From Squalus acanthias (Eukaryota): a stretch of DNA of 64,000 nt. Location: contig CM059431.1 in the NCBI GenBank assembly GCA_030390025.1, positions 129,768,001 to 129,832,000 of the forward strand, in the 5' to 3' direction. The number at the start of each line of letters is the position of its first letter. The stretch's first letter is position 1. Shown in pieces: positions 1 to 64,000 of the stretch. Both the position numbers and the translations under genes were made by a program. The notes under the pieces are model-generated. The model saw only the letters and a list, made by a program, of their open reading frames with translations. It made no database searches and was not told the DNA's origin.

Positions 1-433
1 TTCCATTCCTTGTATTGATTTAGCAGAGACTGTGGGGGCTGCACTCTGAGCTCTTTGCCTGGTACTCTCCATTGTTCTTTCCAGCACATTTGATGTGCAA
101 GTCTCTCCAGGCCGAGATTCAAGGCTGCAATGAGTAGGATGTGGATGGAAAGCAAGATTAACCATCCCTTTTAAGAACTGGCCCGTGCCATTGTGTGTGT
201 GTTCCATTGCTGACTGACAGTACATGAGCTTCGCCAGCGCTCTGAGTTAGCGCCTCACTCCTCGGCCTTTGCGCCTTAAGACAGGTGTGCAGCGCCTGAT
301 TTAGCGCTCCAATCACCTCCAGGGGCGTTAAAAGTGAAGTTTCCAGTCAGTGGCGATAATTAGCGCCAGGCGCTAATTTTTGCGCCCGGACGATATTTGC
401 GCCCCAAACGGGGCGCGACTGAATTTTTCCCCC
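1..433. mobile_element. Right part of a non-autonomous Harbinger-type MITE (same family as 29373-30237), inserted in a CR1
   Basis: Colinear with 29810-30237; ends in TIR ctgaatttttccccc; CR1 sequence resumes at 434. Confidence 0.8.
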
Positions 434-1740
434 TGAGTGTCTCCGCTTCCATCACTTCCATCAGCAGCGAGTTCCAGGTCCTCACCACTCGCTGCGTAAA
501 AAGTTTTTCCTCACATCCCCCCTGTATCTCTTGCCCACAACCTTAAATCTGTGTCCCCTAGTCCTTGTACCATTAATTAGTGGGAACAGCCTTTCCCCGT
601 CTATCCTATCCAAACCCGTCATAATCTTGTACACCTCGATCAAATTACCCCTCAACCTCCTTTGCTCTAATGAAAACAAATCCAGCTTCTCCAACCTGTC
701 CTTGTAGCTAAGATCCCCCATCCCTGGAACCATTCTGGTAAATCTCCTCTGCACCCTCTCAAGGGCCTTCACATCCTTCCTAAAGTGTGGTGACCAGAAC
801 TGGATGCAATACTCCAGTTGTGGCCTAACCAGTGCTTTATAAAGGTTCAGCATAACTTCTCTACTTTTGTACTCAATACTTCTATTTATGAAGCCTAAGA
901 TCCCATATGATTTGCTAACCACTCTCTCAATATGTCCTGCCACCTTCAGGGACCTATGCGCATTAACTCCCAGGTCCCTCTGTCCCTGCACATTCTTTAA
1001 AACTGTGCCATTAAATGTATGTTGCTTCTCCCTGTTCCTTCTGCCAAAATGCATCATCTCACACTTCTCTGTATTAAATTCCATCTGCCACTTGTCTGCC
1101 CATTCTACTAGCCTTTCTATGTCCTGTTGCAGTCGATTGGTATCATCATCACTGTTTGCCACACCCCCAAGTGTGGTGTCATCGACAAATTTAGAAATTC
1201 TACTCTGTATTCCAATATCCAGGTCATTTATATATATCAAAAAAAGCAGTGGCCCCAGCACTGACACTTGGGGAACACCACTGTCTACCATCCTCCAGTC
1301 TGAAAAACAGATATTTACCACAACTTGCTGTTTTCTGTCCTTAAGCCAATTCCTTATCCAAGCTGCCACTGACCCACCTATTACATGAGCCTCAATTTTG
1401 TTAACCAGCCTTCTATGTGATACTTTGTCAAACGCCTTCCTAAAATCCATGTAGACAACATCCATTGCATTCCCTTCATCAATCCTCCCTGTTACTTCAT
1501 CAAAAAATTCAATTAGTTTAGTCAAACAGGATCTGACTTTTACAAATCCGTGTTGGCTCTCCTTAATTAGCTTAAACCTATCCAAGTGCCTGTTAACTTT
1601 TTCCTTGATTATTGTTTCTAAAACTTTACCCACCACTGATGTTAAACTGACCGGCCTATAGTTACTAGGATTGTCCGTACACCCTTTCTTGAACAATGAT
1701 GTCACATTTGCCACTTTCCAATCCTCAGGCACTCCCCCAC
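434..1740 (-). mobile_element. CR1 LINE fragment, reverse transcriptase region of ORF2
   Basis: ORF 482-1939 contains PEDWKVANVT, NYRPVSLTSVVGK, YMDFRKAFDKV, GVPQ.SVLGP, KFVDD, RPQLEYC; its first ~65 aa are read-through into unrelated sequence. Confidence 0.95.
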
Positions 1741-2964
1741 ATCTCGGGAAAAATGGAGTGAGCAAGAGCCTTTCCACGAGGCAAGTAATGAGGTGTAATG
1801 TTACTGTATTTTTGTGCTTTTCCCAGCTGTAAATGAATGAACTCGCCAATAGCCACTGAGCTTCCGCTTCCCCTTCACAGGCGAGGTACCCGACCTCCGT
1901 CAATCCCATGCTCCTGCAGTAAAACTCAAAAACTGGCATTTAATTCAATATTAAGGATCTCTCAACAAGAAGTTAATGATTTCAATGAAGTCGACCACCT
2001 CTACCGATCGGGTCCATGTCATGCCTTCAAAGCTGCTCGAGTTAAATGCGCGAGGGGGCGGGATGACGGCGGGTTCCCGAAGCGCTCGCTATTTCCGGGA
2101 TTTTTACTGCTGACCCGTCCCCAAACCCGCACACTCGGCAATGGGAAAATTCCGGCCAAGATTTTCTACAATGATCGCTTCATTGCAGCTGTCAAAACAT
2201 CTTGCTTGTTAAAATGTAGTGGACAAGTGTAAACTATGTAGCAATAAAATATTCACATGGCTGTCATGTGTAACAAAAATGGTCTCTGATAAATACCTGC
2301 ATTTCATCTTTCAAGAGGTTAAAATTTGCATAAACCTAAAACCTTTTGTCAGTGAATATAAAAGGAACTAAAATAATTCTAGAAGTTTACTTAACCAACC
2401 ATGTAAGCATGCACTTTTTTGTGAAACATTTCAATAAATGGTCCTGATTACACTCAGCCAAGATGGTGACATGATATTCTTTCAAATTTGTTTGCATTTA
2501 CCGACATGTTATCATTAGGCAGTTTTCTCAGGCTGGTGGCAAAAATTTATCAAAACAAATCACTAACAATAAGTACTAAGATTTCGCATCGTGCAATTGT
2601 AATTTTTAACTTAAGAACATAAGAAATATGAGCAGGAGTAGGCCATACGGCCCTTCGAGCCTGCTCCACCATTCAATAAAATGATGGCCGATGTTTGACC
2701 ACAACTCCACTTTCCCGCCCGATCCCCATATCCCTTGATTCCCTTAGAGTCCAAATATCTATCGATCTCAGCGTTGAATATACACAACTGAGCATCCACA
2801 GTCCTCTGGGGTAGAGAATTCCAAAGATTCACAACCCTCTGAGTGAAGAAATTTCGCCTCATCTCAGTGCTAAATGGCCGACCCCTTATCCTGAGACTGT
2901 GCCCCCTAGTTCTAAACTCTCCAGCCAAGGGAATCTACCCTGTCAAACCCTCTCAGAATCATAT

Positions 2965-3615
2965 GGGGGCAAAATTGGGTCGCACCCCCTTTGGGGTGCT
3001 AACTTCGCCGGGGTACTACTTTTAGCACCCCGAAAAAGTTAGCGCCCCCGCGCCTGAAATTCACTGGTAGCGCCCCAAGAGGGAGGCGGGGCACTACTGG
3101 AAGCGCTCCCCCTCCCTCTTGGGGCGCTGCAAGTGAATATCGTGGCGCTATGTGCCGCGGTACTGCAGGCCTTCCTCCCCTTATTAAAGGGGAGGGGCCT
3201 AGCACAGCGCGACCCAGGGCCCAGCTGGGTCACCAGGGATCGGAGTGCTGGCGGGGGGGGGGGGGCTGCACAAGAGGCTGGGGACGGCAACAGGGGCAGG
3301 TGCTGGCAGGCGGCCAGCAACAAAAATGGCCGCCCGGCACCTCCCCTTTAGTTTACGCTGCCCTGGCCGCAGGTAGGCCCCCCTGACCCTGTCGGATATA
3401 TCGTCTGGTGGTAAGTCAGTGGGCGCTACTGAAGATCGCGGCCGGGGCGCTGCGCATGGCGATGACGTCATCGCCGGAGGCACAGCGCCGCGGGGCGCTA
3501 ACGGTACCACCACCGCTAACCTCCCCCTGAATTTCGCGGGAGGCGTTCGCAGCACCGCACCCGGGCGCTAGTTGGTTTGCGTCCCGTTAGCGCAAATCAA
3601 CCAAATTTTTCCCCC
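2965..3615. mobile_element. Non-autonomous Harbinger-type MITE, 651 bp
   Basis: TIRs gggggcaaaatt / aatttttccccc; TSD TAT on both sides; many TAGCGCC/GGCGCTA subterminal motifs. Confidence 0.85.
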
Positions 3616-4002
3616 TATATGATTCAATGAGTTCACCCCTCATTCTTCTAAACTCCAGAGAGTATAGGCCCAATCTACTTAATCTCTCTTCATAGGACAA
3701 CCCTCTCATCCAAGGAATCAATCTAGTGAACCTTTGTTTCATCCCCTCTGAGGCAAGTATATACTTCCTTAGGTACAGAGACCAAAACTGTGCACAGTAT
3801 GCTAAGTGTGGTCTCACCAAAGCCCTGTACAATTGAGCAAGACATCCTGTACTCCAACCCCTTGCAATAAAGGCCAACATATAATTTGCCTTCCTAATTG
3901 CTTGCTGTACCTGCCTGTTCACTTTCTGTGTCTCGTGTACAAGGACACCCAAATCCCTCTGAACACCAACATTTAATCGTTTCTCACCATTTAAAAAATA
4001 TT

Positions 4003-4745
4003 GGCCCAGAAATTGATCTCGCTCTGTTCCCGCGGGGGTAAGGCTTTCCCGCGATCTCTCACCTCGCTTGTGCTTTTTCAGATCCAGCTCGCACGAACTT
4101 GATGTTCTAGAGATCAGCTGGGCAGTGCTTGCGTATCCCAGCGGCGTAGTGAATTCGTGCGAGCTGTGGGATCACGTGACTCAGTTAGAGCCAATGGCAG
4201 CACACCATCTTCCATTCATAAGTTTCACAGCAGGCTGTGAAATCTATGAATCTTACACCCCCCCAAAATAACAGCTAAACCTCAATTAAATTTAAAAAAA
4301 ATACCATCACATTAATAAAATAAGTATAGTTAATTAAATTAACCATTTTAAATAAAAAATTAAATTTTTGAAAAAATTTAAAATCTTTTAAAAAGTTATA
4401 AAAATAAACTTACCTGTCTTTAAAGTCTCTAAAAAAGATATACCTGTTAAAAAAAATTCAAAAAAATACTTAATTCACTACTTACCTTCTTAAAAGTGGG
4501 TCTTACTCCTCCTCTTTACATTTCCAAAATCTTCCATACTTACCTGCGCGTCCAAAGCATGAAGTGCACAGCGTGCGCACAGCCTGTAGCGCGCACGCGA
4601 TGCACCGAGGACCCGCCCCCTTTTCAGAAGAGCAATTGCCGGTTTTCAGCGCATGCGCAGGGCATGCAGAAAACCGACAATTGGAGTGGGAATACGCGAG
4701 AGTACGCAGTGCGTACTCTCGCGTCCCGGGATCAATTTTCGGCCC
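4003..4745. mobile_element. Non-autonomous Harbinger-type MITE, AT-rich-core family (copy 1)
   Basis: TIRs ggcccagaaattgatc / gatcaattttcggccc; TSD ATT; homologous to 42591-43355. Confidence 0.88.
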
Positions 4746-4839
4746 ATTCTGTTTTTCTATTCTTCCTACCAAAGTGAATAACCTCACATTTCTACATTTC
4801 CTGTTGCCTATTTTAACATTACTTCTAAGTGCCACCTGA

Positions 4840-6100
4840 GGACCAGGAGCCTGAGATGTCTTCTCATAAATGTCATAAGTCACTTGGGACGGAGGTGGCC
4901 TTTCACTCATGGCCAGTAAGTCCTGAAATGGACCTACAACAGGCTGAGGTGTAGTTATTATTTAATCACAGCATGGTCCTGCCCTCTTCCTTCCACCTGT
5001 GAAGGAATCTAGGTAGATTGTATAGAGATCTCTAACATGCTGCTGTCCTGAGGGAAAGCAGCCTCCTGAATGTGATGCCCAGCTCTCCCACCTGATCTGG
5101 AAACAGGATACTCATACTCAATGATCTGCGGGAGAATAGACCTGATGGAAGTACTCATTTCCCTCAATCCCTGAAAGAAAGTGTATTGATTTTCTTCGAA
5201 GTCCTCCAAGATCCTGCTCTGGATTTTTTGGAGACCCGTAGCTATCGTTCCCTCCATACCATCTCCAAAGGTCTGAAGGCCAGCAGTCAATGCTTCCACT
5301 TGTGATACATTGACTGGCTTGGAGGCCTCATTGTTAAGGGGGATGCAGGGAGATATTCCTGGAGATGCCGTTCTCTCCAGCAAGCACTGCAGGAAAGAAA
5401 ATCCTTCTTACACTGTGCAGCCATGGCACTCACCTGCTTCACATTTTCTGAGAGGCCATGCAGTGCCTTAAAAATGTGTTTGATGTTGAGCATCCACTGT
5501 TTAATGATAGGATTCATTAGATCATTGCCTGCTTGCTGTGCTACCAAGGAATTACATTTCTGAGGCCTCTGCTCAGAAGCTTCATGCTCCACCTCCAAAC
5601 ATTCATCCGCTGACTTTCCTGTAATCAATGACAGTTCCTCATCTGTACTATCTTGGTTGGGCGACTTTTTGCAACTAGTGTCAGATGTTGACGAAGCTGG
5701 TATCTCATCTACAGTTGCTTCTTGTGTCCATCTTGGCTTTCTGGTTCTCAGGATATAAAAGAAACTCAATGATTAGCACAATTCAATTGCAACTGAATGA
5801 TATTGTCACCTCGCTGTTTCAGTCAAATATTTGGTGATGGTCAATTTCCATTATTGCAGCTTTTTATATGCTCATCATGAACCACTTTTGGGCACAAGAC
5901 CTCCAACTTCTCCATCTGCCATAGCTTGGGAAAAGCTACTCCCCAGGAATTCCATGGCCTCCTCCTTTTGTTGGGTTAAATGTTGGATGTCAGGGCTTCC
6001 TCCACTTATAGCCTCCCAGTCTTGAGCATTTTGTGCTAATTTCTCCTGAAAGAAGAGTGCATACATTTGATGTGACAGTATCCATATCATCGTTTTGTCT
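4840..6100 (-). pseudogene. Degenerate Harbinger Myb/SANT-gene remnant (exons 2-3)
   Basis: tttcag|EKLAQNAQDWEAISGGSP resembles the EK.AHN....TGGG exon 2 of the other copies; broken helical ORFs at 5009-5769. Confidence 0.5.
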
Positions 6101-6663
6101 CAAGTGAGTGCGAGCTTTCAAAATAAGGAATGAAATAATGGGAACTGTACTGATACTTGGATGTGGGAGGTGAGCTTTAAAGGGGTAACATGCATGGCAG
6201 GATGAAAAGGTTGTAAAGTGGAGGCACCCACATGAGAGGCATATGCTGCATGAAGCTAAATTTCTAGCCCATAGAGTGAAAGTGTGTAAGAAACTTACAG
6301 AGTATTAGACATTATTAAAGAAAGAGACAATGGGCTAGAAATTCGTTATAGCCAAGAAATGGGCAGTGTTTAGACTAAAGATGGTTAAGTAACGGCAGTT
6401 GAAAATCGTCTAGGCTGCACGCAAAATTCGTCCTCCTAATTAAAATGATTGCAGTCATGATTCTCGTCTGGCGTTACACTGAAAAGATGGACCAACATCG
6501 GGGGCAGTCTAAATGCAAGTAATGATTGCCACAGGCTTTTTTCACTACTTAAAGGGGAGGTTGATTGATGCTGCAGCACCTCATTCTCAGCATTGTTGGG
6601 TGAGCAGCTGCCTCAACAACCATAAGAAGAAGGACAAGGAGAAGGAGCACTTATTTACAAATC

Positions 6664-6910
6664 ATGATGGCAGATTGCCACCCCAGGGAGAGAGCCCAGA
6701 GGTTTTCCGATGAAGCTTTGGAGGCATTGATTTTAGTGGTGGAGAGAAGGCAGGCGGTCCTGTACACGCCAACTGGCAAGGAGGCTCTCGACACAAGTCT
6801 GCCGGACTATGTGGAGGGAGGTGGCACACCACGTCACAGGCAGTACTGTGGTCCCCAGGACCCACACACAGTGCAGGAAGAAGTTTAACAAGCTCACACG
6901 GGTGATCAGG
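6664..6910 (+). pseudogene. Myb/SANT-like DNA-binding gene exon 1 of H1 (frameshifted)
   Basis: RERAQRFSDEALEAL...WREVA...RTHTQCRKKFNKL followed by a gtgagt donor. Confidence 0.8.
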
Positions 6911-7325
6911 GTGAGTGAAGGCTTCAACAAATGCTCCATACCACCATCTGTACCACAAGCTTCACACACTGCTCAATGCACCACACCCCCAACACTCACC
7001 CATCAACAATCTCTACCTAGCAACACTCACACCCACATCTCACACCTTGCACATAATGACAGCTATTCAACTATGGCAGGCACAAAGGTCACTAGTTATT
7101 ATAATTCATGTGATATGTTTATAGATAAATTTATTAATGGTGTTTGGAATATTTTATGGTCTCTCTCATTTCACCTTTGCACCCAGGAGGATGCTGTGAT
7201 ATGGCGTGAGACAGGGATTGTATGATGGGGATGTGGTGAGCTACGGGGATCTGGGGTTTCATTCATGCGAATCGGAGTCTGATGAGCCGGTCATGGACAG
7301 CCTGTCCGGAAGGCCGATTGTCTCG

Positions 7326-8397
7326 CTAACTCTGCCCTCCCTCTTGTTCCTTATCCTCCTCGTCCTCCTCCTTGTCGTCCCCTTCCTCCTCATTCTCCTC
7401 CTCTGCCTCGTCGTCCTCCCGAGGTGGTCCCACAATCCCTGCTGGCAAGGGCTGCACCCTCATGATGGCCAGGTTGTGGAGCAAGCAGCAGACCACCACG
7501 AAATGGGACACCCGCTCTGGCAAGTACTGGAGGGCTCCTCCTGAGCGGTCAAGGCAGCAGAACCGTTGCTTCAATAGGCCGATGGTCTGCTCAGTGATGT
7601 TCCTGGTAACAGCATGGCTCTCATTATATGAGTGTTGGGCATGAGTGTTGGGGTTGCGGAGGGGAGTCATGAGCCAGGTGCAGCGCGGATAGCCCTTGTC
7701 TCCAAGTAGCCACCTGCGAGCTTGACGTGGTGGCTGGAAGAGTGCTGGCACACCAGTCTGACGCAGGATGAAGGCATCGTGGCTGCTGCCAGGATAGTGG
7801 GCATTGACATTGAGGATTCGCTGTGTGTGGTCGTACACCAACTGCACATTAAGTGAGTGGTAGCCTTTGTGGTTACAGAAGACCTCAGCATTGTTATGCG
7901 GTGCCCGCAAAGCCACGTGGGTGCAGTCAGTGGCGCCCTGCACCATTGGGAAGCCCGTTATTCTGGCAAAGCCACACTCACGCTCGTCCTGCTTCTCTCT
8001 GGTGATTGGGAAGCCAATGTAGTACCTTCTCCTACTGTGTCCTCCTCAGTGACCTCCCGGATGCAGTGATAGATGGCAAACTGTGAGATGTTAGCTGTGT
8101 CTCCTGTTGCAGACTGGAAGGATCCACGGGCGAAGAAATTGAGGGCCATGTGACCTTACTGCCACTGGGAGGCTGGAGGTCTGGTTGCAGGAGGTGGCAG
8201 AGTTCTGTGACCAGCTCCTTGGTGAAGTGGAGCCTCCTCAAGTGATGTCAGAAGACCCTAGATGAGTTAGGCCTCCTGTTGAGAGTCCTGATAGCCCTCC
8301 TCCTCCCTTTGTGCACATGTTCCCGTCTTTCTCGCTGCCTCCGCTCCCTCTGCTGTAGATCCTGGAGGGCGAGGTCAACTGCCGGTACAGCCCCCAT
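7326..8397 (-). pseudogene. Harbinger DDE transposase (HARBI1-family) of H1, frameshifted
   Basis: [39 protein letters not shown] motifs and acidic C-terminus. Confidence 0.92.
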
Positions 8398-9557
8398 GAC
8401 TTTTAGCAAGCATTGTAGGTTGAAGCTTTTCAGAAATAATTATGGAGTTTTGTACTTGCAAGAACACTCCCTGATACCAAAGAACCTTGAAATTACTAAA
8501 GAAAACTCTTGCAGTAGCAGGAAGTAGCACAGAGCCACTCAAACTTCACAAACCTGTCAGCTGCGATTGATTGGTGATGATCCCTTTAAATAGCATTGCT
8601 GGAGCCGGCTTCCTGCTGCTGCATGCCACCTGAAGCTGTCGTTGTTCTCTCCAGCCAGTAATTTCATTGGCTGTAATGAAGTTGGGAGATCGGGCGTCAA
8701 GTGAGCATTGCACACTCACTGACGTCACGATCTCTGTAATGGCGAGGTCCTCGGCGATCCACTTCAGCGGCAGCGCTACCGGTAAGACCGATATGGCGTA
8801 CGGTGCTGGAACCAGCATTAGGTGTCGTTAGAGCTCACAATGGCGTTTTAGCACCATCGCATGATGCTAACGCGTGGCACAAACCAAACGAATTTCTCCC
8901 CGTATGAATTATATACATACAGAGAGACAGACAGAATTTTAAGAGAGACATAGAGGAGACAGAATTAAGGAGGGATTTATACAAAGTGAGAGAGAGAGAA
9001 GCCAAATTTTTTATCAGCAACATGCTTTAAAATGTTTGTGTTTTTCCGCTCTCAAGCCACTAACATGGAAGGTTGGCTACTTTAACAGCTGGCCACTCAG
9101 TTGACAAGCATTTCACCAACACTGTTTAAAATTAGTTGGGATTAAATTGTCGGTTAGCAGAGCACCTGCTGATTGTGTGAGCAGCTGTTATAGTAACTAG
9201 CCAATACTTCCTTCATTGTTGGGCAGGTTAAGAGAGGCAGAACACTGGCAGTTTAAAACATACTGCTGACTAAAATTAAAGTTTCACGATATAATGTTAC
9301 TGATGTAAGAAAACTACTAGGCACTTGGTCTAAGCGTTAAACAAAGCTTTAATCAACTGTTTTACAACATGGAGGTCTAGTTGTGTCCTTCACTAGTTCC
9401 GGTTAAGAATGTCCTGCGCAAGCTGGGCCCGTGCCCGAGTATTTATACTCTCCCTGGACCCGCAGGCCACTCAGTATTATTTCATAAGTCATGAATGACA
9501 GATTCATGTCAGTTACTGTCATTATAAAACAGCAACACTACAGGAGATCCACTAGCA

Positions 9558-9587
9558 TATATATATATATATATATATAAATATATA
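9558..9587. repeat. (TA)n microsatellite
   Basis: Direct reading of the sequence. Confidence 0.9.
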
Positions 9588-10160
9588 TGAAGATTGCATC
9601 CAGCATTCATTTTGCCCATCGTACATCAGAATGTAGGAGAGTGGACGAAAGAAATTCTGGCCTAGAAATTCAGTTGTGTAGCGCCCGTTGTTTGGGCGCT
9701 ACGGGTGCTGAAATGAGAACAAAATGGCGTCCGAGCAGTGCACGCACACTTCTGGTGTGGGCCACACTGGACGCCATCTTGGTGAGGGCGGTAGGGTGGT
9801 CATTAGGAGCGTGTACTAGAAGTATGGTAAGTAGGCAGATCGTGACGTCAATCAGCATACAATGCTGATTTGACGCCGGCGATGCCATTTTCGTCGTGAT
9901 TGCTGGAGTTAATGCCCTATCTTAACCTCGCACAGTTGAACAAGCGTTCAGCAGCAGGAAGGACCTCCCCACCCACCAGCGATATTTAAAGGGATCATCA
10001 ACAACTTTCAGGTAACTTGCTTTTTGATTTCTACTGGCTCTGTGTAAGTTTGTGGAACTGTTTGGAGCTTTCTAGAGTTATTTAAAGTTGGTGAGGTGAC
10101 AGGGAGTGGTGCTGCAAGTGAAGAAGGTCTTGCTTCTGGTCAGACCACTTACTCCCAGTC

Positions 10161-11750
10161 ATGGGTGCTCTAGTTGTCATCCCCCTTGGCCAGCAACATG
10201 AAAGGGAGATGGAGCAGAGGCAGCAGAGAAGAGGACAAGCTGCTCGCTGGAGGAGGAGGAGGAGGGGGAGAAGGCCTCTCAGCAGGAGGCCTTACCCACC
10301 TTGCGTCTTCCGAGAGCAATTCTCTTACCTCAGCCTGAGCCAGGAGCAGTGTGTGAGGCGTCTGCAATTTATGAAGGAGGTGCTCACAGAACTCTCACCA
10401 GGGCAAGGACAGCACTGTCAGTGGCTGTGAGGGTGACAGTGGCCCTGAATTTCTTTGCGTTGGGATCCTTCCAGGCTGGAGCAAGCGACATCTGTAATAT
10501 CTCGCCGTTCACTGTCCACTGCTGCATAAGAGAGGTGAGAGAAGCTCTTTATGCCAGGAGAGTGGATTTCATTGCCTTCTCTCTGACCAGACAGAAGCAG
10601 ACGGAGCATGCACATGGCTTTGCCAGGAGAGCGGTCTTCTCCATGGTGCAGGACACCATCGACTGCATGCACGTGGCTTTGCAGGCACCGTATATAAATG
10701 CTGAGATGCACCACAATCGTAAAGGTTACCACTCACTGAATATGTAGTTGGTGTGCGACCATGCCCAGCATATCGTGATGGTGAATGCCCAGTATCCTGG
10801 CAGCAGTCATGATGCTTTTATTCTGCGCCAGTCTGCTGCTACCTCAGTCTTTGAGCCGCCAAGACAAACCAGAGGGTGGCTACTTGACAACAAGTGCTAT
10901 CCCTTGACCACCTGGCTGTGGCTTAGTTGGTAGCACCCTCGCCTCTGAGTCAGAAGGTTGTGGGTTTAAGTCCTACTACAGAGACTTGAGCACAAAAATC
11001 TAGGCTGACACTCCAGTGCAGTACTGAAGGAGTGCTGCATTGTCAGAGGTGCTGCCTTTCAGATGAGACGTTAAACCGAGGCCCTGTCTGCTCTCTCAGG
11101 TGGACGTAAATGATCCCATGGCACTATTTCAAAGACAAGTTCGGGAGTTATCCCTGGTGTTCTGGCCAATATTTATCTGTCAATCAACATCGCTAAAATA
11201 GATTATCTGGTCATTATCACATTGCTGTTTGTGGGAGCTTGCTGTGTGCAAATTGGCTGCTGCGTTTCCTACATTACAACAGTGACTACACTTCAAAAAG
11301 TACTTCATTGGCTGTAAAACACTTTGGGACATCCAATGTTTGTGAAAGGCGCTCTATAAATGCAAGTCTTTCTTTTATGACTCCGTTTCGCAACCCAACC
11401 ACACGTGGGCAGCATGCATACAACACGAGCCATGCTGCCACACAGAACATCATAGAGCAGATCATTGACGTCCTGAAACTACATTTCCACTGCCTGGACC
11501 GCTCTGAAGGAGTCCGACAATACGCACTGGATTGTGTGTCCCGATTTGTCGTGGTCTGCTATATCCTCCACAACCTGGCCAGCATGAGGGCATAGCCCTT
11601 GCCAGCAAGGATACGGCCACCATCTCAGGAGCAGGAGTAGGAGGAGGAGGAAGAGGAGGATGCAGAAGAGGAGGAAGCAGAAGGAAGGAGGCAACCCAGA
11701 CAGCCCCTTTCTGGCCAGGATATCCAGGATTGAATTATCCGCCTGCGGTG
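10161..11750 (+). pseudogene. Harbinger DDE transposase of H2, interrupted by a SINE
   Basis: VTVALNFFALGSFQ, IDCMHVAL, PGSSHDAFIL, IIEQIIDVLK, LHNL in broken frames. Confidence 0.9.
10915..11376 (+). mobile_element. tRNA-derived SINE with Deu-type central domain
   Basis: A/B-box-like head tggcttagttgg..ggtttaagtcc; core gatgagacgttaaaccgagg..gatcccatggcactattt; TCTT tail; second copy at 63532-63990. Confidence 0.85.
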
Positions 11751-12412
11751 CAAGTGAATGCAACCCCAATTCCCCATTCAACATTATTCCCACATCTAAC
11801 CTTTCCTCTGTTACTGACTATCACAGCATCATCTTGGTCACAATGCTGAAATAAAAGCCACCAGAAAGCAAACTTTCCAATCAAACTTTAACCATATATC
11901 CATCAATATTACAACAAAAATTCAATTAATCACCCTTGTGCATTCCCTTAGTGACTGTTTTGCATGTGCCTTTGCCTATTTTAGTGCTCCTACGTAGTGC
12001 TACCCCAGTGACTGCAGCATGGCTGGTGGAAGGCTGCTGACTTTCAGTGGGGGAGACTGGAGAACAGTGGCATAGTGGTAATGTCACTGGGCTAGTAATC
12101 CAGAGGCCTGGACTGATGATCAGAGACATGGGGCTGGATTTTGTTATTGGGGGTGGGTTGGGGGCGGGTCAGGTGGTCAGCGGGTCCCGCCCCCGCCTCC
12201 GATGTGAGGCAGGATAATTTAGCGATTTTGCCCTAATTGGGCACTTGATTTCCAGCGTGTGGGAACCCCTGGCCCAATTAGTCTTTTGGTCCTGAAACTC
12301 GCCTCTGATGACGTCATCTATGCAGTTGCATTTAAGGCCTGCAAGCAGCCTTGGTTCATTTTCTGCCTTACAATCTTTTTACTGAGACTTCTGAGGGATT
12401 AGTGGTGCAAAC

Positions 12413-14338
12413 ATGGTAAGCTCAAGGTCCAAGTCTGCACCCCGCTTTGATGGACTCCTCTGGTGGAGGGAGCAAGAGCTCATAAGGAAGTGCTGTTTCC
12501 TTCTGCTGGGAGGAAAAAACCTCCCCAGCAGACCAAAGCTGTGTGGCTGCAAGTGGCACAGGAGGTCAGTGCCATCTCAATGTGCAGCAGAACATGGCTG
12601 CAGTGCAGAAAGAGGTTTCATGACCTTCTCCGCACAGGAAAAGTGAGTATTCCATCACCATGACCCTCAATCTGTTCCCCATCGCCTCTCATCCCCAGCA
12701 CTCTGCATTGCCAACCTCCTCCTCCACATTCCACTTGACCCTTACATCCCTGCACCCTTAACCATTCCCTCTCTCTCTATGTACACATTCACTTAACTAT
12801 TCGACTATGCAGCCCTCGCACTCCCTATCACTGTTATGCTATGACAACAACTTACAACACACAGGGAGGGCCCTTGGTCTTGGGACCTCACTCCATCTTT
12901 GTGTCCTTCTAAGCATCGATGCTATGGATTCTCTACACTCACTGCTTCATTCTCACTCAAACTCCACTTGTGTCCCTCATTGCAGGAAAAGAGAGTCCAC
13001 AATAAGAGGGAAAGGGCAGAGACAGGAGGAGGGCCACCCTCAATAGCCCAGCTCACCAGCACAGAGGAGGCGGCCCTCGAGATCGTGCGAGTCAAGGAGG
13101 ATGCGCAAGTGGGGGACGGACAGACGGGCGCATCAGAGCAAGCTGATGACAGAATAGTTTTCCATCTCTCTATTTGACATTGCATGAGTGGCTGATATTG
13201 ATTCTGATGCTCTAACAGATTGACTTATGATCATCTGCACAATTCCATGTGCATGCAACGTTTATCTCACATGTCTAACTCTGTCCTTTACTCCCCTACA
13301 GGACCATCCACAGCCCCCCTCACCACTGTCCAGGAGGAACAGCCTGAGCCACAAGACTCCTCAGAGGAATCTGCAACCTCTGAGGGTGCAGCGTCACCAG
13401 AATTAAGCACACCCAGCACCAGCGCAGACACTCACACCTCGGTGGGACCTTCGGGACATAGAGTAGTGTTGTCACCTGGTGTATCACAGCTCACAAGTGA
13501 GCATCAGCAGATGGTGGAGACAGGGACAGCAGTGGAGAGTCCTCGTCGGAGGGCGCAGATCACTCCCAGTTGCATGTGGATCCAGAAAGAGAGCAGTGCT
13601 GGAACTCCAGGAACAGGTGCAGGAGTCTCTGGCAGGTTTTGGCTCCAGGGTCACTGCGAGTGTGGAGCGGATGGAGGAGTCCATCTCTAACATGAGCAGT
13701 GCCTTTGTGGAGGCAATGGCGCATGAATGCATCACCATGGAAAGGATGGCAACCTCCGTGGAAAGGATGGCTACGGTAGAGGAGAGGATGGCTACGGCCA
13801 TGGAGGAGCTAAGTCGCCAGAGTGTTGAAAACATGATCATTGTTCAGAATAGACTGACAGCTCTGGAGAACGATGGACAGCTATTGAGCAGAGAAACCAG
13901 AGCTTCATGGAAGTCCTCTGGAGTAGGACTGCCAGTGCAGAAACGGGTCCTCATGGCCCCCCTGAAGTGCAGCAAGGTGCTGTCAAGCCACTTGCTAGCT
14001 CTGAAGTGGGCCTGACCCATGAGAGGGATGTTGGTGGCAGACAACAAGGAAGTGGGGGCTCCTCTTCAAGCACTCACACTTCCATGCCACTGCACAGCCC
14101 TCAGTCAGAGCCCCACCACAGTCCTCACCCAACTGAGATGGGCGTCTCATCCCCTGCACAGCCGCAGGAGCAGCAGACTGTTGGCGAGCCCTCACAGGCT
14201 CGCAACCCCAGAGGACGCCGGCCAAAGGTGTCGAGGCAGGAGCAGCATGAAAGTGAGCAAGGGGCCTCCACATCTGCTGAAGCCACAGGGGAAGTACCAC
14301 GTAGGAGCATGCGTAAGAGGAAGATAAAGCACAAGTAG
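12413..14338 (+). pseudogene. Three-exon Myb/SANT gene of H3 (exons ~12413-12642, 12986-~13144, 13302-14338)
   Basis: APRF..WLQVAQEV..RTWLQCRKRFHDL|gtgagt; tgcag|EKRVHNKRERAETGGG; ctacag acceptor; basic C-terminus; frameshifts present. Confidence 0.85.
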
Positions 14339-14596
14339 TCACAAGGGTAGTCACTTGGGTGTTCTGTTGTGTTTAATTGTGAAATGCCATCCGTGAATTA
14401 ATGTTATAAAATTACTTGATGGCAAACTGTTGAAGTTGTGGGCTGTGTCATTTCGCAAATGGGACTTCCACATTGAGGGCTCAGGGTGACTTGGAATTGT
14501 CAGTATGGTGGTCAGAGTGATAGGAAGCCGTAGGTTCTTGTCCATTGTCGATGGTGTGGTAAGAAGGTGAGAACCAAATGTGTTTGATTGGGCAGC

Positions 14597-15846
14597 CTAA
14601 GCAAATCTGGCCAAGATCAGTGCATCCCTTGCATCTTGGGCAGCAATGTTCTCGCGTGCTGCTGCCGCTGGTTGATGCACCTCCGCAAGCTCTTCGTTCT
14701 CGCTCTCCTCCTCCTCCTCCTTCTCATCCTCATCTGAGGAGGCTATGCGATGAGCCACTTGTACCGCAGGCAGCTGCAAGCCACGATGCTGTGCGCTGTT
14801 GTGAAGTGCACAGCAGATCACGACGATTCTGGAGACCCCGGCTGCTGAGTACTGCAGGGCTCCACCTGATCTATCAAGGCATCTGAATCGCAACTTCAGC
14901 AAGCCGATGGTTTGCTCGATAATGGATCTGGTGGAAATGTGGCTGGAGTTGTAGCGCTCCTCAGCTTCGTTGGATGGCCTCCTCAATGGCGTCATTAGCC
15001 ACGTCTTCAGGTGATAGCCCTTGTCTCCAAGTAGCCATCCGCAAAGTTGGTCTGGCGGACTGAAGAGCGGAGGCACACTAGACTGCCGCAGGATGAAAGA
15101 GTCATGGCAACTGCCAGGGTATTGGCGCAAACATGCAAAATTTCCTTACTGTGGTTACACACCAGCTGCACGTTGAGGGAGTGGAAGCCCTTGCGGTTGA
15201 CAAAAGTACCTGGATTGTGATGGGGTGCCTTAAGGGCCACATGTGTGCAGTCAACGACACCTTGCACCCTTGGAAAGCCTGCCAGATTAGCAAATCCAAC
15301 CGCACGCGCGGTTACACTTGCTTGACCCTTGGAGAAGTTGATGTAATTGTGCACGTTGGCAAAGAGGGCATCGGTTACCTGCGTGATGCAAGTGTGTGCG
15401 GCCGCCTGGGAGATGCCGTTGATGTCTGCTGTTGATCCCTGGAATGAGCCTGAAGCAAAAAAGTTGAGTACGGTGGTGACTTTCACGGCCACTGGTAAGG
15501 GGTGTCCACCCGCTCCAATGGGCTCCAGGTCTTGCTGCAGCATTGCGCAGATGTCACCCACTACCTCTCGCGAAAGTCTGAGCCTCCTCTGGCGCTGCTG
15601 CTCAGTCATGTTGAGGTAGCTCATCCTCTGTCTGTAAACCGTGTTTTGGGGGTATCTCCTGCGGCGATGTCCTTCGCTGCGCTGCCGCCTTCTGGCCTGT
15701 GCAGCTTCAGGTGGGTGAGCAGCAGGTTGGCGCTCCTGTTGTTGCTCCTGCTGTTGGTGCTGCTGTTGTTCCAGGTTCTGCTGCTGCTGCGGCTGGTCTT
15801 CATCCGAATCTGAGGTCCAGGAGAAAGGGAAATAAATGGTTCCCAT
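14597..15846 (-). pseudogene. Harbinger DDE transposase of H3, single frameshift near 15125
   Basis: Overlapping ORFs 15007-15846 and 14597-15130 give [38 protein letters not shown]. Confidence 0.95.
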
Positions 15847-17504
15847 GCTGCAGGTATATACCTCAGTTGAGGAAGCGCTCAGTTAAGGTGGGGAGAGGGG
15901 TTTCCCAGGAGGTCACAGTAGAGATAGATCTCAGCTTCAAAACTTGCAAAATCAGTAGGCATGCAAAAAGTTCTCCCAGACCTGAGAAAAGAAAGTTCTG
16001 CCAACTGCAAATGATCATTATGCAAAACTCCGTTTTTATGGTGGAGCTGCAGCTGTTAGTAAGCCATCCATTTGTGAACCCTACAGGATTAACTGGCGTA
16101 TTCCAGGGGAGCCGAGCAGCATGAGGGAATGTAGGAAACTCTGAAAGGCCTCTCAAAATGGCATTATAGAGGCACGTAAGTGGTTGTTAAGTGCTTTAAG
16201 GGCCTATCCCGCCTCTTGGAGGCGGGACCGAAACAGGGTCTGAAAGCCCGCATTTGGGAAAGTTGCTCAGAGGCGGGTTGGAGGCGGGATCGGCGGCCCG
16301 ACCCCATTTTTGGCAACTTTCCCACCTGACCCGCCTTCAAACTCGCCTCCTCGGGCCTGGCAAAATCCAGCCCATGAAGTTCAAATCCCATCACGGCAGC
16401 TGGGGAATTTAAATTCAGTTAATTAAATAAATCTGGAATTTAAAAAAAGCTAGTATCAGTAATCGTAACCATGAAACTATCGGATTGTCGTAAAAACCCA
16501 TTTGGTTCACTGATGTCCTTTAGGGAAGGAAATCTGCCGTCCTTACCTGGTCTGGCTGATATGTGACTCCAGACCCACAGCAATGTAGTTGACTCTTAAC
16601 TGCCCTCTGAAATGGCCTAGCAAGCCACTCAGTTGTAACAAACCGCTACGAAACAAAATAGTAAGAATGAAACCGGCATCGACCTCAGCACCGGCTACGG
16701 ACACAGCAACGGTATACCCAGCCCAGTCAACCCTTGCAAAGTCCTCTGCACCAACATCTGGGGATTTGTGCCAAAATTGGGAGAGCTGTCCCACAGACTA
16801 GTCAAGCAACAGCCAGATATACTCATACTCACAGAATCATACCTTTCATCCAATGTCCCAAACACCTCCATCACCATTCCTGCGTATGTCCTGTCCCACC
16901 GGCAGGACAGACCCACCAGGGGTGGCGGCACAGTCGGGAAGGAGTGGCCCTGGGAGTCCTCAACGTTGACTCTGGACTCCATGAAGTCTCATGGCTTCAG
17001 GTCAAGCATGGGCAAGGAAACCTCCTGTTGATTACCACCTACCGCCCTCCCTCAGCTGATGAATCAGTGCTCCTCCATATTGAACACCACTTGGAAGAAG
17101 CACTGAGAGTAGCAAGGGCACAGAATGTACTCTGGGTGGGAGACTTCAATGTTCATCACCAAGAGTGGCTCGGTAGCACCACTACTGACCGAGCTGGCCG
17201 AGTCCTGAAGGACATAGCTGCCAGTCTGGGCCTGCGACAGGTGGTGAGAGAACTAACACGAGGGAAAAACCTACTTGACCTCGTCCTCACCAATCTACCT
17301 GTCGCAGATGCATCTGTCCATGACAGTATTGGTAGCAGTGACCACCGCACAGTCATTGTGGAGACGAAGTCCTGTCTTCACACTGAGGACATCCTCCATC
17401 GTGTTGTGTGGCACTACCACCATGCTAAATGGGATAGATTCAGAACAGATTGAGCATCTCAAATCTGGGCATCCATGAGGCGCTGTGGGCCATCAGCAGC
17501 AGCA

Positions 17505-18818
17505 TACGAACATACGAATTAGGAGCAGAAGTAGGCCACTCAGCCCTTCGAGCCTGCTCCACCATTCAATAAGATCATGGCTGATCCAATTACTCCACAT
17601 TCCCGCCTACCCCCGATAACCTTTCACCCCCTTGCTTACCAAGAATCTATCTACCTCTGCCTTAAAAATATTCAAAGACTCTGCTTCCACCGCCCTCTGA
17701 GGAAGAGAGTTCCAAAGACTCACGACCCTCCTCATCTCAGTGTTAAATGGGCGACCCCTATTTTTAAACAGGTGTCCAAAAGCTTGGTGGAAGGTGGGTT
17801 TTGAGGAGCATCTTGGAGAGTGAGGCCAAGAAGTTTAGGGAGGGAATTAATCCTATCTCATTGCACAATACCAGGTCTAGTATAGCCTGCTCTCTGGTTG
17901 GCTCCAGAACATGCTGTTGTAAGAAACTATCCCGAAAACATTCCATGAACTCCTCATCTATGCTACCTTTGCCCATCTGATTTTTCCAGTCTATATACAG
18001 ATTAAAATCCCCCATGATTATCGCCGAACCCTTCTGACAAGCTCCCATTATTTCTTCCTTTATACACGATCCTACCATGTGGTTACTGTTAGGGGGCCTG
18101 TACACCACTCCCACAAGTGACTTCTTGCCTTTATTATTTCTCATCTCTACCCAAACTATTTCTACATCCTGGTTTCCTGAACTTAGGTCATCCCTCTCTA
18201 TTGTGCTAATACCATCATTAATTAACAGAGCCACCCCTCCACTTTTTCCCACCTTCCTGTCCTTCCTAAATGTCATGCACCCTTCAATATTCAGGTCCCA
18301 ATCTATGTCATCCTGTAGCCATGTTTCTGTAATGGCTATCAGATCATATTTCTTTATTTCTATTTTCGCTATCAGTTCATCTGTTTTGTTTCGCATGCTA
18401 CGTGCATTCAGATGCAGAGCCTTTAGTTTTGTCCTTTTATTATTTTTGTAACCTCTAGCCTTATCTGTCGATTTATTCTTAGATTTGTACTCTCTATCTC
18501 TTCCTGTCACGGTCTGTTTATCATTTCCCATATTAATACCTTTCTCTATTGCCTTGTCTCTAATCTTTGAATTACCACATCTTCCCAAATTTGATCCCAT
18601 GCCCCCAATATTTAGTTGAAAGCCCTCTCTACCGCCCTAGTTATACGACTTGCTAGAACACTGGTCCCAGCATGGTTCAGGTGAAGACCGTCCCAACGAT
18701 ACAGATCCCACTTTCCCCAGTACTGGTGCCAGTGCACCAGGAATTGAAACCCATTTCTCCCACACCAGTCTTTGAGCCACGCTTTCATCACTCTAATTTT
18801 ATTTACCCTATGCCAATT
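17505..18818 (-). mobile_element. Rearranged CR1 insertion: ORF1 esterase end + ORF2 endonuclease, ~75-bp L2-tail filler, CR1 3' tail
   Basis: WDGLHLNHAG (SGNH-type ORF1); NARSMRNK..ITETWL..YRPP..GDFN..LDL; duplicated AGCA at both ends. Confidence 0.85.
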
Positions 18819-21019
18819 AGCAGAATTGTATTCAACCACAATCTGTAACCTCATGGCCCGGCATAACCCTCACTCTACCATTACCATCAAGCCAGGGGAC
18901 CAACCCTGGTTCAATGAGGAGTGTAGAAGAGCATGTCAGGAGCAGCACCAGGCGTACCTAAAAATGAGGTGCCAACCTGGGGAAGCCGCAACACAGGACT
19001 ACATGCATGCTAAAAAGCGGAAGCAGCATGCTATAGACAGGGCAAAGCGATCCCACAATCAACGGATCAGATCAAAGCTCTGCAGTCCTGCCACATCCAA
19101 TCATGAATGATGGTGGACCATTAAACAACTAACGGGAGGAGGAGGCTCCATGAATATCCCCATCCTCAATGATGGTGGAGCCCAGCACGTGAGTGCAAAA
19201 GACAAGGCTGAAGCATTTGCAACCATCTTCAGCCAGAATTGCCGAGTGGATGATCCATATCGGCCTCCACCTGAGGTCCCCACCATCACAGAAGCCAGTC
19301 TTCAGCCAATTCGATTCACTCCACGTGATATCAAGAAACAGCTGAGTGCACTGGATACAGCAAAGGCTATGGGCCCCGACAACATCCCGACTGTCGTGCT
19401 GAAGACTTGTGCTCCAGAACTAGCCGCACCTCTAGCCAAGCTGTTCCAGTACAGATACAACACTGGCATCTATCCGACAATGTGCAAAACTGCCCAGGTA
19501 TGTCCTGTCCACAAAATGCAGGACAAATCCAATCCAGCCAATTACTGCCTCATCAGCCTACTCTCAATCATCAGCAAAGTGATGGAATGTGTCATCGACA
19601 GTGCTATCAAGCGGCACTTACTCACCAATAACCTGCTCACTGATGCTCAGTTTGGGTTCTGCCAAGACCACTCAGCTCCAGACCTCATTACAGCCTTGGT
19701 CCAAACATGGACAAAGGAGCTGAATTCCAGAGGTGAGGTGAGAGTGACTGCCCTTGACATCAAGGCAGCATTTGACCGAGTGTGGCATGAAGGAGCCCTC
19801 GTAAAACTGAAGTCAATGGGAATCAGGGGGGGAAAACTCTCCACTAGCTGGAGTCATACCTAGCACAAAGGAAGATGGTTGTGGTGATTGAAGGTCAATC
19901 ATCACAGCCCCAGGACATCGCTGCAGGCGTTCCTCAGGGCAGTGTCCTAGGCACAAACATCTTCAGCTGCTTCATCAATGACCTTCCCTCCAACATAAGG
20001 TCAGAAATGGGGATGTTTGCTGATGACTGCACAGTGTTCAGTGCCATTCATAACTCCTCAGATAATGAAGCAGTCCATGCCCGCATGCAACAAGACCTGG
20101 ACGATGTTCAGGCTTGGGCTGATAAGTGGCAGATCACATTCGCGCCACAGAAGTGCCAGGTAATGACTATCTCCAACAAGCGAGAGTCTAACCACCGCCC
20201 CTTGACATTGAACGGCATTACCATCGCCGAATCCCCCACCGTCAACATCCTGGGGGTCACCATTGACCAGAAACTTAACTGGACCAGCCACAAATACTGT
20301 GGCAACAAGAGCAGGTCAGAGGCTAGGTATTCTGTGGCGAGTGTCTCACCTCCTGACTCCACAAAGCCTTTCCACCATCTACAAGGCACAAGTAAGGAGT
20401 GTGATGGAATACTCACCACTTGCCTGGATGAGTGCAGCTCCAACAACACTCAAGAAGCTCGACACCATCCAGGACAAAGCAGCCCGCTTGATTGGCACCC
20501 CATCTACCACCTTAAACATTCAGTCCCTCCACCACCGGCGTACCGTGGCTGCAGTGTATACCATCTACAAGATGCGCTGCAGCAACTCGCCAAGGCTTCT
20601 TCGGCAGCACCTCCCAAACCCGCAAACTCTTCCACCTTGAAGCACAAGGGCAGCAGGCGCATGGGAACACCACCACCTCCAAGTTCCCCTCCAAGTCACA
20701 CACCATCCTGACTTAGAAGTATATTGCCGATCCTTCATCGTCTCTTGTCAAAATCCTGGAACTCCCTACCTAACAGCATTGTGAGAGTACCTTCACCACA
20801 CGGACTGCAACGGTTCAAGAAGGCGGCTCACCACCACCTTCTCAAGGGCAATTAGGGATTTGCAATAAATGCTGGCTTTGCCAGCAATGCCCACATCCCA
20901 TAAACGAATTAAAAAAAAGACTGCAGATGGCCTTGCAGGATGACCTCAAGGAGCTCTGGGCCTAGGAGGCCCAGCTTTGGACTGCACCACCTCAGTATGG
21001 GCAGCAGCAGTCTGGGCTG

Positions 21020-21117
21020 TAAACAGAAAATGCTGGAAATATTCTGCAGGTCAGGCAGCATCTGTGGAGCGATAAACAGCATTAACGTTTCAGGTCGATG
21101 ACCTTTCATCAGAACTG
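21020..21117 (-). mobile_element. 98-bp Penelope-type terminal-repeat insertion carrying a minimal hammerhead ribozyme
   Basis: 13-bp TSD gcagtctgg(g/c)ctg; minus strand CTGATGA-A-AGGTC(atc)GACCT-GAAACGTT. Confidence 0.7.
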
Positions 21118-21178
21118 GCAGTCTGGCCTGGCTGGCTGACAGGCAACAGCAAGTGCACTTGTAGAGTAACAGTGGTGG

Positions 21179-22527
21179 TGTAGGGGGTGGTGTGTGGGGT
21201 CAGCCTCACCTCTGACTCAGTGAGCGGTTCGAATCGCTCCCACTTCCCTGGTTCTAGACCGTGGACTTTTGGGGGTTGTGAACAAAGATGCAGTAGACAA
21301 CAGGTTTGGATGAAAGAGTTTTGACTTTTATTAAAGGAAGTAAAACACAACACAAACACTCTTATCACTCTAAAGGTGGGGAACACTTCGGTACAAGCAA
21401 GAGAAATAACATTAGAAGAATACTTCACCCCTCCCAATCCCACTTCACTAGCTAGGTTGGACTCTGGAGAACCAGGGATAATGCTCACCAAACGAATCCT
21501 TGACAGTTTAGAGTTAGGGTTTAGAGTCTTCTGAGTAAAAGGTTTCGTAAGGCCCTTGTTGCCGCGAGGTGTCCGATGGTCACTGAGGCAGTCGCTCTGG
21601 TTTCTTCTTGCGTGTCGGTCTGCTTGTGAAGCTGTTGGCCTTCTTTGTTTAACTTCTTGCTGTAACTCTGCCTCTGTTTAAACTGTCTTCTTCCGAGCTG
21701 TGGAACTGCCTTCTTGCAGAACTGTGGAAACTGCCTTCTGCCTGCTTGTCCTGAACTCTGTTCAACACAGGCTTTCAATTCTGTTGAACTTCAACTCTTT
21801 ACTGGAGAACGTCAACTCTTGTAACTGCTTGATGGGCCTTCAATTATACTGTTCAGGCCCTTTGTCTTTTTCGCGCCAAAACCCCTTTACTAAATCGGTT
21901 TCGTGTTGAAGTGATTTAGGTTTCAGTTGAGGCCTGTTCATTCCATTGTCTTAGTTTTTGCGGGTTGTTAAGTTTTGATGGTTTTAACTTGGTGTTAAAT
22001 TGTCCTGATGGCTTCCGATGTCTCCCATTTAGGCAGGGCCTTTATCTACGCGTCAAATCTTGTCCCTATAGATACCTGGCTGATTGGTTTTTGATGAAGT
22101 AATGGGTGTACTAGATGTTTTATTGTTTACAGGCTTCTGGCATCCTGTTTGGGCCAGGGGATATTCAAAAGGTGTCTTGAATTATTCAATTTTGGAAGTG
22201 TTGTGAGGTTTTGGGTGAGGTTCTTCCTCCTGCCTGGATTGCAGTGCAAACAAATTCCAGACAGCTTGACGCCAAAAGCTGTCCACTGCCTCGCCACACC
22301 CCTTCGCAGCCTGTCTTGTGTCTGTGAAAGGTGTTTTTCCCCATAGTTATTTTTAAGTCATTTTTCCTCAGGGTTTTTCTTCCCTGATCTTTAAAATGTC
22401 CAAAACTGAGGTTTTTACCTCAAATCACTTCACTTAGGTCCCATCATCCCAAATTCGTAGGAAAAATCCAAAAATCACCCCTTTTATGGTTCTATACGAA
22501 TTTCTGGGGAATTTTGCGAAGCTTACA
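21179..22527 (-). mobile_element. Solo LTR (1349 bp) of a Gypsy or ERV element
   Basis: TGTA...TACA termini; 4-bp TSD GTGG; host Myb exon is continuous across it; AATAAA on - near 21330. Confidence 0.85.
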
Positions 22528-25144
22528 GTGGGAGGACGAATGCTGTCATCCTGAGAGAGGACAGCAGGGTCGTCCTCCACAGATGCATTGCCAGTCCCCA
22601 GGGGCAACGCCAAAGCAATCCTAGTAATCTGCTGGCGTACAGACTGCTGGACTGCTGTGACACCCTGCAAGCCCTTTTCAACACTGGTAAACCCACCATG
22701 ATGGCAGCAACCTGTGGTTGCATGACTTCAGTCTGAGCTTCCATTGCAGCACTCAGACGTTGGGTGGCTTCTGCTTGTGTCGAAATGGAAGCTAAGACTT
22801 CAGCCATCAGACGCAGCATGATGGCTGGGTCCACACGTGCTTTAATGGATCTGCCCAGCCCTTCCACGCTGGAAAGGATGGGCTCCAAGCTCTGCACAAA
22901 GCCCTGTGCAAGGCTGGAGCTGGACTCCTCCATGCTTGACATTGAATTTAGGCTTTCTGGCAGGCCTGCCAATGCACCAAGCATTTCATTGTGCATACCC
23001 ATCAGCGTTCCTCATAGGCCACCCCATCGAGGTCTTCATCTGAGTCCTGTGCAGCAGAGCCCATGTGCGACCTCGTCCTCCAGTGAGCTGGCACCTGAGC
23101 TACCCCTGTCCCCCTGCCCTGGCTGCAGGCCACTCGTGCCTGGTGTCTCACCATGTGCAGAGCCCGCGTCTAACCTATCCTCTAAAATGCGTGTAGTGTC
23201 AGTATCTGAGCTGGTGGCTGGGAGTGTGAAATCGAGTGACGGTGTTTCTTCATCTTCTTCTTCACTCTCCTCTCCCTGTTGTTGTTCGGCCACTGGCTTC
23301 GCAGGCTGGATTTCTTGGATGTATGAAATGAGAAAGGCACAAGAGTAGGGTTGTGGTGAGGGGAGTGGGGAAATCAAGAGCTGCATGCTTACACCATGTG
23401 CAGATTGTAAATCAGAAGAGATTGTGGGATGACGGGGAAGTGGGATGTGAGAAGGAGGATAACGTATGAGGATACCGACATCTTGTTTTCCTTCAGCCCT
23501 GCCACTGGCCGCGAGCTCAGCATGCCCCTGCCAAGAATGGCCAGCACCGTCTCCTGCAACGGGGTGAGGTGATGCAAGCGAGCCTGTCCCCCATCGGTTA
23601 AGGTCTGCTGACATCTGTTATGCGCCACCTTTTCCTGCAAGAGAAAGGGAAGTGTGTCAGTGAGTGTGGTGCAATTTGTTTGGGTGATGTGCCTGTCATG
23701 GTTGAATAGCTGACAGTGTGTTCAAGCTGTGAGATGTGGGTGTGAGCTTTGCAGCAGTGGTAAATGTATGCTGGTGAGGTGCAGCTATGAATGTGAGGTC
23801 TGAATCGTATTTGGTAGCGATTGTTGGTCGGTGAATAATGTCGGTGTAGTGCAGTGTGTGAGGCTAGTTGTGCAGATGGTGGGATATGGCATTTGAAGAT
23901 GAATTCCTTGACATTGACCATGCATGTGAGGTCATTAAATCTCTTCCTGCACTGAGTCCAGGTCCTCCCGGCTGTACTGCTGGCATTGGCCACATTGGCT
24001 ATCTGCTCCCACTGCAGTCTTGTCCGTTGCCTTGAGGGCCTCCCGGTCCCCTGTGAGAACAGGACCTCTCTGCTGGAGTTGACCTCCTGGACTAATGCCT
24101 CCAGTGCTGCATCGGAGAACCTTGGAGCCCTTTCTCTTGCCTGTTGCGCCATTACTCAGTCGTCTTTTTATGACAGTAGCCTCCACAAGCACTTCCAGCA
24201 CCTGTTGCAGGTAGAATGCACCTCCCCTTTAAGAGGTGCAGACTGCCTTTACATTGTGTACACTAGCTTTAATTGGAGCTAGCCTCACACAAACTTGGGC
24301 CCCCCTGCTGAGTGTTCAGCCACTCAGCAGCGCGTTCAGCGCTCGGCTGAACACTACAATCATGCAAAGATGCAAGCAGCATGAATTTTACATGCTGCCT
24401 GCAGTCCTCCAAACGGGCGGGGGTTGCTATCGCATCTCTGCGCCTGTTTTCAGGGGCTACCGAATTTCTAGGCCATATGTGAGGAGACAAACAGACAGAC
24501 AGAGAGAGACAAGCAATGAGTCAGACATAAAAAGTCAGATAGTGTGAAGATGAATGAGCGTGAGAGATACATGCAGTGTCTGAGATAGTACATGAGAAAC
24601 ACGTCCTGTGTCACACCTCAGGCATGACATCTTAAGCATTACAATTGATATGCAAATTTTATATGACGCACCCAATGTAAGTCTGGGGATGAGGGAGAGA
24701 AGAGCAAAATAGGGGTTCGGGGTGATCAGCAGTTTGGGAAGGAAAGAAGTCCGGGACAGAAGATGCCTACCCTTTCCTTTTGGGGCCCGAAGGAGCACTC
24801 CTGCTCCTCCGTGCCCCAGAAAAGAAAGAAATGCGCTTACCTCGAGGGGCCTCTTCTCCCGATGATCATCCTTTGGCCTGCTTTAGCCTGACGGGAAAGC
24901 AATTTGGTCCCAATGATGTCATCAGGACCTGATCTGCAGATTTAAAGAAGGATCCCCCAGCTTCCACCAGATGTCCTTGGTGCCTGAAATTTAAAACTGC
25001 ATTCAGCGAGATTGGGGTGAGATGCCAAGCAGGTAAGTCTCTCACTCCATTTTAACTGCCTCTGGCCAGAAGGAATTAAAATTCCCCTCAATTAATCAAA
25101 AAAGCTGAACCAATCAGGTCGCTCATATTTTTAGAAAATCCTTT

Positions 25145-25386
25145 CAACAACAACAACTTGTATTGATATAGCGCTTTTAACATAGTAAAACGTCCCAAGA
25201 CGCTTCACAGGAATAATTGACAAAACAAGTTATAAAACAAAAATTGACTCCGAGCCACATAAGGAGATATTAGGGCAGGTGACCAAAAGCTTGGTCAAAG
25301 AGGTAGGTTTTAAGGAGCGTCTTAAAGGAAGAAAGAGAGGTAAAGAGGCGGAGAGTTTTAGGGAGGGAATTCCAGAGCTTAGGGCC
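25145..25386 (-). mobile_element. L2-type 3' tail fragment
   Basis: Reverse complement of the tail at 58200-58443 with (CAA)n end. Confidence 0.75.
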
Positions 25387-26189
25387 ATCTTGTGTTCTTC
25401 ACGACGTTGAAGACTTACTAATGCAAATAAAGTTGTAATATGATAATAAAAACTATAACATTTGCAAGAAAATAATTAAACTTATCTATGCAATAGCATT
25501 TTCTGTTTCCGAAATTCCTGTAACAATGTTTTCTATCAAAGACTTTTGCCTATGTAAGAAACCTGAAGTTCGTGGGGTTTCCTTTAACCATCATTCTCAA
25601 ATGAAAAACTCACAAGGTTGCAGCCTTTAGCATGCATTTGAGCCTAGAATGTGCAGTTTTTTAATGATTCACAGCAAGACTGGCCATTTGTTGGCCCAAC
25701 CATTCCTGCACTCCTCTCTATTGATAGGAAATTATTCTAGATGAAAACCCCCAGGATAGCCACTATTTGAAGTGTTAAGTAATTTGAATATTTATTTTTA
25801 TATAAAGCATCAAAACAAGGTCAATCATGAAGGGGTAGAATTTCTGTTGGGGTTCTTCTGATATCCCGTTGTAACTTTAGCGGATGATTGACGTAAACAG
25901 TAAAGAAATGGCATAATATTCTGGGATCATGTTTGCTTGTACCTTCCAATACTGGGCCCAACAGAGTTTGCAGGATCAGTGGGAGGGTACCTCATCTGAA
26001 TGAGATTGGTGGGCGCTCACCTGCCTTCCCCATGCTGCTGGAATCTCAACTCCTGGCCTGCCAGTGGAAGATCGTATGCTGTCCTTCACCTTGGCCTCCT
26101 CTGTATGGGGACAATCCTAAAATTTTGAAATTTTCAGGAGTCCAGGCCACTTCCCTAGCCTGGACTCCCCAGTGGGTCCCACTTTGGCA

Positions 26190-26785
26190 TATAGTCATAA
26201 CGGCACAGAAGGAGGCCATTCGACCTATCTAGTCCATGCCAGCTCTCTGTCGAGTCATCCAGTCAGTCCCATTCCCCCGCTCTATCCCCGTAACCCTGCA
26301 AGTTTATTTCCCTCAAGTGCCTATTCAGTCTCCCCTTGAAAACATTGAGTGTCTCCGCTTCCACCACTTCCGTCGGCAGCGAGTTCCAGATCCTCACCAC
26401 TCGCTGCGTAAAAAAGTTTTTCCTCACATCCCCCCTGTATCTCTTGCCCAAAACCTTAAAGCTGTGTCCCCTAGTCCTTGTACCATCAACTAGTGGGAAC
26501 AGCCTTTCCCCGTCTAGCCTATCCAAACCCATCATAATCTTGTACACCTCTATCAAATCATCCCTCAACCTCCTTTGTTCTAATGAAAACAAATCCAGCT
26601 TCTCCAACCTGTCCTTGTAGTTAAGATCCCCAACCTGTCCTTGTAGTTAAGATCTCCCATCTCTGGAACCATTCTGGTAAATCTCCTCTGCACCCTCTCA
26701 AGGGCCTTCACATCCTTCCTAAAGTGTGGTGACCAGAACTGGACGCAATACTCCAGTTGTGGCCTAACCAGCACTTTATAAAGGT
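26190..26785 (-). mobile_element. CR1 3' fragment, same family as 434-1740
   Basis: Near-identical to 434-845; contains a ~26-bp tandem duplication at 26603-26653. Confidence 0.9.
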
Positions 26786-27440
26786 GTACCCTTCTGAAGG
26801 CCAGTGCGCTTCATCTCACTGGCTACAGCAATCTCTGACTTTTGCCTGGCCCCTTATGGGCCATGGATGCTGGAATTCCCAATGTAGGGAAACCCAGCCC
26901 CTCGGTCCCACCCCCTTTGCCATACCTGGCCCTGTAAAGCGTAGACAGAGGCTCCGCCCCTCACAAGGCCGACCAGAATTTACCATCTAAGGTCAGAACT
27001 TGACATAGTTACGTAGTTACAGCGAGAGTCTGGCAGATTGGCCAAGGAAATTCAGCCCTAAGCTCTTCAATTTTTTCTGAGGTATTGGTATTTCGTGAGG
27101 TAATTGTCTGTTATATACTCTTTCAGATGCAGTCTGCAAGTATGATAAGAAACCTGAACACAGACACAGATACTTTACATTTTATAATGTATTCTGAACA
27201 ATTATAGTAGCTGCCTTTCATTTATTTGAGAACCTCTAGCAGGTCCCCATTTAAACTCCTGTGTTCCTGTGAAAGTGTTCCAATTTTTCAAGTCTTTTTT
27301 TATAATTCTAACTTTTCATTCTTGGTATCATTCTAGTGAATCTTTGCTTTTTTTGACTCTAATATATTTCTTATAATGGGGTGTGAGAACTTCAAGCTAT
27401 ACTCCAATTATGACCAAACCAATGTCTTGTACAAGATACT

Positions 27441-28145
27441 GGCCTGGAAATTGCAGTCGGAGGCTTGTCGCCCGCGTACGCCTCCGAACCACAAGAAATG
27501 TATGCACTTACCTGCTGCCTCCGGAGCTTCGGACTCTTGCGGTCCTGGGCCTGCAGGCGTACGCCCGTGTAAAGGCCCACGCATCCCAGGGGCGCATGCA
27601 GTTCGCAAGTGTCCCTGGGATCACGTGGGCCAGGCCAACCAATGACAAAGGGAGATTCCTATTATGCTTATGGGGATTCCGTTTACGTACAGAATCCCCA
27701 TAAGCATAATAGAAATCACCTAAAAAAGACAATTTCACAACATTGAAATAAAAATAAATAATCAGGTAAAAAATTAATTAAAATACCATTTAATTAACAT
27801 TAAAAAAAAAGTTGGGGGAAAAATAAATGTAAACATTTTTAACTGGGACAAAATTGACCTAAACTAATTTTAAATGTTAGTGAATGTTTAAAACATTTTA
27901 AAAATGTTATTTTAACATTTATTTCAACCCTTACACTGGTTAAAGAAGGCCTTACACCTGCTTTTCCCAGGCATAAGGGTTTGGTGGGTATTCGCTGGGC
28001 AGTAGTGGGCAAATAACCCAAACCTGCGCCAGCGAAAGTCAATTTCCAGTGGATGCATACAATCTGTCAAGGAGAAACTTGATAAATCGCAAGTTCCGGG
28101 TTTTTGAGCGTGTGTACGCTGTCACAGGCCCCGTAAAATCCGGGT
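27441..28145. mobile_element. Harbinger-type MITE related to the AT-rich-core family, right end lost
   Basis: Starts ggcctggaaattgc; similar gatcacgtg..ccaat motif and AT-rich core; sits inside an old CR1. Confidence 0.55.
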
Positions 28146-29372
28146 AACTATAATTTTCTTGCTTTCATATTCAATGCACATAATATAATTTTAGGGCTTT
28201 ACCCAATATTTCTTGCCTACTGAGCATCAAGGGCCACTCCCATAAGTGAGCCCTCACTTTCTATGAACTAAAGTGTGAGCTTACTCACACAAAGTTGGTA
28301 TTGTAGCATTGCCCAGGGATCAAACAGAAAACCTTATCACCGTATTTAGCTTTACTGATATGACGCAAGCTCTCTTGTGACCTAGGGCTGGGTTTTCCTT
28401 CATGATTCTGGCAATATTTCCCTCCTGTCCATCTATGTTACTGCAATTTCCCAGGAAAACATGTGGAAGTAGTCCCCTGGAAGCAATAGTAACAACCCTG
28501 AGGTACCGCCATGCAGGGAGAGGGCCTTACAGCATTCTCATCTCCCTCCATTCCACACTCCAACATTTACCTGCTGAAGGCCTTTGGTGAGACATTGCTT
28601 CTAATCTTCAGTGCACTTCTTCCCCCATATCACCACTCCCATCTCTCTGGTACTTCAATGGTGGTCCCACTCTAGCACTGTTGTACTTTTACAGCAGCCG
28701 AATGGTAGGCTCACTCTTGGCAGCAGGAATCCTGCCGGGAGCCCACCATGCATATTTGGTGAACCCCGATCCAGTTTCCTGGGTCAGGGTTCCAGTGGTG
28801 TTGGAGGGGATGGTGGGAGTTTCACCTCACCAGAACACCACCAGTGGGGGGAGAATCTTGTCCTTAAACCTTGTATAGCAGAAGAATAAACATTCTAGTA
28901 GACCGTGGTTTATTCTATACACTGTGGAACAAATTATTAAAAATAACACAAACAGTAACAACAGATACACTTTGCCAATACTAAATCTGGACTAGTGCCT
29001 GAACTGTAACTCATATACATAAGGATCCATAATGACCGTGGAGCTCCACGAGAATATAGCCACATGAACTGATGTAGAGTGATACAGAACAAACACACAA
29101 GCTGGGAGAGTGCTGTCTGGGATATATTTTTCATTACCCTTTAAGTTGAAAACTCAGATATTGCAAAGCAAAATATGTCTTCCATAGTTGAACTAAATTT
29201 ATCAAAATGACACGTTTTCCTGAGAACTCCACCCAGAAGCGAGACGCCAGCCTATTTGATCATGACACTCAACATTTGATCATGATTTGATTAATTTCAG
29301 AATTAGGCAAGTAGTCTGTGTTAAGTGATTTCCATTTGCTTTGCAATCAAAGTGTAGTTCCTTAAGAATAAT

Positions 29373-30237
29373 CGGGGAAAAATTCAGTTGGTTGCACCTC
29401 CCGTTAGCGCCTTAAGAGGGCGCTAATGGGGCGCAAAGCAACTAGCACCCAGGCGCGGCGATGTTTGCGCCGCTCGAGAAATTAACTAGACATTTTGCGG
29501 CGGCGCTAAACACGACCGCCACGATCTCCTGCGCCGGCAGATCATGACGTCAGTCGAGTGCGCAACGCCCTGGTAGCGCCCCCTGCCTTACCGCCTGCCG
29601 CTAGCAACGACAGGTTGAGGGGAGCGTTTTGCAGTCAGGAAGGGACTGGGGGAGCACTTTTTAAAGGTGACCGCTTCCTGCCTTTTATTGTTGGTGACAT
29701 TTTTGAACCACGGATTCTGAGAGAGAGAGAGACTTCTGAAGAGATTCAACGCTGTGTGAAGGAGTTTTGGGTACTGAGCAGCACTTTGCAGGTTCATTTT
29801 GATTTGCCCTTCCTTGTATCGATTTAGAAGAGAGTGTGGGGGCTGCACTCTGAGCTCTTTCCCTGGTCCTCTCCATTGTTCTTTCCAGCAGATTTGATGT
29901 ACAGGTCTCTCCACGCCACAATTCAAGGCTGCAATGAGCAGGATGTGGATGGAAAGCAAGATCAACCCTCCCCTTTAAGAATTGGCTGGCACCATTGTGT
30001 GTGTGTTTCATTGCTGACTGACATCACATGAGCTTCACCAGCGCTCTGAGATAGCGCCTCGCTCCTCAGCCTTTGCGCCTTAAGACAGGTGTGAAGCACC
30101 TGATTTAGCGCTCCAATCACCTCCAGGGATGATAAAAGTCAAGTTTGCAGTTGGAGGCGATAATTAGCGCCAGGCGCTCATCTTTGCGCCCGGCCGATAA
30201 TTGCGCCCCAAATGGGGCGATACTGAATTTCTCCCCC
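29373..30237. mobile_element. Non-autonomous Harbinger-type MITE, 865 bp
   Basis: TIRs cggggaaaaattcag / ctgaatttctccccc; TSD AAT; homologous to 1-433. Confidence 0.88.
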
Positions 30238-31124
30238 AATATCTTTGAAATTACATTTTGCATAGAAGACAGTGATGTATTCTCTCCATCATGTGAAAAA
30301 CAAATTAGGTGTAACCAGATTTTAAAGTGATCAAGCACATTTTTCAAATTTATTATATAGTAAAAATGCTGAGTGTCTATTGTCAGGCTCTGTCTATGGT
30401 AAAATGCATTTTAAAAGTGTAAACATTTACCTGCAGTACCAGTTACGCATGTAGGTAGCACTCAGATAGCCATTTACAATGATAAAAGTCCTGTCGTGTA
30501 ATATTAGTTCCAACCCGATACTGGTTCAGCATTTTTTTCACTGTGAGTCAGCCTGTAGTTCCTATATGAAGCCACTGGGTGACAGTAAAGAAATGTAGTA
30601 TAGTTTCACTGTGACGAACCCCTGGTTTTAGCGATCCCACTGACAAGACCCAATTTTTTCAATGAAAATGATCCCTACTGCAACAAACACTTAAGTAGGA
30701 TGTACCTGGACCGATGGAATTCAAACTTAGGCTAATTGTAAGATAACCGTGTGAATCCCGCATGACACATGCATTTACTTTGTCAAATAAGACGACCTGC
30801 CATGTGCACACAAACAAATCAATGATATTGAGTTGGGGAAAGAATGAGGAAACTTGTGGTGACGAGGACGTGGAAGGCACAGAACCAGTTATCTCTTCAC
30901 TGGATGAGTTCAGAAAGGCAAAAGCAAAGTGCAAAACTTCACACAGTCTTTGCCTGGAACTGAGCATCTTTTTGGACTGGCTAACAAGATAGAAACAGCA
31001 TACATTGAGAAAAGCATCAATATATGAAGCAATCTTCGCTGTATAGTTTTTCTTAACAGAATAAAATGATGTTCAATTCAATTGGTTGTTCTTAATTTTT
31101 CTGATGCAGCAAATCGACAAACCC

Positions 31125-31327
31125 TACTCTCCCCATCCCTTCCCCTTCTCCCTCCTACCCTCACCCCTACTCTTTCCCTTCCTCCCTCTTTCCCTGCTTC
31201 CCCTCCTCTTCCTCATCCTCCCCATCTCCTCCCATCTCCTCCCATCTTCTCCTCCTCCCATGATTTGCTCCCATTTCATTCTCCCTCTACTTCTCCCCCT
31301 CCCCTTCCTCTCCCCTCCCTCTCCTCA
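31125..31327. repeat. Polypyrimidine (C/T) low-complexity tract
   Basis: About 200 nt almost purely C/T. Confidence 0.85.
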
Positions 31328-32261
31328 GAGAGACAGAAGCAGAAGAGGAGAGGTAGAGAGAAACAGCAACACGAAAGCAGCAGAGATAGATAAGTGATCA
31401 TATTCTATGATTTACTGTTTGCAACACCATGGGAGATCGACTAGTTGATACAAAAATATGTAGATTTTCCTATGATTTGAATTATGACACAACTTTTATT
31501 CGTCACAGCAATAAAATGCAGAATCCCATTTGACTTTTAATAGTCTTTCCCACCTGCACTCCCTCTTTTAAAGATCTAGAGGGGCAATTTTTGCTGAATA
31601 CTTTAGGCGCTAAAGAGGTAAAGAGGTGGCCAAGATCGGGTCTTAAGCTAAAACGCTGATTTAGTCCACGTTTATCACAAGATGCCATCTTGGTAAAGGA
31701 GTTGAATCCTGTGCAAGGAACAGCTGGCCGGCGGCTTGTTAAACAGCTGATTGCCACTTAAAACAACTGCTAGCACTCATTAAAGAGGCTGCCGAGCCTT
31801 TTGGTGGCTAGCGCTTGTTCTAACACCCCATCTTAACAGCGACCAGCTGTTTGGGAGTAAACACGGCATTGATGCCGATTTCAAGCACTGCTTAAAGGAC
31901 TACTCACCACTTAAAGGGATACTCACCATTTCATGGTCATTGCTGCTGGAGCTGTGAAGAGGACCTCTGAAACACATCGGGAGACTTTCTGGGACACTGT
32001 GTCAAGACTTCACCAACACTCGAGCAACATTTATTCTGGAAATTCTCTGAGGACTTCGCCTAAAAAGAGTGAGTGCTGTGCTACTCCACCTTATAGGAGT
32101 CACCAGGAGAAAGGGAGTGCTTGGTCATGGGCATCTTGCTAGGGGTCCTCCTTGGTCTGGACGAAGAATGGGAGGAGGGCATGAGGCCAGGCAGGGCAGC
32201 ACCAGCTGCTGCAGGAGAGAGGGACAGGAGGGTGATGTGCAATGTGGGAGTGCGACAGGAC

Positions 32262-32700
32262 TGATTGGGCTTATACTCACTGGAGTTTAGAAGAATGAGA
32301 GGGGATCTCATTGAAACTTATAAAATTCTAACAGGACTAGACAGACTAGATGCAAGAAGGATGTTCCCGATGGCGGGGGAGTCCAGAACCAGGGGTCACA
32401 GTCTAAGGATAAGGGGTAAGCCATTTAGGACTGAGATGAGGAGGAATTTCTTCACCCAGAGAGTGGTGAACCTGTGGAATTCTCTACCACAGAAGGCAGT
32501 AGAGGCCAATTCATTAAATATATTCAAGAAGGAGTAAGATATATTTCTTAAAACTAAAGGTATCAAGGGATATGGAGAGAAGGCAGGGACAGGGTACTGA
32601 ATTTGGATGATCAGCCATGATCTCATTGAACGGCGGAGCAGGCTCGAGGGGCTGAATGGCCTGCTCCTGCTCCTATCTTCTGTGTTTCTATGTTTCTATG
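32262..32700 (+). mobile_element. CR1 3' fragment
   Basis: GLYSLEFRRMRGDLIETYKI..RRNFFTQRVVNLWNSLP; TTTCTATG tail. Confidence 0.92.
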
Positions 32701-32930
32701 ACATCCCTCCTCCTCTGGACCTCCTCCACCAGGACCTCCAGTGCCGCATCCGAGAACCTGTGCGCCCTCTCCCTCGGTCCCAGAGCCATCCTGAAATGTG
32801 CTGCGGTGCGGCAGCCAGAGCACTCCTCACCTTCAGTGGAAGTGGGTGTGAGGAGCTCACATATACTGCTCCACGAAAATTGTGTCTAATCAGCACTTGA
32901 GTGCTAAACCTGCAAGTTTCTGCTTAGCAC

Positions 32931-33092
32931 CAACGCTCCCTCTAAGCTGTGCGGCCGCATCGCTGTTTGCCAGTCCCACGCAGCCCGGAACCGGCTTTTC
33001 CAATATTAAGATTCGCCCATGCGCGAAACTGAATGGGCCGCACAGCCCCTTATAGGGGCCGCGCACCCCAAAATAAATTAGGGGGAACATTG
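32931..33092. mobile_element. ~160-bp hAT-type MITE (copy 1)
   Basis: TIRs caacgctccc / gggaacattg; 8-bp flanks cttagcac / gttagcaa; homologous to 52455-52620. Confidence 0.7.
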
Positions 33093-33596
33093 GTTAGCAA
33101 CTCCAGGCAAGTTCAAATTCTGGTAATCAGCAATTAGGACCAAAATTGTGTGCTAAATCCGGACTTTCAAACAGGTTACTCTTATTAGCACTGCACCCAT
33201 TTAGCGCCTGTTTTCACCCTTTGGCCAAGATGACCCCTATTTATTTACACCCCGAGATCTCTCTGTTCCTTGACTTGTTAAAAATCTTACCATTTAGGGT
33301 ATAACTTCTTTCACCTTTCTTTTACCCTAAATGTATTAGTTCACATTGCTCTGCATTTGCCACCTATCAGCCAACTCCACCAGTCTGTCTGTGCCCTCCC
33401 ACAATTTTTCTCACAGTTTGCCATGCCCCCAATTTAGTATCAGCAAACTTTGATATCATTACTCTTGTGCCTATGTCTAAATTATTTATATAAATGGAAA
33501 ATAAAAGGGATCCAGCAGAAATCCCTAAGACACACCACTACCCACATCCTTTCAAGTCCAAAAAAATCCACTTTCCCCTACTCTTTGTTTACTGTA

Positions 33597-34067
33597 ATGA
33601 GAAGTCGCACAACACCAGGTTATAGTCCAACAGATTTATTTAATTTTACAAGCTTTCGGAGCAGTTCGCTCCTTCGTCAGGTAAGTTTAGCAGTGAGAGA
33701 ATCTCCCAGAATTCACAATTTAAACACAGACAAAATATATTCAAATCTTTCCCACATCAAAGAGCATAGCCAAGACAATGAGATGTGTCCCAGGGGGTCC
33801 AACGTGTCAAACCACCTGCTGGCTGCATATCCTGTCAATCTGTGTAGGTTCTTGTGTTAGCCTTTTTTAAAAAAAAAACACCTGGGAAGACCGGCCATGA
33901 TGTCAAGTCACGTTCTGTATCGTGACATGAACCCGATATCGCGATTGAGGCCCTCCTCATGAGTGCGGAACTTGGCTATCAGTTTCTGCTCTATGATTTT
34001 GCGCTGTCGTGTATTTCGAAGGCCGCCTTGGAGAACGCTTACCCGCATATCCGAGGCTGAATGCCCC
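33597..34067 (-). mobile_element. 5'-truncated Penelope-like element (GIY-YIG C-terminus and terminal repeat with hammerhead)
   Basis: RKIIEQKLIAKFRTHEEGLNRD; duplicated ttactgta at both ends; minus strand CTGACGA-A-GGAGC..GCTCC-GAAAGCTT. Confidence 0.75.
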
Positions 34068-34439
34068 TTACTGTACCTAGCCATCTCTTTATCCATGTGG
34101 TTACTATCCTTTTTATATCATGTGCCTTAATTTACATAACAAGTCTTTTATGTGGTAAATTATCAAGCACCTTCTGAAAAATCTATATATACATCCACTT
34201 CCTTTGTGATCTCCTCTATAAATTAAATTAGTCAGGAATGGCCTCCCTTTAGAAATGAATGGTGACTGCCCTTAAACCATATTTTTCTAACTGTTCACTA
34301 ACATGATGCACTCTCCAGGCTAGATTTTCATCTTCAGAGCCTGACACAGGGCTTCTATTCCCAGGAGCACCTGTCGGATATGATATATATGGTACTTGCA
34401 TTTTGTTAACTGAACATTAGATGGCCCTCTGATTTAAAA

Positions 34440-35230
34440 AAAAAATTCTCTGGATCTGGGTGTCACTGCCAAGGCTGGCATTTATTGCGCATCCCTAGTT
34501 GCCTTGAGAAGGTGGTGTTGAGCCTTCATCTTAAACCGCTGTAGTCTGCATAGTGTAGGTGCTCCCAAAATACTTAGAGGTAAGGAGGGCCAAGACTTTG
34601 ACTCAGCGACAATGAAGGAACAGCCACACATGTCCATGTCAGGATGGTGTATGACTTGGAGGGGAACTTGGAGGTGATAGTGCTCCCATGCATCTACTGC
34701 CCTTGTCCTTCTAGGTGGTGGAGGGTTAGGAGGTGCTACTGAAGAAGCTTTGGCGAGTTGCTGCAGTGCACCCTGTAGATAGTACATACCGTCGCCACGG
34801 TATGCTGATGGTGGAGGGATGGATGTTTAAGCCAGTGGATGGTGTGCAATCAAGCAAACTATTTTGTCCTGGGTAGTGTCGAACTACTTGAGGGTTGTTG
34901 GAGCTGAACAATTCCAGGCAAGTGGAGAGTATTCTATCACACTCCTGACATGCCTTGTAGGCGATAGAGAAACTTTGGAGTAAGTGCTGCTTGATAGCAC
35001 TGTTTACAAATCCTTCCATCACTTTGCTGATGATTGAGAATGGGCTGATGGGGCAGTAATTGGCTGGTTTGAAGTTGTCCTGCATTTTGTGGACAGGACA
35101 TGCCTGAGCAATATTCCGCATTGTCAATGTTGTAGCTCTACTGGAACAGTTCAGCTAAGGATGCAATTAGTTCTGGAGCACAGGTTCTCAGTACTGCAGT
35201 CAAGATATTGTTGGGGCGCGTAGCCTTTGC
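34440..35230 (-). mobile_element. Old deleted copy of the 12060-20917 LINE family
   Basis: ANYCPIS..IISKVMEG peptide and the same 3' tail. Confidence 0.8.
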
Positions 35231-35469
35231 TGTGTCCAGTGTACTCAGATGGGAGGAAGCACATTGTAGCAATTATATTCCAATGTTTTCTCTTGTATTG
35301 CTTTAGTTATTCTTTGATGGAATATTCTAGAGTGTCTGGAAATAAAAGCAGCTAGCTATTAGCAGACCAATTTGAGCACTTATTTGGACGAAACAGGATA
35401 ATCAGGTACTGGCTGTCATGCATTTCCATCTATTAAAGTACTTCCAACACCAGTAGAAAATTTGGTGGG

Positions 35470-35670
35470 TGGGACACCAAGAGAACTCCCTGATCTTCCT
35501 TCTAAAAGTGCCATGGGACTTTTTATATCCACCTGAACAATCAAACAAGGCCTCAGTTTATTATCTTATCTAAAATATAGCACCTCTGGCAATGCAGTGC
35601 TCCCTTAGTGTAGCACCGAAGTGTCAGCCTAGGTTATGTACTGATTTCCATAGTGGGACTTAAATCTACA
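35470..35670 (-). mobile_element. Degenerate Deu-type SINE fragment
   Basis: Similar to 63740-63940. Confidence 0.6.
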
Positions 35671-38600
35671 GGGCTAGAAGATCGCATTGCAGGATCAACC
35701 CGCGCCCATTCAAAGTAATGCAGGCAGCACACTAACTTCGTGCTGCCTGCTGATTAACTTGATTGTGGCATTCAGCCCAGCGATGCTGAGTGGCTGATCG
35801 CTCAGCAGGGGGCCAAGTTCGTGCAAGGCTAGCACCAATTAAAGCTAGCCTGCACTTCTTACAGGCAATCTGCACCGCTTAAAGGGGAGGTGCATTCTGC
35901 CTGCAGCAGGTCATTCATCTGGCTGGGGAACAGAGTCAGAGCAGCAAAAAAACCTGCTGATGTCACAACAGGAGAGAGAGTTTGCTCCAAGGTTCTCCGA
36001 TGTAGCCCTGGAGGCTTGGTGCAGGAGGTGAACACGAGGAGAGTCGTCCTGTTTCGACAGGGGGCCAGGAGGCCCTCCAGGCAAATTTGGATAAGGCAAT
36101 GGGAGCAGATAGCCGTCGCGATGAATGCCAGCAGTGTGGCCCCTAGGACCTGGACACAGTGCAGGAAGAAGTTTAATGACTTCACATGAGTGGTCAAGGT
36201 AAGTGAATTTATCTTCAAATGCCATCTCCCACCATCTGCACCACTAGCCTCACACACTGCTCAATGCACCGCACCCACATCACTCACCGACCAACAATCT
36301 CTACCAAACACGACTCATACACTTACAACTGCTGCAAGCTTCAAACCCACAACTCACAGCTTGCACACACTGTCAGCTATTCAACCATGACAGGCATATC
36401 ACACAAACAAATTGCATCACACTCACTGACACACTTCCCTTTCTCATGCAGGACAAAGTGGCTCACAACGGGCACCAGCAGAACCTAACTGGTGGGGGAC
36501 AGGTGTGCCTGCAACCCCTGACCCCGATGGAGTAGACGGTGCTGGCCATTATTGGGAGGGCCATCGCTGAGCCCATGACCAGCGGCCAGGCTGAAAAAAT
36601 ACAAAATGCCAGTATCCTCATATGTAATCCTCCATCTCACATCCCACTTCCCCCTAATCCCACAATCTCTTCTAATTTACAAGCTGCACATAATGTAAGC
36701 ATGCACCTCTTGCTTTTCCCCCACTCCCCTTACCATTGTGCCTTTCTCCTTTCAGATAGCCAAGAACTGCACCTGACCAGGCACTGGTGGAGGAGCACAA
36801 AATTGAAGAGCACCAAAATACTGATGATGAAGACACAGCACCGATTTCACACTCGCAGCCACCAGCTCAGATACTGACAATCCGTGTACTTTAGAGGATA
36901 GCTTAGATGTGAGATCCGCATGTTGTGAGACACTGGGCATGAGTGGCCTGCATCCCAGGCAGGGTGAAAGGGTAGTGCAGGTGCCAGCTCCACGGAGGGC
37001 AAGGTCGCATACAGGTTCTGCTACAGAGGACTCAGATGAGCACTTCGATGGGGCGGCCTACAGAAGAACGCTGATGGATATGCACAATGAAATGCTTGGT
37101 GCATTGGCAGGCCTGCCAGAAAGCCTGATCACAATGTCAAGGAGCATGGAGGAGTCCGACACCAACCTTGCACAGGGCTTTGCGCAGAGCTTGGAGCCCA
37201 TGATTTCTAGCATGGAAGTGATGGGCAACTCATTAGCACACTTGTGGACCCAAATATGATGGTCGACGTCTCAGCTTCCATTGCAGCACAAGCAGAAGTC
37301 ACCCAAAGTCTGAGTGCTGCAGTGGAAGCTCAGAATTCTGTCACGCAAGCTCAAACTGCTCTCATGCAGGCTCAGCTTGCTGCCACGCAAGCTCAGACTG
37401 CTGCCATTATGGCTGTGTTTACCAGTGTTGAAAGGGGCTTGCAGGGTGTCACAGCAGTCCAGCAATCTGTTCTCCAACAGATTACTAGGATTGCTGAGGC
37501 GTCGCCCCAAGGGAGTGGTAGTGGCTCCATGGAGCACAAACCTGCTGTCCTCTCTCAGGATGGAAACATTCGTCCTCCCACCACTGCCACTCTGCCAGTG
37601 CCTTTGCTGTTGCCTGTCAGCCAGCCAGCCCAGACTGAAGTCATCCTTGCCGAGGTGGTGCAGTCTAAAGCCGGACCTTCTAGGCCCAGAGCTGCTCAAG
37701 GTCGTCCTGCAAGGCCATCTGCAGTCTCCCCCACTGAAAGTCAGCAGCCTTCCACCAGCCATGCTGCAGCCATTGGCGTAGCACTTCGTAGGAGCATTAG
37801 GACAGGCAAAGGCAAATGGAAGACTGACACTAAGGGAACGCACAAGGGTGATTAGTTGACCTTATTATGTAATATTGGATGGATTGATGTATATAGTAGG
37901 TTTGGAATGTTTCTGTTGTGGTGGCTTTTATTTCAGCTGTTGTGGCCAAGAGGATGCTGTGAGCGTCAGCAACAGATGGAAGGTAAGGTGTGGGACTATT
38001 GTTGAATGGGGAATTGGGGTTACGTTCACTGGTACCACAGTTGGATGAGTCGATCTCGGACAGCTCGGGCAGAAAGGGGCTCTCTGGGTTGCCTCCTCCT
38101 CTTCTGCTTCCTCCTCCTCCTCGTCTTCCTCCTCTTCCTCAGCTGGCTGCCGCCTGGTGGCAAGGGCTGTGCCCTCATGATTGCGAGGTTGTGGAGCATG
38201 CAGCAGACCACGACGAATCCTGAGACGCACTCTGGTGAGTACTGCAGGGCTCCTCCAGAGCGGTCTAGGCAGTGGAAGCGTTGTTTAAGGATGCCAATGG
38301 TCCGCTCTATCAGATTCCATGTGGCAGCATGGCTTTCGTTATATGCATGCTGCCTACGTGTGCTTGGGTTGTGCAGCAGAGTCATGAGCCAGATGGTCAG
38401 CGGATAGCCCTTGTCGCCCAGTAACCATCCTCTGGTTTGTCATGATGGCTCAAAGACTGAGGCACCAGCAGGCTGGTGCAGAATAAAAGCATCACGACTG
38501 CTGCCAGGATACCGGGCATTCACCATCATGATGTGCTGAGCATGGTCGCACATTCAGCAAGCGGTAACCTTTGCGGTTGCGTTACATCTCAGCATTTAGA

Positions 38601-39710
38601 TGCGGTGCCCGCAAAGCTATGAGGGTGCAGTAGATGGCGCCCTGCACCATGGCTGTTATCCTGGCAAAACCACATGCACACTCCGTCTGCTTCTCTCTGG
38701 TCTGAGAGAAGACAATGAACTCTCCACTCCTGGCATAAAGAGTGTCTGTCACCTCTCTTATGCAGCAGTGGACAATGAACTGGGAGATGTTACAGATGTC
38801 GCCTGCTCCAGCCTGGAAGGATCCGACGAGAAGAAATTCAGGGCCACTGTCACCTTCACAGCCAGTGGCAGCGGTGTCCTTGCCCTGGACTGAGGCTGCA
38901 GGTCTGGTTGCAAGAGGTAGCAGATTTCAGTGATCACCTCCTCCGTAGGTGTGAAGGTTCAGGTGCGTGCTCTGGTGTTTGGCTCCAATTCCTGCTGCAA
39001 TAGGTGACATAGGTCAGTGACTGCCTGCCTGCTGAAGTGCAGCTCCTTTGTTACGTTCAGGTAAGACATCCTGTTGCAAACCACCCACATGCTTTACCCT
39101 TGCCTCCTTCCCCATCTTCTTTGAGCCTGGATAAGTCTATGCTGCCGTGCTTTCTACTGCTGCTGCCATTGCTATGTGGCAACCTCAATGGTAATCACAG
39201 CAACATTTCCACCTTTCCCAGTACTCCTGCGAGCAGTGAATTGACAGAGTACAGCTGCAGTGAAATCACATTCTCCAACAGCTATTTAGTATGAAAGACT
39301 TTCCAAACTCAGCCAAAGAATGGGTCCAAAAATCCACTGCAACCATAAACAACTATCCAGAGACTGACAGTAATGGAGGTGGAAATCCCTTTAAATACTG
39401 CTGCTTCAACCTGCTTTCTGAGTGTTTGCATGTTTTTTTGGGCGAACTTAAGAATTAACAAATCAAATGCACCCAGGCACCATATTCCCCAAACGGTCCT
39501 AATACAAGCATAGGACCTCTATTTAAATATTCTAATGAGCCCAGCATTCATTTCAGGCAGCCACCAGGGATGCCTACGGAGCACCTTAACCAATATGGCG
39601 GCTGTCGTATTTTGTGCAAGCTTTTGGCGCAGGACACCCCACCGTGAAATTGGTAAGTGTAACGCCGATTTTACGCAAGACTGGGTGAAACACAAACAAA
39701 TTTCTGCCCC
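35671..39710. mobile_element. Degenerate PIF/Harbinger transposon H4 (H2-like, opposite orientation)
   Basis: Termini gggctagaa / aaatttctgcccc; Myb gene + at 35960-37855 (WEQIA..RTWTQCRKKFNDF); transposase - at 38026-38945 (IERTIGILKQRFHCLDRSGG). Confidence 0.75.
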
Positions 39711-39780
39711 ATAGATCCATTAAGCAGGCCCGAGTGCAAAGAGATTACCCTCAATATGGCAAGTGAAGGTCTCTGAGGAG

Positions 39781-39920
39781 ACAGAAAATGCTGGAAATAC
39801 TCAGCAGATCAGGCAGCATCCGTGGAGAGAGAAACAGAGTTCACGTCTCAGGTCAAGATGCTGCCTGACCTGCCGAGTATTTCCAGCATTTTCTGCTTTT
39901 ATTTCAGATTTCCAGCATCC
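39781..39920. repeat. Inverted pair of Penelope-type terminal repeats (~39-bp stem)
   Basis: 39781-39820 is the reverse complement of 39857-39896; same family as 21020-21117. Confidence 0.75.
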
Positions 39921-39921
39921 G

Positions 39922-41426
39922 CTCGCAGACACAGAAGAGGAAGACGCAGAAGAGGAAAGAAGCAGAAGGAAGGAAACAACCCAGACAGCCCCTTTCTGGC
40001 TGGGATATCCGGGATGGAATCATCGGCCTGCTGTACCAGCAACCACAACCCCAATTCCCCTTTCAACATTTGCCCCACACCTTACCTTCCCTCTGTTACT
40101 GACCATCACAGCGTACTCTTGTCCACAATGGTGAAATAAAAGCCACCACAAAGCAAACTTCCAATCCAACTTTATACAACCATCCATCCAATATGACATC
40201 AAGAAATCAACTAATCACCCTTGTGCATTCCCTTAGTGACTGTCTTGTGTGTGCCTTTGCCTATCCTACTGATGTCACGCAGTGCTACCCCAGTGGCTGC
40301 AGCATGGCTGGTGGAAGGCTGCTGACTTTCAGGGTGGGAGACGGCAGATGGCCTTGCAGGATGACCTTGAGAGCTGGTGGCTTTGAGTGTCAAATCGAGT
40401 GACAGTGTTTCTTCTTCTTTTTCTTCTTCTTCACTCTACTTCCCTCTTCTTGGCCAACCACTGGCTGGGCAGGCTGGATTCCTTGAGTGTATGAAATGAG
40501 GAAGGCACAAGTGTAGAGATGTGGTGAGGGGAGGGCGGGAAAGCAAGAGGTGCATGCTTACACCATGCGCACCTTGTAAATCAGAAGATATTGTGGGATG
40601 AGGGAGAAGTTGGATGTGAGAAGGAGGATAACATATGAGCATACCAGCATCTTGTATCCTTTCAGCCCCGCTACTGGTCAGGAGCTCAGTAATGCCCCTG
40701 CTTAGGATTGCCAGCATCGTCTCCTCTAAGGGGGTGAGGTGAAGCTAGGAATGGGAGGTCTGCCTCGTGTTTGGTACAGATTGTTGGTAGGTGAGTGATG
40801 GGGGGGAGTCGTGCAATGAGCAGAGTGTGAGGCTAGTGGTGCAGTTGGTAGGAGACGGCTTTTGAAGATGTATTCACTGACCTTGATCACTGGTCTGAGG
40901 TCATGACGTTTCTTTGGGCACTGGAGCCAAGTCATGGGGGCAACACTGCTGGCAGTGACAGCCTCAGTGATCTGGTCCCACATTGTTCTTTCTGGAGGGT
41001 GTCCTGGCCCCCTGTAGGTAGAAGACCTCTCTTGCAATGTTGACCCCCTGCACAAAACTGGAAAGCTGATTATTTTTTATGTTTTTTTCCAGCAGGCAGT
41101 TGAATTTCAAGGGCTAAAAACTGCCTATTTTTAAATTATTTTTGTTTTTTACATTTTAGAAAGCAGTTCCCCTTTAAAGGACTGACACCTGCATTCTAAA
41201 ACGACAGCCTTGCTTTAAGACAACTCTGCTCTTGTTTCAGTGATGCTACCGCCACACTACATTGGACCTCCTGCTGAGTAGCAATGGAAAACCAGTCTTG
41301 CACGGTAGTTTAAATTAGCAGGCAACACCAAAATACTGGTGCTGCCTGCGCTATGATTTTGGGTGGCCGTTAACTTCGGCCCGTGGTAGCACCGGCAGGT
41401 TTCCGGCCTACTGCAATTTCTAGGCC
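39922..41426 (-). mobile_element. Deleted Harbinger H5 (transposase tail plus Myb gene pieces)
   Basis: Matches 11650-12060 and 23260-24060; ends aatttctaggcc. Confidence 0.75.
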
Positions 41427-42590
41427 AGAGTTAACTCTCAGTTGCTAAACTAAAGCTGCTGGATGCGGATCAGGCTCTAAGAAATCTATTGTCTGATAAT
41501 ACCTTCAAACAAATACTTCCAAGTCTTTGTGTTTCCAGCAACCACCAAAGTCAATTTTATGAGATTGTTGACCTAGTTATAGTTGTACCATATTATTATG
41601 CAATCCAATGTAAAAATAATTTGCATGCCGTGACATCCTTTACCTTAATCAACACAATAAAATGTCCAGTTTCGATATTTTTCAAACAACTACATCAGCT
41701 GCACTGAAAAAGAAAGTTCAAGAAACATGGGAATCCATTCCTTTATGCACAAGGACAACAAGTGTGCATTCACACTATAATGCTGCAGAGCCCAACCTGA
41801 CACTGGAAACAAGCTGAGTGAGACTCCCTAAAGGAGAAAATCTCACACCACATTTTTTCAGTTAATTCGTGCCTTAACATCCAATTTACACTCTCCAAGT
41901 TTATCAGTAGAGCAAAGCCAAAACAAATTTACACCAATGCTAACCTTGTCGTGTGAATGCACCCATAAAGAGCAGATTCAGGAGCTTATCAGAAGCCAAG
42001 TTGATGAAACTAGACACTGATCTGTATCGGAAGTTTTGCCCAAAATACTGAATGGTATATTTTCTATATTTAAAAAAAACACATTTTAATTCACTAAAAC
42101 TCCAATCTTGATTTTGTACTCTGTGACTTTTGAGGGATATACTTTTAATGAAGTTTTAGGGACAAATAATTTCTGTGGAAACTTTATACCACAGTACTTT
42201 TTTAAAACTCTTACCTTATACAGTGAGTCTACTTGTTGAGCTGACACCCTGTGCTCGTGTCCAGCCTGGCTTCAGGCCCAACAGCTGCCCATAACTTGTA
42301 AAGTATAAATGCCAGGGGATTTTCACAGTGGTTGTATTAGACTTTTTGTACATATTGCAATATTCACTACGTTTGTTTTAATGCTCTAATTTGTTGCGCT
42401 AGAACATAAGTCATTTCTGTTTTTATGTCCTATTAGCAAACTAGGCTAATGGCGGCATTCCAGTTTCGAGTCAATCTACGCATGCCAGAAAAATTAATGT
42501 AGAACTGTAAGAATCCTATCAGTGAATTAAGGGCATCCACTTTAGTGCTTGATTTGTATGTGTTTGAGAAGTGGTCGACAATAACATAAT

Positions 42591-43355
42591 GGCCCAGAAA
42601 TTAAACATGGATGGTTCCCGCGGGGGTAAGGATTCCCCGTGATATCGCACTCCGCGCCTACCTTTTTGCTCCGGGCCCTCATGAACTTTAGTTTCAAAGG
42701 CTCTCTCTGTTGGAACCGTGCAGTGCTTGCATGACCCAGAGGCGTAATTAGTTCGTGCGAGCTCTGGGATCACGTGATTCAGTTAGAGCCAATGGCAGCA
42801 CACCATCTTTCATTCATAGTTTTGACGGCAAGAGCTGTCAAAGCTATGAATACTACACACCCCCAAAAGAACAGCTAAACCTCAATTAAATTTTTTTTAA
42901 AAGCCATCACATTAATAAAATAAGTACAGTTAAATAAATTAACCACTTTAAACAAAAAATTAAATTTTTGAAAAAATGTAAAATCTTTTAAAAAAGTTAT
43001 AAAAATAAACTTACCTTTCTTTAAAGTCTCTAAAAAAGATAAACCTGTTGAAAAAAATTTAAAATAACACTTAATTAACTACTTACCTTGTTAAAAGGGG
43101 GTCCTACGCCTGCTTTCTTTGTGTGTAAAATCTTCACCACTTACCTGCGCGTTCAAAGCTGAAAAAAAAACTAAGTGCACTGCGTGCGCACAGCCTGTAG
43201 TGCGCACGTGGTTCACTTAGGAACCGCCCCCTTTTCAATTCACGAAGTGCCGGTTTCCCGCGCATGCGCAGTGCATGCAGGAAACTGCAATTCGGGATCT
43301 AATACGCGAGAGTACACAGTGCGTACTCTCGCGTATTAGGTTTAATTTTCGGGCC
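42591..43355. mobile_element. Non-autonomous Harbinger-type MITE, AT-rich-core family (copy 2)
   Basis: TIRs ggcccagaaattaaac / gtttaattttcgggcc; TSD AAT; colinear with 4003-4745. Confidence 0.88.
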
Positions 43356-43913
43356 AATACTTTAAACAGCTACAACACTTGCCATGGTCCTTTCATAATA
43401 TTGAATAACTTCAATCAAGTCATAGCTCTGTAACTACAGGTTCGCTGATTGGTATAAAACTAACTATCAAACTGAGGTGTGGCAGGTGGAATGGACCAGT
43501 AGATGCTCGGTTGCTGGACTGGGAGTTAAACCAGCTGAAGAGTTTATGTCCATACAAGATCTAACCTGACATGCCCCAAATTGTGGACGGGTGGGAGCAT
43601 GAGAACTGCGTCCTAGTTAAATGGGGGTTAAAATATTATAAAAGAACAAGAAAAAATGTTGGAAAGCTGAAATAAAAACAGAAAATGCTGGGAATACTCA
43701 GCATGTTCAAGTTTTTGAAAAGAGAAAACATAGGATATTGGGGTTGTAACCTTTATTAGAATTAAGAATTGAAAGATAAACAGGTGTTTTAGTAAGGGTG
43801 AAAAAATTAGGGAGAAAAGGAGGGAGAGAATCAACAGATACGCCAGCATAGAGAGCGAAAGTTGATTGAATGACCTGCAAACAGTTTAATAGAAAGCAGC
43901 TCACTGATATAAA

Positions 43914-45561
43914 GGCCTCGATTTTGACGGGGATGGGGGTGGGGCGGGGGCACGGGAAGGGTGTGGAGGAGCCCAGTAGCAGACGAGGTACCCGGCAAGG
44001 CCAGGGACATGGAGGCCCTGCCGATCTTAATGGTAAGGCTTCATTTAAATAAATCTATGCAGAGTCCCGCCCGACAACCAGTCAGATTGACTACTGTGAA
44101 GAGTCCCCGGCAGTTAGTGGATGGTGAAAAATCTTGGAAGAAACCCATGCAAACAAAAAGAGGGGAAGAAAAACAAGCTGAAAGGGCAGCAAATCTGAAA
44201 TTAAAAAAGAAAATGTAATAAAACACAGTTGGCCTGAAAAACTTAAGTCAACTCGGACCCCACCAGCACTGTGATCTGACAAAGGAGGTTTGATATTTCC
44301 CATCAATTAGCATGTTCTGGGCAAGGGGGAGGGGAATTTAGGGCAAAACTCATTACAGGCTGTACTACACCTTCCTCATCTGATTCGCAAAATTTTAATG
44401 GGGGGAGTAATTCTTCCTCCTACCCCCTCTCACATCATGATATCAGCTTTGGCAGTGGGACCAGTGGGATGCTAGGCTCCCCCAGATAGCTATGCTAGTC
44501 CCACACAGCAGGACGCAGACATACTTGCCGTACAGTGCCGTAAACAGGCTCATCATGCCGTACCCAAATAGCATTGAATCCAAGTACAAATGGGATCATT
44601 GGGCTACTTAGGACATAACTACCCATGCCCGCCCCCACCCCCGCCCCGACTCCCCCGCAATGGATCAATAAGGTTCTGCTCTGAAATTCTGCCAGTTTTG
44701 TGGAGCAGGCAACCCCAGTTGCACCAGTTATTCAAATGTCCCGTTCCTGGCATTTGAGATGGGGTCAAGCCAAAGGCAAATGGGCAGGCGAAAGAGCAGC
44801 AGAGCGAGGCTTCTGGAATTTCAATTACAGCTTCTTCACCCGAAACATCAGCCCCAATATTTATGGGGAGGCGGGAAGGGTTAGAAGGCCGGAAAAGGTC
44901 GAAGAACCTGGAAAGGCCGGGACGTGGAGGTCCTGCTGAACTTAGCGGCACTATCATTTTCTTGTTCCTTTTCCCACCCGGCAGCCAGCCAAATTGGCAA
45001 CATGGCCAGCGGCCGGAAGGGAAAACCATCAGCAGGAGGCTGCAGCCGGCGACCTTTGGGGATGGTCCCTTTCAATCAGGATGGGGGAAGGTCAGTGATC
45101 GTGGCTTGTGGGGGAGGAGATGATTAGCCATTGTGACAGGGAGGAAAGAGAGGCCGCGATCGGCAGGGTGGAGGTCGAAGGCTTCCTTGAGGGGCCTGGG
45201 GGGAGCACTCTTGCTCCTTCTGGCCTAAAAGGAGTGCTGGAAACGGCGCTTACCTGGTGGAGCCGACAGCTCCTGCTTCCCTTTCAGTGCCGGGTTTCCC
45301 GACCCCCGGGAAACCCGCGCTGCAGCATTGAATTTTAAATTGGGCTCCCAATTGTACTGTGAGAGCCTGATTTAAATATGTTAATGAAGTGTTCCACCTC
45401 TCCACGGCAGGACATGGGACACTCAGATGCCTCAATATCCACTGCCATAAAAAAGGCGGTGAGCGTGTGCGCGGCGTTTTGGGGAGACTTTCCCCATATT
45501 TAAATCTTTACCCCCTTCCCCGACCCTCTCCCGCCTGTCAAGGGGGATTAATATCGAGGCC
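43914..45561. mobile_element. Probable non-autonomous Harbinger-type element(s)
   Basis: Termini ggcctcgattt / aatatcgaggcc; GC-rich subterminal regions; no TSD match. Confidence 0.4.
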
Positions 45562-45619
45562 ATCACCTCACCTCCCATTACGCGAAGACCCACACCACAT
45601 CACAAGCATCCCTTGCTGT

Positions 45620-46260
45620 AAAGAAATTGGAGGATATAGCTAAGGTCTGAAGTTACTAAAGTCAATGTTCAGAAAAAATACCATTCCTGAAGCTTGCATT
45701 GAGTTTTGTTTGCACAGTGTGGGAGCCCAAAGACAGAGAGGTCAGAGTGGGAATGTGGGGGAGAGTTAATCTGGTGAGCCACAGGGAGATCAAAGTTATA
45801 TCTGCAGACAGAATGGAGATGTTCAGCAAAACAGTCACCTAATTTGCATTTGGCTTCCCCAGTATAGAGAAGACTATGTCATGAACAGAGAATACAGTGT
45901 ACTAAATTGGAGGAAGTATACATGAATTGCTGCCTCAAATATGAAGAGTGTTTGGAGCTCTGGACAGTGGTGTGGGAGGAGCCAAAGGACCAGTTACATG
46001 GAAAGGTGCCAGGGAAAGAGTAGCTGGAAATAGGGTGGTGGAAGAGTAAACAAGGATATCACAGAGGGATTGGTTTCTCTCGAAAATGTAGCTGGGAAGG
46101 GAGGGAAAAATGCGTTGGTTGATGGGATTGTGTTGTAGGTGAAGGAAATGGCAGAAGATAATGTGGTGGAGGCTTGTGGAGTGGAAGATGAGAGCCCGAA
46201 GCAGAACAAACACAGTTGTTAGTGTAATTGAAGAAGAGATCAAGGAGGGGCCTGAGTAAG
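45620..46260 (-). mobile_element. Decayed Penelope-like element, GIY-YIG endonuclease region
   Basis: Minus strand near 45800-45875 reads LLYTGEAKCKLGDCFAEHLHSV, resembling YIGET.R.L..RF.EH. Confidence 0.65.
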
Positions 46261-46269
46261 ATCGGAACA

Positions 46270-47200
46270 GAGTGTTGGATGCACTGACTGATCTGGAGGC
46301 CTCTCTTTTTAGGGGATGGATGCAGATATTCCTGGTGCCTCCATTCGCTCCAGGTAGTGCTGCACTATGTTGAATCCTTCTTGGATATAGGCACTAAGGA
46401 TAGATTAGACTCTGCTGTGACCCCTGCCATCTGTTTCAGATCCTCTGAGATGGTCCTCAATGTCTCCATGTGAGTGCGATGCTCATCCAGCATCCTTTTT
46501 AGAGCAAAGCCCCAGGGAACCTAGTCCATAGGCTCTGGACTCAAGGGTTGACTTAAGTGGAGCCTCTGCTCCCCACTGTCAGATCCCAATTCACCTCTTG
46601 CACCCTCATGTCTTATGTCTTAACCACTAAAAAACCCTCACGGAATTACCTACACCCCTGAGGATACTTCTTTGGGTTGGTGAGTAAGAAAAGATAAATG
46701 TTGACATGGGTGAATGTGTGACTGGCCAAAAGCAGAAAGCCACCCATCCTTTTCTTCTTCCTCCTCCTCAGTGGCATCTTGATTTGGATGGACTAGAGAA
46801 GAAGAATATGAAGAGATGTTATAACGTAATTCTCCTACCATAGTAGTTCCTCAGTATAATTTGAAGAAACTAGCATGTTTCTTGCTGGTTTGTTTGCACT
46901 CCAAACCATAATACAAGCAAGCTGTGGATGGTCCAGCCAAATCTGCAGCCGCCACTGGCCCTTCAACATCTCTTCCCCAACAGCTGCAGCGGCATGGCTT
47001 CCAAGGATCTCCAGGGCTTCTTTCTCATAAGTGGTCAGAGGTCTATTTGTTGGATGGACCACCAGCCATGGCCTGAGATTCCCAGCATGTATGGGCCACC
47101 TTTTATTGTGAGACATGCGTATTACAGTGAAGTCTGGACAGTGTTTTGTTACAACAGTTTAACACATCAGATTATTTGAGGGGCAAAAATCAAGAAAAGA
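46270..47200 (-). pseudogene. Highly degenerate Harbinger Myb-gene remnant
   Basis: SHNKR..PLTTYEKEALEILG resembles exon 2 of the other copies. Confidence 0.4.
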
Positions 47201-48242
47201 TATAGGTGTGGTGAGTTAGGGAGGCTTGGTCATGCATGGCACACTGTGAAGGAAGGTGCCTTTGTGGGTAGCATGAGGCACAGGATGAAAGAAGGGATCA
47301 GAGGTTAAAGATAACAGCGAATGCTGTTAGTTCGCCGTTATTACCGCAAATTCCGGCCCATTATGTCTTTGTTTATCCATGGTGTTTCATTATTGGTTAA
47401 TTTGTTCTTGTTTTTTAGTGTGATATATTTCTCTTGGACGTTAATGATCACTGTTTTAAATATTTCCCACTCTGTGTTTGCCTATATTATTACTTTGAGC
47501 CTCATATATTTTATTCTCCAGTGCCCTGATCATTTGAATCGCTCTTCTTCACACCTTTTCCAACACTATATGGTTTCCGTAGTGAGAGTTCTAGAACTGC
47601 AAACCATACTCCAGGTGTGGTATCCTTTGCCCTTTACTCTATTCTCCTAACATGCTAATATCCCATTTGCTTTCTTGACATTGGTTTGATGTCTTGCTGT
47701 ATCTATCTACTATCCCCGATCCAGTTGCTGATTTGTTTTTCTCGGTCTTTTCCAATTAATCCTACAAGCTCACTGTTTATTTCACATATCTAATTGCATA
47801 ACTTTACACTTATCTGCATTAATCTGTATATGTCAATTATTCTCTCACCTCCTTAAACAGTATGGGGCTGATTTTGCTGTCATCATCTCTCTTTGTGTGC
47901 TAGTTTATAGAGTGTAACAGCACAGAAAAAAGGGTGGAAACTTGTAATGCCAGCTCACCACCCCTTTTACATATGGATCTAAACAGCACCCATCTAAAAA
48001 AGTTGGGAGCTTGGAAGTGAAATGACAGTAATAAGGGAAGCAATAATGCATTCCATGATTTTCCTATGTTTAGCCGGGTCCATGTCACTTCTACTTCTTG
48101 CCCATATAAATGGGCATCCAGAGGTGCTGGGTTGTATATGAAGGCAAGTTTAAATGGACAATAAAAATATTTATTCAACAGATTTCAGGTAATTTTGGCC
48201 TGATTTCATTAATTTGTTTGCTGTTTGTTCTAATGAGCCTTT

Positions 48243-50611
48243 GTCTGGGCCTGCGACTGGTGGTGAGAGAACCAACATGAGGGAAAAACCTACTTGACCT
48301 CGTCCTCATCAATCTACCTGTCGCAGATGCATCTGTCCATGACAGCATTGGTAGCAGTGACCACCACACAGTCCTTGTGGAGACGAAGTCCCGTCTTCAC
48401 ACTGAGGACACCCTTCATCGTGTTGTGTGGCACTAACACCGTGCTAAATGGGATAGATTCAGAACAGATCTAGCAGCTCAAAACTGGACATACATGAGGT
48501 GCTGTGGGCCATCAGCAGCAGCAGAATTGTACTCCACCACAATCTGTAACCTCATGGCCCGGCATATCCCTCACTCTACCATTACCATCAAGCCAGGGGA
48601 CCAACCCTGGTTCAATAAAGAGTGTAGAAGAGCATGCCAGGAGCAGCACCAGGCATACCTAAAAATGAGGTGCCAACCTGGGGAAGCTATAACACAGGAC
48701 TACATGCATACTACAAAGTGGAAGCAGCATGCTATAGACAGAGCTAAGCGATCCCACAATCAACGGAGCAAATCAAAGCTCTGCAGTCCTGCCACATCCA
48801 GTCGTGAATGGTGGTGGACCATTAAACAAATAACGGGAGGGGAAGGCTCCATGAATATCCCCATCCTCAATGATGGTGGAGCCCAGCACGTGAGTGCAAA
48901 AGACAAGGCTGAAGCGTTTGCAACCATCTTCAGCCAGAAGTGCCGAGCGGACGATCCATATTGGCCTACTCCTGAGATCCCCACCATCACAGAAGCCAGT
49001 CTTCAGCCAATTCGATTCACTCCATGTGATATCAAGAAATGGTTCAGCGCACTGGATACAGCAAAGGCTATGGGCCCCAACAACATTCCGGCTCTCGTGC
49101 TGAAGACTCGTGCACCATAACTAGCCGCACCTCCAGCCAAGCTGTTCCAGTACAGCTACAACACTGCCATCTATCCGACAATCTGGAAAACTGCCCAAGT
49201 ATGTCCTGTCCACAAAAAGCAGGACAAATCCAATCCGGACAATTACCGCCCCATCAGTCTACTCTCAATCATCAGCAAAGTGATGGAAGGTGTCATCGAC
49301 AGTGCTATCAAGCGGCACTTACTCACCAATAACCTGCTCACTGATGCCCAGTTTGGGTTCCGCCAGGACCACTCGGCTCCAGACCTCATTACAGTCTTGG
49401 TCCAAACATGGACAAAGGAGCTGAATTCCAGAGGTGAGGTGAGACTGAGTGCCCTTGCAATCAAGGCAGCATTTGACCGAATGTGGCATCAAGGAACCCT
49501 AGTAAAAGTGAACTCAATGGGAATCGGGGGGGGGGAGGTGGGGGAACGTCTCCACTGGCTGGAGTCATACCTAGCACAAAGGAAGATGGTTGTGGTGGTT
49601 GAAGATCAATCATCACAGCCCCAGGACATCGTTGCAGGAGTTCCTCAGGGCAGTGTCCTAGGCCCAACCATCTTCAGCTGCTTCATCAATGACCTTCCCT
49701 CCAAAATAAGGTCAGAAAAGGGGATGTTCGCTGATGACTGCACAGTGTTCAGTGCCATTCGCAACTCCTCAGATAATGAAGCAGTCCATGCCCGCATGCA
49801 ACAAGACCTGAAAGACATTCAGGCTTGGGCTGATAAGTGGCAGGTAACATTCGCACCACACAAGTGTCAGGCAATGACTATCTCCAACAAGCAAGAGTCT
49901 AAACACCGCCCCTTGACATTGAACGGCTTTACCATCGCCGAATCCCCCACCATCAACATCCTGGGGGTTACCATTGACCAGAGACTTAACTGGACCAGCC
50001 ACATAAATACTGTAGCAACAAGAGCAGGTCACCTCCTGACTCCCCAAAGCCTTTCCACCATCTACAAAGCACAAGTAAGGAGTGTGGACCAAGTAAGGAA
50101 TACTCTCCACTTGCCTGGATGAGTGCAGCTCCAACAACACTCAAGAAGCTCGACACTATCCAGGACAAAGCAGCCCACTTGATTGGCACCCCATCCACCA
50201 CCTTAAACATTCACTCCCTTCACCACCGGTGTACTGTGGCCGCAGTGTGTACCATCTACAAGATGCACTGCAGCAACTTGCCAAGTCTTCTTCGGCAGCA
50301 CCTCCCAAACCCGTGACCTCTACCACCTAGAAGGACAAGGGCAGTAGGCGCATGGGAACACCACCACCTCCAAGTTCCCCTCCAAGTCACACACCATCCT
50401 GACTTGGAAGTATATCACCGTTCCTTCATCGTCGCCGGGTCAAAATCCTGGAACTCCCTCCCTAACAGCAGTGTGGGAGTACCTTCACCACACGGACTGC
50501 AGCGATTCAAGAAGGCGGCTGACCACCACCTTCTCAAGGGCAATTAGGGATGGGCAATAAATGCTGGACTTGCCAGCGACGCCCACATCCCACGAATGAA
50601 TATAAAAAAAA
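48243..50611 (+). mobile_element. 5'-truncated copy of the 12060-20917 LINE family
   Basis: Colinear with 17224-17504 plus 18823-20917; RT motifs; same stem-loop and A tail. Confidence 0.92.
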
Positions 50612-52454
50612 GTTTTAATTTTTTGCCCCAGCACTAATACTGGCGCCAATGGGTTTCCCAGTGGTAATCCCCACTTTGAGATTATTGGAAGAAATAGGAG
50701 GATCAGCAAAGAGATGCCAAGCTGCAAGATGCCTTACTCCAACCACGACAACAGGATTTGCCATTACCATGTGAAATAGCCTGTGTGACCTGTGGATGAA
50801 CTACAGTGCACCACCAACTTTGTGCCGAGTCTGTAGCTCCTGAATGAGGTTTTTTTTTAATTATTCGTTCCTGGCATGTGATCATCGCTGACCAGGCCAG
50901 CATATATTGCCCATCCCTAATTGTCCTTGAGAAGGTGGTGGTGTGACGCAGAACTGCATCCCTGACATGTCAGACACTCCTGTGTAGCTGGGAACATACT
51001 CCCTGAAAAAAACATTTTTTGTAAATTCATGAAGTGAAATATGAACTTTCATTCTGACTTTCCCCAAACCCTTGCTAGCTGTACCTCTTGCAATCCCCCT
51101 TGCCTTATATCATCCAGCTCAAATAGTCAAAAATCTGAAAACATGACACCCGCTCTCCGACTCGCTCTCCATACCCTTTAATATTCTTCTTTTGCAAGGA
51201 ATTATCTAATTCCCTTTTTTTTTTAAATAATGGAATATGATTCAATAAGGGGCCTAGATTTGCTGGAAGGGTGTGTTAGGCAGCGCACGCCATTATTTGG
51301 ACTTTACAGCTCCTTGTTCATATCGATCTATATTTACACCATTATTTTCTGGAACGTCAATCCATCTATGGCGTGGCAAGGTCTTTGGCAAATCAGGGAC
51401 CTCGTGGACGGCATAGCCAATGGATTATCCTGCAGACCAACCACATGGCATTATAAATAGCTGGGAACAGACACCATTGGGCAGATTGAGGCACTGGGGG
51501 GTAAATGAGCTGCAACTTCTGAAATCAACCTAAATCAACTTTAAAAAGATAATTAAGGTTAAGGTTGAGTGTCTATGGGAATGGCTGCTGGGAATGCCAA
51601 GGGTGAGGGCTCCCCACGAGATCAACCAGGTGGTGTGGAGGGAGGTGGCGAAGGCACTCAGCGCCACATCAGTCATGCCACATCAGTCATGCCACATTCA
51701 AGTGACCAGTGTAGGAAGAAGTACAATGACCTGACCTAACCAGGTCAGGCAAGGTAAACATTCTCAGAGCTTCAATTCAGAACTCACCATTTCATTATAA
51801 GTATTAGAAAAACAAAAATTGTCAGTCACTTTAATTGTTTTTTAAAGAATTGCTTGAGCTGTAAAGAATTTGCCCTTGTAATCTACTATTTGCAGAGTGG
51901 GGGAAGTTCAGGTGCTTCCTGTTTGTTTGTTTGATTGGTCAAGGCAGAATCCAAAGCGAAGTGAGTTATAAAAGTCTGTTGGCGTGGGAGACAGTCCTTT
52001 CAGAGTGGCCATTTCATGGATTTGACAGCTTCTGTCTCTGTCGAAGAAAATATTTCAATATCTTATAAAAAGCCTGTCAAATCAAAACCTCTACCTCACA
52101 CAAAGCAACCCATCTAACCCTTTCCTTGTTTTTATCCCGCAGGGCAAGTTGGCACATAACATGTGTGAGTGTGCAGAGAATAGTGGAGAAGTCACCTTTT
52201 TGAATTATTTCACACAAGACGAGGAGAGGGCCCTGCAACTGCAGGGATACTAAGGTGACACAGATCCACAAGGAGACGAGGGCAGAGTGCACTGAGGCAG
52301 AGACTGAGCGTGGAGGAGGAGGAGATACACAGCATGCTATCTGAGTCCAGCATGTTGGGGGATCAGAGAACATTGGGAAGGGGGGAAGCTGCACCCCATG
52401 AGGTGGAGTCTACGACAGGCTCAGCGAGAGGATAACTAGGAGCAGGATTACAGG

Positions 52455-52620
52455 CAACGTTCCCTTTAAGCTGCGTGGCTGTGCAATGCTCTTGAGCTTC
52501 CACGCAGCCGGTGAGCCAGTTTTTAAATAGAAAAAAAAATGTGCATGCGTGGAATCTTGAATGGGCCGTACAGCCCATTAAAGGGGCCGCACAACCCACA
52601 AAAAATTACAGGGAACATTG
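52455..52620. mobile_element. ~165-bp hAT-type MITE (copy 2)
   Basis: TIRs caacgttccc / gggaacattg; 8-bp TSD attacagg / gttacagg. Confidence 0.75.
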
Positions 52621-54034
52621 GTTACAGGGGTCCATAACTGCGAAGGAGGATGATGTATCTGCGACATCTGGGATCAATCGACCACCAGAGGATGCTCTTC
52701 TATGGCAGGCTGAACACGACTGGGCAGAAGCTGGACAGCCTGTGGCAGGTTGTTGAGCGGGCAGCTTGACCTATCGCTGAGAGACCCACAGCCGTCCTAC
52801 AGCTGACGCCTGTTCCCTACCCACCCCCAGCACCGCCCACTGCGGCGACATTCGTGGCCCCCGAGGGACATGCTGCTGAAAACCGGGAAGGCAGCAGTTC
52901 CCAGGGCCGCATCCTTCCACTGCCAGGCTTTGTGCCAGTCGCACAAGCCTCGCAGAACCCTGCTGTAGCAGATCACCCTCCAATGATGCAGCCAGCAGCT
53001 ACCCCATCGCAGGAGTCACTTAACACCCGTTACCCATGTCGCCTTGAAGCAGTATCTGGAAACACCCACTTTCCAACTCCTTGAACCCAACTGACATATG
53101 TGACTCAAAAGCTGCTCACGTGGAGCAAGGGACCGTACACACGGGGATGTGAGGCGCAGGTGTACGCATGAGTAGGGTGCCTCTTTATTCAGAGTCCATC
53201 GCCTCGTGCCCAGACTCACTCTCAGTGGTCTCTCAAGCATGCTTCGGACTGCAGCACTGTCTTTCTACATAGTTTAATATTTCAATTTGTTGCTCTTCTT
53301 GTTGCTGTTACGTTTTATCAAAGTAAGTTATTTGACACTTTTTGCAATTGTTTAATATTGTTAATTATATTTACATTTTAAGTGTTGTTTTAGAATTTTT
53401 TTACACTATTTATAATCGATGTGCAATTTTTGATTGACTGCCTCATCACAGTGTTACCACTGCTGCAATTTACTTAACAGCCAATGATGTAGACACATTT
53501 ATTATAGAATAGTTATTTACTACTGTTAACAACATTTCAAAGCAAAGTGCTATGAAAGAAAAATATTTGCAGTATCTATAAAACTATACATTACTTTTTA
53601 GAGGAATACTTCAATGCCATGTTACCACTGCTGGCTTTTTAATCCTCCTTGTTGCACCTGCGGCATTGTAGCCCAACAATGCTTCTGTAGGTAGAGGGGT
53701 GTGAACCTCGTCTTTATTTTCTGCCGTTTGATACACAGTTCAATTTCCAGTGCTTGTCTCCTGTTCAGTTTTACTGATGAGAATTGACTGTTTTCTTGCT
53801 GTCACCTGCATTTTCACTGATGTTGTTTGTTGACTGTTTGTTACTGCAATGTTGTATTTAATAAAAGTTCAATTGTTTGCTAAAATCTTGCTTGTCCTTC
53901 TTTGTGTTCACATCACCACAGGGATCATTCTACGGAAATATCACTCCATACTTCCTGATGCACCTCCATTCCACTGGTAGAACTTTGGGGGTGGGGGGAA
54001 TGGAAGGGGTGGGAGTTGGAGGGGGTGCGGCGCA

Positions 54035-54482
54035 GATTCACCAGCTTGGGTTAACTTATGAGGACAGGTTGCATAAACTTGGCTTGTATTCCCTTGAGTA
54101 TAGAAGATTGAGGGGTGATCTGATCGAGGTGTTTAAAGTCTTAAAAGGATTCAACAGAGTAGATATAGATAAACTATTCAGTCTGATGGGGGAATTAAGA
54201 ACAAGGGGACATAATCTTAAAATTGGAGCTAGGCCATTTAGGAGGGAAATTCGGAAACACTTTTCACACAAAAATCTGGAATTCTGTCCCCATAGGCTGT
54301 GCATACTGGGACAATTGGAGCTTTCAAGACTGAGATCGATAGATTTTTGTTGGGTAAGAGTATCAAGGGATATGTAGCTAAGGCGGGTAAATGGAGTTGA
54401 GCTACAGATCAGCCATGATCTAATTGAATGATGGAGCAGGCTTGAAGGGCTGAATGGCCTACTCTTGTTCCTATGTTCATAT
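54035..54482 (+). mobile_element. CR1 3' fragment
   Basis: LGLYSLEYRRLRGDLIEVFK..RTRGHNLK. Confidence 0.88.
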
Positions 54483-56559
54483 GAATGTGGTGAGTCCGGG
54501 TGGAGGATAATCATTGTCAAAACACCTGAGCCACCAGCTGACCGACCTGGCCGCTGCCACTGTGCCTTCCTCCAGGAGGTCACCACCCATGGGGCCAGGC
54601 ACATTCAAGTCAGGATCCTCCAGTTTCACAGGCATCTCGTCTGCTACGTTAAGGGTCAGCCCTTCCTGCAGGCCAAAATTGAGCAGTGCACAGCAGACCG
54701 CTACAATCATCGCCACTTTATTAGAGCCGTACTATAGAGCACCCACCGACCTGTCCAGGCACTGGAAGCACAATATTGTCCTGATTGTCCTCTCCACCAC
54801 TTGCCGGGTCGACACATGTGCACGCTTGTACCTTTCCTGTGCTGCGTTGTTGGTGATGCAGGAGGGTGTCATCAGCCACGGCTACAGTGGGTAAGTCTTG
54901 TCCCCTACGATCCAACCACTTCCTTGTCCCTCCTTGCTGAATAAGTCAGGGATGTTGGAGTGGCAAAGAACAAAGGCACTGTGAGCGCTTCCCAGATGCT
55001 CTGTGTTGACATGCAGGATCCTCAATTAGGCATCGCAGACAATTAGGACATTTAGTGAATGATAACCTTTCCTATTGATGAAGGTGACAGGTTCCTCAAG
55101 TGGAGTCTTCAGCAGCACATGGGTCCCATCAATCGCCCCCTGCACCCTGGGGAAGCCAGCAATCTGATGGAAATTTATGGGCCTGTCTCTTTACTGCACA
55201 GGGGTCATGTCGAATTTGATGAGGTTGGATGCCCTGCAGAATAGAACATCCGTGACCTGTTCAATGTAAGTCCACACATCTCCTTGGCTAATATTACAGA
55301 GGTCTCTGGTGGCTGACTGGAAGGAACCGCATTGTAGAAATTTAGGGCCGTCATTACCTTCATAATCACAGACAAGGCCCTGCGGAGGTAGACTGTGGCT
55401 TCAGAACTTTGTGGATCATCTCGCACAGGTGGCCAATTGCATCCTTGCTGAGGCTGTCTGCACACGTACACTGCCTCACAAGATATTTGTTCCCTGTTCA
55501 TTCTCTGGGGAATGAGGGGTCGGGGTAGAAGTGAGATTGGTTCAGTGTCCAGTCATGGTGCCGAACGTGTTGAGTCTGCTCCCTCTGCTCCTCCTCCACG
55601 TCATCCATAATGATCAAAAACAATGGATTACCCAGTGGAACGGCCATAAGTGTAGAAAGAGGTTTGGGTCCTGAAAATTATTGCCTTCTAACACTAACAG
55701 GACTCTGCATGGCAAGACTAGCAAGAAAAGACTGCCAAAACAGAGAGAAAAAAATTAAAACCTCTAAGAAAAATTTCCAGAACACGAGAGTGAGACTCCA
55801 CAGTTGCAATGGTCCCTTTGTTGGCATCATGAGAGTCATGTGCTGACCATAAATCACATGATTACTAAGTTATTTTCCAGTCTTAAATGGCTTTGGCATG
55901 ATTAATGGCTATTTATGGTGTAAATGGCTATTTATCCAGCAAATTGGCAATCGTTATTGACTTTAATGGTGGCCTGAGTAGCTTGAAAGAACTTTTAACA
56001 GTATCACAGTTGCTCCATTATTTGCTGGATTTTTTACGTTTAAATAGTGGCACACACTGCTCATACATCATTATGATGTCGCGTGTTCCCAGAAATTTCA
56101 TGGCCAATATTTGTGGCAGAGAAATAAACATTCTAATCACTGTCTGTGGAAAGAATATTTTCTAACCTCCCCTTTAATTCGGTAAAACAAGACTTGTTAC
56201 TCTTTTGTTGTGCCATTGTAATGAGGCTTTGCATTCTCCACAGATAGATGGATGAAATATTTGCCATTATTACTGGTTAAATGACAATTTAGCTGCTTAA
56301 GTACTTTGAGACGTCTGGTGGTTGTGAAAGGCGCTGTATAAATGCAAGTCTTTCTTTCTTTAAGATTTGTGAAAGGCGCATAGATGCACCATGAGTGACT
56401 GCTTTTCTTTTGTTCTCACTAGTGGATTCAGATTACATCGAAACATCAGTAGCAAAATAATGGACACACATCATCTTGATTTAGGTTTGTTAGGTTTATT
56501 ACAATATGAGGGCAATCAATGCTTTATTTGGGAAAAGAGGAAAATATGCTTTATAATTC

Positions 56560-56860
56560 TGGCATCTTGTGCATCCCTGATTTTCTTTGCTCCACCATTG
56601 GCGGCCATATCTTCAGCTGTCTAGGCCGTAAGCTCTGGAATTCCCTCCCTAAACCTGTTTGCCTCTCCGCCTTTCTTACCTCATTTAAGACGCTCCTTAA
56701 AACCTATCACTTTGACCAAGCTTTTGGTCACCTGTCCTAATATCTCCTTATGGGACGTGATGTCAGATTTTGCCTGGTAACGTTCCCGTGAAGCGCCTTG
56801 CGACGTTTTACTCTGTTAAAGGTGCTATATAAATGCAAGTAGTTGTTGTTGCTGCTGTTG
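56560..56860 (+). mobile_element. L2-type 3' tail fragment
   Basis: KLWNSLP..FKTLLKTY peptide and TTG tail. Confidence 0.75.
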
Positions 56861-57159
56861 AAACATGAGGGACTTATAATCAAATGCAATTTTTATAATT
56901 TTTGAATGTAGGATATGACATGATCAGTATGATTAGTTAAATGAAGTTTAAAAGGCACTGTTAAAACAAAATGGTACTGTTAAACATTATTTTTTTAAAG
57001 TATCCCTTATATTACACTTTGGGCACATTATATAGTAGTGAGCAATGTCTCTACTTCATTTCACAGAATAATGTAATTTTTTAATTTAAAAAGTAGTTAT
57101 AGTTAAGTTACACTTTAGTCTTAAATAATAAAATAATTATTTATTTATTTACCTGTGAA

Positions 57160-59000
57160 TAACAGATTGCAGACTGATGCCAAGCTAGGCCATGATAGGA
57201 GAATTGATGCTTTGAGATGGATGCTTGGTTGGTGATTCCTGCAACAATATGTTCTGAGATGTTGAACAGAATATGTACAGGACTTCAAGGGATCCGAAAA
57301 TGTGGAGAATGAGCTGAGCAAAGTATCTGGTGGCCAGGCTTGAGCAAGCAGCTTGAACAAATCATTAAGAACTGTAGTGAGTGTGCAGAGAATGAAAACA
57401 AATTTCGCTGATTCTATGATTACTTCTGCCAGAGGGTCCATGCAGAAAGTCAGAGCTAATTTATTAGAATTGAAAGGAGTTACATATCTACTGGCTGCAG
57501 ACTACTTTTTACACTATATAGAAATCATTCCATTAAATAAAATTACATCGCGAGCAGTGGTGGTACAAATGAAATCCATATTTACCCAGCATTGGATATC
57601 AGAAGAAGTAATGCTAAATATTGGAAGACCAAAGCCACTGTCTTCGGTACCGCCACAAACTCTGTTCCCTAACCATCAACTCCATTCCTCTCCCTGGCCA
57701 CTTTCTGAGGCTGAACCATAGTGTTCTCAACCTTGGCGTCTTATTTAACCCTAAGATGAGCTTCTGACTCCATATCCGCTCCATCACCAAGACCGCCTAC
57801 TTCCACCTCAGTAACATCGCCTGTCTCATCCCTTGCTTCAGCTCATCTGCTGCTGAAACCTTCATCGATACTTTTGTTATCTCTAGACTTGGCTATTCCA
57901 ATGCTGTCCTGGCTGGCCACCCACCTTCCACCCTCCATAAACTTGAGCTCATCCAAAACTCTACTGCCCATATCCTAACTCGCATCAACTTCCGTTCACC
58001 CATCACCCCTGTGCTCACTGACCTACAGTGGCTCGTGGTCCAGAAAAGCCTCAATTTTATAATTCCCATCCTTGTTTTCAAATTCCTCCATGGCCTCACC
58101 CCTCCTCCATCCCTACAATCCTCCGAGGTCTCTGTGCTCCTCCAATTCTGGCCTCTTGCACATCCCCAATTTTCATCGCTCCACCATTGGCAGCCATGCC
58201 TTCAGCTGCCTAGGCCCTAAGCTCTGGGATACCCTCCCTAAACCTTTCCGCCTCTCTACCTCTCTCCCCTCCTTTAAGACACTCCTTAAAACCTACCTCT
58301 TTGATCAAGCTTTTGGTCACCTGTCCTAATATCTCCTTATCTGGCTCGGTGTCCAATTTTGTTTGACAACACTCTTGTGAAGCACTTTGGGACGTTTTAC
58401 TATGTTAAAAGCACTATATAAATGCAAGATGTTGTTGTTGTTGCCAAATAAATTACCACAATTCTTCGTAGAAGATTTTATGAAGTTCCACAAGGAATAC
58501 GGGTTTACTCATTTTACGTGTAGCCCTAAGTACTCAAAGAGGAATGGGAAATCAGAGACAGTGGTGAATTCCATAAAAGATCTGCTGAAGAAATCAACAG
58601 ACTCATGCTTGGCATTGTTGGGGTACCATGCTTTGCCATTGTTAAACAGCTACAGCCCTGCAGAAGTATTCATGATTAGATGGCTGAGAACAATATTGAT
58701 AGCATATTCCATTTCTTAATTGCCATATTTTGCCAACTTCTGGGACAAGGAGAGGGTATAAGTCCCATCAGGTGCAAACTATAATTTCACAGAGCTAGTT
58801 GAGAGTGTTAACAAATCTGAGTGAAGGTGACCAAGTCTGAATGCAAGATTCAAAGACCAGGAGAATAGTGGAACAAGAAGCCTCAACAGCTCAATTTTAT
58901 GTTATACCAGCACTAAATGGTTCCATAAGAAGAAATAGTTGGCATATGGTTTATATTCCCAAACCAACAGAAAAAGACACATCTAGAGAGCCTTAACCTA
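57160..59000 (+). pseudogene. Decayed Ty3/Gypsy integrase region, interrupted by an L2
   Basis: WWPG motif; QKV.ANLLELKG.TYLL..DYF; KEYGFTH.T.SPKY...NGKSE; YSPAE..M.R.LRT. Confidence 0.7.
57625..58443 (+). mobile_element. L2-clade LINE 3' portion
   Basis: ITPVLTDLQWL, AFSCLGPKLW..LP, FKTLLKTYLF; (TTG)n tail. Confidence 0.85.
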
Positions 59001-59952
59001 GCACTCTGAAGGACTTGGTTAACCAAAGTAAAGACAAAGTACTGCTGAACTGGATCAGAGATTACTTCTTATATGTGGGAACAAGAAGATGGAGTTACTT
59101 GGACAATATCAAGAAGTACATTTATCCCTCCAAAAAATATGGACTTTTTACAATAGTTCTGAGGGTGAACATTTATCTGAAGCCGATTATTTGAATTGAT
59201 TCAGGGAAATGAATAAACGTCAGTAAAACCAGATCCCAATTATTTTCCTTTAAGTGTATGACAGAGAATCTGAACTTTATGTCAATATTTCTTAGAAAGG
59301 GGATGTAGTATTAGGCACTTTGCTAGATTTCTGTAATGTAAATAAAGGCCAGCTGAGTGGGTATAATCCAATGCGGGGTGATGTGTAGTTGCAGGGGTTT
59401 TGTGACCTAACTGGAAGCTAGATAGCTTCTGGAAACATGTAAATAAAGTTATGTTCTGGAGATCTGTTGTATCTAAGTCCATTCAAAAAGAACTTATCTG
59501 TTGGCCTCTGAAAGGTGTCATGATATTAAAGGTAACTGTGGTGCTCATCTTCACTGGCACTTGCAGAGCATATTTTGGCCACTTGACACTCAAAAGCTTT
59601 ATCTAACTGCTCGAATACATCATAGATCTTTTCTCTAATAAATTTAAGGAGCCAGATATTTATGTCAGATTATCAACAACATGTACTGGTGCTTTGTGTG
59701 GTGTTTCCATTGCATGGTTATGATGCTATCACCAACACCATTTGGAAATTGTAGTTTGTGATCTTACTGGAATAATTTTACAATTGTACAAGTTTTCAAA
59801 GTTATTTATAAAGAATAGAATCTTGGGCAAGGGATGTATAATACAACTTATTTAGTACTGTTGTGTATAACAACAAAGCTTATGAGTGACATAAGTGAAA
59901 CTTAAATTAGTATTGCACTCCCTAGATAGCAAATTCTATTGGTATAAGAAAA

Positions 59953-60582
59953 GGGGGAAATTCGACTTCTGTTTTGAAATGAACATGCCACCCACCTGAA
60001 GCTGGTGTCAGGAGGCGCCTGCCAAACAGGCACTTCACTGCAGGTTATCGGTTGTGGGAGGGCAGGAAATTGGCCCGTGCTGATGCTGAGCCAGCCGGCA
60101 GGTCGACTTAAGAAGGGGGAAGCCGATCACGGAGGGCTAAAGCACGGGGAAGCAGTGGGCCACAGTATTTTTATGGAGCCAGGAGGAGCACTACTGGTTC
60201 CATAAAAATTCTACCTAAAACAATTCTGGGCCTTTTCTTCAACAGCGATCAGTGGTCCTTTTATAGGCTGCTGGTTAGGCCGTTATAATGCCTGGTACAG
60301 ATGGGCAGAGCATATATGGCACATACTGCGTCCACTTGTACCTAAAAATTGTAAGCGGGGTCCTACAACTGGCGTAGGACCCCGACTTGCATATTTAAGC
60401 AGCCTTATGCCAGAAACAGTCGGGCATGCTGCTCGCCCCTTTATAAGCCCACCTGAAAATTGCATCAGGCAGGACTTGGGCGTCAGTGAGGCTGTTGAGA
60501 CGTCCCCCCTGCCCAGTTTTCAACTGCTGGACACCTGTTTATCAGGTGAAAAACGGGTAGACGGCAGTCGAAAATCGCCCCC
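59953..60582. mobile_element. Probable non-autonomous Harbinger-type element
   Basis: Degenerate TIRs gggggaaattcgact / agtcgaaaatcgccccc; internal similarity to 45150-45400. Confidence 0.45.
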
Positions 60583-60668
60583 ATGATGCCACCATCAAAA
60601 ATAAGTGTAACTCCAGAAATCCTGCCAATTCCACCTGCTAATGATACCGCCCCAAATCCTAAGTACGG

Positions 60669-63530
60669 GGGGGAGAAATTCGGTACCTGAGCACTTCCCG
60701 TTAGTGTCTACGGGGGTCGATAATGGGGTGCTACCGGCTTTGCGACCAGGTGCGCCGCTAGTACTGACAGCCACGAAATTGAGCTGGAGGTTTGCGGCGA
60801 TGGTAACCACTGGCACCACGATCTCCTGCACCAGGAGATCATGACGTCATCTGGGTGAGCAGCGCCCCGGCAGTGCCGCGGCTCAGAAGTTCACTCCCGC
60901 CCCCTGCCTGAGCACCTGCCCTGGAGTTCAGAAGAATGAGAGGCGATCTTATTGAAACATATAAGATTGTGAAGGGGCTTGATCGGGTGGACGCGGTGAG
61001 GATGTTCCCAATGATGGGTGAAACTAGAACTAGGGGACATAATCTTAGAATAAGGGGCTGCTCTTTCAAAACTGAGATGAGGAGAAACTTTTTCACTCAG
61101 AGGGTAGTGGGTCTGTGGAATTTGCTACCCCAGGAAGCTGTGGAAGCTACTTCATTAAATAAATTTAAAACAGAAATAGACCGTTTCCTAGAAGTAAAGG
61201 GAATCAGGGGTTACGGGGAGCGGGCTGGAAATTGGACATGAGTTTGAGTTCGGATCGGTCAAGGCCCTGTGGGTGGCGGAGCGGGCCCAGGGGCCGAGTG
61301 GCCTGGTCCTGCTCCTACTTGTGTTCTTTAGAGTTGAGGTTGGATCAGATCAGCCATGATCTCATTGAATGGCGGAGCAGGCTCGAGGGGCCGATTGGTC
61401 TACTCCTGCTCCTATTTCTTATGTTCTTATGTACAGGGAAGCAGTTTGCAGTCGGATGAGCGCTGGAGGAGTGCTATATAAAGAGGTCAACTTCCGTTTT
61501 TTTTTTGTCGGCTAACAATGCTGCCTTGTCAGTTTGACCCATTTGATCGTTTTCAACTTGAAGGAATATTTTGGCTGAGAAAAATTTATCACTTTCATTT
61601 GGGTTACATTTGACAGAGCAATATTTCCATCATTTAATGGGGGCTGTACTGGCACGGGACCTCGCCCTCCAGCGTCAATGTCGGAGGCAGCAGAGGCAGA
61701 GAGAAAGATTGGAAAACGTGACCAGAGGGGGGAGGGCCAACAGGGCTCTCATCAGGAGACCTTACCCTCCCAGGGTATTCTGGGAGAGTTCTCCTACATT
61801 CATCTCTCAGAGGAGCAGTACCTTAGAAGGCTCTGCTTCAGCAAGGAGGTGGTCACAGAGCTCTGCCACCTCCTGCAGCCAGAGCTCCAGCCTCAGCTCA
61901 GGACCAGGACGTCTCTCTCAGTGGCAGTGAAGGTCACAGTCGCTCTCAATTGCTACGCCATCGGCATCTTCCAGGCTTCAACAGGGGATATTGCAAACAT
62001 TTCACAGTTCGCCGTCCATTGCTGCATCCGGGAGGTAACAGATGCTCCCTACAGAAGGAGAAGGGAGTACATCTCATTCCCCCATGACCAGAGAGAAACA
62101 AGATGAACGCTCATGTGGCTTTGCAAGGATAGCGGGCTTCCCCGTGGTTCAGGGCGCCATTGACTGCACCCACGTGGCATTGCGGGCACCTCCTCACAAT
62201 GCAGAGGTGTTCCGCAACCGCAAAGGCTACCACTCTCTGAACGTTCAGTTGGTGTGCGACCACAGACAGCGCATCCTCGCCGTCAATACCCGCTATCCTG
62301 GCAGCAGCAACGATGCATTCATCCTGCGACAGACTGGTGTCCCAGCACTGTTGCCACCCACCACATGAAGCTCGCGGCTGGCTGCTCAGAGACAAGGGTT
62401 ATCCACTCGCCACCTGGCTGATGACACCCCTCCACAACCCCAACACTCCTGCTCAGCATGCATACAATGACAGCCATAGCGCCACCAGGAACCTGATCGA
62501 ACACACTATCGGGGTGTTAAAGCAAAGGCCCAGCTGCAGACTGCACCACCTCAGCATGGGCGGCAGCAGTCTGGGCTGGCTGGGTTACAGGCTGCGACAA
62601 GTGCAATGGTGGAGTGGCAGTGGTGGGAGCAGGAATGCTGTCATCCTGAGAGAGGACAGCACCTTCCTGCTTGACCGACACACTGCCACTCCCCCGGGGC
62701 AGAACCTCAGCATTCGGAGAAATCTGCTCGAGCACAGATTGCTGGCCTGCTGCGGCACCGTGAGATCCCCGGTGGACTGTGGGCGACCCAGCGACAATGG
62801 CAGCAGTCAGCGCTTGCGTGGCATCAATCTGAGACTGCATGAGTGCACTCTGAGATTGCATGCCAGCAACCACCGACTCCATTACAGCACTAAGCCGTTG
62901 TGTTGCCTCAACCTGTGCTCTGGGTCCCCACGGTCTTGCTGCGAATTGACCATCCTTCGCAAACTGCCAAGGATGGGCTCGATGGTGTGTGCAGAGATTA
63001 GTGCAAAGTTGGAGGCGGACTCCTCCAAGCTCCTAGCCAGTGCATCATGCTCTCGGGCACCCTTGCCATTGCACCCATGAACTCGGTGTGCATGCCCATC
63101 GCCCGTGTGGTCATCGCCTCCACATCAAGGTCTACGTCTGTGTCCTGTGCAGCAGAACTCACGCGTGAACTCACCCTCGGGGAGATGGCCCCCGAGCTTC
63201 CCTTTCCCCGTGGCGTTGCTGCAGCCCGCTGGGTCCCAGAGCTTCACCCACATCTGACCCATCTACTAGGCTCCTCTCCAGCGACCGCATCACCCCATTA
63301 TCGGACCTAGTGCCTTCGGGAGACACAGGCAGTGTGGCTCTGGCTTGTTCTTCCTCCTCGTCTCCCGCGTCGCTGCCACTGGGAGGCTGAGGGACAGGCT
63401 GGTCATGTGATGGCTGATTATCTGAAAGCATAAAGGCACAAGAGTGGGGTTAAGGTCAGGGGAGGGGGGCAGGAAGGGAGCAAGGAATGGAGACAGTATA
63501 CTTAGATGGAAAGTGGGAAAGGTGTGAGGG
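60669..63530. mobile_element. Harbinger H6 with central deletion; transposase + 61637-62525 joined to Myb exon 3 - 62526-63430
   Basis: TIR gggggagaaattcgg; [38 protein letters not shown]; then reverse-strand AVLSQDDSI peptide. Confidence 0.85.
60922..61432 (+). mobile_element. CR1 3' fragment with doubled 3' UTR module
   Basis: RRMRGDLIETYKI..RRNFFTQRVV; two tandem tails ending TTCTTATG. Confidence 0.9.
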
Positions 63531-63531
63531 G

Positions 63532-63990
63532 AAAAAAAAGACTTGCATTTATATGGCGCCTTTCTTGACCACTGGACGTCTCAAAGCACTTTACAGCCAA
63601 TGAAGTGCTATTTGGAGTGTAGTCACTGTTGTAATGTGGCAGCCAATTTGCGCACAGCAAGCTCCCACAAACAGCAATGAAATAATGACCAGATAATCTG
63701 TTTTTGTTATGTTGGTTGAGGGATAAATATTGTCCAGGACATCGGGGACAACTGCCCTGCTCTTCTTTGAAATAGCTGCCATGGGATCTTTTACGTCCAC
63801 CTGAAAGAGCAGACGGGGCCTCAGTTTAACATCTCATCCGAAAGACAGCACCTCCGACAACGCAGCACTCCCTCAACACTGCACTGGAGTGTCAGCCTAG
63901 ATTTATGTGCTTAAGTCCCTGGAGTGGGACTTGAACCCACAACCTTCTGACTCAGAGGCGAGTGTGCTACCCACTGAGCCACAGCTGACA
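63532..63990 (-). mobile_element. Full-length tRNA-derived Deu-type SINE
   Basis: Reverse-complement homologue of 10915-11376 with A box tggctcagtgg and B box ggttcaagtcc. Confidence 0.88.
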
Positions 63991-64000
63991 CAGCTCGAAG

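Follow-up and report, generated by a model that had tools for sequence, protein, structure and literature searches.

In the analysed stretch of 64,000 nucleotides (the window), positions 12060-20917 represent one insertion located between two copies of AGACTG on the plus strand (12054-12059 on the left, 20918-20923 on the right), which constitute the target-site duplication (TSD). An intact empty site exists in the paralogous copy, which reads GGGGGAGACTGCAGATGG at 37715-37732 on the minus strand, with homology of about 40 nt on either side. The AGACTG at both ends and the empty paralogous site confirm the single TSD-flanked insertion proposed in the preliminary description of this DNA, and all the features listed there were found at their positions or no more than 3 nt away.

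Two nested insertions that are not part of the LINE interrupt this copy. A PIF/Harbinger DNA transposon at 12131-16373 has terminal inverted repeats and a 3-bp duplication, ATG; its DDE_Tnp_4 domain is encoded by minus-strand ORFs at 14597-15130 and 15007-15846. The other insertion (17505-18818, minus strand) is a LINE-like fragment in the opposite orientation with a 4-bp duplication, AGCA, and a weak similarity to endonucleases at 17866-18189 on the minus strand. The presence of two nested elements had been recognised earlier, and it is their limits that are corrected here. After both are excised, the element has a size of about 3.3 kb, as had been estimated. A second copy of the same LINE family, truncated at the 5′ end, is located at 48243-50611 on the plus strand and corresponds to element positions 937-3314.

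The 5′ part of the head (12060-12130, plus strand) includes the element start, the A box, an anticodon-like arm and a long variable region. The A box TGGCATAGTGG is located at 12068-12078, the element starting 8 nt before it, and the anticodon-like loop is CTAGTAA (AGT). The remainder of the 5′ UTR (16374-16666, plus strand) contains the B box/T-arm, with the B box GTTCAAATCC at 16379-16388, and a conserved non-coding body, which may be Deu-like. A non-coding body of about 350 nt had been described; it is indeed conserved and non-coding, and extends for about 270 nt beyond the B box. As a whole, the 5′ UTR has a length of about 357-362 nt, with nine upstream ATGs in it. When 24 copies are aligned, conservation rises from 0.2-0.4 to at least 0.9 precisely at GGGAATGG; the copies begin at one fixed nucleotide, with box A 8 nt downstream. 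The consensus A box TAGCGTAGTGG occupies positions 9-19, and the consensus B box GAGTTCAAATCC approximately positions 72-83. A small-RNA-derived head with these two boxes, here about 52 nt apart, is a characteristic of SINEs.

ARAGORN detected no tRNA genes in the window or in 12 uninterrupted copies. The Rfam tRNA model matched the uninterrupted copy L038 with 21.7 bits (gathering score 29; E = 0.079); the match covers model positions 7-64, that is, the D, anticodon and T arms, and the acceptor stem is outside it. With nothing from ARAGORN, an Rfam score below the gathering score and no acceptor stem, the head was rejected as a tRNA gene.

The coding region is a single ORF of about 963 codons (about 2.9 kb) encoding an AP-endonuclease and a reverse transcriptase (RT). 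Its start (ATG at 16667) and most of the AP-endonuclease domain are located at 16667-17504 on the plus strand, where the ORF is broken; the remainder (18819-20855, plus strand) encodes the end of the endonuclease, RVT_1 and a C-terminal domain and terminates with TAG at 20853-20855. Several frame changes break the reading of this copy, and the ORF is intact in none of the 19 full-length copies examined. The domain matches are Exo_endo_phos_2 (7.7e-14) and RVT_1 (9e-40; 9.3e-40), and the RT matches the structures of L1 ORF2p and R2. An AP-endonuclease followed by RT within one ORF is the arrangement of APE-type LINEs; other LINE features are the 6-bp TSD of the insertion at 12060-20917, with its empty site, and the existence of 5′-truncated copies. 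A runs terminate every copy examined. SINEs are short (about 100-700 bp) and non-coding; in this respect the 3.2-3.3 kb element differs from them, and only its deletion derivatives resemble them. A SINE-type tRNA-derived head does form the 5′ terminus of an element encoding endonuclease and RT, as the preliminary description had claimed, and the full-length members show no ORF1, also in agreement with it. The closest protein relatives are found on contigs of 3.2-3.9 kb, likewise without room for ORF1; thus, the lack of ORF1 is not unusual in itself.

A two-tier hairpin and AATAAA (20864-20869) are found in the 3′ UTR (20856-20917, plus strand), which terminates in GAAT(T)n(A)n; the A run is at 20911-20918. 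The inner stem-loop at 20870-20886 has a 7-bp stem and a 3-nt loop. The two-tier hairpin was predicted in 17 tails (-14.7 kcal/mol), and compensatory change was found in none of 15 pairs.

The head-endonuclease junction, which the preliminary description had proposed to count, turned out to be family-wide rather than unique to this locus. Of 12256 first-look candidates, 40 genomic matches were scored, and every one of them spans the junction from the B box through the body to the endonuclease. The head is contiguous with the body at 22 of 29 non-self loci; the other seven are 5′-truncated at scattered element positions (about 35-120) and are preceded by unrelated sequence rather than by an alternative 5′ UTR. 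Head-to-tail copies with a span of 3211-3315 bp account for 13 of the 20 fetched, and the best 10 matches to the 340-nt 5′ UTR all run on into the endonuclease region. The order head, body, ORF, tail is the same in every full-length copy examined. Exact patterns linking the head to the ORF start were found genome-wide in at least 872 copies (825 + 47), and reversed controls gave none. The same junctions were found in assembled contigs of four runs from two organisms; such contigs, also those of three possibly-RNA runs, show neither starts nor strands. A word index, which does not show junctions, contains at least 44% of the sampled words of the element in 17 runs from six organisms. Two observations that would have spoken against the initial reading, a junction unique to the locus and full-length members with another 5′ UTR or an ORF1, were looked for, and neither was made. 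The head-body-ORF-tail pattern is far beyond chance, and the insertion at 12060-20917 is a decayed member of an abundant family of single-ORF non-LTR retrotransposons of about 3.3 kb. No A/B-box head was found among 80 more distant metagenomic relatives, so it is not a trait of the whole clade.

Short SINE-like forms of about 400 bp, consisting of the 5′ UTR and the last ~110 nt, are joined at many different deletion junctions. A search for the body joined to the tail within 30-130 nt gave 1926 exact matches with many different junctions, and none in the controls. Six such copies were fetched: two are complete and consist of LINE positions 1-300/338 and 3169/3207 to about 3305, and the other four have the same build and are 5′-truncated or interrupted. 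In assembled contigs of other runs, the joints are between 699-745 and 3591-3650. Given the variety of deletion junctions, the LINE is the parent of the short forms; the earlier suggestion that it gave rise to SINE-like forms sharing both its ends is supported by these derivatives. By definition, they are tRNA-headed SINEs, and they probably belong to the SacSINE1/Deu-SINE family.

The head variants GGTAATGTCACTGG and GGTTATGTTACTGG occur in a ratio of 825:47 when linked to the ORF start, versus 19:151 when linked to a SINE deletion junction, the latter ratio covering one SINE junction type. The LINE- and SINE-linked heads are thus separate lineages, and the head is inherited together with the ORF; a LINE-type head may also be present in other SINE subfamilies, since the SINE side of the comparison is of one junction type. 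Head-bearing copies show a divergence of 1-10%, which indicates that the head was retained while the family was active over a long time. The fixed start, the co-segregation with the ORF and the lack of an alternative 5′ end show that the head belongs to the replicating RNA. Ancestral recombination between a SINE and a LINE is a possible origin of the family.

UnaL2 of eel and ZfL2-2 of zebrafish are ORF1-less "stringent" LINEs of the L2 clade, and their partner SINEs share the tail. Like the element described here, they are about 3.3-3.6 kb long with a single ORF for endonuclease and RT, and their conserved 3′ stem-loop, a proposed recognition site of RT, may have its counterpart in the hairpin predicted here. 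Short tandem repeats form their 3′ ends, in contrast to the GAAT(T)n(A)n of the present family. To our knowledge, their 5′ UTRs have not been reported as tRNA-derived, unlike the one found here.

SacSINE1 and other Deu-SINEs of cartilaginous fishes are described in PMC5499810 as having a tRNA-related head, a Deu domain and a tail in common with L2-2_CM. Like them, the present family combines a tRNA-related A/B-box head with a conserved body and a 3′ tail of LINE type, and it has a high copy number in a shark-like genome; by description, the ~400 bp derivatives have exactly their build. Unlike them, the full-length element contains a 2.9 kb ORF for endonuclease and RT between the body and the tail; in that paper, the partner LINE is drawn with only the tail in common. 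Single-ORF LINEs with "bipartite" derivatives that retain both ends are known from ingi/RIME and L1Tc/NARTc of trypanosomes, RTE and Vingi (PMC5786205, PMC1874656), and the family resembles these systems. According to these papers, such derivatives arise by internal deletion and the 5′ end carries the element's own promoter; what the two forms have in common at the 5′ end is a promoter for Pol II and/or an HDV-like ribozyme, and a tRNA head, if any, occurs on the short derivative only and is thought to have been added later. Here, by contrast, the full-length coding element bears the tRNA-derived head. In Kojima 2018, only RTE and Vingi 5′ regions are reported in SINE bodies. TRIMp3 elements (Cassandra, Helenus, Ajax) are, according to PMC10886601, LTR retrotransposons whose Pol III promoters derive from 5S RNA or tRNA; they share with the present family a terminal small-RNA-derived sequence of the Pol III promoter type in a retrotransposon that is not a classical SINE. 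However, TRIMp3 elements are non-coding, shorter than 1.3 kb and of LTR type, whereas the element described here is 3.3 kb long and encodes its own endonuclease and RT. No report of a comparable LINE was found in the literature searched, Repbase and Dfam being outside its scope.

On the sense strand, internal runs of four or more T (T4+) are absent from 15 of 18 full-length copies. The remaining three contain four such runs in total at four different positions, from which it follows that the ancestor had none. The lack of a T4+ terminator between the promoter and the 3′ end, as in a Pol III unit, is statistically weak: a dinucleotide shuffle, which keeps the general TT depletion, gives an expectation of 1.64 (P = 0.17, not significant), and a synonymous-codon shuffle gives 1.49 (P = 0.19). 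In 17 related LINE ORFs, 5-38 T4+ runs each were counted (observed/expected median 1.16, minimum 0.40), and other LINE fragments within the window have 8, 4 and 1 T4 runs in 0.8-1.3 kb. The 5.67 kb of the LINE family in the window contains no T4 runs, versus 5.3 per kb in the rest, and has 25 A4+ runs.

Judged from these sequence features, Pol III transcription of the family is plausible but unproven. Source copies would be transcribed by RNA polymerase III from nucleotide 1, the head providing an internal type-2 promoter, and the polymerase would read through all 3.3 kb, which is possible because the sense strand has no T4 terminator. The RNA would be translated inefficiently in a cap-independent manner, or the protein may be supplied in trans from other transcripts. 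Target-primed reverse transcription, with RT presumably recognising the 3′ hairpin, would insert the copies into new sites. Internal deletions of the ORF have occurred repeatedly and given rise to the derivatives of about 400 bp. The whole explanation, a tRNA-headed LINE family with source copies transcribed in this way, seems to us about evenly balanced between right and wrong. The more specific reading, that an autonomous, Pol III-transcribed and T4-free LINE lineage of sharks has Deu-type SINEs as its ORF-deleted offspring and that their body is the LINE 5′ UTR, is put forward tentatively.

Pol III RNA is uncapped and poorly translated, which counts against Pol III transcription, as does the AATAAA close to the 3′ end, as in Pol II mRNAs. 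The length of 3.3 kb, far above that of typical Pol III products, also counts against it, and one author considers SINE length to be limited by Pol III processivity (PMC10886601). Moreover, with no intact ORF among the full-length copies examined, present activity and autonomy are hypothetical. The same architecture may instead be transcribed by RNA polymerase II, from a promoter in the 5′ UTR body or by read-through from a host gene; the head would then be a passenger or have a role in cis (RNA stability, RNP assembly, localisation) and would serve as a Pol III promoter in the short derivatives only. In PMC10886601 and PMC5786205, every LINE studied so far is described as Pol II-transcribed; besides, a protein of about 963 aa must be translated from the RNA, and the T4 depletion is not significant when dinucleotides are preserved. 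However, the fixed 5′ end coincides with the start expected from a type-2 Pol III promoter, the T4 runs abundant in the related ORFs and nearby sequence are absent from the 3.3 kb, and the nine upstream ATGs argue against ordinary cap-dependent scanning. We regard transcription by Pol II as quite possible, though short of probable.

Another explanation is that the true LINE RNA is head-less and that RT switches to a SINE RNA within the shared body, re-adding the head at each retrotransposition, so that the head-bearing LINE itself is no source element. Template switching is the accepted route to SINE/LINE chimeras according to PMC5499810 and PMC5786205, and about 300 nt of 5′ sequence are common to the LINE and the SINE, where a homologous switch would be scarless. 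Nevertheless, the LINE-linked heads are distinct from those of the SINE subfamily tested, no head-less full-length class was seen, the seven of 29 loci without a complete head being truncated, and the head was kept through the whole range of divergence among copies, which makes this explanation improbable. As for a one-off SINE-LINE template-switch chimera, the alternative named in the preliminary description, or an assembly artefact restricted to 12060-20917, the same junctions at hundreds of loci on many contigs, as well as in the four runs of two organisms, refute the former and leave practically no likelihood to either.

Textbooks and recent specialist papers (PMC10886601, PMC5786205) keep the two classes apart: LINEs are coding and transcribed by Pol II, and SINEs are short, non-coding and transcribed by Pol III, their tRNA heads having been added onto fragments of LINEs. 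In the present family, a coding LINE of full length has a SINE head and body as its heritable 5′ end, and SINEs arise from it by simple deletion of the ORF, which reverses the usually assumed direction of SINE birth and points to a concrete origin of a conserved SINE body, an origin that has been called enigmatic. If the more specific reading given above is true, the SINE "body" would be a functional LINE 5′ UTR, serving, for example, cap-independent translation or RNP assembly. The finding also opens to testing the precise question of whether an autonomous retrotransposon can be driven by Pol III. Even without the involvement of Pol III, this is a clear case of a LINE and a SINE as one continuous family.

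A GDSL esterase domain was found in four of ten upstream ORF1s of metagenomic relatives, and this domain is typical of the ORF1 of CR1/L2 elements. L2-2_CM is named as the partner LINE of SacSINE1 in PMC5499810. These ORF1s of relatives and the SacSINE1 partner are indirect signs that the family probably belongs to the CR1/L2-like group of LINEs.

The LINE at positions 12060–20917 of the window arrived as a single insertion, as the preliminary description had proposed. The AGACTG duplication is present at 12054–12059 and 20918–20923, and the paralogous empty site is real (GGGGGAGACTGCAGATGG at 37715–37732, minus strand, flanked on either side by ~40 nt of homologous sequence). Without its two younger nested insertions, the element is about 3.3 kb long. 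The other features ascribed to it were also recovered. The A box TGGCATAGTGG is located at 12068–12078, 8 nt past the element start at 12060; the anticodon-like loop of the head is CTAGTAA; and the B box GTTCAAATCC at 16379–16388 is followed by endonuclease and reverse transcriptase (RT) coding sequence. The 3′ end contains AATAAA (20864–20869), a 7-bp stem with a 3-nt loop (20870–20886) and an A run (20911–20918). Frame changes disrupt the ORF in this copy. A second, 5′-truncated copy of the family lies within the window at 48243–50611. A close paralogue of the host sequence cut by the LINE (11900–12059 and 20918–21100) lies 17 kb from it in the opposite orientation (37500–37860). This host sequence, described earlier as a Myb exon, could itself represent the second gene of a further Harbinger copy.

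The structural interpretation of the element as a tRNA-headed LINE is supported family-wide. A 1024-nt query that starts at the B box and reaches into the endonuclease was searched against the same genome (3.7 Gb vertebrate assembly). It returned 12256 first-look candidates, and all 40 scored matches cross the junction at 87–93% identity. The junction is not unique to the window locus and is found throughout the family, which refutes a one-off chimera at this locus. According to BLAST, the head directly adjoins the body, i.e., the non-coding stretch preceding the ORF, in 22 of 29 non-self loci. The remaining seven are simply 5′-truncated, beginning at element positions ~35–120 with unrelated DNA upstream, where neither an alternative 5′ UTR nor an ORF1 was seen. 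Complete head-to-tail copies of 3211–3315 bp were found at 13 of the 20 loci fetched with wider flanks, and with a 340-nt 5′ UTR query, each of the best 10 of 40 scored matches continues into the endonuclease. When 24 copies are aligned together with 12 nt of flank, conservation per column rises from 0.2–0.4 to at least 0.9 exactly at GGGAATGG; thus, a single fixed 5′ end is shared by the family. One full-length copy, L028/L048 (G000:C1:157538199-157542599), carries a second copy of the head inside its endonuclease region, which reflects either the nesting of one family member in another or a rearrangement.

The head occupies positions 1 to ~100 of the family, with the A box TAGCGTAGTGG at 9–19 and the B box GAGTTCAAATCC at ~72–83 in the 24-copy alignment. 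Against the Rfam tRNA model, the D, anticodon (AGU) and T arms can be aligned, and the variable region holds 22 nt of inserted sequence; the acceptor stem is missing, and at 21.7 bits (E = 0.079) the match falls below the gathering score of 29. ARAGORN detected no tRNA genes in the window or in 12 uninterrupted copies. The head was accordingly rejected as a tRNA gene, and the partial Rfam match indicates that it is tRNA-derived and similar to the heads of SINEs. It is followed by a body of ~260 nt of conserved non-coding sequence, which may resemble the Deu domain of SacSINE1-type SINEs. In L038, an uninterrupted full-length copy, the ORF starts with an ATG at element position 358 and ends with a stop at ~3248 (~963 codons); the 5′ UTR (L038 404–760) is 357 nt long and contains nine upstream ATGs. 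An A/T-rich block directly follows the head in the 24-copy alignment, and the last 5′ UTR bases before the ORF differ among SINE subfamilies. The ORF contains the Pfam domains Exo_endo_phos_2 and RVT_1, and the RT matches the L1 ORF2p and R2 structures. The last ~65 nt are predicted to fold as a two-tier hairpin, for which covariation support is absent among 17 aligned 3′ ends. The terminus is GAAT(T)n(A)n, with 0–5 T followed by 5–9 A in 17 copies; this variable T run just before the terminal A run is the only recurrent place in the family for runs of at least four T (T4+).

Shortened derivatives of the family also exist. When contigs from other sequencing runs (three possibly-RNA runs and one DNA run) are compared with a full copy, they contain joints of element positions ~296–342 to ~3188–3247; these contigs provide depth profiles and joints only. 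In the genome, a body motif is followed by a tail motif within 30–130 nt in 1926 exact-pattern matches (controls, 0). Among the matches listed, the deletion junctions are diverse, with varying amounts of the 5′ UTR end and the last codons kept. Two complete derivatives among the six fetched are ~400 bp long and consist of LINE positions 1–300/338 joined to 3169/3207 to ~3305; the other four have the same build and are 5′-truncated or interrupted. By definition, these ~400 bp derivatives count as tRNA-headed SINEs. The many different junctions joining the LINE 5′ UTR to the LINE tail fit repeated internal deletion of the ORF from a head-bearing LINE, and they thereby support the earlier suggestion that the LINE is the parent of a SINE. 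A LINE with deletion-derived short partners is reminiscent of ingi/RIME, from which the shark LINE is distinguished by its SINE-type head.

Repeated re-addition of heads by template switching onto SINE RNA is argued against by two head variants, GGTAATGTCACTGG and GGTTATGTTACTGG, which differ at two positions. Exact two-motif matches linking the head to the ORF start number 825 for GGTAATGTCACTGG and 47 for GGTTATGTTACTGG genome-wide (reversed controls, 0), whereas those linked to one common SINE deletion junction number 19 and 151, respectively (controls, 0), with the reservation that related copies are not independent events and that a single SINE junction type was compared. By subfamily, LINE heads form a lineage of their own. 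Over their first 400 nt, head-bearing copies also diverge from the majority by 1–10%, which likewise speaks against recurrent switching and supports head-bearing RNAs as the probable source molecules.

Whether Pol III drives the LINE from this head is about evenly balanced; such drive is plausible and unproven. The A and B boxes have consensus sequence and spacing, and the fixed 5′ end is where a promoter of this kind would begin transcription. Internal T4+ runs on the sense strand, which act as Pol III terminators, are missing from 15 of 18 full-length copies. The other three have four such runs at four different positions, so the ancestor had none; the same copies contain 10–16 A runs, 7–12 C runs and 7–11 G runs. 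By comparison, the ORFs of related LINEs (n = 17) have 5–38 T4+ runs (observed/expected median 1.16, minimum 0.40), three other LINE fragments in the window have 8, 4 and 1, and the density is 5.3 per kb in the rest of the window versus 0 in 5.67 kb of the LINE family. The nine upstream ATGs also count in favor. However, TT is generally depleted in the LINE; the number of T4 runs expected is 1.64 after dinucleotide-preserving shuffling (P = 0.17) and 1.49 after shuffling of synonymous codons (P = 0.19). Since the shuffles alone are not significant, the absence of T4 runs is used only alongside the comparison with related and neighboring LINEs. Pol III drive is further opposed by a length far above that of usual Pol III products, by the AATAAA near the 3′ end, and by the poor translation of uncapped RNA.

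Judged by coding capacity, the family was autonomous. The longest open frames in fetched copies are 819–874 aa, and frames of up to 986 aa occur among 74 scored RT matches of the genome search, for which stops are also reported; an intact ORF was found in none of the 19 full-length copies examined. The LINE copies examined have no ORF1, in agreement with the preliminary description. The nearest database proteins (at most 46% identity, 930–980 aa) lie on contigs of 3.2–3.9 kb, and therefore these relatives have no room for an ORF1 either. Of 22 complete metagenomic relatives inspected for upstream ORFs, 10 possess one (163–331 aa), which in 4 cases carries a GDSL esterase domain. This domain is typical of CR1/L2-type ORF1. 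These ORF1s, together with the SacSINE1 partner L2-2_CM, named as an L2 LINE by Luchetti (2017; PMC5499810), place the family provisionally in the CR1/L2-like group. Protein Atlas matches are generic RT clusters only. Of the words sampled from a full copy, at least 44% recur in 17 sequencing runs from six organisms; hence, the family is common to several close relatives. A regular-expression search found no A/B-box head upstream of the ORF in 80 more distant metagenomic relatives, the sole match being a chance one within an ORF. The Rfam tRNA model at the gathering threshold gave no matches on 20 full-length metagenomic loci, and since the family's own head is also below this threshold, the absence of the head in metagenomic relatives is a regular-expression result. 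Given these 80 relatives, the head looks like an acquisition of the shark LINE's lineage.

Kojima (2018; PMC5786205) found that, of LINE 5′ regions, those of RTE and Vingi alone contribute to SINE bodies; the paper states that nothing similar to conserved SINE bodies has been found, and it assumes that bipartite LINEs are Pol II-transcribed, with heads as later additions. Kojima (2024; PMC10886601) likewise assigns non-LTR retrotransposons to Pol II and SINEs to Pol III, and Luchetti (2017; PMC5499810) shows an L2 partner of SacSINE1 that shares only the tail. No description of a LINE with a tRNA-derived head was found in a literature search that had Repbase, Dfam, subscription journals and the PMC5499810 supplements outside its range. 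A SINE-type head on a coding LINE is of high interest to transposon biology.

One of the nested insertions in the window copy, at 12131–16373, is a PIF/Harbinger DNA transposon that splits the tRNA-like head, separating its variable region from the B box. It has the terminal inverted repeats GGGCTGGATTTTG/CAAAATCCAGCCC, and its 3-bp duplication is ATG. Its ORFs matching DDE_Tnp_4 are encoded on the minus strand; the plus strand carries a second gene that looks multi-exonic. The right end (16354–16376) resembles the LINE variable-arm sequence (GGCCTGG.CAAA.ATCCAG), so the BLAST match to the LINE runs 23 nt into the Harbinger; the resemblance is probably due to chance. The second insertion (17505–18818, minus strand, 4-bp duplication AGCA) shows no more than weak similarity to an endonuclease (26% over 112 aa), ~360 nt from its presumptive 3′ end. 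This layout is odd for a LINE, and therefore it may be an internally deleted element. Three further LINE remnants, all on the minus strand, are an element with an unrelated RT (32% identity) at 623–1738, an older relative of the LINE family (~78% DNA identity) at 34452–35248, and a tail-only fragment of 98 nt at 50852–50949.

Follow-up and report, generated by a model that had tools for sequence, protein, structure and literature searches.

Does a coding retrotransposon exist that is read from end to end by polymerase III (Pol III)? On the usual view, LINEs are transcribed by polymerase II and SINEs by polymerase III. Pol III is stopped by T runs, a run of four or longer (T4+) serving as its terminator, and its transcripts, as a rule short, are neither capped nor polyadenylated. 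According to the part of Kojima 2018 (PMC5786205) drawn on here, SINEs are unable to encode protein, and polymerase II signals may conflict with Pol III transcription.

The question is raised by a stretch of the Squalus acanthias genome, hereafter the window (64,000 nt; GCA_030390025.1, contig CM059431.1, 129,768,001 to 129,832,000, forward strand). It holds a LINE of ~3.3 kb, a non-LTR retrotransposon with its own reverse transcriptase, whose single ORF of ~973 codons (endonuclease and reverse transcriptase) follows a tRNA-derived head. An earlier note on this DNA had reported that the sense strand of the element is free of T4+ runs and had read this as selection for passage of Pol III.

Parts of the window copy

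The element and its relatives in the window comprise the following features.

12060–12130, plus strand: 5′ part of the tRNA-derived head and true 5′ end of the window copy (read from the sequence; same head in other copies)
12068–12078, plus strand: A-box-like TGGCATAGTGG, inside the 5′ head part
12131–16373, no strand assigned: foreign insertion, a PIF/Harbinger-like DNA transposon of 4.2 kb that is not part of the LINE (ends read)
16374–16666, plus strand: remaining head, then SINE-like 5′ untranslated body (read from the sequence; other copies; Rfam)
16376–16389, plus strand: B-box-like GAAGTTCAAATCCC, inside the remaining head
16667–17504, plus strand: start of the ORF (first ATG at 16667) with an apurinic-type endonuclease domain (Exo_endo_phos_2, E 1e-14, 16671–17450)
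17505–18818, minus strand: foreign insertion, a piece of a different LINE with an endonuclease ORF at 17767–18636 on the minus strand (family copies join 17504 to 18819)
18819–20852, plus strand: remainder of the ORF, with the reverse transcriptase domain (RVT_1 on both pieces; end coordinate approximate)
20853–20917, plus strand: 3′ tail common to the SINE forms, with a terminal A run (3′ ends of copies; SINE joints)
34452–35248, minus strand: older relative from this LINE lineage, diverged to 78–80% identity (sequence match)
48243–50611, plus strand: second copy, 5′-truncated, equivalent to positions 929–3305 of a full-length copy (RVT_1 on 49121–50119)

The earlier note had placed the start of the element at 16377, which needs correction: the first 70 nt of the head lie at 12060–12130, and the head is split by the 4.2-kb transposon, not truncated. 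In L039, a full-length natural copy, positions 15–76 match 12070–12130 of the window at 96.8%. The transposon sits between the A box and the B box of the head. Its ends are terminal inverted repeats, GGGCTGGATTTTG / CAAAATCCAGCCC, with ATG on either side; it encodes DDE_Tnp_4 ORFs on the minus strand (14600–15145 and 15010–15882; Pfam), and contains 10 T4+ runs on its plus strand. As for the second insertion, the joint from 17500 to 18819 is present in all four sequencing runs (Logan contigs), and four bases at the join fit either side. The frame of the window copy is broken, leaving ORF pieces at 19111–19860 and 19848–20708; RVT_1 is found in window ORFs with E values of 7e-12 to 1.6e-34 (Pfam).

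Target-specific insertion of the LINE into a SINE was considered and rejected, since the A run at 20917 is not followed by a second tail and the truncated copy at 48243 is not preceded by a head or body.

The head, the family, and its short forms

In most of the 30 copies displayed, the sequence leading up to the B box is GGGAACGG-TAGCGTAGTGG...GAGTTCAAATCCC, with TAGCGTAGTGG and GAGTTCAAATCCC conserved across copies. The naming of these head motifs as A and B boxes is our assumption, made from the general box consensus sequences. The Rfam tRNA model scores 22.3 bits against copy L011, below the gathering score of 29; the match covers the D arm, the anticodon arm, a 22-nt variable insert, and the T arm, and the acceptor stem falls outside it because the alignment covers only model positions 7–64. 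ARAGORN finds no tRNA in the head, and neither ARAGORN nor Rfam at gathering thresholds finds anything in the whole window. Folding of the head is no better than that of shuffled sequences (z -0.42) and yields no cloverleaf.

Full-length copies of the element begin where the head begins. Thirteen of 29 share one 5′ terminus (reference positions 29–35), which lies 7–8 nt before the A box, and none of the 29 reaches further upstream; the remaining 16 are cut at scattered points inside the head. All 40 scored genomic matches cross the junction between head and ORF, at 90–92% identity to the window copy. The earlier note's view that the element is no accidental chimera is supported by both the junction and the shared terminus. 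A first look at the genome gave at least 8020 candidates for the junction and at least 5960 and at least 6236 for two probes lying within the ORF alone. Contiguous full-length copies were recovered at 12 of 39 fetched genomic places, and the copies are dispersed, with unrelated flanks.

At the level of the family the ancestral ORF is intact: frame 0 has no majority stop over core columns 333–3252 and stays open to ~65 nt before the 3′ end. None of the 13 aligned copies is individually intact. The frame was taken from the alignment columns, without a consensus sequence, and all shuffles described below were made on natural copies; the 13 copies represent one young burst and are not independent. 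In copy L072, the open frame contains RVT_1 at E 1.8e-39 and continues into another LINE, to which the endonuclease domain scored there belongs.

SINE forms of the element, consisting of head and tail without the middle, were seen as joints of 16605–16643 to 20805–20844. These joints were read from Logan contigs of four runs, which are uninformative on starts, ends, strand, and expression.

Avoidance of T runs on the sense strand

The absence of T4+ runs described in the earlier note is confirmed for both copies. The element's own sequence (16377–17500 plus 18820–20917), at a T fraction of 0.20–0.22, has none, against 14 runs of four or more for A, 8 for C, and 8 for G; all 10 T4+ runs within 16377–20917 sit in the nested insert (17500–18820). 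The untranslated body and remaining head (16374–16666) are AT-rich, yet their T runs are no longer than three. The second copy likewise has none, against 11 (A), 10 (C), and 7 (G).

The same holds across the family. Seven of the 12 full-length copies have no T4+ run, and in L041 and L048 the sole run falls within 75 nt of flanking sequence that had been added upstream of the copy. In the 13-row alignment, runs of four or more present in over half of the copies number 0 for T, 15 for A, 11 for C, and 9 for G; for runs of three or more, the corresponding numbers are 7, 46, 52, and 36. Across 40 loci, with 113,142 bases aligned, T4+ runs number 13 against 556 for A, 339 for C, and 306 for G (0.11 per kb against 4.9, 3.0, and 2.7), and 29 of the loci have no T4+ run at all. 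None of the T4+ runs is ancestral; the 13 are private to copies.

Other LINEs of the same genome differ sharply from this pattern, with 72 T4+ runs in 16,116 nt over 16 ORF pieces (about 4.5 per kb), a density about forty-fold higher than in the family. Even an L1-like ORF matched in T content (20.8%) contains 9 over its 3918 nt. The earlier note's own control, an 'ordinary CR1 at 434–1740', remains valid once the strand is corrected: its reverse transcriptase ORF lies on the minus strand (485–1939), and this 1455-nt sense ORF contains 12 T4+ runs. An RVT_1 scan of the genome listed 150 places, from which came the L1-like family, represented by L070 and L071, and L072, an additional copy of the tRNA-headed family; the other controls are ORF pieces in fetched loci. 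Of 73 ORFs of at least 130 aa, 64 were submitted to Pfam; the 9 omitted were overlapping frames on L066, L064, L072, and L037 together with two L001 ORFs that duplicate the window. All controls belong to distant LINE lineages (22–40% protein identity where matched), with no close headless sister among them.

How unusual an absence of T4+ runs is depends on the null model. Mononucleotide shuffles expect 4.2–4.6 runs, with a probability of none, P(0), of 0.009–0.015; dinucleotide shuffles expect 1.5–2.5, with P(0) of 0.05–0.22. Synonymous-codon permutation of the ORF expects 1.6–2.7, and in the 10 of 13 copies without a run in the ORF P(0) is 0.03–0.16; the codon-shuffled controls suggested in the earlier note thus make a weak test, since 3%–16% of shuffles have no run either. 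T runs of three or more are depleted against synonymous shuffles (5–9 observed, 11–15 expected; P 0.000–0.019). A shuffle that keeps both the protein and the dinucleotide counts expects 6–10 such runs, matching what is observed, and only 0.3–1.0 T4+ runs, so that the absence of T4+ runs is fully explained by avoidance of TT. The depletion sits at the level of TT, and there is nothing specific to runs of four. C runs of three or more are likewise scarcer than dinucleotide shuffles predict in all three sequences tested (P 0.003–0.026), and run statistics are therefore not clean for every base.

TT is avoided most strongly where a T ending one codon meets a T starting the next (T/T), a place where only synonymous choice is at work. 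Between 7 and 13 such borders are observed against 20–28 expected, and no more than 1 in 2000 shuffles gives so few; the depletion appears in all five family tests (P <= 0.0005) and in none of five control LINE ORFs (P 0.13–0.999). In the matrix of border pairs T/T stands at 0.32–0.43 and T/C at about 1.0, and hence border depletion is not a side effect of CpG loss. The avoidance extends to the codons and the protein: CTN is favoured over TTR for leucine, phenylalanine (2.3%) is the lowest in comparison with 43 homologues (2.6%–8.0%), and F+L+I+V+M together (24.0%) are likewise the lowest (25.9%–34.3%). The complementary dinucleotide is hardly affected, with an odds ratio of 0.95–0.98 for AA against 0.71–0.73 for TT, and family TT odds ratios of 0.59–0.92 compare with 0.82–1.45 in the 16 other LINE ORF pieces. 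These comparisons support an avoidance of T runs that is specific to both the strand and the family.

Proposed Pol III read-through, its alternatives, and related elements

The reading that we favour, with a probability of about 0.55, is that Pol III reads through the whole 3.3-kb element and that sense-strand T runs have been purged for this read-through. Pol III would initiate at the internal A/B-box promoter in the head, as on the SINE forms that share it, and the transcript would start with the tRNA-derived head. With the lineage purged of sense-strand T runs, the polymerase could then run 3.3 kb to the 3′ tail, and transcription would end where the 3′ flank first offers a T run. The purge would be visible as fewer phenylalanine and leucine residues, as CTN in place of TTR, and as the rarity of T-ending codons before T-starting ones. 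What stands of the earlier note's case for selected read-through is the avoidance itself, specific to strand and family and felt at codon borders; that Pol III makes the full-length RNA, and that termination avoidance is the selective cause, we infer from the sequence. The 973 codons might be translated from the Pol III transcript despite its missing cap, or else from polymerase II transcripts made occasionally. The fullest version of this reading is more tentative, with the odds somewhat against it: an autonomous coding retrotransposon with a full-length Pol III RNA and a terminator-free, reshaped ORF, which would be the parent of its SINEs by repeated internal deletion.

Selection against terminators of four or more Ts alone would not obviously deplete TT itself, and a second explanation, which we consider less likely, starts from composition. 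The element would be a polymerase II element of a lineage in which TT is scarce through codon, amino-acid, or mutational bias, or through other selection on the RNA, such as avoidance of U-rich motifs that act in instability, splicing, or protein binding. On this account the tRNA head would do something else, or would have come along passively through a template switch. This account fits the lack of a four-run-specific signal once dinucleotides are preserved, and the shortfall of C runs. The closest protein relatives (31%–37% identity) are also somewhat low in phenylalanine, at 3.0%–3.4% against a median of 4.2%, a hint that part of the shift may predate the family. It keeps its share of the probability because the controls lack a close headless sister lineage. 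It is opposed by the fact that none of the 16 other LINE ORF pieces shows TT avoidance and by the concentration of the depletion at T/T borders, nor does it predict that TT avoidance should coincide with a Pol III-type head and a 5′ end at the tRNA start.

Improbable, by comparison, is a head that serves as a processing signal, with the element co-transcribed by host polymerase II and cut by RNase P at the 5′ side of the head, giving a precise common 5′ end as with the self-cleaving ribozymes of some LINEs. The shared terminus at the tRNA start agrees with this, and 5′ ribozymes in RTE, R2, and other LINEs are noted in the part of Kojima 2018 (PMC5786205) used here; however, the Rfam match leaves out the acceptor stem, the head folds no better than its shuffles, and no avoidance of T runs would be expected, though it is observed. 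Chance—a T-poor 3.3-kb sequence that happened to lack TTTT and passed this on to its copies—is less probable still, for although expected T4+ counts are small (1.5–4.6 by null model) and the copies are not independent, it is contradicted by the depletion at codon borders, the shortage of T runs of three or more, and the contrast with other LINEs.

Were Pol III read-through correct, a LINE with a SINE-type head and a 973-codon ORF cleared of Pol III stops would blur the division between LINEs and SINEs, and would be a natural example of a long coding RNA made by Pol III. Its SINE family would have been born from a Pol III-driven LINE, not by addition of a head to a LINE tail, offering a concrete one-step route to SINE heads, bodies, and tails. 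Avoidance of T/T at codon borders, combined with the lowest phenylalanine content in comparison with 43 homologues, would provide a simple sequence screen for further such elements.

Among known systems, the element resembles tRNA-derived SINEs (SINE2) in its tRNA-derived head with A and B boxes, its copies that start at the head, its CR1-type LINE tail, and its lack of internal T4+ runs, and short forms with its own head and tail exist as contig joints. It departs from them in being neither short nor non-coding: at ~3.3 kb, it has an ORF for endonuclease and reverse transcriptase downstream of the head, and the family frame is open over 973 codons. In its general features, the pairing with short forms may resemble that of HE1 and HER1. 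HE1, an elasmobranch V-SINE, is tabulated with its partner LINE HER1 in Ohshima 2013 (PMC3747384; consulted in part).

SINEs whose bodies combine 5′ and 3′ pieces of LINEs appear, alongside bipartite non-autonomous LINEs, in the portion of Kojima 2018 (PMC5786205) used here. As in the element's short forms, a 5′ region and a 3′ tail of an autonomous LINE are combined, consistent with internal deletion. In that portion the contributors are of the RTE and Vingi clades only, a small-RNA head is absent from the autonomous LINE, and template switching is thought to have supplied the SINE head at a later stage; in the present family the head is already part of the autonomous element. No account of an autonomous LINE headed by a tRNA-derived sequence turned up in a literature search with coverage outside subscription journals. 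R1/R2-type LINEs depend on transcription of their rRNA gene targets (PMC5786205, same portion) and, like the element as proposed, borrow a polymerase other than polymerase II; they are target-specific and co-transcribed, whereas the element is dispersed and has its own internal promoter-like head.

With CR1/L2-type ('stringent') LINEs, the element shares an ORF with Exo_endo_phos_2 and RVT_1, a defined 3′ tail copied by SINEs, and variable 5′ truncation. Unlike them, it has no room for an ORF1, and a small-RNA-derived head replaces the polymerase II promoter region; its sense strand, unlike the CR1/L2-like pieces sampled, avoids TT and T runs. By its Pfam domain pattern it may be called CR1/L2-like; its best full-length protein relatives are 36%–37% identical. 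In the older relative at 34452–35248, which is 797 nt long, a single T4+ run is present and the TT odds ratio is 0.89.

The tRNA-headed LINE family

Window copies and associated insertions (window positions)
12131–16373, PIF/Harbinger-like DNA transposon (4.2 kb), between the A and B boxes of the LINE's tRNA-like head
16377–20917, +, single non-LTR retrotransposon copy
16671–17450, +, endonuclease domain (Pfam)
17505–18818, −, fragment of a different LINE, splitting the window copy
19111–19860 and 19848–20708, +, reverse transcriptase (Pfam)
34452–35248, −, older relative of the tRNA-headed LINE (78%–80% identity)
48243–50611, second family copy, 5′-truncated

The window copy only appears truncated at 16377: 12060–12130 holds the initial 70 nt of its head. 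The intervening transposon has inverted ends GGGCTGGATTTTG / CAAAATCCAGCCC with ATG flanks on either side and encodes DDE_Tnp_4 ORFs at 14600–15882 (−). Further DDE_Tnp_4 ORFs occur at 7329–8045 (−), 11197–11592 (+), 38029–38439 (−), and 62039–63077 (+), and Myb/SANT-like ORFs at 6737–7222, 23601–24155 (−), and 35833–36186. The older relative carries, on its own strand, a run of ten T after the 3′ tail in place of an A run.

Within the 3.7-Gb host genome, a probe of the head–ORF junction (16377–16900) found at least 8020 first-look candidates, and each of the 40 scored spans the junction, with 90%–92% identity to the window copy; ORF-only probes found at least 5960 and 6236. Upstream of the window copy's apparent start, GGGAACGG-TAGCGTAGTGG-...-GAGTTCAAATCCC recurs in most of the 30 copies displayed. 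The Rfam tRNA model aligns to the head with D, anticodon, and T arms and a 22-nt variable-region insert, at 22.3 bits against a gathering threshold of 29, and ARAGORN called no tRNA in it. An identical 5′ terminus, 7–8 nt before the A-box-like motif, is reached by 13 of 29 copies, and none of the 29 extends upstream of it; the other 16 end at various positions within the head, the window copy among them owing to the transposon insertion. Aligning the window copy with 12 contiguous full-length copies, taken from 39 fetched, gives 13 rows in which one frame lacks a majority stop across 973 codons; none of the 13 has an intact ORF. On this evidence an accidental chimera, against which the earlier note had argued, is excluded, and the head is part of the transcript of a source element that was once coding-competent.

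At a separate locus (L072, G000:C3445:267600–271600, minus strand), an open frame of 971 aa is itself chimeric: around 755 codons of the tRNA-headed LINE ORF lead in frame into another LINE's endonuclease region, with a separate RT ORF downstream. The flank of another family copy (L029, 2735–2780, +) contains a match resembling the histone 3′ UTR stem-loop (Rfam RF00032, 25.5 bits against a gathering threshold of 34).

Avoidance of T runs on the sense strand

The absence of runs of four or more T (T4+) from the sense strand, which the earlier note had read by eye, is confirmed: neither the window copy's own 3.2 kb nor the second copy contains one, and the longest T run is three. At family level the observation is strengthened, with 29 of 40 loci free of T4+.

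Sense-strand runs by base (T, A, C, G)
13-copy alignment, runs of 4+ in more than half of copies: 0, 15, 11, 9
13-copy alignment, runs of 3+ in more than half of copies: 7, 46, 52, 36
40 loci (113,142 aligned bases), runs of 4+: 13, 556, 339, 306

How far this departs from chance depends on what is held constant. Mononucleotide shuffling gives 4.2–4.6 expected T4+ (probability of none 0.009–0.015), and dinucleotide shuffling gives 1.5–2.5 (0.05–0.22). Synonymous-codon permutation, the control proposed in the note, run on natural copies with the frame set by alignment columns, gives 1.6–2.7, with a probability of none of 0.03–0.16 in the 10 of 13 copies lacking an ORF T4+; this comparison is underpowered and alone not convincing. 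A shuffle retaining both protein and dinucleotide counts gives 0.3–1.0 (0.33–0.68 in the same 10 copies). A run length of four carries nothing special.

The avoidance is seen in shorter runs. ORF runs of three or more T number 5–9 against 11–15 expected under synonymous permutation (P 0.000–0.019), and the family odds ratio is 0.71–0.73 for TT and 0.95–0.98 for AA. The comparison set comprised 16 ORF pieces of other LINEs from the same genome (16,116 nt: an intact 1306-aa ORF2 from an L1-like LINE, thirteen endonuclease/RT/esterase pieces lying in the fetched loci, and two window pieces), all distant, at 22%–40% protein identity to the family where a match was found. These hold 72 T4+, or 4.5 per kb, and their TT odds ratios span 0.82–1.45; the L1-like ORF matches the family in T content (20.8%), yet has 9 T4+ in 3918 nt. 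The element called an ordinary CR1 at 434–1740 in the note retains its contrast, with 12 T4+ in a 1455-nt ORF, but its sense strand is the minus strand: an open frame of 485 aa, in which RVT_1 is found at E 4.7e-31, lies at 485–1939 (−), and the element is therefore antisense on the plus strand.

TT observed/expected by codon position (family; L1-like ORF; 13 other LINE pieces)
Positions 1–2: 0.91; 1.21; 1.58
Positions 2–3: 0.84; 0.93; 1.01
Between adjacent codons: 0.55; 1.55; 1.11

T-ending codons precede T-starting codons (T|T) 7–13 times against 20–28 expected, a count matched in at most 1 of 2000 permutations in all five family tests, and no such depletion occurs in five control ORFs (P 0.13–0.999). 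Loss of CpG was rejected as the source: T|T stands at 0.32–0.43 with T|C at about 1.0 (T|A 0.76–0.87, T|G 1.54), and an equal CpG deficit in the 13 other LINE pieces comes without T|T depletion. Leu is encoded by CTN in 69 of 78 cases and Phe by TTC 18 times versus TTT 5. The protein has the lowest Phe content (2.3% versus 2.6%–8.0%) and the lowest F+L+I+V+M content (24.0% versus 25.9%–34.3%) in comparison with 43 homologous LINE proteins, a set that leaves out five matches to host gene models holding an element fragment. Selection against T runs is well supported.

Shark gene models P0003, P0030, P0031, and P0039, including aldo-keto reductase-like and anoctamin-7-like models (Heptranchias perlo) and an LRRC32-like model (Pristiophorus japonicus), contain stretches 70%–86% identical to the LINE protein, probably exonised or mis-annotated LINE fragments. 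The L1-like LINE (L070, G000:C379:50600–55400) has endonuclease, RT, and zf-RVT domains in its ORF2, and its third codon positions are GC-rich (A3 7.5%), which sets it apart from the rest of the sampled LINEs. Ten of the places listed in an RVT_1 scan of the genome have open frames of 1306–1307 aa, which suggests that the family was recently active.

SINE forms and proposed polymerase III read-through

An autonomous LINE with a tRNA-derived head was not found in the literature searched. The shark HE1 V-SINE is listed with a partner LINE, HER1 (Ohshima 2013, PMC3747384), to which the present family may correspond. Kojima (2018, PMC5786205) gives LINE 5′ parts in SINE bodies for RTE and Vingi only and assumes polymerase II for LINEs.

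Contigs from four public sequencing runs (X1, X2, X8, and X17; four organism codes), which carry no expression information, join 16605–16643 to 20805–20844, so that head and 5′ body meet the 3′ tail directly at eight or more different junctions. The uninterrupted long form, 17500 joined to 18819, is present in the same runs. Internal deletion of the long element, occurring repeatedly, would account for these junctions, as would repeated short–long recombination; the several SINE forms that they define have the appearance of independent internal deletions.

In vertebrates, a run of at least four T terminates polymerase III, whose transcripts are uncapped. In the proposed mechanism, the head would serve as a polymerase III promoter in the SINE forms. 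The long form shares their head and 5′ end and has no stop signal along 3.3 kb, and both its synonymous codon usage and its amino-acid content shun T beside T on the sense strand only. Most simply, polymerase III would copy the entire element and terminate in the flank, and lineages bearing T runs would have been lost. That the avoidance extends to TT may be due to numerous weak stops summing along a long template or, alternatively, to a benefit in staying more than one mutation from a terminator. Protein might be made from uncapped RNA, or polymerase II transcripts might supply protein acting on polymerase III templates via the shared 3′ tail. Of the earlier note's claim of selection for read-through, the selection, against T runs, has held up, with read-through as the best candidate for its cause.

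A compositional habit of the lineage, unrelated to polymerase III, is less likely but a serious contender, because the effect sits at the dinucleotide level and the controls, all distant LINEs, include no close headless relative. That the head acts in processing through RNase P is improbable: the Rfam match lacks an acceptor stem, the head fold is unremarkable (z −0.42), and such a role predicts no T avoidance. Chance, excluded for TT, is the least credible explanation.
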